From a virus (taxonomy: Duplodnaviria; Caudoviricetes), in the IMG/VR virus record IMGVR_UViG_3300031577_000188, positions 1-40,875 of that record: a stretch of 40,875 nt of DNA. One strand, written 5' to 3'. The position numbers were made by a program, and so were the translations under genes. Below are positions 1 through 40,875 of the stretch, in pieces. The notes under the pieces are model-generated. The model worked only from the letters and a program-made list of their open reading frames with translations, made no database searches and had not been told where the DNA came from. The stretch's first letter is position 1. Each line of letters begins with the position of its first letter.

Positions 1-837
1 CTAATTCATGGGCCAGTGAGAGAAGTCTATTTGTGATTCAATTTGCCTTTCGAGTTTATTGGGTAAATGAGAAAAGAAATCTAAACCGGTTATGCTTTCT
101 ATATTGTCAATCGTTATGCAATAACTTCTAAGGTTGGCAACAGAACGCTCATTCTTAAAGATAAAACCGATAGCTCTCGGAGTCGGGAAAGGAGATAGTA
201 TTATTTTAAAGAATCCTGTTGGAACAGTAATCGAATTTCTTCCGATAGTCTTTGATTGCTTATCGACCAAAGGTCCACAAATAATGATCAGTACACTGTC
301 CGCTTTTGCCCAATCACGAATTTGGCTTTCCAGATCCTTCCATTTTCTTCGGTTTAGTTCCGGATGCTGAGGACAAACGTTGCTAAAGTAGAATGATTCC
401 TTCATTGCTACCTCATCCCATTTCATGTCTGCAGCCGGAGCCATGTGCCCTTTGTCAAAACCGCTACGAGCATAGTCCTTGTTGCTGGCACTGTTCCCGT
501 AAACGAAGGGATCGCTCATGAAACGATTATTTCTTTTTGCTTTACCAGTGAGTTCGGCTCTGGTAAGTTCATAAGAGACCCAATTTGGTAGTTTCCACGA
601 TTTATTGTATGAAACAATATACCCTCTATGCTTTATAACTTGTTCTTCTCGGGAAGTTGTCGCATTGGGAATCTCTAAGTTTTGAAGATTTTGTTTGTTT
701 AAAGTTGCGCCTTGATAGGTCTCTTGTCCGAATACTGGTAAATAGGAGAGAAAAAAGAGTTGAATCGCTATAAATAATATAGTGATAGTTGTAAAAGAGA
801 GACGTGTTACCTTATAAGGAAGTTCCTGCGGCTGCAT
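1..837 (-). CDS. DNA/RNA non-specific endonuclease (NucA/EndoG family), probably exported; lies outside the prophage
   Basis: His-Me finger motif DKGHMAPA, plus NVCPQHPELNRRKW and IESITGLDFF; hydrophobic N-terminal segment. The exact start is uncertain. Confidence 0.9.
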   Translation of the reverse strand: MQPQELPYKVTRLSFTTITILFIAIQLFFLSYLPVFGQETYQGATLNKQNLQNLEIPNATTSREEQVIKHRGYIVSYNKSWKLPNWVSYELTRAELTGKAKRNNRFMSDPFVYGNSASNKDYARSGFDKGHMAPAADMKWDEVAMKESFYFSNVCPQHPELNRRKWKDLESQIRDWAKADSVLIIICGPLVDKQSKTIGRNSITVPTGFFKIILSPFPTPRAIGFIFKNERSVANLRSYCITIDNIESITGLDFFSHLPNKLERQIESQIDFSHWPMN

Positions 838-838
838 G

Positions 839-883
839 AGCCGGTAGCCGGACTTGAACCGGCGACCTACGCGTTACGAATGC
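839..883 (-). other. 3' half of tRNA-Thr(CGT): prophage attachment-site remnant
   Basis: Minus strand reads GCA-TTCGTAA-CGCGT-AGGTC-GCCGG-TTCAAGT-CCGGC-TACCGGC-T (anticodon loop, T arm, 3' acceptor strand). The D arm and 5' acceptor strand are missing, replaced by phage-side DNA. Confidence 0.85.
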
Positions 884-955
884 CCTAAAGGGAATTCGGT
901 AACGTGCAGTGTATTAAGTGGTTACTACTCATTTTCATATTCTCGAAGATTCGTT

Positions 956-1240
956 TTAGTAAATTGGGGTTAAAGCCTCATTTGTTATATGTCCAATATT
1001 TTCCAATACTTCATCAATGAAGATCGAGCGGTAAGCGGGGCAATCAATCACCCCCTTATGTTTTGCTTCCCGGTAGACCTTGGCGAAAAGCTTGGCTTTT
1101 TCCTCTTCCGTCTCCGGCACTTCTTCAATCACCGTAGTGAGAAACTTACATCCCCATCCTTTGCAAGTAGGAGTGAGGGAACAGTATGCTTCATCGGTAC
1201 GGTTCTTGTTACACTGTGATATGCTATTTATCATCTTCAT
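956..1240 (-). CDS. Small Cys-rich hypothetical protein
   Basis: 94 aa ORF overlapping the end of the ORF6N gene; five Cys ([19 protein letters not shown]). Confidence 0.6.
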
Positions 1241-1844
1241 AAGTTTTAAATCCTATTGGCTTACGTGGCGGCTTCTTCTTATCATCTTTCTGTTTCGCCG
1301 CTAATTGTGAAAGAGCAAGGTAGATATCATCAAGTTCCTTGCGATAATCTTCGCTAAGGTCATTAATGGCCTCCATTGTTTCTTCTCCTAGGCGTTCAAT
1401 CATTTTAAAGGCTTTTGGCCCCTGTTGCTCTAATTCCAATATTCTACTGCGAAGTTCTTTCATTTCATCCGTATTAGCTTCGCTGCTTAACACGTACTGC
1501 CTTACGCTGACGAATGCACGCATGATGGCAATGTTTACTTGTATTGCTAATGGTGAACGTAGTACACCTGATAACATTGCTACTCCTTGTTCTGTGAATG
1601 CAAAGGGTGTTGTAGGACTGAATTTTATATTATCAGGTAGGTTATCACAAAATGTGATAAGCTCTGTCCATTCTGATTTGCTCAGCTGAAACATGAAGTC
1701 TACAGGGAATCGTTCCATGTTTCTTTTTACTGATTGTTTTAAGGCTCTTGTTTCTACTTGGTAGAGTTCCGCAAGATCGAAGTCTAACATGACTTTTTCG
1801 CCTCTTATTTCGTATATCTTGTTTTGTATGATGGCTATTTCCAT
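1224..1844 (-). CDS. ORF6N (KilA-N-like) DNA-binding domain protein
   Basis: [45 protein letters not shown] and [16 protein letters not shown] are ORF6N signatures; C-terminal coiled coil ending PRKPIGF. Confidence 0.92.
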
Positions 1845-1926
1845 TTATATTATAATATTACCACGGCTTTTATAAGTTACATTATATTATTCACTCTCAT
1901 TTCATTTATTCTTCTGCTGTATTGAG

Positions 1927-2544
1927 CTATATTTTCTTTATTAATTCAGTAGTGTTTTCATATATACTTGTATATCTTTCTTTTATTAATTGGTAAAATG
2001 AATGATTTTCTAATTCTTCTATCTTATAATTTTGTTGTATGCATTCAATATCGCATGCGTCGATCTTTTCAGTACGGTTAATTCTTTCAGTCAAGCCATC
2101 TACTAATGCTTCAAGATTATTAAGAGATGTATCAATTAATGTAATATTATTTGTTTCTAAAGATATATTTAAAGCTTTGAAAAAACATCCGAAAGCAGTA
2201 AATGGCTGCATACTGGCTAATGAAATGCCTGTAGCTATTTTTATAGAAGATTTCATGTTTTTTTCATTGATGATGCGTTCTTCTTTTGTCTTTTTGAGCT
2301 CGTTTGTTAGTGCTTGTTGCGTTTCTATTATAAGGTTTATCTTTTTGTTTGTTTCGAAATGGTTTACCAATTGAGACCCGATAAAAAGTGTAGTGCATAT
2401 CCCCATTAAACCCGCCATAAGTCCTACGAAAGTATCATTAGTAATGTATACATCTACTCTGAGCCAAGTAACGATACATGCGAGTAATGATAATATAAAG
2501 GCTGAGATTGATAGCCATTTTATTAATATGATCGTTTTTTTCAT
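1927..2544 (-). CDS. Hypothetical membrane protein (2 N-terminal TM segments + coiled coil)
   Basis: Two hydrophobic N-terminal stretches; AT-rich; in the repressor operon. Confidence 0.7.
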   Translation of the reverse strand: MKKTIILIKWLSISAFILSLLACIVTWLRVDVYITNDTFVGLMAGLMGICTTLFIGSQLVNHFETNKKINLIIETQQALTNELKKTKEERIINEKNMKSSIKIATGISLASMQPFTAFGCFFKALNISLETNNITLIDTSLNNLEALVDGLTERINRTEKIDACDIECIQQNYKIEELENHSFYQLIKERYTSIYENTTELIKKI

Positions 2545-2562
2545 AAGTAGATGTTTTAGTAT

Positions 2563-3126
2563 TTAAAATCCGTCTGAAAAACCTTTCTTTTTAGATAAAG
2601 CATCTTTAATTAGAGAATACTCTGTTTCAATAACTTTTCCTATCTTCTCTTTCTTGAAATCTTTATCAATAGGCTCTAGTGATGTTTCAAGACGTATTTT
2701 CTTTACTCCTTGCTTGATCTTGTCTATCTGTTCAGGTGTAATATTGAAAGATGGTGTTATCGTATAAGTGGTGTAAACATAGCCCGCAACATTATTCACT
2801 TTGCCTATTTTATCGGAATATTCTATGCTTGTATTAAGTTCTAATGCTGAGTCATCCATTAACTTTATTAGTAGTTTACCATTTTTAGGCACTGTAAGGG
2901 GAGTAGCTGCTGTCGCACTTAATAACATGCTGTATAACGTATTCCCAGTTTTGTTTTGCCCTGCGGATAAACCAACTCTAAACACAATTTTGTCGCTCAT
3001 ACTACGAATGTTTTCAAGTGAACAGATGATGAATCTTTCGCCATTTTCTGCTTTGTCAAGGTCAATCTTTTGTGCAAAGGCGTTCATGGAGCAGAGGACC
3101 ATGAATGCAAATAGAATCTTTTTCAT
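2563..3126 (-). CDS. Hypothetical exported protein
   Basis: Classical signal peptide MKKILFAFMVLCSMNAFA-Q; directly downstream of the repressor. Confidence 0.75.
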   Translation of the reverse strand: MKKILFAFMVLCSMNAFAQKIDLDKAENGERFIICSLENIRSMSDKIVFRVGLSAGQNKTGNTLYSMLLSATAATPLTVPKNGKLLIKLMDDSALELNTSIEYSDKIGKVNNVAGYVYTTYTITPSFNITPEQIDKIKQGVKKIRLETSLEPIDKDFKKEKIGKVIETEYSLIKDALSKKKGFSDGF

Positions 3127-3138
3127 GTTTTGTAAATT

Positions 3139-3894
3139 TTATAATCTTTTCATGCATCCAAGTACCTTAAATACTCTTAGGATGATTTTTATTGGTATAT
3201 CTTGTGGTTTATATTCGGGAGCTTTGTTTGTTGGTATCAGTCGAAAATATCCCTCTTTTTCGGATGCTGTAATTCGTTTCACTGTGCGGTGTTCTTTGGT
3301 CACTATGCCATAGATTTCGCCAAATGGTAGAAACTCCTGCCAGTCTACTACTTCCTTGAGAGCGATAATATCCCCGTGTGTTATTTCGGGTTCCATTGAA
3401 TGGCCCGTAATATTACACCAACAATCAGCCTCATTGTATTTTTTGAAATCAATGAGATATTCGGGTACTCTTGTTTGGTCGTTCAATATTAAGTCAAAAC
3501 CGGCAATGAAGTCTACATTATAATAAGGTACACCTATTCTGTAATTAACGAGAGGTTCTCTTACTGTTGTACATGCTTCCTCATTAGTGTATTCGAATAC
3601 TTCTTTTTTTTCCTGTATTTTCTCATTGACGGCGATACTAGAATTATCGTTCAGCATCTCACCTTCTCCTGTAAGAAGCCAAGTGGGATTGATTTTAGGT
3701 AGTTTGGCAAGTATTTTATCAAGAACGCTTCTTCCTACGCCTCTCTTTCCGCTTACCCAGCCGCTAGTAGTGGCCGTTTTTTCACCCATAAACTCAGAAA
3801 AGGATAAATTGCTATCATTGAAGAGATGTTTTCTTATCTCTCTAATCCTTTCAGATATTCCAGCATTTTCATTTTTGCTTATAATTTGCGCCAT
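3139..3894 (-). CDS. CI/LexA-like phage repressor (HTH + S24 peptidase)
   Basis: N-terminal HTH ending INPTWLLTGEGEM; S24 motifs GHSMEP and TVKR. ATG at 3894 preferred over TTG at 3900. Confidence 0.92.
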   Translation of the reverse strand: MAQIISKNENAGISERIREIRKHLFNDSNLSFSEFMGEKTATTSGWVSGKRGVGRSVLDKILAKLPKINPTWLLTGEGEMLNDNSSIAVNEKIQEKKEVFEYTNEEACTTVREPLVNYRIGVPYYNVDFIAGFDLILNDQTRVPEYLIDFKKYNEADCWCNITGHSMEPEITHGDIIALKEVVDWQEFLPFGEIYGIVTKEHRTVKRITASEKEGYFRLIPTNKAPEYKPQDIPIKIILRVFKVLGCMKRL

Positions 3895-3949
3895 TTGCAA
3901 GAAATAGTGTTAATTAAAGTTATCGATAAGCATAAATGCGAATAATATA

Positions 3950-3980
3950 TTTGCATTATTAACAAAACTGCTTATCTTTG
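3950..3980 (+). promoter_or_regulatory. Rightward early promoter (Bacteroidetes sigma-A type)
   Basis: TTTG (3950-3953), 19 nt spacer, TATCTTTG (3973-3980). Confidence 0.75.
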
Positions 3981-3995
3981 CATCATTCAATCACA

Positions 3996-4026
3996 CAAAT
4001 ATACAATGATTGATTGAATAAGCAAA
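3996..4026 (-). promoter_or_regulatory. Leftward repressor promoter
   Basis: Minus strand TTTG (4026-4023), 19 nt spacer, TATATTTG (4003-3996). Confidence 0.7.
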
Positions 4027-4054
4027 GAAAAAACAATACCTAATAAGGATTAAG

Positions 4055-4360
4055 ATGAAAAATAAGAAATACAATTTGTCCCAAATCATGAGAACAGCTC
4101 ATAGAAATTACAAAAGAGCTAATGGTGAAAAAACTTTTTCAGAATGTCTCGTGAACTCATGGAAATTAGCAAAACTTCAGGTAGCAATGAGCGGCGTTAA
4201 TGAAAATGCAAAGAAAGCGATGGAGAGAAGAAATGAAGCCATCCGTAATTTGCCAAAAGCTACTCCAAGCAAAGCATACAATGATCTTAATATTCCCGAA
4301 TCTGCATATTACAATCCTAATAGCACTGGCCTGCACGGTGCACACTACGTCGGAGACTGA
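4055..4360 (+). CDS. First early gene, hypothetical phage protein
   Basis: 101 aa ORF after the rightward promoter; basic N-terminus YNLSQIMRTAH...FSECL..SWK; no obvious Cro HTH. Confidence 0.75.
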   Translation: MKNKKYNLSQIMRTAHRNYKRANGEKTFSECLVNSWKLAKLQVAMSGVNENAKKAMERRNEAIRNLPKATPSKAYNDLNIPESAYYNPNSTGLHGAHYVGD

Positions 4361-4363
4361 CGG

Positions 4364-4850
4364 ATACAAATATTCCTGTATGGTCTTAGAACCTACCTTT
4401 TGATAGGGTACAGAGAGCAAAATGCGCATTGGCTTAGTTTTCGGTGCAATCCCTTTGAGAATGAGCCTTCCGGCAACGGAGAATCTGAAAGAGGATACGA
4501 GGTAAATTGAACCTTAATCAATCGCTTGGCAGCGTTAAGTCACCCAATACAATGAGGTTTTAATCTGCATTTACCCGCAAAGGGATATTGGGAGCAATGA
4601 GAGTTTGACTCATAAAACAAACAGGGGTCGTTTCCTCCCCGCAATGAAGGATTCCCTGAAAGGCTTGGAACTGGCAACAGAAGCAGACTTGAGTAGGGAT
4701 ACGGGTGCAGACCCGGAAAGCAATCGGTTACGTGTAACTGATATAATCTGCCGCAGTTCGTACTGAGAAAGGTACAACGGAACTCCGAAGCATACCCATG
4801 TAAACAGATAGTAGACATGTCCTTGATAGTAGTGGGTTAAAATGAAGCTT
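4364..4850 (+). ncRNA. Candidate large structured ncRNA
   Basis: No credible + strand ORF; many local hairpins (GCAA, UGAAA loops) and nested long-range helices, e.g. 4449-54/4695-700, 4535-41/4686-92, 4543-49/4586-92, 4440-44/4785-89, 4431-35/4845-49. Ends approximate. Confidence 0.65.
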
Positions 4851-4940
4851 AACAACAAGCCCCGAACGGTAGCAACATTCCGTCGTGAAACTGTGGTAGG
4901 TTATCGGGGCACAATTTAATCAATTAATAATATTAGAGTT

Positions 4941-5225
4941 ATGGGAAAAGTGAAAAACGTTCGACAGCTTGTCGAAAAAGCTGTTATGGACTCTATCGAG
5001 TTTTCTACTAGAAACAAAGGCCAAATCTTTGTTCAGTACAGTCCTCATGTGGATGCTGTTCTATTCCATGCGTATAAGAATGGATGGTCTATGGATAATC
5101 CAAATGCTCCAACTGATTTCAATTTTACTATTTATATCAAAGGTAATTTGAAGCCAACGATTCGAGAAGCAAAAGCGGCTTTAAAGTCTGTATATGATTT
5201 TATTAAGGAAGGAGGTGACAAATGA
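4941..5225 (+). CDS. Hypothetical phage protein
   Basis: 94 aa ORF with AT-rich leader; coupled to the next gene by an ATGA overlap. Confidence 0.7.
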   Translation: MGKVKNVRQLVEKAVMDSIEFSTRNKGQIFVQYSPHVDAVLFHAYKNGWSMDNPNAPTDFNFTIYIKGNLKPTIREAKAALKSVYDFIKEGGDK

Positions 5226-5422
5226 ATGAAACAATAGAAAGAAGGGATGTTTCGCCTGTTCTGCGAGAAATGGAAGTAGGCAGTGAAGAGGTATTCCCTA
5301 TTGAGCAACAACAAACGGTAGTCAACACGATTCAGCGTTTGCAGACAGAATTAATCCGTTCAGGTGCAAAGTGGTCACAATGCAAAAAAGGATTTGTTTG
5401 TGTGGCAAAAAGGATAGCATAA
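5222..5422 (+). CDS. Small hypothetical protein, possibly DNA-binding
   Basis: 66 aa ORF, overlap-coupled on both sides; LREMEVGSEEVFP motif. Confidence 0.7.
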   Translation: MNETIERRDVSPVLREMEVGSEEVFPIEQQQTVVNTIQRLQTELIRSGAKWSQCKKGFVCVAKRIA

Positions 5423-5811
5423 TGATGAATGCTTTGTCACCGGCAGAATGGCAGGTTGCAAATGAATATTGCAAGGGACTTACCGATAAGGAGGTGGCCG
5501 ACAATTTATGCAAATCAGTCTGGACCACCAAAACACAGAAACGGACAATATACAGGAAGCTCGGAATATCGAAAGATACCGAGCTTCTTTTGTATATGCT
5601 CTGTGAGAAAATGAAAAAGAATTTCGATCTGAAAGAAATTCGCAAACACGGGCTTGAGCTCTTGTTCAGTGTCTTATTCATTGTGATGCAGGTTACATGC
5701 CATAATGTTGATTTGAGAAGAATGAGAGGCAAAACGAATGCTCGTATAACTGCGAGGGCTAAAATTAGATCGGGAAAAAAGAATGAATTTGATTTAACTA
5801 CACTGATATGA
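5422..5811 (+). CDS. LuxR-type HTH transcriptional regulator
   Basis: LSPAEWQVANEYCKGLTDKEVADNLCKSVWTTKTQKRTIYRKLGI matches the LuxR C-terminal HTH; ATG at 5422 overlaps the upstream TAA. Confidence 0.85.
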   Translation: MMNALSPAEWQVANEYCKGLTDKEVADNLCKSVWTTKTQKRTIYRKLGISKDTELLLYMLCEKMKKNFDLKEIRKHGLELLFSVLFIVMQVTCHNVDLRRMRGKTNARITARAKIRSGKKNEFDLTTLI

Positions 5812-6128
5812 TATACCAAACAAATAATGAACTGAGGACAACGATACTCAATGACGGGACAGTAGAGGCAAAGCTTTGTGAGATACTAACGGTGATGAAT
5901 AACAAAACGTTCGGCCAGCGTGAATCTGCTGATATTGTTGGCGGGCGTGGGCGGCTCTTTAAGTTAGTGGCTGAGGGCAAAATACGTGCGGAGAAGCCTA
6001 CTAACAAGCAAAATGGTAAATGGTTTTGCAATGCTTCCGATGTGCTCCGCTTTGCCAGAAGATCGTATCGTAAACCTCGTAAATTGAAAAGAGATGGGAA
6101 AAGTAATAATAAACGTGCTAGTGCTTAA
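5808..6128 (+). CDS. Excisionase-like/winged HTH DNA-binding protein
   Basis: FGQRESADIVGGRGRLFKLVAEGKIRAEK...KWFCNASDVLRF resembles Xis/HTH_17 patterns. Confidence 0.55.
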   Translation: MIYQTNNELRTTILNDGTVEAKLCEILTVMNNKTFGQRESADIVGGRGRLFKLVAEGKIRAEKPTNKQNGKWFCNASDVLRFARRSYRKPRKLKRDGKSNNKRASA

Positions 6129-6276
6129 TTTGTTGGCATTGCCGTGCTTGGCGATGTTTAACGGAGAGAATCCAATAACGGGAGAATGGAACTGGTATTG
6201 GAATGTGATAGGGCTCATATATTCGGCATGGTTCTATCATCGCATTCTAAAGCCAATATTTAAACCCATGATGTGA
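6094..6276 (+). CDS. Small two-TM membrane protein
   Basis: 60 aa with two hydrophobic segments. Confidence 0.55.
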   Translation: MGKVIINVLVLNLLALPCLAMFNGENPITGEWNWYWNVIGLIYSAWFYHRILKPIFKPMM

Positions 6277-6356
6277 ATCACGGCGAATTGTGTTTTTCAT
6301 AGTATTTGATTTTTTTTAGCTTGAAAGTCCTACGTCAGGCGTGGCGTAGGCAAAAC

Positions 6357-6470
6357 GGAGAAGTGGCGGAATGGCAGACGCTCCACCCTAGTGCGTGGAA
6401 TTGGTTCCGATCGTGCCGGACGTTCACAATTGGTGTGTGACAAATGCAGGTTCGAATCCTGTCTTCTCCA
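6357..6470 (+). tRNA. Aberrant tRNA-like element (Leu-type D arm, 8-nt anticodon loop, greatly expanded variable region)
   Basis: Acceptor GGAGAAG/CTTCTCC+A; D arm GCG-GAATGGCAGA-CGC; stem TCCAC/GTGGA around CCTAGTGC; T arm GCAGG-TTCGAAT-CCTGT. Confidence 0.7.
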
Positions 6471-6600
6471 CAATGCAATATTGCAGATTAGTAAACAATG
6501 CCGCTGTAAAGGACAGCGTTCTCGTGAAAGCCGGGAATTAAGTTTTATAGATAAAGAATACATTTCATTTTAGCGGCCCTGCAGGCGTGCGGGGCAAAAC

Positions 6601-6669
6601 GGGCTATTAGTCAAAGGCAGACGTCGGAGTGTTTTTCCGAAAACAGCGGTTCGATTCCGCTATAGTCCA
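6601..6669 (+). tRNA. Short tRNA-like element (nominal anticodon GTT, non-canonical loop)
   Basis: GGGCTAT/ATAGTCC acceptor; GTC-AAAGGCA-GAC D arm; TCGGA-GTGTTTT-TCCGA anticodon arm; AGCGG-TTCGATT-CCGCT T arm. Confidence 0.65.
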
Positions 6670-6756
6670 CACCTCAGCGGAGGGAGTATTGATACAATTT
6701 TGAACTAGAACTATGATGATTGTAAAGCCTGTGAAGGTGTATAAAATCGACTGTAA

Positions 6757-6796
6757 TCCCGGTGTGGCTTGAATGCCTATCCGGGAACTTTTTTTT
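6757..6796 (+). terminator. Intrinsic terminator-like hairpin before the recombination genes
   Basis: TCCCGG...GGC-TTGAAT-GCC...CCGGGA followed by a T8 run. Confidence 0.6.
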
Positions 6797-6833
6797 GATT
6801 CATTTTATTTATTAACCCACAAAATTATTAATC

Positions 6834-7769
6834 ATGGGACTTATTAAGAAACCGACCGAGCTGATGGTCAAAAGTACAATATCAGCACTTATCTACGGAC
6901 AACCGGGTATTGGTAAAACAACGCTTTCCTTGAGTTCACCGAATCCGGTTTTATTTGATTATGATGGTGGTGTACACCGTGTGAATGCTGCACATCGTAT
7001 GCCAACGGTACAGATCACTTCATGGGATGAAACGAATCAGGTTATTGCCTCGGAGGACATTAAAGAGTATAGCACGATTGTGATTGATACGGCCGGTAAG
7101 ATGCTTGACTTTATGAGTGCGGATATTATTGCTCGTTCAAAGAATAAAACACCGGGCCGAAAGTTGGCATTGAATGAATACGGCGAACGTAAGGCTATGT
7201 TCATCGCATTTCTCAAAACTGTTTCGATGATGGGTAAAAACGTTGTGTTTGTAGCTCATGAACGTGAAGAAAAGAACGGTGAGGAAAAGCAGATCAGGCC
7301 GGAGATTGGCGGTAGCTCTGCCGGTGATTTGATTAAGGAACTCGATCTTGTCGGGTACATGGAAGCTATCGGGAAGGAGAAAACGATTTCTTTCGATCCT
7401 TGTGAAAAGTTCTATGGAAAGAATACCTGTAATCTTCCTTCTGTGATAAAGATTCCGGTTATCATTGATGCAAACGGAAGTATAACCGGCCGTAATACAT
7501 TTATGACCGACATCATTTCAAAATACACTGAATATCAGGCTAGGCAGACGGAGCTTTCAAGTGATTATGAATCTTTGATGGATGTGATCAAGGAGAACAT
7601 AGAGCTTGTAACGGATGAAGTTTCGGCCAATGATGCTCTTACCCGTATTGGCGAATTTCAACACATCTTTGATAGTAAGGTGCAGGCTGGCACACTCTTG
7701 AATGATAAATGTAGAAAGTTAGGATTGAAATACAATAAATTATCAAAGAAGTATGAACGTGCGGCCTGA
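6834..7769 (+). CDS. AAA_24 ATPase (Sak4-like phage recombinase)
   Basis: Walker A YGQPGIGKTT, Walker B TIVIDT, and FVAHE...DLVGYM. Confidence 0.85.
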   Translation: MGLIKKPTELMVKSTISALIYGQPGIGKTTLSLSSPNPVLFDYDGGVHRVNAAHRMPTVQITSWDETNQVIASEDIKEYSTIVIDTAGKMLDFMSADIIARSKNKTPGRKLALNEYGERKAMFIAFLKTVSMMGKNVVFVAHEREEKNGEEKQIRPEIGGSSAGDLIKELDLVGYMEAIGKEKTISFDPCEKFYGKNTCNLPSVIKIPVIIDANGSITGRNTFMTDIISKYTEYQARQTELSSDYESLMDVIKENIELVTDEVSANDALTRIGEFQHIFDSKVQAGTLLNDKCRKLGLKYNKLSKKYERAA

Positions 7770-8565
7770 TTATAAATTCTATCCAAGTCTACTTGACCAA
7801 TACGAGAAGTATTTGAGAGCGGACGAACAGGTGGAAGCATATTGGAACATCGATAATGAAACCGGGGAATATAAAAAGTCCCCGGAAGAAATTGAAGCTG
7901 AACTGAAGCAAAGCTTGTTGGATTCTATCAACCGTGTTCCCTTTGAAAGTGAGGCGGCTGATAAGGGAACAGCTTTCAATGAGATCATTGATTGCTATGT
8001 GCATAGTCGTGGGCATGTGCCTGATGAACGTAATAACTTCACCATTAAAGGTGATGAAGAAAGGAACATTATCATGGTTGAGTTCCCGAATAGGCGCTTC
8101 ATGTTTGACAGGCAGTGGTGCATTGAACAAGCGAGCTACTTTGAAAGTGCCGTTTCTCAATTGTTCGTCTCCGCAACTCTTCCCACACAATTTGGTGATG
8201 TTGAACTCTATGGGTTTATTGATGAACTCATTCGTGATACGGTGTACGATATCAAAACAACATCAAAGTATGAGTTTGGCAAGTACGAACATGGCTGGCA
8301 ACGCCATGTGTATCCGTATTGTTTGATTGCATCCGGCCAGATGGAGAGTGTGAAAGCTTTTGAGTTTACCGCTTATGCTTTGAAAGGTGGTACCAGTAGA
8401 ACACCGCTTGTAAGTGGCACACAGTATCCGGAGTATTACACTTACAATCACAAGCAGAGTACTCAAATGCTGATAAACCATTGTGAGGCATTCATTCAGT
8501 TTTTGGAAGCGAACAGAGAATTGATAACTGATAAAAAAGTGTTTGGAGGGCAAAACAATGAGTAA
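7753..8565 (+). CDS. PD-(D/E)XK exonuclease-like protein
   Basis: AADKGTAFNE, LYGFIDEL, YDIKTT and WQRHVY; adjacent to the Sak4-like gene. Confidence 0.75.
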   Translation: MNVRPDYKFYPSLLDQYEKYLRADEQVEAYWNIDNETGEYKKSPEEIEAELKQSLLDSINRVPFESEAADKGTAFNEIIDCYVHSRGHVPDERNNFTIKGDEERNIIMVEFPNRRFMFDRQWCIEQASYFESAVSQLFVSATLPTQFGDVELYGFIDELIRDTVYDIKTTSKYEFGKYEHGWQRHVYPYCLIASGQMESVKAFEFTAYALKGGTSRTPLVSGTQYPEYYTYNHKQSTQMLINHCEAFIQFLEANRELITDKKVFGGQNNE

Positions 8566-8860
8566 TATTTCGGATATAATGAGTGTCAATGTTAACAACC
8601 TGCGAGAGAGGCAATATTCTGCTTTGAAATCTTATGTATTAGAAACATTGAACAGAGTGGCCAAGGCAATAGAAGAAGATCGGTTAAGCGATATTGAAAG
8701 CGAATTAAGCTTTAGTCCCGCAGGTGATGGATATGGATGCAACAACCATTTCATTGACTTTAATTGGGAAAAAGGGGATGAAACAATTGACATGGCCGAG
8801 GTCACTAATATGCTTATGGAACTCTCCGGACATGAGTTTAAAATGATTGGAGTATTATGA
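8558..8860 (+). CDS. Hypothetical phage protein
   Basis: ORF overlap-coupled with both neighbours; ATG at 8558. Confidence 0.65.
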   Translation: MSNISDIMSVNVNNLRERQYSALKSYVLETLNRVAKAIEEDRLSDIESELSFSPAGDGYGCNNHFIDFNWEKGDETIDMAEVTNMLMELSGHEFKMIGVL

Positions 8861-9282
8861 GTCAGGAAGCAGTTCTAACGAAGAAAGACGGACAGGTAGA
8901 GTTATCAAAGCCATTAGAGTTTATGTATTCCCAGTTGAGGAATGGACGTTATCGGTTGAAGATTGAACGTTATGTTGAACAACGTACTATTCCACAAAAT
9001 GCGTTGATGTGGTTATGGTTTACATGTATTGAAAGAGAGACAGGGTCGGATAAACAAGATGTGCATGATCGCTACTGCATGCTCTTTCTTCGTAGAACTG
9101 TTTTAATTAATGGCGTAGAGGAGACCGTTTGCAGGGGTACTTCCCAATTAAACACGTTGCAAATGACTGACTTTATGAATAAGGTTAAGGCGGATGCGGC
9201 GACTGAAATGGGAATAATTCTCCCTCTTCCGGAAGATCGATACTATGCCGAGTTTATTAACGAGTATAAAGATAGAAGATAA
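8857..9282 (+). CDS. NinB/Orf-like recombination accessory protein
   Basis: RTIPQNALMWLW and TSQLNTLQMTDFM...GIILP. Confidence 0.7.
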   Translation: MSQEAVLTKKDGQVELSKPLEFMYSQLRNGRYRLKIERYVEQRTIPQNALMWLWFTCIERETGSDKQDVHDRYCMLFLRRTVLINGVEETVCRGTSQLNTLQMTDFMNKVKADAATEMGIILPLPEDRYYAEFINEYKDRR

Positions 9283-9284
9283 TT

Positions 9285-9911
9285 ATGCAAATTACAAAAG
9301 CAAAAATTACAAAGGACAATACGATTGTAGCAACGTATACCAATGAGAATGGTGACACGGTTACCATTGAGGGAAAGAACATTGTTCATAAGGATTTGAC
9401 TGCCGCTTTTAGCGAGCTTATTCCTCACTTGACAATCCTGTGCGAACAGAAAGAGGCGGACGGGAAACTTCTCGGTAATCTTCCCGATGAGATATATTCC
9501 AAATTGGAGGTTGCCGGCTATTCAATAGGTGGTAGTGATGACAGTGAGGGAGTTACTCTGACGGGAAAACGTTTCCTTATGAGCAAGAAGGTGCTTAATC
9601 TGAATGCGCCGTTTACGATGTTCAACAATGAGAATGAAGAGTACGAGTATGCGTTGGATCTTTATGAGTGCGTGCAGAAATGCAGCTATGAGGTAGAACA
9701 GTACTTGTTTGAAAAGAAATGGGCTATTGTGCAACAAGAGTTACCGTTTAAAGATGGTGAGGCAAGCGATATGCCGTTTGAGGATATTAATCCCGATGCG
9801 GTTGCGGAAGCGGTAGAGGGCTTTGAGAATGCGGGTGTAACGTTTATTATTAACGGTGAGGAAGCGAAGCCGAAAAAGTCCCGTAAATCCAAGAAAGAAT
9901 TAGTAGCATAG
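9285..9911 (+). CDS. Hypothetical phage protein
   Basis: 208 aa ORF in operon; acidic C-terminal half. Confidence 0.75.
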   Translation: MQITKAKITKDNTIVATYTNENGDTVTIEGKNIVHKDLTAAFSELIPHLTILCEQKEADGKLLGNLPDEIYSKLEVAGYSIGGSDDSEGVTLTGKRFLMSKKVLNLNAPFTMFNNENEEYEYALDLYECVQKCSYEVEQYLFEKKWAIVQQELPFKDGEASDMPFEDINPDAVAEAVEGFENAGVTFIINGEEAKPKKSRKSKKELVA

Positions 9912-9915
9912 TTAT

Positions 9916-11586
9916 ATGGCAGCACCTTTACTTATTACACGCACACCGGATTGCTATAAGATTCAGTTTGTGTTTCACCCATTGTTGAATGAGTGTGTTA
10001 AGCGGATACCGTCGAGGGAGTGGGTGCATGATGAAAAGTATTGGAGGGTTAGCATTGGTGATTATGATTATGTGAACAAGTTTTCTCAATGGGCCGTAAA
10101 TCGGGGACTATGCTCACGGTTGCAATACCGGGAACAGAAGGACATCGATAAGGATTATTCACTTCCTGATATGCCGAAGCTAAATGTTCCTCATGGCTTG
10201 AAACTAGAGCCGTATGATTATCAGAAAGAGGGCATCGCTTACGCATTGCAGCATAAGCGGTGTATATTCGGAGATCAGCCCGGTTTAGGGAAAACACTTC
10301 AGGCAATAGGCACGGTTACGATATCAAAGGCGTATCCGTGCCTTGTTGTTTGTCCTGCATCGTTGAAGATAAACTGGCAACGTGAGTTTCACAAGTTTGC
10401 CGGAAAGAATGCCCTTATACTTGATGATAGGAGTAAGGCATCATGGCAACGCTTCTATGAAACAAAGTGCTGTGATATCTTCATAGTGAATTATGAATCA
10501 TTGAAAAAATTCTTTGTTCGTGGCATTAAAGAACAGGCCCGTTTCACAATGAAGTCGATAGATTTTGATCCACGTATTGACTTGTTCAAATCGATCATCA
10601 TCGATGAATCACACAAATGTAAATCAACGAAGACGCAACAGGCAAAGTTTGTTGAGGGTATCGCCAAAGGCAAAGAGTATGTGTGTTTGCTTACCGGTAC
10701 GCCGGTTGTGAATGACAATACCGACCTTATACAACAGCTTAAGATCATGGACCGGTTAGAGGACTTTGGCGGGTACAAATACTTCTTTGAAAAGTATTGC
10801 GATGGCCCGAAGAGGTCAAGCAATTTAAAGGAACTCAATTGGCGGTTATGGCATACGTGTTTCTTCCGAAGGGAGAAAAGCAAGGTACTTACTCAATTGC
10901 CCGATAAGACACGCCAGTACTTGACGCTCGATATCACTACCCGGAATGAATACCAAAAGGCCGAGGCGGATTTTATCAGTTATCTGCGAAATTACAAGAA
11001 TGCGGATGATGAAAAGATAGCCAGGGCCGTACGTGGTGAGGTGATGGTTAAGATGGGTATTCTCAAAGCGATATCGGCACGTGGGAAGATCAAGGCGGCT
11101 GCCGACTTTATTCATGATGTTATTGATGGAGGTGAGAAACTGATTGTGTTTGCCTACCTGAAAGAGGTTGTGATGGAGCTGAAGAAAATGTTTCCGGATG
11201 CGGTGACTGTTACCGGTGATGACAGCCCGGTACAGAAACAACATGCCGTCGATGCCTTTCAAGAAGATCCTAATTGCAAGCTTATTATTCTGAACTACAA
11301 ATCAGGTGGTACGGGGCTTACGCTAACGGCCAGCTCGCGTGTGGCATTCGTTGAGTTCCCGTGGACATTCTCCGATTGCGAACAGGCGGAGGATAGGGCA
11401 CACCGTAACGGACAGAAAAACAGTGTGAACTGCTATTACTTTCTCGGGAAAGATACGATTGATGAATACATGTACAAGGTCATTCAGATAAAGAAGGACA
11501 TCGCAAACGGTGTTACGGGTACGGATGATCAGGTGCAGGAGGATATTATTCAAATGACAATGGATTTATTTAAAACAAAATTATGA
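9916..11586 (+). CDS. SNF2-family (SF2) helicase
   Basis: GDQPGLGKT, IIDESH, LTGTP, GTGLTLT and QAEDRAHRNGQ. Confidence 0.93.
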   Translation: MAAPLLITRTPDCYKIQFVFHPLLNECVKRIPSREWVHDEKYWRVSIGDYDYVNKFSQWAVNRGLCSRLQYREQKDIDKDYSLPDMPKLNVPHGLKLEPYDYQKEGIAYALQHKRCIFGDQPGLGKTLQAIGTVTISKAYPCLVVCPASLKINWQREFHKFAGKNALILDDRSKASWQRFYETKCCDIFIVNYESLKKFFVRGIKEQARFTMKSIDFDPRIDLFKSIIIDESHKCKSTKTQQAKFVEGIAKGKEYVCLLTGTPVVNDNTDLIQQLKIMDRLEDFGGYKYFFEKYCDGPKRSSNLKELNWRLWHTCFFRREKSKVLTQLPDKTRQYLTLDITTRNEYQKAEADFISYLRNYKNADDEKIARAVRGEVMVKMGILKAISARGKIKAAADFIHDVIDGGEKLIVFAYLKEVVMELKKMFPDAVTVTGDDSPVQKQHAVDAFQEDPNCKLIILNYKSGGTGLTLTASSRVAFVEFPWTFSDCEQAEDRAHRNGQKNSVNCYYFLGKDTIDEYMYKVIQIKKDIANGVTGTDDQVQEDIIQMTMDLFKTKL

Positions 11587-11768
11587 GTAGTGAAAATACA
11601 GAGAAAAAATCTCTTGTCTCCTTTACTATTGTAGAGGGCGAAAAGGGAAGAATCAGAATAGTGAATCCGAATGTGAGTGGTGAAGGCATCAGCATTGTTT
11701 TATTCGGTTCACTGATTAAGCATTTGGCGGAGATTGAAAGTTGGTATAACCAGACTACGCAGAAATGA
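11583..11768 (+). CDS. Small hypothetical protein
   Basis: 61 aa ORF with ATGA overlaps on both sides. Confidence 0.6.
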   Translation: MSSENTEKKSLVSFTIVEGEKGRIRIVNPNVSGEGISIVLFGSLIKHLAEIESWYNQTTQK

Positions 11769-12115
11769 GACCACAAAGTGAAAGCCAGATACAACACGGA
11801 TGCATCGCTTGGTTCAGAACTCAATATCCTTTTTTGTCACGCTTACTGTTTGCCGTTCCTAACGGTGGTAAGCGTGATAGGAGGACGGGAGCACAGATGA
11901 AGTACGAGGGGTGCATGCGTGGCGTGGCAGACTTAATATTGTTGGTACCGAAAAAAGGTTATGCATCCCTGTGTATTGAGATGAAAACCCCGAAAGGAGT
12001 ACAGAGTGATGAACAAAGGATATGGCAGCGGTCTGCTGAAAAGGCGAATAACAAGTATGTTGTCTGCCGTTCTTTGGAAGAATTTATGAATGAAGTTAAT
12101 TCCTATCTAAGATGA
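11765..12115 (+). CDS. VRR-NUC domain nuclease
   Basis: ESQIQ, AVPNGG, GVADL, IEMKTPKG and QSDEQ. Confidence 0.9.
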   Translation: MRPQSESQIQHGCIAWFRTQYPFLSRLLFAVPNGGKRDRRTGAQMKYEGCMRGVADLILLVPKKGYASLCIEMKTPKGVQSDEQRIWQRSAEKANNKYVVCRSLEEFMNEVNSYLR

Positions 12116-12816
12116 ACTATATAGAATTAATTAATCAGTTTTGGTCAATCAGAAGATATAAGCCGATGACAGCACATGAAGCAGACTTCTATTTCTTTCT
12201 ACTAAAGGAATGCAACATGCGGAACTGGCTTTGCCCCTTTGACTTGCCAACACGTTTAATCCAAGCCGAATTAGGTTATTCAAATAAAGTGATAATTGAT
12301 TTGCGCAACCGATTAAAGCAAAAAGGGCTGATTGATTTTATTGAAGGAAATAGAAGGGAAAGGGCGGCTGCTTATATTTTGGTTTCTGTGAGTAACCAAA
12401 ACAGTAATCAAACTAGTAACCAAATTGGCAACCAAAACGGTAATCAAATTGGTAACCCTTTAAATACTAAACAAAAACAGAAACAAAAACAAGAGAATAA
12501 CTCTAACGAGTTATTTGCGCAAAGTGAAATTCAACCACCTAAAATCAAACGCCCTAAAAAAGAATTTATACCACCGACACTCGAGGAAGTTAAAGCCTAT
12601 TTTTCCGGTAAGCTTCCCGAGTGGGAACAGCAGGCCGAAATATTCTTCAACCATTTTGAAAGTTTGGGCTGGAAAGCGGGTAATGGCGTGAAAATCCAAC
12701 GCTGGGATAGTAGGGCTAATCTGTGGATAATTGAAAAATCAACGAAGAATGGAAACAAGAAGCAGACGAATGATGACCTTGGAACAGATGTTATCATACG
12801 GTCGACCACGGCCTGA
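12112..12816 (+). CDS. Phage replication initiator (wHTH N-terminus)
   Basis: MNYIELINQFW...RNRLKQKGLIDF; low-complexity linker with iteron-like repeats; C-terminal FIPPTLEEV...FFNHFESLGWK; precedes a loader ATPase. Confidence 0.75.
   Translation: MNYIELINQFWSIRRYKPMTAHEADFYFFLLKECNMRNWLCPFDLPTRLIQAELGYSNKVIIDLRNRLKQKGLIDFIEGNRRERAAAYILVSVSNQNSNQTSNQIGNQNGNQIGNPLNTKQKQKQKQENNSNELFAQSEIQPPKIKRPKKEFIPPTLEEVKAYFSGKLPEWEQQAEIFFNHFESLGWKAGNGVKIQRWDSRANLWIIEKSTKNGNKKQTNDDLGTDVIIRSTTA
12391..12457 (+). repeat. Tandem 12-bp repeats (about 5.5 copies), putative origin iterons
   Basis: agtaaccaaaac agtaatcaaact agtaaccaaatt ggcaaccaaaac ggtaatcaaatt ggtaacc, followed by an A-rich tract. Confidence 0.7.
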
Positions 12817-13414
12817 GCCGTTTACGTCGGAGGAGAGACCCCGGTTATTTGTTGAGTGTTGCAAATTTATTTGTCCTCAATTTAGCATTGATGACAGGAA
12901 CAAGGCTCTGATGAATGAAGTCTATCGTTACTTTGAGGGCACTTCTGCAAAGTATGACCACGACAAAGGCCTGTGGCTGTGGGGTACGATCGGCACGGGT
13001 AAATCTACCATCATTCAAATCATGAACTATTACAGCAAGTTTTCCAAAGGTCTTGACCGTGGGGATTACCCTATCGGAGGATTTCGCATTGAATCGACCT
13101 CTACTGTGGCGAATAAGTTTGCAATGAAGGGACAGGATGCCATCGAATTGTACACGTACAACAATGGCCGGCCCCGCACGATTGCTTTCGATGAACTGGG
13201 TAGGGAACCTTTGCCGGCAAAGTATTTCGGGACGGAACTCAATGTGATGCAGTACGTGTTTCAATCCCGCTATGAATTGCGCAAAGAGTGTTTAACACAT
13301 GTGACAACGAACCTGAGTCTTATCGAGGTGCAGAAGAAGTACGGCTCATACATAGCCGATAGAATCAATGAAATGTTTAACGTAATCGAATTGACAGGGA
13401 GGAGTAGGAGATGA
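12749..13414 (+). CDS. DnaC/IstB-like ATPase (helicase loader)
   Basis: GLWLWGTIGTGKS, FDELGRE, THVTTNL and IADRINEMF...GRSRR. Confidence 0.85.
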   Translation: METRSRRMMTLEQMLSYGRPRPEPFTSEERPRLFVECCKFICPQFSIDDRNKALMNEVYRYFEGTSAKYDHDKGLWLWGTIGTGKSTIIQIMNYYSKFSKGLDRGDYPIGGFRIESTSTVANKFAMKGQDAIELYTYNNGRPRTIAFDELGREPLPAKYFGTELNVMQYVFQSRYELRKECLTHVTTNLSLIEVQKKYGSYIADRINEMFNVIELTGRSRR

Positions 13415-13521
13415 AGGAAAGTAAATTCTTACTTAGTGCGCTGTGTATCGCATCCGTTTATGTGGCTTTTTATGTGATCATATACCAGATTTCATCATTC
13501 TTTATCAAACAACTAATCTGA
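13411..13521 (+). CDS. 36 aa single-TM peptide (below the ORF-track cut-off)
   Basis: MKESKFLLSALCIASVYVAFYVIIYQISSFFIKQLI; ATGA overlap upstream, and its stop is 1 nt before the next ATG. Confidence 0.5.
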   Translation: MKESKFLLSALCIASVYVAFYVIIYQISSFFIKQLI

Positions 13522-13522
13522 A

Positions 13523-14338
13523 ATGGCAGCTGATGAATCGCCTGTACAGGTGCGGGAGCTCGAGAAAATAATGAGCGGTTTTAGTTATTCTAACGGATTA
13601 GATGTAAGTCGCGTGTTTGATGATCTTCTGATGTATATTATCTATTACTTCACTCCTAATGCGAAGCCTTTGGAGAGCTGGAAGTACAAGAAAGAGCAAA
13701 CGGCTGTTTTCTGGCAGATGTTCCAAGAATGGATTAAGATCATGAATAAAGAAACGTCTCTTTCTGATTGGTATGATGCTTTTGGCGATCTGTATATGGC
13801 TTGTGTTGCCAGTAAGTCGAGAACACAAGGAAGTGGTCAGTTCTTCACACCATGCGAGATTTGCGATCTAATGGCGGACATTAACGGTGACGGGGAGAAA
13901 GTAGTCGGCAAACTAATTTCTGATCCCACATGTGGTTCCGGTCGTACGTTGCTTTCTTGGCATGTTCGCAATCTAGGTAATTATTTATGTGGCGAGGACA
14001 TGGATAGAACATGTTGTCTTATGACGGTTTGTAACTTCATCATACACGGGTGTGTTGGCGAGGTTATTTGGCACAACAGCTTGGACCCCGGTAGTTATTA
14101 TGGAGGTTGGAAGGTGAATGAACATCTGAATGCATTTGGTATGCCATCTGTCCGGGAGATAGCCCGTGAAGAATCAAAGGTTTGGCAAGCATGGGAGAGC
14201 AGACGGCTGGAACATAATTCAGGGAAAGAGGAAATTATACCGGTAAAGCCGGAAATAATAACGCCTATTGAGGAAATTAGTACGAAGAAGAGGAAAAACG
14301 TGCTGGGAAAAGCGCTTCAGCTAAATCTCTTCGATTAA
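13523..14338 (+). CDS. N6-adenine methylase-like protein (N6_Mtase N-terminal part)
   Basis: GQFFTP and DPTCGSG motifs; no NPPY/F catalytic motif visible. Confidence 0.8.
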   Translation: MAADESPVQVRELEKIMSGFSYSNGLDVSRVFDDLLMYIIYYFTPNAKPLESWKYKKEQTAVFWQMFQEWIKIMNKETSLSDWYDAFGDLYMACVASKSRTQGSGQFFTPCEICDLMADINGDGEKVVGKLISDPTCGSGRTLLSWHVRNLGNYLCGEDMDRTCCLMTVCNFIIHGCVGEVIWHNSLDPGSYYGGWKVNEHLNAFGMPSVREIAREESKVWQAWESRRLEHNSGKEEIIPVKPEIITPIEEISTKKRKNVLGKALQLNLFD

Positions 14339-14382
14339 TCACTCGCTAGATAATAATTGATTTGAAAGGAGGTGAATGGAGG

Positions 14383-14568
14383 ATGAAACTAACCATCTAT
14401 TGGGTAACAAAAGATGCAGATAGTATTCAGCGCATAAGAGAGAAATTCAATCTGTCATCCGACACAACTGTCAATGGAGAAACTCCTGCAGAAATACGAG
14501 AGGAGGATATTTCGCTACTGAGAGAGACAGAAAAAAGAGGGTTTCTTCGAATCAGGAATAAGCAGTAG
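14383..14568 (+). CDS. Small hypothetical phage protein
   Basis: MKLTIYW...TTVNGETPAEI...LLRETEKRGFLRIR; last gene of the early operon. Confidence 0.65.
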   Translation: MKLTIYWVTKDADSIQRIREKFNLSSDTTVNGETPAEIREEDISLLRETEKRGFLRIRNKQ

Positions 14569-14850
14569 CAAGAGTAGCTACATGACACTCTTAAATTTTT
14601 TCACGATACCCCAAACAGGGATTACAGTTCCCAATTCTAATTCATTGGATTCTTGCATTTGATCTTTGTTGGTTATACAAAAACGCTTATCTACCATTAA
14701 AGATTAGCCGATAAACAATTATTGATTTATGAGAGATATTCTAATAAAAGAAAATAAAACATTCAAATATTATTCTATTTTTGTAATCAATAAAACGTAT
14801 TTTTATGTAGTAAGTATATGTGAGTGTAATAAACAAAAGAATAAGATAAG

Positions 14851-15645
14851 ATGAATTTGAATCAAGAAAACAGAGATAAAAATCAACCAAGGCCTCCTGT
14901 GCTTTATAAATACATTGATATTGATGGTGCAATAATGATGCTTTATTATAGCGATTTGCAGTTCACTAATGCAACTAAGCTCAATGACCCTTTTGATTGT
15001 CATCCAAGCTTAATAGACTTCTCTAAAGTTCCTCCTGAAAAATCTAAAGGATGGGATAAAAAGCTTATTGAAGGGTTAGTGTCACACCGACATCAAAGAT
15101 ATCGAGAAAAAATTTGGGTATGCTGCCTGTCGAAAGCCTTTGATTCGTTATTAATGTGGAGTTATTACAACAATCATAAAGGGGTATGCATTGGTTTGAA
15201 TATAGAGAAAGTTGTAGAATATCTCAATTCGTCACTTGGGATGATGGTTAGCAATTTCGGCCATGAGGTTCAATATTGTGACATTATTGAGAAACCTGAT
15301 TATTTCCAATCTCAGACTGATCTATTTTATTATCAAATGTGCACAAAAGGAAAAGCTTGGGAGCATGAACAGGAGGTTCGCATGTTTATTTCTGATCCTT
15401 CACCTTGGTGTATGAGCTTGTTGCCTGGCCAAAATGATAAATATGGAGCAATAGATGGAAAAGAAATAAGAGTTTTTCCTAAGATAGGAGGAGAATGTTT
15501 TGAATCCATATATCTTGGTGCTAATATAAAAGAAAAGGACAAAGGTAAAATAATCAAGTTGGCTAGAAAGTTAAATCCTGATATTAAAATATATCAAATG
15601 GAAATTAACTCAAATGCTTTTAGATTAGATGCGAGCCAATTATGA
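14851..15645 (+). CDS. DUF2971 family protein
   Basis: LYKY, LNDPFDC, CCLS, LLMWSYY, HKGVCIG and K..AWEHEQEVR. Confidence 0.85.
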   Translation: MNLNQENRDKNQPRPPVLYKYIDIDGAIMMLYYSDLQFTNATKLNDPFDCHPSLIDFSKVPPEKSKGWDKKLIEGLVSHRHQRYREKIWVCCLSKAFDSLLMWSYYNNHKGVCIGLNIEKVVEYLNSSLGMMVSNFGHEVQYCDIIEKPDYFQSQTDLFYYQMCTKGKAWEHEQEVRMFISDPSPWCMSLLPGQNDKYGAIDGKEIRVFPKIGGECFESIYLGANIKEKDKGKIIKLARKLNPDIKIYQMEINSNAFRLDASQL

Positions 15646-15751
15646 CGACAACTATTCTAAGGTTACTTAACAAGGTTTCTTTTTTGTAGTTAATCTAAAC
15701 ATTCAATAAAAGACAAAAAGGAGAAATTATGATAAAAAGGAAAAACTGTGA

Positions 15752-15919
15752 AGAGTTCCTAATGACTTTTACCCGCTTCCTAGTGAAACGTTCCGGTTTT
15801 ATTATACTTCTGCATTGACTGACCAGCAGACCATTGACGTGTATGTGGAAAATCGTTTTCAGCAGTTGGTTCAACTGACTTTCTCCTTCAATAATGATAG
15901 CAGTAAGGAAGAGGAATAA
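15752..15919 (+). pseudogene. 3' remnant resembling DUF3872/TraQ of Bacteroides conjugative transposons
   Basis: Frame reads PNDFYPLPSETFRFYYTSALTDQQTIDVYVENRFQQLVQLTFSFNNDSSKEEE*, with an in-frame stop just upstream and no start. Similarity is recalled, not searched. Confidence 0.6.
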
Positions 15920-16013
15920 ACCTTTTTGTATGAATGTGTTAAGAAGCATTGGAGTTTTTTTCTCCAATGCTTCTTTTTGATTAACTTTGCGGAAAATTAA
16001 AATATTTCATACC

Positions 16014-17063
16014 ATGAGAAGTGAAGAGTATAAATATGTAACAACGTGTTTTTTTGAACATGAAATATATACGTTTCCAATGACGGTTGGAGATTTATTG
16101 CAAATACAATATGTTGCTCCAAGAGGGGTCAGTACAGAACAAGGTGCTGTCCAAAGAATATTAAATAAAAAACGGATTACCCAAATAAAAGATTTTGTAT
16201 TGGCTGGAAATACATTCGTAAATACTTTTATTTTAAATTGGACTGATTCGGAGAACCTTCCAAAAATAAAAAAAGAGACATTGAATATTCCATTGCAGGG
16301 AAGAAGAGCTCAAATTTTAGATGGACAGCATAGAATTGCTGGATTACAAGAGGCAGTCAATGTCAAATCTGAAATTGGAAAAACCGAAGTTTTAGTTTCG
16401 CTTTGCATTGGGCTTAAAACCCAAGATGCCGCTAAAATATTCCTAAATATCAATAGCGAGCAGAAGCCTGTTCCCAAAAGTCTTATATATGATTTGTTTG
16501 GAGAAGCAATTGAGGATAGGGAACATGCAATAAATAGAGTAACAGATATTATTAATTTCCTAAATACAAATGAAGAATCTCCATTCTTCCAATTTGTAAA
16601 ATATCCGGGGTCTCCAAGAACATCAGGACTTATTGATTTAGCTATTATGGTGAACGCTATGAAATCGTATTTTGAAAAAGATGGTGCATTTGATAGACTT
16701 AAATTATCTGAAATAGAGACACAGCAGAAAATAATTTTGAATTTCTATTCAGCCATAAAAGAGACATACAACAAAACGAATAAAATTTGGGATAAGAAAA
16801 TAGAAAACCCTTTTATTAAAGCTGCGGGGTTCAGTGGAGCTTTTGATTTTTTGATTGACACTCTAATTCCAAGATGTCAAGTAGATAAGAGTTTTTCAAT
16901 TGAACACATGGTTTCCCTGATGAAATTGGATAGTGATGATTTAATTACTGTAACTGACATTAAATCGTTAGATGGAAAAACTGCCAAAAAGAAAATTAAG
17001 TTATTCTTCAATGATAATTTTATACAGGATGTTCCATCATCAAGCGATGAATATGAGTTTTAA
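16014..17063 (+). CDS. DGQHR-domain (DndB/ParB-like) protein
   Basis: VQRILNKKRI, ILDGQHRIAGL and FLNINSEQKPVPKSL; TAACTTTG promoter element at 15982-15989. Confidence 0.88.
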   Translation: MRSEEYKYVTTCFFEHEIYTFPMTVGDLLQIQYVAPRGVSTEQGAVQRILNKKRITQIKDFVLAGNTFVNTFILNWTDSENLPKIKKETLNIPLQGRRAQILDGQHRIAGLQEAVNVKSEIGKTEVLVSLCIGLKTQDAAKIFLNINSEQKPVPKSLIYDLFGEAIEDREHAINRVTDIINFLNTNEESPFFQFVKYPGSPRTSGLIDLAIMVNAMKSYFEKDGAFDRLKLSEIETQQKIILNFYSAIKETYNKTNKIWDKKIENPFIKAAGFSGAFDFLIDTLIPRCQVDKSFSIEHMVSLMKLDSDDLITVTDIKSLDGKTAKKKIKLFFNDNFIQDVPSSSDEYEF

Positions 17064-17874
17064 AAGGAATGATGTGCAAGAATTTATTGAGACTGAAGTT
17101 GGTTGTTTTGATATTGAACAATGGTCTTCATATAAATCAGCATTAGAACAATGGGAGATAACAACTTCAAACATAGTGCGGGTAAAAGAGTGTGTTAAAA
17201 GCGACATTAACTCTTATTTTTTTAAGGCATTCCAGTCTTTCGCACAAGCTCTGCATGAAATAGATAGCAAAAAATATGCTTGGTCTATCGTGAAGTTATA
17301 TTACGCCATTTTTTACTTATTAAGGTGCGAAATATTACTTTCAGATTATATTATTATCAGGTGTAAAACATTATATTATGCTAAAATTAATATCGGAGAA
17401 AAGCCAACGACATTTAATCCAAATAAATTTAAAGGAGACCATCAATTAACCATTGCTTTAGAGGAAAAATTATATAATTCATCCGAATTAACAGACCCCA
17501 TTTTAGGCAATAAAATCAATGGAGAAAATGCCTATATGTGGTTTATGAGTAACAGAGATAGGGTTAATTATCAAATGAAAGATTTTTCAGACCCAATTTG
17601 CGATGTATTTTTAAGTCATGTAATTTCATATTTTGACAATAAGGAACTTATGAATCTGTTTCAATTTTATAATACTAAAACAGATTATTCTGTCTGCTTT
17701 GATACAGACCACACCCTATTGTCGATACCATACAAGAAACTAATATCAGTTTATAAAAGGATAAATACCACAATGATTATTACACCTGAATCAAAACAAA
17801 AACTTATTGAGACACGCAAATTGTTATTTGAGTTAGGATTAAATAAAACAGACATTAAAACTTTGCTTCAATAA
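17047..17874 (+). CDS. HEPN-like protein coupled to the DGQHR gene
   Basis: AWSIVKLYYAIFYLLRCEIL...GDHQ...RDRVNY follows the HEPN YYAxF...H...RxxxxY layout; start overlaps the DGQHR gene end. Confidence 0.65.
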   Translation: MNMSFKRNDVQEFIETEVGCFDIEQWSSYKSALEQWEITTSNIVRVKECVKSDINSYFFKAFQSFAQALHEIDSKKYAWSIVKLYYAIFYLLRCEILLSDYIIIRCKTLYYAKINIGEKPTTFNPNKFKGDHQLTIALEEKLYNSSELTDPILGNKINGENAYMWFMSNRDRVNYQMKDFSDPICDVFLSHVISYFDNKELMNLFQFYNTKTDYSVCFDTDHTLLSIPYKKLISVYKRINTTMIITPESKQKLIETRKLLFELGLNKTDIKTLLQ

Positions 17875-17884
17875 CGGTTTCTTT

Positions 17885-17921
17885 GCTACTTTCTTTCCCG
17901 CATATCACGAAAGAAAGTAGC
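17885..17921. repeat. 13-bp perfect inverted repeat (terminator or REP-like)
   Basis: GCTACTTTCTTTC-N11-GAAAGAAAGTAGC between convergent genes. Confidence 0.7.
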
Positions 17922-18035
17922 CAGATGTGAATTCCGCACGATATAGATTCTGGTTCTGCAAAATTATCAATATCACATTCCAATATAACTTTTCATATAA
18001 GGTTGCTTTAGATTGCCAAAGTAATTGCCTCGCTC

Positions 18036-18638
18036 TCATTTACTGAGTAGTCTTTTATATTTTTCGTATGTATTATAATAAAAAAAGTATGAGATTACTA
18101 TAATAAAAAAACAAGCAAGAAATTCGACTAATGAGCAAGGGCTTTTACTAAAACAAATAAGCCCTTCTTTAACACAAATCCCTGCAAATACTATCAGTTG
18201 CAGAATTGAGATGATCCAGAAAAATATGGCATAAAAATTAGGTAAGTAGGACCAGAATCCTTTTCCTGAAGGATCATATAAATCTCCGAACACATCATCG
18301 TATTCTCCACCAAGTTCTTTTTTTCGTATTCTCATGTTCAGGGTTTGGTCTCTTCTAAATGCATATCCTAGATGAAGAATGATAAGGTTTAATAATAGAA
18401 GTACTAGTAATACAACTAAAGTTACAGTAATTAGTATCGAATTAGATACATACATACCTTGTATGTATGTTTGCGTATAAGGAATGCTGTCTGTTGTATG
18501 TACATATGTGTATCCAAACCCTCCGAATAAGACTAAGAGAGCAACAAGTAATTGTATAAATAGAGCTTGATGGTGATTTTGGTTTTCAGCGAATTGTTCA
18601 TGAATTGAATTAAGTATATTATTTCTGATCCTTCTCAT
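18036..18638 (-). CDS. Hypothetical membrane protein (about 4 TM)
   Basis: Four hydrophobic segments in 200 aa; AT-rich accessory gene. Confidence 0.75.
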   Translation of the reverse strand: MRRIRNNILNSIHEQFAENQNHHQALFIQLLVALLVLFGGFGYTYVHTTDSIPYTQTYIQGMYVSNSILITVTLVVLLVLLLLNLIILHLGYAFRRDQTLNMRIRKKELGGEYDDVFGDLYDPSGKGFWSYLPNFYAIFFWIISILQLIVFAGICVKEGLICFSKSPCSLVEFLACFFIIVISYFFYYNTYEKYKRLLSK

Positions 18639-18752
18639 AATTTTTTGAATGTAAATACGTAATGTTGTTCTGTAATTGTATCTGACTAAAGTCTATGAAA
18701 AATAGCGAATTAATAAAAGTCTTTTGTTGGCAACGTGAATTACTCTTTGATT

Positions 18753-19310
18753 CTATTGAGCATGCTTCCCTATTAAAGGTTGCAGCTTCTTTGCAAAATA
18801 GACCTCCAAAGATGGCATAAGCTGATACATGTCTTCGTTTATTTCAAGAGCGTGGAGTTTCAGTTTTAGAGATAGCGGCTTTGCCCAGTGAGACAACTGT
18901 AAGCCATGATCAGTGCAATCTTTATGATAACCTAAGTGTTGAATAACCCTACCCCAAAAACAAGCTTTGACTTTACCTACATATAACGTTCTTGTTGAAT
19001 TATGATCGTAATAGTTTAAAGCGGGTGCCGGTCTTCCAAAGGTGTCTTCTTTATATTTCTCAAATGCTGCTAATATTATTGCATTATCTATATCAGAAAC
19101 TATTTCATACCAATAAATTGTTTGGCGAGTTATAGCTTCAAGTTCTTCAAATAACTTTTCATATTTAGGCGCCTTTCTAATATCAGTCGTTAAATAGTTT
19201 TCTAATTCTGAACAGTCAATATCAAAACAATACTCTTTAATTCTATTTTGGCTAATATTTTTTAGACCTTTAATGGTCTCTTCTGCGAATGATTCTAATA
19301 GTGAATTCAT
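18753..19310 (-). CDS. GIY-YIG-like nuclease
   Basis: TIYWY...TLYVGKV...GRVIQHLG...LE...LQPLIG matches the GIY-YIG motif order. Confidence 0.65.
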   Translation of the reverse strand: MNSLLESFAEETIKGLKNISQNRIKEYCFDIDCSELENYLTTDIRKAPKYEKLFEELEAITRQTIYWYEIVSDIDNAIILAAFEKYKEDTFGRPAPALNYYDHNSTRTLYVGKVKACFWGRVIQHLGYHKDCTDHGLQLSHWAKPLSLKLKLHALEINEDMYQLMPSLEVYFAKKLQPLIGKHAQ

Positions 19311-19380
19311 ATTATCTGATTTTAAGATTTACAAATGAAGTAATTTCGTTTTTCAAAAGCAAATTAGATTGCTCATTTTA

Positions 19381-19458
19381 TTTTTTAGTAGCACGTCATG
19401 CGTCCATGTGAGCTACTACCGAGTAGTCTTTTAGGGGATTATTCGGTATCTTTATTTT
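19381..19458 (+). repeat. Direct repeat copy A (degenerate late-promoter region)
   Basis: 78 bp with 8 mismatches to 22054-22131 by manual alignment. Confidence 0.9.
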
Positions 19459-19465
19459 ATGTGAA

Positions 19466-19537
19466 GAAACTTATGATCGGGTCGTGCGGTTAGTGAAGAA
19501 GAATATTGCTGTTATCCGGCAGAGGATGACGATATAG
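19466..19537 (+). pseudogene. Short 3' remnant resembling the PcfJ-like protein C-terminus
   Basis: Frame reads ETYDRVVRLVKKNIAVIRQRMTI*. Similarity is recalled, not searched. Confidence 0.4.
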
Positions 19538-19601
19538 AATGACTTATTATAAATAAAAAATAATATCTTTGAGCAAATATCTAGTAAAAAAGTGTAATGC
19601 A

Positions 19602-20891
19602 ATGACAAGTAATAGATTAAAAGATAAACTCGGTTCTATGTTTGAACAAGTGACCGAGGATGCAAGTGGTATTTCTTTTCATGAAAATTTTATTATCTTG
19701 AAAGAATGCCATTTTATAAAGGATCTGGATTTAATGCTTGTTTTAAACGAAGTACAGCTGAAAAATATTCTCTTTACAAATTGTTTATTTAGTGAATCTG
19801 TTGATATGTTTCACTCACATAGTGATAATCTGTATTTAGAAATAGATTATGACATAGTGTTTCATGATTGTCGATTTGAAAAAAAAGTTTCTTTCTCTGG
19901 ACTTTCTTTGAAAAAAGGTATCTCTTTCACATTATGTACTTTTAAAGGGGATTTTTTTGTCAATTGGAGTCAATTTGGTGGGGCATTTCTTTTATCAGGA
20001 ACTACGTTTGAAAATAAAGTCAGTTTTGACGGCTCTAAATTTGATTATATTTATTTTTTCTCAAAAATGGATGATCATACTATCTTTCGAGCTAATGTAT
20101 CTTTTTCGAATGCAGAAATAAATGATGCACGTTTTTGGAATATGATATTTTATGGCGATGTCCTTTTTGTTAATACTAAATTTAATTGCCCAGTCTATTT
20201 TAATAATACCTTGTTCACAGGGGCTCTTGTTTTTGGGGAACAAGGCACATTGGGGAGAATAGAAATAAAGGAGTCAATTTACTTAGATGGTGCAGAGGTA
20301 AAGCAACTCAGCTTATATAATATGGTTTTTGAACACTACGTAAGTCTTAATAATACAAAGATTGAAAATGTGGATATTAGTAATACTTTGTTTTCAGCTC
20401 AGTATCTTTCACTTTCTGGAACGCAGATACATAATGTCAATAATGAATATACAGCGAGAGTTTTGAAGAATGAAGCCTTGAGAGGCAGTAACGGCCCTAT
20501 AGCTCTACAGATGAAGGCCAAGGAATTGGATTTTTATTACTGTAGTTTGGGATGGAGAAAAAACCTTTTCGAAAAATTTCCTTTATGGTTAATGAAATAC
20601 TCAAATAACTATGGAGAGGATTGGTTTAGAGCATTGATTTTTATTTTATGTTGCTGGGTGATATTTTTCTCTCTATTTGTCATCTCTCGGGATGGATTTG
20701 GAACTATCTTTTTTTGGTTTGATATATCATATTTAAAAGAAGCTATCAACTTTTTGTGGCTTTTGAATAGCTCTAAAGATATTGAATCTATTAGGACGGT
20801 TGGGCAAGTGTTATTTTTCTTGCTCGGAAAGATATCTATTGCGTATGGGATTTATCAACTGATAGCTGCATTTAGGAAACACGGAAAGTAA
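19602..20891 (+). CDS. Pentapeptide-repeat protein with C-terminal membrane domain
   Basis: Repeated F.N..F/F.G..F units; C-terminal SNNYGEDWFRALIFIL plus TM helices; TATCTTTG promoter element at 19564-19571. Confidence 0.85.
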   Translation: MTSNRLKDKLGSMFEQVTEDASGISFHENFIILKECHFIKDLDLMLVLNEVQLKNILFTNCLFSESVDMFHSHSDNLYLEIDYDIVFHDCRFEKKVSFSGLSLKKGISFTLCTFKGDFFVNWSQFGGAFLLSGTTFENKVSFDGSKFDYIYFFSKMDDHTIFRANVSFSNAEINDARFWNMIFYGDVLFVNTKFNCPVYFNNTLFTGALVFGEQGTLGRIEIKESIYLDGAEVKQLSLYNMVFEHYVSLNNTKIENVDISNTLFSAQYLSLSGTQIHNVNNEYTARVLKNEALRGSNGPIALQMKAKELDFYYCSLGWRKNLFEKFPLWLMKYSNNYGEDWFRALIFILCCWVIFFSLFVISRDGFGTIFFWFDISYLKEAINFLWLLNSSKDIESIRTVGQVLFFLLGKISIAYGIYQLIAAFRKHGK

Positions 20892-20980
20892 TTTTATTTG
20901 AATTTCATTTATTATTCCTTCGTAATATAAATGAAATTATTAAAATGCATTATGATAATTGATTTGTCATAGGATAGTTC

Positions 20981-21706
20981 TTAACGAATTTTTTTATATT
21001 TTTTTTTCATGCGTCTTAGCGTGATATCTACATAATCTATTTCCTTAAGGAAAGAATTTATTTCAGGATCAATCCAATCTATAATATTTATTATTGATTT
21101 GTAAATGCTTGTCGCATGTGAAAAGTCTATCTGGTTGGATGTATTGAAACATATAGGTTCGTGATGACTGATTCTATTTCTGAATATCCTAATCTGTTCT
21201 AATTCTGAGAATATAATATTTCTATTACACAAAAGCGTTCTATTAGAGAAAGCATGTATTGGTGCTCCTTGTAGTATTTTATAAATAGTTTTACTATAAA
21301 AGCTAGTCCAAAAACCGAATGTTTGTTCTGAAATTATTCTCCCATTGGTTATCTTTCGACCTTCATTTCTGATTTTTTTTTCAGCATTCTCCACTTGCTT
21401 GAGATGATAACGGTTATCTGTTGATTTATGAGTATATTTATCTATATATTGAAGTCTCGAATCATTCATAAACCCTTGCTTTTGAGAGATGATCCAATTT
21501 CCATTTTTAAATTTATTGCTTAATACTGCATCTATATTGTTTCGGAGCGTGACCTCTAAAAGGCAGATTAACGGCATAAAAGCTTGAGATAAGGCCATGT
21601 TCATTTTATAAAGCATGACAGTTCTGGCTTTATGATTATTGGTTGCTACTACATATTTGGATATTCTTTCACTGGAGAAGTGTTTTTCGAATTTTACGTA
21701 ATTCAT
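20981..21706 (-). CDS. Abi-like protein (Abi_2/AbiD-AbiF family, HEPN RNase)
   Basis: FSSERISKY, LEVTLRNNI, TFGFW and the HEPN motif RNRISHHEPI. Confidence 0.88.
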   Translation of the reverse strand: MNYVKFEKHFSSERISKYVVATNNHKARTVMLYKMNMALSQAFMPLICLLEVTLRNNIDAVLSNKFKNGNWIISQKQGFMNDSRLQYIDKYTHKSTDNRYHLKQVENAEKKIRNEGRKITNGRIISEQTFGFWTSFYSKTIYKILQGAPIHAFSNRTLLCNRNIIFSELEQIRIFRNRISHHEPICFNTSNQIDFSHATSIYKSIINIIDWIDPEINSFLKEIDYVDITLRRMKKKYKKIR

Positions 21707-21807
21707 GTTGCTTAATTATTTATAGTATCAATAATAGTATTTCTTGGAACACTATTAGCATTATTAACATCATTTATAACATCTCTATCAGATTTATTAT
21801 AAAAATC

Positions 21808-21838
21808 TTTGTTTAGACCAAAAGTAGTTGTACTTTTG
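21808..21838 (+). promoter_or_regulatory. Promoter of the small RNA, with an overlapping palindrome
   Basis: TTTG (21808-11), 19 nt spacer, TACTTTTG (21831-38); perfect inverted repeat CAAAAGTA-gttg-TACTTTTG. Confidence 0.7.
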
Positions 21839-21844
21839 CAGTGT

Positions 21845-21927
21845 TATACTTAGTCAAGCCTCTATTCGAAAGAATACGTAACTAAGTTCAAGAAATAGCC
21901 AACTCACTTCGGTGGGTTGGCTTTTTT
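21845..21927 (+). ncRNA. Candidate small RNA divergent from the Abi gene (putative RNA antitoxin)
   Basis: Own promoter; ACTTAGT/ACTAAGT helix enclosing a TATTC-GAAA-GAATA hairpin; terminator; no ORF. Confidence 0.65.
21897..21927 (+). terminator. Intrinsic terminator
   Basis: AGCCAACTCAC-TTCG-GTGGGTTGGCT followed by a T run. Confidence 0.85.
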
Positions 21928-22053
21928 GTTTTGCAAAAATAGTATTTTATTTTCATTTACCTGAAAACTTAATTGTTTTTTACCTTTTATTTTTTTTGTG
22001 TGAAAATATGTATTACGATATTTCATGGCCAAATAATATATAGGAGTCTTTCC

Positions 22054-22131
22054 TTTTTTAGTCGCACGTCATGCGACCAAGTAAACTACTACCGAATAGT
22101 TCTTTAGGGGATTATTCGGTATCTTTATTTT
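22054..22131 (+). promoter_or_regulatory. Putative late promoter of the packaging operon (direct repeat copy B)
   Basis: Palindrome GTCGCA-cgtca-TGCGAC at 22061, a hairpin, and TATCTTTA at 22120. Confidence 0.65.
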
Positions 22132-22152
22132 GTGAAAATAAAAGCAAAAGAA

Positions 22153-23586
22153 ATGAGTGTAGTTTACAGAAAGATTTTCGATCTGAAAGAGTACGATAAT
22201 AACCCACGTACAATAACAAACGAGCAGTTAGAGAAGCTCAAAGAATCGATATCAAAGAACCCTGATTATTTCGAGGCACGTCCGATCGTATTATCAAATC
22301 GTACGGGTGAGCTGATTGTGATAGCCGGTAACCAACGCCTCGAGGCGAGCATACAGCTTGGTTTGAAGAAAGTCCCTACCTACTTACTTGAGAATCTGAC
22401 GGAAGAACGCGAGCATGAACTCATGATCCGTGATAACGTGAACAACGGTGAGTGGGACATGCAGAAGCTCTTGGAGTGGGATAGCAATGAATTGTTAGAA
22501 TGGGGTTGTGAGACTTTGTTTGCCGGTTTTGATGATAGTATGTTCAATGCCGACAATGATAGTCAGTTGCCCCGGAAAGAGGTAAAGGTCGGGAACTTAC
22601 AAGATCGTTTTATCATCTCGCCATTCTCTATCCTCGATACGAAGCTCGGCCCGTGGCAGGAAAGAAAACGTGCCTGGCTTTCATTGGGTATCAAGAGTGA
22701 GGATGGCCGGGATAAAGAAATCACATACAGCATGTCTTCCCAACCCCCGCGAGTATATGAAGTTCGAAACCAGCTTCGCGAGAAAAACGGAGTTGACCCG
22801 TCATGGGAAGAGTTGATTGATTACTGCAAGAAACATGATATTCCTTTGATGGAGGGGACATCCGTCTTTGACCCCGTTCTCTGTGAGCTGTCCTATCGTT
22901 GGTTTAATATTCCCCATGGTGAAATACTTGATCCCTTTGCCGGTGGTTCGGTTCGTGGGATAGTAGCGGCAATGCTTGGTTATAACTATACCGGTGTTGA
23001 TTTGAGAGAAGAGCAGGTGCTTGCCAATTACACCAATTCGGAAGAACTTTCCTCCCGTTATCCCGAGGGACAGATACCACCCACATGGATATGCGGTGAC
23101 AGCTGCAACATAGACAAGATGATTGAGGGCGGTGCCGATATGATATTCAGTTGTCCGCCTTATGCTGATTTAGAAGTTTATTCGGATGACCCGAAAGATT
23201 TGTCGAACATGGATTATGAGAACTTCCTTAGGGCTTACCGCACAATTATTCGTCGGAGCTGTGATAAACTAAAAGAGGATCGCTTTGCTGTATTCGTAGT
23301 TGGTGAGGTACGCGATAAGAAGGGAGCCAATCTTGGTTTTGTTCCTGATACTATAAAGGCTTTCATTGATAGCGGTTTGCATTACTACAACGAGATGATA
23401 CTTGCAAACGTAATAGGGAGTTTAGCTCTACGGGTAACAAAGCAGTTTAATAACAGCCGTAAGATTGGAAAGCTTCATCAGAACGTTCTTGTATTCTACA
23501 AAGGGGATATTAAGAACATCAAGAAGAACTTTCCAGAACTAGACTTTTCCGATTGTGATTTTTTAGAAACTGAAATAGAAAACTAA
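22153..23586 (+). CDS. ParB-like N-terminal domain + DNA methyltransferase
   Basis: NNPRTI...IAGNQRL (ParB-like); ILDPFAGGS (motif I) and FSCPPY (motif IV). Confidence 0.88.
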   Translation: MSVVYRKIFDLKEYDNNPRTITNEQLEKLKESISKNPDYFEARPIVLSNRTGELIVIAGNQRLEASIQLGLKKVPTYLLENLTEEREHELMIRDNVNNGEWDMQKLLEWDSNELLEWGCETLFAGFDDSMFNADNDSQLPRKEVKVGNLQDRFIISPFSILDTKLGPWQERKRAWLSLGIKSEDGRDKEITYSMSSQPPRVYEVRNQLREKNGVDPSWEELIDYCKKHDIPLMEGTSVFDPVLCELSYRWFNIPHGEILDPFAGGSVRGIVAAMLGYNYTGVDLREEQVLANYTNSEELSSRYPEGQIPPTWICGDSCNIDKMIEGGADMIFSCPPYADLEVYSDDPKDLSNMDYENFLRAYRTIIRRSCDKLKEDRFAVFVVGEVRDKKGANLGFVPDTIKAFIDSGLHYYNEMILANVIGSLALRVTKQFNNSRKIGKLHQNVLVFYKGDIKNIKKNFPELDFSDCDFLETEIEN

Positions 23587-23587
23587 C

Positions 23588-24121
23588 ATGGCTGCACCAA
23601 AAGGAAATCGTTTCTGGGAACTTCGTTCCAAGCATGGAAGGGAGAAGTTATTCTCTACCCCCGAACTTCTTTGGGAGGCGGCATGTGAATACTTTCAATG
23701 GTGTGATGAAAATCCGTGGCTATCAAAGAAAGCGATTCAAAAGACCGTACCAAAGAAGAAGGGAAAGAAGGGAATCGTTACCGAGCAATTGACACAACAG
23801 GAGGTTTCACCAACAGCAAGGCCGTATTCACTTACCGGCTTTTGCATTTATGTAGGCGCTTCGACAATGTGGTGGAGGAACTTTAAAGAGGGATGTAAGA
23901 GTACAAATGATGAAGATTTTTTAATAGTCATCGCACGCGTGGAGGAAACAATCGAGACACAGCAGTTCGAAGGGGCATGTGTCGGAGCGTTCAATGCGAA
24001 CATTATTGCTCGTAAGCTGGGGCTTGCTGATAAGCAGGAATTAGATCATACCACGGGAGGGAAAGAGTTCAAAGGATTTAACTTCCTGCCTTATACCAAA
24101 GAGGCGGAGGATGTAAAGTAA
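23588..24121 (+). CDS. terS: Terminase small subunit (P22 gp3-like)
   Basis: MAAPKGNRFW...HGR, LWEAACEYFQW and GAFNANIIARKLGL; directly before terL. Confidence 0.85.
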   Translation: MAAPKGNRFWELRSKHGREKLFSTPELLWEAACEYFQWCDENPWLSKKAIQKTVPKKKGKKGIVTEQLTQQEVSPTARPYSLTGFCIYVGASTMWWRNFKEGCKSTNDEDFLIVIARVEETIETQQFEGACVGAFNANIIARKLGLADKQELDHTTGGKEFKGFNFLPYTKEAEDVK

Positions 24122-25440
24122 TGAGTGATAAGATCAACATAAAGCAACGTAAGGCGTACAACCTGCTCCGGGATGATAAGAATTACTTCATCCTTTATGG
24201 TGGGGCTGGCGGTGGGGGTAAATCATGGCTAGGCTGTGAATGGCTAATGCAATGCGCTCATAATCTCCCCGGTACACGTTGGTTTGTTGGCCGTAATAAC
24301 CTAAAGGATAGTCGCGAGTCGGTATCTATCACCTTTGCTAAAGTCGCGGTATCTTATAACTTCAAAGACTACCGGCTAACATCTGACGGGATCAAGTTCG
24401 ATAACGGTTCGGAGATCATCTTTCTTGATCTTACCTATTACCCGATGAAAGACCCGATGTATGAAAGGCTGGGTTCCAAGGAGTTCACCGGTGGATGGAT
24501 AGAGGAAGCCGGAGAGGTTCATTATCTTGCTTTTGAGGTGCTAAAGACACGTGTCGGCCGTCACTTGAATGATGTGTACGGTATCCCTCCAAAGATACTG
24601 ATCACCTGTAACCCTAAAAAGAACTGGTTATACAAGACGTTCTATAAACCATGGAAAGAGGGGAAGCTTAAAACCCCTTATGCCTTTATCCCGGCTCTTG
24701 TTCAGGATAACCCGTTCGCTACCAAGGAATATATAGAGATGCTTCAAAACACGAATGATAATGTGACGAAGCAACGTTTGTATTTTGGTAACTGGGAATA
24801 TGATGATGATCCCTCTTCCTTGTGTGATTACGATGCTATCTGTGATGTGTTTACCAATGAGCATGTCAGGCCGAACGGATTGCCCAAACTCTCCGCCGAC
24901 CTTGCCATGAAGGGCCGAGACAGGTTTGTTACCGGCAAGGCTGTCGGGCATGTATGCACGATCATACTTGATAAGACCTATTCTCCCGGTAAGATGATTG
25001 AGACGGACCTTCGTAATGCTATGATAGATCATCGCGTATCACGTAGCAATGTGATCGTGGATTCCGATGGGCTGGGGGCATACCTCGAAAGCTACCTTAC
25101 GGGCATCAAAGAGTTTCATGGCGGGGCACGGGCCTTGTCTGATGAGTATGATAACATCAAAACACAGTGTGCCTTTAAGTTGGCCGAGCTTATCAATAAC
25201 CGTGACTTCCGTATCATCTGCACCCCGGAACAGGAGGAGCGTATCAAAGAAGAACTCGCATTATTGAAGCGTGCCAATGTAGACAAGGACACGAGGAAGA
25301 AAAGCATTATCAGTAAGGAAACAATGAAAGCAACTTTGAACCACTCCCCGGACTACCTCGATATGCTTATCATGCTAATGATATTTGAATTGAGGAAGCC
25401 ACTCAAGGGTGCAAGGGCAATCGTTACAGAGGCTGATTGA
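24121..25440 (+). CDS. terL: Terminase large subunit
   Basis: YGGAGGGGKS, WIEEAGE, TCNP, DNPF, and nuclease-domain ADLA and HSPDYLDML. Confidence 0.93.
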   Translation: MSDKINIKQRKAYNLLRDDKNYFILYGGAGGGGKSWLGCEWLMQCAHNLPGTRWFVGRNNLKDSRESVSITFAKVAVSYNFKDYRLTSDGIKFDNGSEIIFLDLTYYPMKDPMYERLGSKEFTGGWIEEAGEVHYLAFEVLKTRVGRHLNDVYGIPPKILITCNPKKNWLYKTFYKPWKEGKLKTPYAFIPALVQDNPFATKEYIEMLQNTNDNVTKQRLYFGNWEYDDDPSSLCDYDAICDVFTNEHVRPNGLPKLSADLAMKGRDRFVTGKAVGHVCTIILDKTYSPGKMIETDLRNAMIDHRVSRSNVIVDSDGLGAYLESYLTGIKEFHGGARALSDEYDNIKTQCAFKLAELINNRDFRIICTPEQEERIKEELALLKRANVDKDTRKKSIISKETMKATLNHSPDYLDMLIMLMIFELRKPLKGARAIVTEAD

Positions 25441-25482
25441 TAACAATATGTAAGATTATTAAGGTAAAAATGAAGTATTGAT

Positions 25483-26049
25483 ATGAGGATAGTATTTACA
25501 AAATGTCAGAAAATGCAGTTTGCCGAGTTTTGGGTTAAGCTCGATTGCTGCAGCTCGGCCGGAGAGGTGTTCGAGCAAATGAAAGAGATTCCCAAGCCGG
25601 CTTATGTGTGTAAGACAGCGGTGCCGGAAGATTTGAATGATCTTACTTATGGGCAGTTGGTGGAGCTGCAGGGTATCACGAATAACGAGGAGTTGTTCTT
25701 TGTTCCCTGTAAGGTGTTGCTTGGCTTGGATAGAGCAAAGGTGAAAACATCTGATGCGGAATCGGTGATCGGCTTTGTCTTTTGGGTTTCCCGTGAGATA
25801 GATCGGATCAACAAACTCTTTGAGTCTACTAACGTGAAGCCCACCCCGGAAGAACAGCAGGCCCGGATTGATAAGCTGAGCTTTGGCCCGTTCGGGTTGA
25901 TTGATTACTATGCTCTGCGGATGGGCATAACAAACCATGATGGGGTGTTAGCCCTGCCATGGGTACGTATTTACCAATGCATGAAGATTGATTCGGAAAA
26001 AGCGAAGTATGAACGAAGATTACGGAAAGTGTATGCAGATAAAAAATAG
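25483..26049 (+). CDS. Hypothetical phage protein, possibly a tail assembly chaperone
   Basis: ORF in the late operon; function inferred loosely from position and C-terminal pattern. Confidence 0.6.
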   Translation: MRIVFTKCQKMQFAEFWVKLDCCSSAGEVFEQMKEIPKPAYVCKTAVPEDLNDLTYGQLVELQGITNNEELFFVPCKVLLGLDRAKVKTSDAESVIGFVFWVSREIDRINKLFESTNVKPTPEEQQARIDKLSFGPFGLIDYYALRMGITNHDGVLALPWVRIYQCMKIDSEKAKYERRLRKVYADKK

Positions 26050-26479
26050 CGTAGAGCAAAAGATTAAAAGTGTGTCCGGGAAGATGGCCGGCTTCACTTA
26101 CGTGTATGAGGATTGGACCAGAGCCGATCTAAAGTTAGAGCGTTTGCCTCTTCCCGCTCTCATCAACCTATTGCCGGTTAGCGGAGCATTGACACTCGGG
26201 AAAGATCAGTTCAGGGATGTGCCGAACTGCATGTTTGTGTTTGTGGATAAGGTGCAGCGGGATGCGAACGGTAGTGATAATGATGCTGTGTTTGAGAGGA
26301 TGAAGAATGCGGCCATGGAGTTCATCGTTAAGCTGAACGAGAGTGGATTGTTTGAACCCGTCGAGGGTGAGATTCCGTATTCCGTCATTCTTGAAAAGTT
26401 GGCGCCTGTGGTAACGGGCATCTCTATCTCATTGAAGTTGAAAGAGGTCGCGGGGGTATGCGCACGTAAATTCTTGTAA
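26033..26479 (+). CDS. Hypothetical structural protein (tail terminator-like)
   Basis: About 148 aa; overlap-coupled; size and position only. Confidence 0.6.
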   Translation: MQIKNSVEQKIKSVSGKMAGFTYVYEDWTRADLKLERLPLPALINLLPVSGALTLGKDQFRDVPNCMFVFVDKVQRDANGSDNDAVFERMKNAAMEFIVKLNESGLFEPVEGEIPYSVILEKLAPVVTGISISLKLKEVAGVCARKFL

Positions 26480-26483
26480 GGCT

Positions 26484-27014
26484 ATGAGCAAAGAGGAAGC
26501 AAAGGTTATTATTGGTGAAGAACTCAATGAGTTGCGCAGGCGTATCATCGAGCATCATCTTTCAGCCGGACAAAAAGCATCCGGCCGTACGGTGAACAGT
26601 TTGCATGTAGAGGTGAACGATGATGCCGGAACGCTATATGGCCGCAAAGCATTCGGGGTATTGGAGACCGGAAGAAAGGCCGGACCGGTGCCTAAAAGTT
26701 TTGTCGGGGTTATACGGCAATGGATCATCGACAAGGGTATTTCATACAAACCTATTCCCTATGTGCTGGTACCATCGGAGAGATGGACACCCAAGTACAC
26801 ACCCGAGGAAAGGGGGCTACGCTCACTCGCCGGAGCAATAGCGTATAAGATACGTAAAGAAGGTACGGCTTTGTTTCGTTCCGGCGGGCGTGACGATATC
26901 TATTCACAGGAGATTCCCAAAACGATAGATAGCATTATGAGCAGGGTGTTTGCCGTATTTGAAAGGGATGTTGAACATATTAATTTGAACAGCAATGAGA
27001 AAGACAACGATTGA
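26484..27014 (+). CDS. Hypothetical structural protein (neck/tail completion-like)
   Basis: ASGRTVNSL...LETGRKAG...IRQWI...AIAYKIRKEGT pattern seen in neck proteins. Confidence 0.6.
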   Translation: MSKEEAKVIIGEELNELRRRIIEHHLSAGQKASGRTVNSLHVEVNDDAGTLYGRKAFGVLETGRKAGPVPKSFVGVIRQWIIDKGISYKPIPYVLVPSERWTPKYTPEERGLRSLAGAIAYKIRKEGTALFRSGGRDDIYSQEIPKTIDSIMSRVFAVFERDVEHINLNSNEKDND

Positions 27015-28092
27015 TACAACGACAATCGAGTATCCCGACGAGATAGGATTCTGCTTTAACCCTGTGGTGATAAACATCTTCGGGCATGCGTGGTCCTACA
27101 TAAAAGTGTCGATAACGGATGTACAAACAGGAACGGTGTACACGGAGAGACGTGAGATGTTTGGCACATCCTGTTTCTTTGACTTGTCGCCATACGGACA
27201 AGGAACATTTGACCTGTTGAACTTTAGTAAGGTGGATTACTCCGTTGTCAGTCTGCAGGATAGTAAGGTAGGGCGTTTGTTTAGCGTAGAGGTTGACATG
27301 TATAAGGCCGATGATAGTCTGGGAAATAGCTTTCAGTTCGAGGTGTTCATAATCTGGGGCGCAATGAAAGTGGGTGAGAGGTACAACGGTACACGTTCAC
27401 TCACATGGTTTAAGAACTTCCCTTTCTCCGTTGGCATGTATTGCGCAACACCGTCAAACATCAACGTGTCTGTTGACGATGTGTTACAGGGAAATGTCAT
27501 TGCAACAACAGCACGTAGGGTGTGGAATCTCATGTTAAACGGATTCTCCGCAAATGAAAAGCTGGTGTTTGAGTTGCCCGGATCAAGTGAAACGGCGAGC
27601 GTATGGGACAACACGTTTGACTTCACGTTTCACCCGTTGTTGAACACATCCTCAAAAGTCACGTGTGTTGTTGATGACACTGATTCCGGTGTTTATCTGC
27701 GTTGGATAGACCGACACGGCTTTTACTGTTACTGGTTGTTCCAGAGCGGTGATGAGAGCAGGCAGGTTAGTAACGACGGTGAGTTCATCCGCAATAACAT
27801 GGCTGACTACAATTATGTGAACGGTTATCATGGTGGTAGCGGACGTAAACAGCGTAAGACAGAGAGTAACACGCTACCTGTTTGTGCGCCCCTTGTTGAT
27901 AGTGATACATACGATTTCTTATTTCAGATCGCTTTGTCTCCCTGTGTAGATATGTATGCCGGGAATAATGACGGCGTTCATCAATGGCAGGGTGTGAATG
28001 TGTCTGTGGCAACGTTCACTAAGACAAAGACCAGCCTGCAGGATTTTGTAGCAACGATCATATTACCTGAAACCTCAGTACAAAGTTTATGA
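26995..28092 (+). CDS. Tail-associated structural protein
   Basis: 365 aa; YLRWIDRHGFYCYWLF motif; precedes the hub-like and tape measure genes. Confidence 0.65.
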   Translation: MRKTTIDTTTIEYPDEIGFCFNPVVINIFGHAWSYIKVSITDVQTGTVYTERREMFGTSCFFDLSPYGQGTFDLLNFSKVDYSVVSLQDSKVGRLFSVEVDMYKADDSLGNSFQFEVFIIWGAMKVGERYNGTRSLTWFKNFPFSVGMYCATPSNINVSVDDVLQGNVIATTARRVWNLMLNGFSANEKLVFELPGSSETASVWDNTFDFTFHPLLNTSSKVTCVVDDTDSGVYLRWIDRHGFYCYWLFQSGDESRQVSNDGEFIRNNMADYNYVNGYHGGSGRKQRKTESNTLPVCAPLVDSDTYDFLFQIALSPCVDMYAGNNDGVHQWQGVNVSVATFTKTKTSLQDFVATIILPETSVQSL

Positions 28093-29837
28093 GAAATGAA
28101 GAACTATACATTGATGGTCAATTGGTTGATCTGGATGATAATACGAAGATAACGTTAAACTACAAAAGTAACATCTTCACCGATTTGAGCAAGATAGTGA
28201 GTAACAACAGTTATTCGATCAAGTTACCCAATACGGTACATAACCAATGTGTGATGGATCATGCCGATCTGCCTACTCGTGCGTCTACGTTTTCAAGAAC
28301 ACAGCATAAGTCGCGATATCTCCGTAATGGCGTTGAGATAATCAGCAAGGCAAATGCCGTGTTAATGTCCGTCGGCTCAACATTTGATATCGCATTGTCA
28401 TGGGGTAATGCCACCGCATTTGCACCTATTGTCAATGATGGCAAGAAACTGACCGAATTGTCGTGTTATACGAATACTGAGAATGTTGATTATATAGAGT
28501 GGAAGGCCTTAGGATCAAATAGCGAAAGGTTCCCTTATATTGATTATGGGTTCAAAATTGGTGATACGAAAGTATGGTATCATCCTATTGTTTCTGTAGA
28601 TTGGATTCTTAGTGAGATATGCAAGGATAATAACGTTACGTTTGCATTTCCTGAGAATAGGAAGGCTTTCATTAGTAACTTGGTCGTTCCATTGTTAACG
28701 AGGAAGGGAGGGCGTGTTAACTCAGAGGAAGGGAAAGTCTTATTTAAAATAAATGGTACTATAAATAGAACTTATTATTTGTTTTATGAGGCTAGTGAAA
28801 GTTCAAAAAGCTCTGATTATTTTGATTTGACTCAAGATGTAAAGAGAAGCTTAAAAGACGGAAAGCTATTGCTTACTCCTAACTTTAAAAGTGGAAGAGA
28901 TGATCTTTGGGTTATCACGGGTGAAAATGAAACTAAGCTAGAGTATGAACTAGTGGATGGCGCATATAAATATCTGTATAATATTCCTATTGAAATAGAT
29001 GTTGAATCAGGTGATCTAATTTTGATTTACTCAAAATCTGGATATATAGATTACTGGAACAGTAGTAATGTGAATGATAGGGCTGTAGAATTATCTATTA
29101 TCCCAAGTGCGGTAGAATTAGGAATGAGTTTCCCCTTTATTGAAAATCTTCCAGAAATAAAACAAATTGATTTTATAAAGGCAATAGCTTCTATGGTAGG
29201 CGTATTTGCTTTACCGTCAAATGATGGCACTGGATTAATTAATTTTATCTCTATGGATGATCTTGTGGCGAATATACCCAAGGCTGTTGATTGGACAAGG
29301 AAAGTCGTTGCATCATATAGGGAAAATAAGCCTAATGAGATCACTTTTACACTCGATAACTTTGGCCAAAATAATTATTTAAGATGGAAAGAGGATTCTA
29401 CAGTAAAAGGAGATTATAGCGGAGTTATAAAGATTGATGATGCAACAATAGATAATGAAGTAGATGCTATAACATTGCCATTTTCAGGAACATTAATGTA
29501 TGGTGGAAATGCGAAAATTCCTCTGTATTCTTATAATGATGATGGTGAGCTAGAGGAATCAAGTGTACAACCACGATTATTGATATTAAATGGAACGAAG
29601 TGTACGTTTAATGGCTTATCGTGGGATACGTTGATAGCTCAACATTATTCAAACTATCAAAAAAACATTAGACAGCCAATCATTATAAAAGAGAAGATAG
29701 AGTTAAGTGAGATCGAGCTAAAGAGCCTTGATGTAACAGTACCGGTTTATCTTGCCCAATATGGGAAGTACTATGCGATAATCTCTGTTAAGGCAGAGGA
29801 TACGGGAATATGTGAATGTGAATTTTTACAATTATAA
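28089..29837 (+). CDS. Tail tip/baseplate hub-like protein
   Basis: 582 aa; ELYIDGQLVDL...SYSIKLP N-terminus; ENLPEIKQIDFIKAI. Confidence 0.65.
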   Translation: MRNEELYIDGQLVDLDDNTKITLNYKSNIFTDLSKIVSNNSYSIKLPNTVHNQCVMDHADLPTRASTFSRTQHKSRYLRNGVEIISKANAVLMSVGSTFDIALSWGNATAFAPIVNDGKKLTELSCYTNTENVDYIEWKALGSNSERFPYIDYGFKIGDTKVWYHPIVSVDWILSEICKDNNVTFAFPENRKAFISNLVVPLLTRKGGRVNSEEGKVLFKINGTINRTYYLFYEASESSKSSDYFDLTQDVKRSLKDGKLLLTPNFKSGRDDLWVITGENETKLEYELVDGAYKYLYNIPIEIDVESGDLILIYSKSGYIDYWNSSNVNDRAVELSIIPSAVELGMSFPFIENLPEIKQIDFIKAIASMVGVFALPSNDGTGLINFISMDDLVANIPKAVDWTRKVVASYRENKPNEITFTLDNFGQNNYLRWKEDSTVKGDYSGVIKIDDATIDNEVDAITLPFSGTLMYGGNAKIPLYSYNDDGELEESSVQPRLLILNGTKCTFNGLSWDTLIAQHYSNYQKNIRQPIIIKEKIELSEIELKSLDVTVPVYLAQYGKYYAIISVKAEDTGICECEFLQL

Positions 29838-29841
29838 GATT

Positions 29842-32763
29842 ATGGGAACAGCAGTAGAAGAAAAAGTCTTGGACATTAAGGTCCGCTATGAGGATGCGAT
29901 ACGTGGTATTGCTAAGTACAAAACAGAGTTGGATCTTTTGAAGAATAAGGAAGTTCTATTAAAGGCAAGAGTAGAAGAGGGATTGATCAGTAGGGAGAAA
30001 TATAATACTGATATGACAGAGTCAAAAATAAAGACGAATGAGTACAAAGAGGCTATCCGTGTTTTGGAAAAAGAAGTGCAGAATAACATTAAAGCAGAAA
30101 ATGAGCAGTTAGGTAGTCTTATTGCATTACGTGCTTCTCTTTCCAATCTTACCAGACAGTATGATGAAATGAGTGAGGCAGAAAGAAAATCAGCTTCTGG
30201 ACAAGATTTGGCTATCCACATCAATGCTATCACTGATAAATTGAAAGGAGCGGAGGAAGGTACCCAACGTTTCTATCGAAATGTTGGAGGTTATGAAGAA
30301 GCTTTCTCTAAGGCATTGGCTCCGATGAAGAAAAAGCTTGATGAGATGACAGAGGCGTATATGAATATGTCAAAAGAAGAGCGGCTGGGTGCTAAAGGAG
30401 ATGAGATGCGTAAACACATGCAGGATATGAAAGATCAGATTACGGCAACCACTGCGGCAGGAGGAAAATTCCAGAACCAATTGCTTGATCTGGCAGGTGC
30501 ACAAGGTGGGGTAATCTCTTCCGCAGCTCAGACAGTGGGAGGTATCACTAATATCAACCAAGCGTTTACTGCTGCGAAAGCCGGGGTTGCGGGATTTTCA
30601 GCACAGTTACTTTCTTTGCTTGCCAATCCCATCGTGCTAGTATTGGCCGGAATTGCAACAGCGATCTTGATGGTAACAAAAGCAATGGATTCAAGTCGGG
30701 AAATAACAGGGAGAGTAAATGTATTGCTTGCTCCATTGAAAACATTGTTGGGAGCTATAACAGGGGTGATAGTAAACTTGGCAGGGTATATCCTTTCTGC
30801 TGTTGAAGCGGGAGATAAGGCATTAAAAAACCTTTCAGGATTAGCGGAATCTTTGCCCGTAGTTGGCAAGTATTTTAAGGAAATAAATGCTTCTACTCAA
30901 GAATCAATAACTTTGGCCAAGGACAAAATCCTGCTAGGTAAAACGGAAAGGGAGATGATAGTAGAGAGTGCAAAGAGTGAAATGGAGGTTTCAGAGCTTA
31001 GAACTAAAGCGAAGGATAAAGAAAAGTATACAGTTCAACAGAGAATTGACATGATGAAAAGAGCTGGTGAAATTGAAAAGGACGAATTTAAGAAGAGTCT
31101 TGCGTTGGCTCAGTTAAGATTAAAAGTGGCCATAGAAATAGCCAGGCAAGAAAATGATTCTTCCACAGAAACAGCTACGAAGATCGCAGAGTTACAAGCC
31201 GGAGTCTATCGCGCTACAAAGGCATATGCTGACGGCATAAGAACTATACAAAAACAGATGAATGGTCTTAAATCCGAACAGGCGGCAGAGGAAAAAGCTC
31301 GTCAGGATGCTGCCAAGAATGCAGCTAAAGAAGCTGCTTCCACAGCCAAAGAGCGTAGGGATAAAGAGCGTGAAGCTGTAAGAGCCGCCGAGGATGCGAT
31401 GTTGACCCTTGTCAAAGACGGCATAGAGAAACAGCGTAAGGAAACAACGCTCTCTTATGACAGGCATATTGCTGACTTAAGGTCTAAGCTTTCCACTGAA
31501 AAGAATCTTACGGCCAATGCGAGGAAGGCTATAAATGATACCATTAAGGATTTAGAGCAGAAGAAAACACAAGACTTAAGTGCTCTGTCCGATCAAGAGT
31601 TGACGCAGAGCATTGAGAAAGAACAGAAGCGTATTGAGTTGATGCTTGCCGCTGTGAAGTCAGGTTCCGAAGAAGAGTATCAGCTTAAGCTGCGAGGCAT
31701 GCAAAAGCAGATGGAAGCCGAACTTGCCAATATTGGTGATACAGAGAAAAAGAAAAAGGAGATAAGGGACAGGTATGCCGGCTTAACTGCCAATGAAAAG
31801 GATACTTCTAAGCTCACCTTCTTAAATGAGGCTATGAATTCAGAAATAGCTATTGTGGAACAGGGGGAAGAACAAAAGGCTTTTATTCGTGATAAGTACC
31901 GTGTTCAGGAAAATACATTGATTGATGAGCATAATAACAATGTTTGGAAAAAGCAATTGGATGCCATGAATCTCGAATACGAGACTAAGATAGCACAAGC
32001 ATACGGCAATGAGCAAGAGATTTTGCAACTTAAGATGGAACAGAAAAAGGCCGAGCTGGATCAAATACAGCAAATGGAAGGTGAAAGTATGGAGGCTTTC
32101 AATCTTCGCAAACTGAATCTGGAGAATGAATATGTTGATACTAAGAAAGATGTGGCAGATAAAGAGATAGAGATCGAACAAACGAAGTATCAGGCAACGG
32201 CGGATATCACAGGCGCTCTTTCTACATTGGCCGATGCGGCGAGTGAACATTCCAAAGGTCTGGCAATGGCATCGAAGGTATTGGCATTGGCTGAAATTGC
32301 TATAAACACCGGTAAGGCGATAGCCGCCGGTGTTGCTCAGGCACAAAGTGTTCCTTTTCCCGGTAATATTGTGGCAATCGCAACAACAATTGCTACGGTT
32401 TTGGCCAATATAACAACTGCTATCAAAACCGTTAAGAGTGCAAAGTTTGCAACCGGCGGTTTGGTTACTGGCGAGGGTTCAGGTACCTCAGACAGCATAC
32501 CGGCACAGTTAAGCAACGGTGAATCTGTAATGACTGCCGCAACGACCTCGATGTTTGGCCCCATGCTATCGGCATTTAACACCATGGGTGGAGGAATACC
32601 GATAAACATTACGGCCAACAATAGCCAGGCAATAGGAGAGGACATGTTAGCGAGGGCAATTGCCAAGGGGTTCATGATGGCACCGGCACCGGTTCTTTCT
32701 GTGCAAGAATTTACCAGCGTTGCCAACAGAACAAGGTATGTAGAATCTATAGGCGATATTTGA
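29842..32763 (+). CDS. Tail tape measure protein
   Basis: About 973 aa, coiled coil and Ala-rich; FYRNVGGY; C-terminal FATGGLV.G.GSGTSDSIPAQLSNGESV. Confidence 0.88.
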   Translation: MGTAVEEKVLDIKVRYEDAIRGIAKYKTELDLLKNKEVLLKARVEEGLISREKYNTDMTESKIKTNEYKEAIRVLEKEVQNNIKAENEQLGSLIALRASLSNLTRQYDEMSEAERKSASGQDLAIHINAITDKLKGAEEGTQRFYRNVGGYEEAFSKALAPMKKKLDEMTEAYMNMSKEERLGAKGDEMRKHMQDMKDQITATTAAGGKFQNQLLDLAGAQGGVISSAAQTVGGITNINQAFTAAKAGVAGFSAQLLSLLANPIVLVLAGIATAILMVTKAMDSSREITGRVNVLLAPLKTLLGAITGVIVNLAGYILSAVEAGDKALKNLSGLAESLPVVGKYFKEINASTQESITLAKDKILLGKTEREMIVESAKSEMEVSELRTKAKDKEKYTVQQRIDMMKRAGEIEKDEFKKSLALAQLRLKVAIEIARQENDSSTETATKIAELQAGVYRATKAYADGIRTIQKQMNGLKSEQAAEEKARQDAAKNAAKEAASTAKERRDKEREAVRAAEDAMLTLVKDGIEKQRKETTLSYDRHIADLRSKLSTEKNLTANARKAINDTIKDLEQKKTQDLSALSDQELTQSIEKEQKRIELMLAAVKSGSEEEYQLKLRGMQKQMEAELANIGDTEKKKKEIRDRYAGLTANEKDTSKLTFLNEAMNSEIAIVEQGEEQKAFIRDKYRVQENTLIDEHNNNVWKKQLDAMNLEYETKIAQAYGNEQEILQLKMEQKKAELDQIQQMEGESMEAFNLRKLNLENEYVDTKKDVADKEIEIEQTKYQATADITGALSTLADAASEHSKGLAMASKVLALAEIAINTGKAIAAGVAQAQSVPFPGNIVAIATTIATVLANITTAIKTVKSAKFATGGLVTGEGSGTSDSIPAQLSNGESVMTAATTSMFGPMLSAFNTMGGGIPINITANNSQAIGEDMLARAIAKGFMMAPAPVLSVQEFTSVANRTRYVESIGDI

Positions 32764-32825
32764 TTGTAAATGATTCGTATATATCGAAAAATTAGTATCT
32801 TTGATTCCAGAAACGAAAATGAATT

Positions 32826-33059
32826 ATGACAGCATACGAAATACTAGCAACTAATATATCAACGCTTCAAAAATTGTCAGAAGCCTCCGTGGACGTAGCC
32901 GATATTAAATATTTGGAGATGTATAGGGATTACACCCGCATGGCTCATGAGGGGCATAAGATGACATATATAGCTTACTATATTAGTGAGGAATACGGAA
33001 TAAACAAAGCTACGTTTTACCGGATAATAAAAAAGTTCGGGCAAGTAATCGAAATCTAA
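32826..33059 (+). CDS. Small HTH protein, candidate late transcription activator (Mor/C-like)
   Basis: C-terminal ISEEYGINKATFYRIIKKF; own TATCTTTG element at 32796-32803 and own terminator. Confidence 0.65.
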   Translation: MTAYEILATNISTLQKLSEASVDVADIKYLEMYRDYTRMAHEGHKMTYIAYYISEEYGINKATFYRIIKKFGQVIEI

Positions 33060-33061
33060 TG

Positions 33062-33090
33062 AGGGGGGCTTTAAGCTCCCTTTTTTCTTT
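33062..33090 (+). terminator. Intrinsic terminator
   Basis: GGGGGCT-tta-AGCTCCC followed by a T run. Confidence 0.7.
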
Positions 33091-33101
33091 ATAAAAAACT
33101 T

Positions 33102-33169
33102 GGTCGCATGGCGTGCGACCACTATCACTTTGTAAAATTAGTCTACGTTTTATGATCTGCCTACCTTTG
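33102..33169 (+). promoter_or_regulatory. Putative late promoter of the head operon
   Basis: GGTCGCA-tggcg-TGCGACC palindrome and TACCTTTG at 33162. Confidence 0.7.
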
Positions 33170-33189
33170 AATCAAAACAAAAGGATATT

Positions 33190-34314
33190 ATGGCAGTACT
33201 CAAAATCTACAATGACATCGCTGATGAAGAAAGCAAGAACATGAAGCTCATGTTTACCGGTGTTGGTTCCACATGCTTTAAAGACATAGACGAATTCCTT
33301 GCTTCCATTCCGGAAGATGATAAATCAATTGATATTAGGATGAATTGCCGGGGCGGTTCCGTAACGGAAGGCTGGGCCATCTATGATAAACTTCGCGATA
33401 GTGCCAAAGAGATTAGTGTCACCGTTGAGGGCCTTTGTGCATCAATGGCCACGGTGTTATTGCTTGCCGCTCCTGCAGAAAGACGCTTCGGACTTCCAAA
33501 CTCCGAGTACCTGATCCATGCACCATATATCCCTGAATATACGTTAGCCGATTCTTACCGTTCAGAAGATTTGCGTGCTATTGCCGATGAATTGGAAACT
33601 GACACGGAGAAGCTTTTGAATCTCTATGTAGAGCGTACGGGTGCTGCCGGTGAAGAGTTGGCTTCTATCATGGCGGAGGACAAATGTATAAGCGTAACCG
33701 AGGCCAAGCGTTTAGGCTTTATCAGTAAAATTAAAGTGCCGACAACGGCAAAGTATGATCAATTTAAAAAGAGTATGAGTAAAAAAGAAGTAACAGTGAA
33801 GCAAGGCTGGTTAGACCGTGTCCTTGCTAAAGCCGGCTATGCCAAAATGGAGGATGTGCCGCAGGTTGTAGACATGGAATTGTCCACTGCCGACGGTGAA
33901 ACCCTGACCATTGAACGTGAAGAAGGTGATCCGCAGGTTGGCGATGTAGCCAGTCCCGACGGTGAGTTTGTAATGCCCGATGGAAGTACTATCGTTGTAA
34001 CAGACGGTGTGATCTCTGAAATCCGTCCTGCAGAGGAAGAGGAAACGGATGATGAGAAAGATGCCCGCATTGCCCAGCTCGAGCAAGAACTGGCAGAGGC
34101 ACGTGCTCAGGCTAAATCGGCCAATGATCTGAAAATCCTGAATGCCGTTAAGATTGCCGGAGGTGACAAGTTCCTTGCTCAACATTGCAGTAGCTACAAG
34201 GTGCAGGGGCGTACGCAGACACGCCAGCATGGTGAGTTTGAGGATAAAGGAGGAGAGACCGCTATCCAGAAGAAGCTTCGGGAAGAGAGAGAAAAAAGAA
34301 AAGCTAAAAACTAA
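33190..34314 (+). CDS. ClpP-type head maturation protease with scaffold-like C-terminus
   Basis: NCRGGSVTEGWAIYD, GLCASMATV, YLIHAP and EAKRLGFI. Confidence 0.9.
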   Translation: MAVLKIYNDIADEESKNMKLMFTGVGSTCFKDIDEFLASIPEDDKSIDIRMNCRGGSVTEGWAIYDKLRDSAKEISVTVEGLCASMATVLLLAAPAERRFGLPNSEYLIHAPYIPEYTLADSYRSEDLRAIADELETDTEKLLNLYVERTGAAGEELASIMAEDKCISVTEAKRLGFISKIKVPTTAKYDQFKKSMSKKEVTVKQGWLDRVLAKAGYAKMEDVPQVVDMELSTADGETLTIEREEGDPQVGDVASPDGEFVMPDGSTIVVTDGVISEIRPAEEEETDDEKDARIAQLEQELAEARAQAKSANDLKILNAVKIAGGDKFLAQHCSSYKVQGRTQTRQHGEFEDKGGETAIQKKLREEREKRKAKN

Positions 34315-34331
34315 AGAAAAGGAGGAATTTT

Positions 34332-35399
34332 ATGCCTGTATTAGATTTTTCAAAATTGACTCCCGACAACCAAGCCGTTAAGGACTTGAAAGAATTGATT
34401 GAGCTGACCGTATTCCAAAGTGAGAATATGGAGCAGTTCATGACTTTCATGCCTAATATTACTACGGGTAAAAAGCTTGGTTTTGTCGGTGAGATGGAAG
34501 ACGTCGGAATTGCCGGCGCCGGATGTGATCCCAACTACCAGAAGGTGTCTATCGCCGCAGCTCAAAAAGAGTGGGAGCTGGGAGATTGGCAAATACCGTT
34601 GGAACTTTGTTATACCGAACTTGAAAATACCATTGCGCAGTATTGCTTAAAGACCGGTACAGAGATTTCCGACCTGACTTCTACGGAGTACATGGATGGT
34701 ATTGTGTTGCCTAAGCTGAATGATGCCATGATGAAGATGCTTTGGCGCTTCACTTGGTTTGGTGATAAATCAGCCCTGAGTGTTACCGATGGTGGTGTTG
34801 TGTCCGATGGCATCAACATTGAACTCTTCAAAACATGTGACGGCTTCTTTAAAAGGTTATTTGCTATTTGTGCCGCTAGTGCCGGACAGCATACTTCTAT
34901 TGCTGCAAACGGTGAAGCGACTTACACCCTGCAACGCTCAAAGTTGAAAGAGCTCGGAGCTGCAACATCCGTCTTTGATTCAATGCTCGAGGATGCCGAT
35001 AGTAGAATCTTTGATAAGCAGGATAATGCGGTGTTTGCCACTAAGTCTCTTTGTGATGCTCTTTCAAAAGATATCAAAGAGAAGTACAAAACGATCATGC
35101 CCTGGACAACCGTCTTTGATGGTTTGGAAGTGGGCGAGTATGACGGCGTGAAGGTTGTCAAGGTATCGATCTGGGACAGGTTCATTCAGAAATACCAGAA
35201 GGGTGGTACCAAAGTGAATATTCCTCACCGTGCCGTGTTCTGTTCTCCCTCAAACTTATTCTATGGATGCGAAGGTAAGAACCCTATGTCTGACTTGGAT
35301 ATTTGGTTCGAGCGTAAGGCTCGTAAGAATTACATCTATTCAAACGGTAAGCTTGGGGCTTTGGTAGGAGAAGATAACCTGATTCAATTTGCATATTGA
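34332..35399 (+). CDS. Major capsid protein (probable)
   Basis: 355 aa directly after the protease; LWRFTWFGD and DGFFKRL. Confidence 0.75.
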   Translation: MPVLDFSKLTPDNQAVKDLKELIELTVFQSENMEQFMTFMPNITTGKKLGFVGEMEDVGIAGAGCDPNYQKVSIAAAQKEWELGDWQIPLELCYTELENTIAQYCLKTGTEISDLTSTEYMDGIVLPKLNDAMMKMLWRFTWFGDKSALSVTDGGVVSDGINIELFKTCDGFFKRLFAICAASAGQHTSIAANGEATYTLQRSKLKELGAATSVFDSMLEDADSRIFDKQDNAVFATKSLCDALSKDIKEKYKTIMPWTTVFDGLEVGEYDGVKVVKVSIWDRFIQKYQKGGTKVNIPHRAVFCSPSNLFYGCEGKNPMSDLDIWFERKARKNYIYSNGKLGALVGEDNLIQFAY

Positions 35400-35412
35400 T
35401 AAAGACTACGAG

Positions 35413-36039
35413 ATGGGAAAATGTGATTCATTAATTAAAGCAGGGATTGTCGCAGATTGCGACAGCCCTGTTACCAAAGGCTTAGAGGCGAACGGTGCGA
35501 TAATCAATCGTAATGATATTGATTTCAGCGCGACTGTGTTTGATGCTACCCGTAAGAATATCATAAAGACGCTTGTTTTGAAAACCGGTAAGCAGGGATA
35601 CGAGGTTTATTGTCCGGGTGGAACACCTTTCACCGGTGCAAAGACTTCTCTTGAAAAGAAAACGTATCGAAACGCTTTTACCAATGATATTCCTTTGGTG
35701 ATTCTGGACAATGGTCCTGCTGTCTGTGAGACTATTATTGAGGGATTGGCAAACGGCCGGTTCGTTGTCATTCTGAGGAATAAGTACCGTGCTGCCGATG
35801 GTAGTGCCGAGTATCAGGTTTACGGCTATTATCAGGGATTAACCGCCGAAACATTGGAGTCAGACAAATATTCTGAGGATACCGACGGTGGTTGGTCATG
35901 CGCCCTGAAAGAAACAGGCTCTCCTAAAGCGGGATTGTACCTGTTCAATACGAGTGCTGCCACAACTGAAACAATGTTTAATACTCTTCTTTCCGGTACT
36001 ACTAATAGTGGAGGAGAAGTGAAGGATCCAACCGCATGA
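35413..36039 (+). CDS. Structural protein, probable tail tube
   Basis: About 208 aa, beta-rich pattern, follows the capsid gene. Confidence 0.55.
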   Translation: MGKCDSLIKAGIVADCDSPVTKGLEANGAIINRNDIDFSATVFDATRKNIIKTLVLKTGKQGYEVYCPGGTPFTGAKTSLEKKTYRNAFTNDIPLVILDNGPAVCETIIEGLANGRFVVILRNKYRAADGSAEYQVYGYYQGLTAETLESDKYSEDTDGGWSCALKETGSPKAGLYLFNTSAATTETMFNTLLSGTTNSGGEVKDPTA

Positions 36040-36608
36040 TGACGTACAGTAAGGCATTGGAAATAGCCGAGAAGCTGAAAATGACTATTAGCAATGAATT
36101 TTCAGCCTCTGACAAAGAAAACATTGTGGCTTTATATCGCGAGGTTCTTAGAAAAGAGTTTGTAAAGTCCGGTTGCAATGATTGTTACCGAGATGCGCTA
36201 ATAGAAGTTTATACTTATTTAAAACGTGAAGGAAAGATGAAAGAAAAGAGTGATTACAGCCTGAAAAACGGAGTTGTTATTCAGGTTTTTGGTACCAATA
36301 AAGTGTACACCAATGAGAATATAACGAATGAGACTGCTGAAGCTTATTTGAAAGAGTACCCGAAAGCGATCAATCAGTTTGCTCATTATCCTGATGACTG
36401 GGAGACACGTGTTTCCGGTAAAGTGGCCGAGGAAATAACCCTTAATGAGGAACTTGTGACCGAGTTGGCCGGTAAACTAACCGAAGGGGCAACAAAGAAG
36501 TCCCTTAAAGAGGATTACAAAGCTTACGAGATAGACGGCAAAGCTCTTACGGCTCGCGCCCTGGATGCTTATTTGAAAGCCGCTGATGAATTGAACCAAA
36601 CAAAATAA
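36036..36608 (+). CDS. Hypothetical phage protein
   Basis: 190 aa with CNDC motif; overlap-coupled. Confidence 0.7.
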   Translation: MMTYSKALEIAEKLKMTISNEFSASDKENIVALYREVLRKEFVKSGCNDCYRDALIEVYTYLKREGKMKEKSDYSLKNGVVIQVFGTNKVYTNENITNETAEAYLKEYPKAINQFAHYPDDWETRVSGKVAEEITLNEELVTELAGKLTEGATKKSLKEDYKAYEIDGKALTARALDAYLKAADELNQTK

Positions 36609-36615
36609 TTATTCT

Positions 36616-37788
36616 ATGAATGTAAAGACTGCAAAGAAGCCCGAACCCCGTATCGATGTTAGTTACTTGTCGAAACTAAAGATGAGTTCTTTCGGCAATG
36701 ATAACCTCTACCCGCAAAATCTGTCTGCCATTACAGCTTCTTCGGGTACCGGTACTCTTTGCCTTAACAGGTATGCTAAGTTCATCGAAGGTAATGGCTT
36801 TAAAGATGTGGTCTTTTCAGAAACTGTTTTAAACCGTGCAGGGGAGACGGCTGACACTATACATCATCTACTATCGCAGGATGTTGCAAGGTTCAGCGGT
36901 TTCGCTCTGCATGTTAATTATAACCTTTTCGGACAGATTGTTGAAGTACAACATGTCCCTTTTGAGAATTGCAGACTTGAGGAAGAAGATGAGAACGGAT
37001 ATGTAGCCCGTATTCTCGTGCACCCTGACTGGCGTGGTAGAAAAACCCGTAACGGTAAGGTCATCAAGGTGGATGATAATAGTGTTGACAGGATAGACGT
37101 TTTCAATCCGAACAAGGATGTGGTATTAGCTCAGATAGAGAAAGCGGGAGGTATTGAATACTATAACGGTCAGGTTTTGTGGGTTAGTATGGCCGGAAAG
37201 AATACCTACCCGCTCGCTCTCTATGATTCGGTCATTACTGAAATGAGTACCGATGAAGGCTTATCCAATATCAAGAATCGTAATGCCCGTAACAATTTCC
37301 TTGTTGCCTGTATGCTCGTTGTCAAAAAGGGAAGTCCCCGAATAGATAGTGACGGGAACGAGGTAGAGGTGAAGTTTATTGAAGCCGATGACCTGAAAAA
37401 GTTTCAGGGCGATACGAACAGTGGCAAGATTATGTTGATAGAGCTTGAACAGGATGAAGAGGAACCAAAGTTGGTCAAGTTTCCCGTAGCCAATTATGAC
37501 AAGGATTTCACCGTGACGGAGACAAGCACGGTTGAACGTATTTATGCCGCCTTTGGACAAGAACTATTCTATGCCATACGCATTGGTAAGCTTGGCTTCT
37601 CCGGACAGGTGATGTGTGATGCCTATGAGTATTACGCCGGTCAGGTAACCAATGAACAACGATTTATAGAACGTGCCTTTGATAGAATCTTCAAATGCTG
37701 GCATGAGCCAATTAACTCAAGCAAAGATTTTAGTATTCAGCCGATAAAATACATAAATAATGATGGAACATCTAATGCAGCCCAGTGA
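36616..37788 (+). CDS. Portal protein (probable)
   Basis: FGNDNLYPQ, FIEGNGF, GFALHVNYN, HVPFENCRL and FQGDTNSGKIM. Confidence 0.78.
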   Translation: MNVKTAKKPEPRIDVSYLSKLKMSSFGNDNLYPQNLSAITASSGTGTLCLNRYAKFIEGNGFKDVVFSETVLNRAGETADTIHHLLSQDVARFSGFALHVNYNLFGQIVEVQHVPFENCRLEEEDENGYVARILVHPDWRGRKTRNGKVIKVDDNSVDRIDVFNPNKDVVLAQIEKAGGIEYYNGQVLWVSMAGKNTYPLALYDSVITEMSTDEGLSNIKNRNARNNFLVACMLVVKKGSPRIDSDGNEVEVKFIEADDLKKFQGDTNSGKIMLIELEQDEEEPKLVKFPVANYDKDFTVTETSTVERIYAAFGQELFYAIRIGKLGFSGQVMCDAYEYYAGQVTNEQRFIERAFDRIFKCWHEPINSSKDFSIQPIKYINNDGTSNAAQ

Positions 37789-38272
37789 GGTACTTGCCCT
37801 TTCACGTCCAACCTCTACGCATGTTGAAGAGGAGGACATTAACATCTTTATTGATGAATCCGAGCAGATGGACATTATTCCGGCCATTGGTGCGCAATTG
37901 TATCTTGATCTCTTGGCGAGCCCTGATGATGAGAAATACACAACGCTTTTGGCTGGCGGGCATTATGAAGGGCTGAAGGGAGAAAAGAAAATATTCAAAG
38001 GCCTTAAAACCTCTCTGGCTTATTTTGTTTATGCCCGATTGGTTAAGAATGACGGCAAGATACTTGGCCAGAGTGGTTTCCTTTCTCATGATGATGAATA
38101 TGCCTCTAAGGTGGAGGATAAACAAAAATATGTGAGTTATAACGATACCATGAACGTGGCTAAAAAGTATCTGGCCGATGTATTGGAGTATTTGAAATCA
38201 ACCGATGCCTCTTTTGATAAGAAGGCAAGAGTGAAGAATAATGGTACTAGAATCCTTGCAATAGGTGATTGA
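37760..38272 (+). CDS. Head-tail adaptor-like protein
   Basis: 170 aa after the portal gene; ESEQMDIIPAIGAQLY...GLKTSLAYFVYAR. Confidence 0.65.
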   Translation: MMEHLMQPSEVLALSRPTSTHVEEEDINIFIDESEQMDIIPAIGAQLYLDLLASPDDEKYTTLLAGGHYEGLKGEKKIFKGLKTSLAYFVYARLVKNDGKILGQSGFLSHDDEYASKVEDKQKYVSYNDTMNVAKKYLADVLEYLKSTDASFDKKARVKNNGTRILAIGD

Positions 38273-40875
38273 TGAGTGATACAATTGACATATTAAAGAA
38301 GCTTGCCTTACAGGTGCGTAACGCTGTCGATCCAGCCGAAAATACAGCGGAAAGGGTAGGACGTGTTCTTGTTGGTCTATTGGAGAATCTGAACTCTGTT
38401 GATTTAGAGGAATTAGCAAAGACTTTTCTTCGTAAGGATCAGCCAGGCACGGCAAGCGAGGTAATTACTTTCTTGAAAGGTTTGCTCATTGGCGACAACA
38501 CCGCATCGATAAATGAAGATGGTGATGCCGAAGTACGTAATCTCATAGCACGTATCAAGGCCACGGTTGCGGCATTGGAAGCAAAGACGGTAACTGTCAC
38601 GGATAAAGTCACTACGCTGAATTTGCTCGTTCAAAAGCTTGCAGAGATATATGATCTGAACGTATCCAATGTTGCCACTCTCTTTCAAACGATAGTGAAG
38701 GATTATGTAAGCTCCGAATCTTTTGTTCCCGGCATAACGGGCGAAGGGATGAAGCTTTATAAGTCACTTTCGGGTGATTGGAATTTGGAAGTGGATAACG
38801 TAACCATCCGTAAGGCCATGACCGTTTTTGAACTGATCATTTCAAAAGTTCGCTCTGTCAATGGTGGTTTGGTTGTCTCTCCTGCAAACGGGCGTATCAA
38901 GTCAGTAACGACAACAGGTTCACCAACTTATTACGTATTAGGTATTGAAGGCGATATGACTTTTGTCGCCGATGATTTGGTACGTTGTCAGGTGTTTAGC
39001 AGTACAGGTGCAAAATACTACTGGGTGCCTATTGATTCGGTGAGCGGCGAAACAATCCTGATTCTTAAATCAGAGTTTCCGGATGGAGTTGTTCCGGCCG
39101 TTGGCGATGATCTTGTTCAGATGGGTAGCAAAACAAACACGGCCCGAGAAGGTGTATTGTATCTCACCGCATCCGAAGATGGTAAACCCCGCTTCTCCGT
39201 TTTGGACGGTGTTAACTCAACTAATCTGACAGGCAAATCCAAAGTGATATTGGGTTGCTTGGATGGGATTACCGATTCCGATTTCCCTTCTGATGCACAA
39301 CCAAGCGGTTACGGTCTTTGGGCGGGTAATGTGTTCTTGAAAGGGTTATTCATTTTAAGAAATGGCAAATCTATTGAGAATGAGCTAAGCGATCAGATAA
39401 CAGCAGTTCAGACAGCTTTCGAGATACGGGAGGGGCAAATAAGTACAAAAGTCACACAAGCCACACAGGCGGCCGCCGAAGCATCCGGATATGCAGCTTC
39501 AGCGGCGGGCAGTGCTTCATCTGCTGGTCAATCTTTAACCGCTATCACACAAAAAGAGAGTAGTATCAATCAGACGGCCAACGAGATTACATTAAAAGTC
39601 ACTCGTGCAGAGAGTGCCGCCGGACGTGCGGAGAGTGCCGAAGCTTCGATCAATGTAAAAGCTGACGGAATAGTTTTGCAAGCTAGTAATCAAGCGGCAC
39701 AAACGGCCGTGAATGGTGTGCAGGTTGGAGGACGAAACTATTATTCTAATTCTCAGACTCCTATTAGTACCCTTATCGGTAGCCCACATATTGAGAAGAA
39801 TATTTCAACCGCACCCAATGGGCTTTATTTGGTAGGCTCTCAAGGTGATACAAGTGCGATAAGAATATCTAATGTAATAAACAGTAATGGTTATTGGACA
39901 ATCTCATTTGATCTTAAAGGCTCTCAAAATGCGTCTGTGGGGTTTTGGATAGACCCCTGTGATTTGGGAGGCCCTATTGTTAGAACTACGACTGATAACA
40001 ATTGGGCGCATCACGCATACACCTTTAATGTAACTAATTATACGGCGGATGTTTACAATTTTATAGATTTCCATGATATAAGTTGGGCGTATATTTTTAT
40101 TAGGAATCTTAAAATAGAAAAAGGAAACAAGGAAACTGATTATACACCCGCCCCAGAAGATGTAGATGCAGATATAGCCCTTCGACCGACAACGGAGTAT
40201 CTTAAATCCCAATTTATCATAACCCCCGGCGGCATTTCATTAATAGGCAAAGCTTTGTCATTAGCCGGAATGGTAACTTTCAGCTCGTTGGACAGTGATT
40301 CACAGGGACGAATAACTACCGCTCAGTCAACAGCGAGTAGTGCAGCGTCTGCCGCTAACACGGCACAGAGTACGGCTAATGCGGCAACCTCAACAGCAAA
40401 CAGTGCTTTGTCTAGTGCCGATGCAGCCAATAGCGGATTAAGCACATTAAAAAACTCTTTGGGTGGTTTGGCTTATGAAAGTGTCGTTTCACTTGCCAGG
40501 CTTGACAGTACGGTAATTGAAGGCGGTTATATCAAAACATCTCTGATTGATGCGGACGCTATAATGACCGCATCGCTTTTAGCCAGTAAGATAGCCGCCA
40601 CGGATATAACAACGGGTAGATTGACTGTTACGGACGGGGCAAAGATAGGCGGTTGGTCCGTTGAGGGTAACGCATTAAAGATAACTAGTGCAGCAGCTGC
40701 CAAGATATTAGTAGAACCATCGGGGACAAGATTCTTACGAATTAATGATACGTCTACTTATCTTATGCAGATAAGGGCCGATGCCGTTACGGGGCTTTAC
40801 TGCTATACCGACGAAACAACGGGAATATGTATCAAGTTAACCGCTCAACAAGGCGGAACGGCCTTGTATTCATCC
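38272..40875 (+). CDS. Large tail fibre/host-specificity protein (3' truncated by the window, absent from the ORF track)
   Basis: ATG at 38272 (MSDTIDILKKLALQVRNA...) and apparently open to the window end; Ala/Ser-rich linkers; GGRNY...KIEKGNKETDYTPAPED module. Confidence 0.8.
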   Translation, partial: MSDTIDILKKLALQVRNAVDPAENTAERVGRVLVGLLENLNSVDLEELAKTFLRKDQPGTASEVITFLKGLLIGDNTASINEDGDAEVRNLIARIKATVAALEAKTVTVTDKVTTLNLLVQKLAEIYDLNVSNVATLFQTIVKDYVSSESFVPGITGEGMKLYKSLSGDWNLEVDNVTIRKAMTVFELIISKVRSVNGGLVVSPANGRIKSVTTTGSPTYYVLGIEGDMTFVADDLVRCQVFSSTGAKYYWVPIDSVSGETILILKSEFPDGVVPAVGDDLVQMGSKTNTAREGVLYLTASEDGKPRFSVLDGVNSTNLTGKSKVILGCLDGITDSDFPSDAQPSGYGLWAGNVFLKGLFILRNGKSIENELSDQITAVQTAFEIREGQISTKVTQATQAAAEASGYAASAAGSASSAGQSLTAITQKESSINQTANEITLKVTRAESAAGRAESAEASINVKADGIVLQASNQAAQTAVNGVQVGGRNYYSNSQTPISTLIGSPHIEKNISTAPNGLYLVGSQGDTSAIRISNVINSNGYWTISFDLKGSQNASVGFWIDPCDLGGPIVRTTTDNNWAHHAYTFNVTNYTADVYNFIDFHDISWAYIFIRNLKIEKGNKETDYTPAPEDVDADIALRPTTEYLKSQFIITPGGISLIGKALSLAGMVTFSSLDSDSQGRITTAQSTASSAASAANTAQSTANAATSTANSALSSADAANSGLSTLKNSLGGLAYESVVSLARLDSTVIEGGYIKTSLIDADAIMTASLLASKIAATDITTGRLTVTDGAKIGGWSVEGNALKITSAAAAKILVEPSGTRFLRINDTSTYLMQIRADAVTGLYCYTDETTGICIKLTAQQGGTALYSS

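What the first reader, a model, noticed from the sequence alone, without database searches (positions are those of the whole stretch)
4364..4850. Large, intricately folded ncRNA candidate in the early operon
Seen: the 580 nt gap has no credible sense ORF and is dense in helices. Local hairpins: TTCCG-GCAA-CGGAG (4468), CTG-GCAA-CAG (4671), CGGGT-GCAG-ACCCG (4702), ATCGGTTA-CGTG-TAACTGAT (4723), GTACT-GAGAAA-GGTAC (4760) and CC-TGAAA-GG (4655). Nested long-range pairs: 4431-35/4845-49, 4440-44/4785-89, 4449-54/4695-700, 4535-41/4686-92, 4543-49/4586-92. Possible alternative or pseudoknot pairing: 4463-69/4660-66. Established: phage-associated large ncRNAs of unknown function exist (GOLLD, ROOL), and a Bacteroidales-2 motif is described. 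Inference: an early-expressed multi-domain RNA, possibly acting with the basic 101 aa protein just upstream.
Basis: partly seen in the sequence, partly recalled or inferred. Interest (0 to 1): 0.8.

Follow-up and report, generated by a model that had tools for sequence, protein, structure and literature searches.

The report
Swappable RNA modules in Bacteroides phages
The gene-free stretch after the first early gene of this Bacteroides phage is a chain of five separately conserved modules, each predicted to fold as RNA, which related phages carry in different combinations; it lies where sister phages have a near-copy of the host's ribosomal-RNA "keep transcribing" signal, so it likely helps RNA polymerase read on through the early genes.

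Summary
The 580-nt gap (4361-4940) after gene 1 of this temperate Bacteroides phage is conserved structured RNA, but not one ROOL-like fold. It is a chain of modules: M1 (4376-4413), M7 pseudoknot (4423-4542), M8 (4543-4592), core (4600-4838) and M4 (4859-4910). M1, M7, M8 and the core covary; M4 is near-invariant. Modules occur in nine orders in related elements. Rfam gives no hit. In sister phages the slot after M1 holds a near-copy of the Bacteroides rRNA-leader boxA (13-16 of 17 nt). BoxA and core never co-occur (73 versus 122 redundant loci). One consensus promoter precedes the operon, and a terminator-like hairpin precedes the recombination genes. Best reading (0.4, untested): a cis-acting antitermination device replacing boxA. 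Main rival (0.3): stable RNAs cut from the transcript; one of four metatranscriptomes holds the core as a very deep contig. Gene 1 is not an obligate partner. This scan reported the same modular RNA on other DNA (e1-5325642). Bacteroidales-2 could not be excluded.

The parts
3950..3980 (+). Predicted early rightward promoter (Bacteroides -33/-7 consensus, recalled); start near 3988
   Evidence: Only + strand consensus match between 3950 and 13088; the same -7 pattern precedes the rRNA-leader boxA
3996..4026 (-). Opposing predicted promoter for the CI-like repressor (3139-3900, minus strand)
4055..4360 (+). Gene 1, 101 aa: helical hairpin plus long helix, conserved C-terminal Y(V/C)GD; function unknown; not an obligate partner of the RNA
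   Evidence: 47 homologues; fold pLDDT 73, no PDB match; no Pfam hit; weak atlas lead Phage_Gp111, score 0.85; present without modules in 12 loci
4376..4413 (+). Module M1: three-way junction; directly precedes boxA in sister phages (boxB position)
   Evidence: 7 of 12 pairs with both-side changes in 21 variants; 7 compensatory events versus 0.09 null
4423..4542 (+). Module M7: predicted H-type pseudoknot (4431-42 with 4457-67; 4449-56 with 4488-96) plus three hairpins; widespread on its own in Bacteroides elements
   Evidence: 11 of 23 pairs with both-side changes in 28 variants, 4 of 8 in the second pseudoknot helix; the first is invariant or G-U only; 13 events versus 0.5; 66 loci
4543..4592 (+).
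   Evidence: 8 of 14 RNAalifold pairs with both-side changes in 8 variants
4600..4838 (+). Core module: hairpins 4603-22, 4624-40 and 4671-80; long helix 4683-86/4748-51; T-loop-like hairpins at 4702 and 4760 (motif name recalled); stem 4795-97/4834-36; possible pseudoknot 4654-66/4691-98. Starts at the boxA position
   Evidence: 8 of 38 pairs (core plus M4) with both-side changes in 20 variants; 11 events versus 0.4; pseudoknot 100% paired with one-sided changes only; a relative's 154-nt core contig in run X9
4718..4747 (+).
   Evidence: present in 3 of 20 variants; z -2.6
4859..4910 (+). Module M4: 7-bp base stem with a variable top, 15-35 nt before the next start codon; follows the core or the alternative module M9, never boxA
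   Evidence: (6 of 7 pairs invariant)
6753..6797 (+). Terminator-like hairpin with U8 run before the Sak4-like recombination gene (6834), no consensus promoter after it; candidate target of antitermination
   Evidence: z -4.1; missed by the stock scanner

Best explanation
The gap is a chain of five separately conserved modules, each predicted to fold as RNA, that likely acts in cis on the transcribing RNA polymerase so that it reads on through downstream terminators of the early operon, with the core and M4 likely standing in for the boxA signal that sister phages carry at the same place. Shown: conservation, covariation, module shuffling, position 360-760 nt after the predicted early promoter in most phage loci, and mutual exclusion with boxA. 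Inferred: that the sister phages' motif is a working boxA; that the hairpin at 6753-97 terminates; that the modules touch polymerase or Nus factors; and which module does so. A phage protein partner is not required by the data.
For: (1) Slot. After M1, phages carry either a boxA-like 17-mer or the core (or M9) plus M4, never both: 73 loci M1+boxA without core, 122 core loci without boxA. (2) That 17-mer matches the motif just after the promoter in 4 of 4 rRNA leaders read from Bacteroides sp. KFT8 at 13-16 of 17 nt in six phage loci; the window's gap reaches only 10 of 17. Hairpin-then-boxA is the rrn order (PMC8632103, passages). (3) The core begins at the same distance from M1 as boxA and shares its first and last letters without the central U run. 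(4) One consensus promoter serves 3988-13088. A hairpin plus U run precedes the Sak4-like gene in the window and in the BS-TP3-type and M9-type phages, with no promoter after it. (5) M7 elsewhere lies in sense orientation between genes of same-strand strings in all 15 M7 loci mapped, as described for EAR (PMC8191782, passage).
Against: No functional test. The exclusion rests on about half a dozen lineages per side; counts are redundant and the two sets were found by different searches. A single insertion slot for cargo gives the same pattern. BoxA in sisters is itself followed by long structured modules and tRNAs, so it may only let polymerase through cargo RNA. The terminator link is not clean: L270 has boxA plus a terminator and no promoter, while L201-type boxA phages have a near-consensus promoter there. 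M7 also sits among late genes, twice 200 nt before a new predicted promoter (L433, L440). The array is far larger than the 65-nt put. A very deep core-only contig in one run fits a released stable RNA.
Confidence: 0.4

Rival explanations
1. The modules are cargo: stable non-coding RNAs cut out of the early transcript, like the nearby tRNAs, that act in trans, for example as decoys for host defence or RNA-binding proteins, or in immunity (P4 CI and P1 C4 are recalled analogues).
For: In run X9 a 154-nt contig covering only the core of a relative (L123:2433-2586, about window 4607-4791) has depth 1913 against 12-42 for the other listed contigs; the only contig of X3 is also the core. tRNAs and tRNA-like genes share these operons. 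M7 occurs in strings of small genes with DUF4120 and LPD29. Free shuffling suits cargo.
Against: The tool states that contigs cannot show level, strand or ends. X1 and X6 show no enrichment, no DNA run was laid, and the window's own sequence was not tested. No internal consensus promoter. No antisense target in the phage beyond scattered 11-13-mers. A cis element can also leave a stable fragment.
Confidence: 0.3
2. The modules are processing or stability signals (nuclease sites, exonuclease-blocking pseudoknots or an unrecognised ribozyme) that cut the polycistronic RNA and set the levels of neighbouring genes.
For: Modules start within about 10-25 nt of stop codons and M4 ends 15-35 nt before a start codon. 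A truncated M7 with only the pseudoknot is kept in some phages (L427, L428, L463). M7 also occurs among late genes.
Against: Does not explain the exchange with boxA. No Rfam ribozyme model matches at E 10. The M4 base stem is only 7 bp.
Confidence: 0.17
3. One large ornate RNA of the ROOL/GOLLD kind, folded by the reader's long-range pairs and acting with gene 1.
For: Size 540-580 nt, prophage setting, tRNAs nearby; many tetraloop and T-loop-like hairpins.
Against: M7 and the core co-occur only in the window's lineage; nine module orders exist. The M7 strands pair internally with covariation. No Rfam hit. Gene 1 occurs without modules.
Confidence: 0.08
4. Not functional RNA: chance pairing, DNA-level signals or recombination linkers.
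For: Whole-gap folding energy is ordinary (z -0.3 to -0.7). Structures were partly drawn from the alignments on which they were scored.
Against: 31 compensatory events on trees of three modules against about 1 under the null. Slid-partner controls drop pairing from 97-99% to 28-57%. G-U-compatible changes favour RNA of the + strand.
Confidence: 0.05

Closest known systems
rrn-type antitermination site (boxB-boxA-boxC; NusA/B/E/G, SuhB, S4) and lambda nutR
   Same: Position after the first early gene. Sister phages have hairpin M1 followed by a 13-16/17 match to the Bacteroides rRNA-leader motif.
   Different: This phage has no boxA (best 10/17); a 240-nt covarying core and M4 fill the slot. 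Gene 1 has no arginine-rich motif and is not obligate.
HK022 put RNA
   Same: Folded RNA in an early phage transcript, no boxA, no phage protein required by the data.
   Different: put is a 65-nt double hairpin (PMC8632103, passage). This is 540 nt in five swappable modules with a pseudoknot; no sequence comparison with put was made.
EAR RNA and conAn2 (Gram-positive processive antitermination RNAs)
   Same: Large structured RNA between genes near the start of, or inside, a long operon. conAn pairs it with a small protein (PMC8191782, one passage).
   Different: No Rfam match; different phylum; protein partner not obligate here; modular shuffling is not described in the passage read.
ROOL and GOLLD large ornate RNAs
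   Same: Size, prophage location, tRNAs nearby (PMC5737381, passages).
   Different: Those are single conserved folds (ROOL: six multistem junctions, three pseudoknots). Here modules occur separately and no model matches.
Bacteroidales-2 motif
   Same: Host order; reported as a large motif (recalled).
   Different: Could not be compared: not at the three Rfam accessions tried, supplement unreadable, review not held, no relevant paper found.

Membership tests
ROOL / GOLLD | Match to the Rfam covariance models | tested here: not met
   No hit in the gap at gathering score or E 10
ROOL / GOLLD | One conserved multi-junction fold spanning the whole RNA | tested here: not met
   Modules occur apart and in nine orders
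ROOL / GOLLD | Prophage context near tRNAs | tested here: met
   Provirus record; tRNAs at 6357 and 6601; not specific
Bacteroidales-2 motif | Match to its consensus | not testable with these tools
   Presence in Rfam 15 not confirmed; alignment not readable
rrn/nut-type Nus antitermination site | boxA sequence | tested here: not met
   Best 10/17 in the gap, 11/17 in 3988-6834; 13-16/17 in six sister loci
rrn/nut-type Nus antitermination site | Hairpin element next to the boxA position | tested here: met
   M1, covarying
rrn/nut-type Nus antitermination site | Binding of NusB/NusE and read-through | not testable with these tools
   Needs experiment
lambda N/nut | Cognate arginine-rich phage protein always encoded with the site | tested here: not met
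   Gene 1 has no Arg-rich run, folds as helices without PDB match, and occurs without modules
HK022 put | Located in the early transcript downstream of the lytic promoter | tested here: met
   First module 360-760 nt after the predicted promoter in most phage loci
HK022 put | About 65-nt double hairpin | tested here: not met
   Five modules over 540 nt
HK022 put | Factor-independent read-through in cis | not testable with these tools
   Needs in vitro transcription
conAn system | Homology of the small protein to ConAn1 | not tested
   ConAn1 was not fetched; gene 1 has no Pfam family
Group I/II introns, known ribozymes and riboswitches | Match to Rfam models | tested here: not met
   also none in 16 related loci apart from tRNA, BTnc049 and one weak tmRNA hit elsewhere

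The most novel reading that the evidence does not exclude
Bacteroides mobile elements share an interchangeable toolkit of RNA antiterminators. Nus-dependent boxA has been replaced in some lineages by protein-free folded RNAs (core, M9, M7) that bind Bacteroidota RNA polymerase directly and can be stacked or dropped into any long operon. This would be a new, modular class beside put and EAR, with a visible boxA-to-fold evolutionary step.
Probability: 0.2. Interest if true: 0.85.

Novelty: new variant of a known kind. Interest (0 to 1): 0.62.

Why it matters
How temperate phages of Bacteroides get through their early terminators was not addressed in the papers my searches returned (listings only). 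A 2021 paper named only put and EAR as RNA antiterminators besides conAn2 (PMC8191782, passage). Here, natural variants swap a recognisable boxA for uncatalogued folds at one slot, which gives ready-made constructs for a reporter test. Under the rival reading, these are several new abundant phage RNA families. Either way they are four covarying RNA motifs absent from Rfam 15, and possible tools for Bacteroides expression.

Tried and rejected
Single-sequence folding is uninformative. A 14-nt hairpin pattern gave 119 viral loci, none homologous. L304/L322 share only the T-loop-like hairpin used to find them (16 bits, circular) and were rejected as homologues. My early note that M4 is repeated in L001 was wrong: one copy is found. 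My first M1 structure was one column off and failed; it was corrected. The core model found only the B. ihuae copy in 151 family and 151 order genomes, and the M7 model only that copy in 151 order genomes. A DNA search of 401 order genomes also found only that copy. These are samples scored on few candidates, not proof of absence. No plasmid match for M7/M8; no GenBank phage match for M1+boxA. No antisense target. Gene 1: no Pfam, PDB or informative PHROG match. The core pseudoknot has no both-side change and stays a proposal. Expression rests on four runs laid once; no second set and no DNA control were obtained. Ten paper searches found no description of these modules. Short motifs were absent from the readable supplements of PMC10690425 and PMC8040213, but their large files (1 and 2; 7 and 8), probably the alignments, could not be read. 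Some modules may therefore be among those anonymous candidates.

Full report
Setting. The window is a provirus record of a temperate phage. A CI-like repressor (3139-3900, minus strand) faces an early operon that runs through Sak4-like, NinB-like, helicase and DnaC-like genes. Its closest relative is a Bacteroides ihuae prophage (97% over the gap). A Bacteroides-type promoter (consensus recalled) lies at 3950-3980 and is the only + strand match before 13088. Gene 1 (4055-4360) is followed by the gap, 4361-4940.

Observation. Rfam 15 gives no hit in the gap, even at E 10.

Homologues. Phage BS-TP3 has a shorter version lacking about 170 nt. Pattern scans gave the core in 31 of 57 viral loci, with more; 3 of 250 Bacteroides genomes had strong matches. 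The missing piece (M7) occurs independently: 10 of 250 genomes, one of them a CRISPR spacer, and 66 loci after dropping 19 chance matches. Models of the core and of M7 found only the B. ihuae copy in samples of 151 family or order genomes; the M7 model hit 5 of 151 Bacteroides genomes. Locus counts include repeated contigs and near-identical phages.

Structure. Core plus M4: 20 of 25 distinct variants aligned (4 further loci skipped by the script); 99.6% of cells paired, 8 of 38 pairs with both-side changes. M7: 28 of 30 variants; 11 of 23 pairs, including 4 of 8 in the helix 4449-56/4488-96 that crosses the invariant or G-U-only helix 4431-42/4457-67. M1: 21 of 26 variants, the aberrant L370 form among those left out; 7 of 12 pairs (after a mis-registered first try). 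M8: window plus 7 of 10 listed sequences, the other three not being M8; 8 of 14. On trees, compensatory events numbered 11, 13 and 7 against null means of 0.4, 0.5 and 0.09, with 0 of 5000 reaching the observed value. The structures were partly read from these alignments, so these figures overstate significance; R-scape was not available. A second pseudoknot in the core is 100% paired but shows only one-sided changes.

Modularity. Orders seen: M1-M7-(M8)-core-M4 (this phage), M0a-M1-core-M4, M1-core-M4, core-M4, M1-boxA-M5, M1-boxA-M6, M1-boxA, M0a-M7-M1-boxA, M1-M7-M1-M9-M4, M7-M9-M4, and M7 alone. That is eleven rows, nine if the three M1-boxA forms are counted as one. M0a, M5, M6 and M9 are further structured-looking blocks that I located by motif only and did not test for covariation. 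In most phage loci the first module lies 360-760 nt after the predicted early promoter. M7 alone also occurs in strings of small genes (DUF4120, LPD29, peptidase) and among late genes.

The boxA slot. In 73 loci M1 is followed within 60 nt by a motif matching the sequence just after the promoter in the four rRNA leaders read (of five found) in Bacteroides sp. KFT8: 16, 15, 14, 14, 14 and 13 of 17 nt in six loci checked. I call it boxA from its position and recalled consensus; binding is untested. None of these loci has the core, and none of 122 core loci has the motif; the window's best is 10 of 17. The core starts at the same spacing from M1 and resembles boxA without its central U run (by eye). 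The rrn order is boxB then boxA (PMC8632103, passages).

Downstream target. A hairpin with a U8 run at 6753-97 precedes the Sak4-like gene (z -4.1). A related hairpin and U run occur in BS-TP3-type and M9-type phages, with weaker computed energies, and M0a-type core phages have a different terminator-like hairpin and a tRNA there. L201-type boxA phages have a near-consensus promoter at this point, but L270 has boxA, a terminator and no promoter, so the link between core and terminator is not clean.

Expression. Of four RNA runs laid on a relative (L123), X9 has a 154-nt contig covering only the core at depth 1913 against 12-42 for its other listed contigs, and X3's only contig is the core; X1 and X6 are flat. 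Contigs cannot show level, strand or ends, and no DNA control was laid, so this is a lead only. It points towards a released stable RNA.

Gene 1. It has 47 homologues, a helical model and no PDB or Pfam match. It occurs without any of eight module motifs in 12 loci of the L194/L200 type, while modules occur without it (L429, L436, L439). It is not an N-like obligate partner.

Mechanism. I commit to cis-acting antitermination (0.4), because of the exchange with boxA, the position, and the single promoter ahead of a terminator-like hairpin. Cargo RNA acting in trans (0.3) and processing or stability signals (0.17) remain open, and modules may differ in role. No step of the mechanism was tested.

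Literature. Read as passages: PMC5737381, PMC8191782, PMC8632103, PMC4496710 (nothing on put). Supplements searched in part: PMC10690425 and PMC8040213 (large files unreadable). All other papers were seen as search listings only. P4 CI, P1 C4, T-loop, the Bacteroides promoter consensus and Bacteroidales-2 are recalled.

Verdict. The region is real and uncatalogued in Rfam 15: four covarying RNA motifs and one near-invariant stem, shuffled among Bacteroides mobile elements. It is a new variant of a known kind; interest 0.62.

Noticed in passing
L304 and L322, minus strand, about 290 nt before to 200 nt after position 2516: An unrelated lytic-type phage has a roughly 500-nt gene-free, hairpin-rich stretch after a sigma70-like promoter, with no Rfam hit; it is not homologous to the core. 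A separate large ncRNA candidate.
   Followed up: partly
window 6357-6470 and 6601-6670: A tRNA-like gene with about 50 extra nt in the anticodon region (Rfam 40 bits, missed by ARAGORN) beside a tRNA-Asn; similar over-long tRNA-like genes occur in L123, L143, L177, L262 and L270.
   Followed up: no
L201 about 3650-3900 (also L180, L203): After boxA comes a structured-looking block (M5) and then what looks like a tRNA-like sequence interrupted by a second tRNA-like piece; not matched by Rfam at E 0.05.
   Followed up: no
L429 about 1700-1800; L435 about 2700-2800: Alternative module M9, with two tandem copies of a 14-nt motif, fills the core's slot between an M1-like hairpin and M4.
   Followed up: partly
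L430 1500-1537: A CRISPR spacer in a Bacteroides genome matches the middle of M7.
   Followed up: partly
L433 and L440: M7 lies in a late region upstream of a predicted promoter and a likely scaffold gene; the upstream head-morphogenesis gene in L433 matches the Bxa ADP-ribosyltransferase PHROG family.
   Followed up: no
L259 about 3900-4850 (B. ihuae prophage): About 1 kb with opposite-strand ORFs is inserted between M4 and the next early gene, so the position after M4 also accepts protein cargo.
   Followed up: no
window 4310-4360: The C-terminal Y(V/C)GD-stop of gene 1 is kept across otherwise divergent first genes; role unknown.
   Followed up: no
window 14851-21706: Accessory genes between replication and packaging: DUF2971, DndB-like, pentapeptide-repeat and Abi_2 proteins, a possible defence cluster.
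   Followed up: no
L201 133-249, L262 1714-1816, L270 1317-1408 (minus strand): Sub-threshold matches to the Bacteroides sRNA BTnc049 on the repressor side of sister phages.
   Followed up: no
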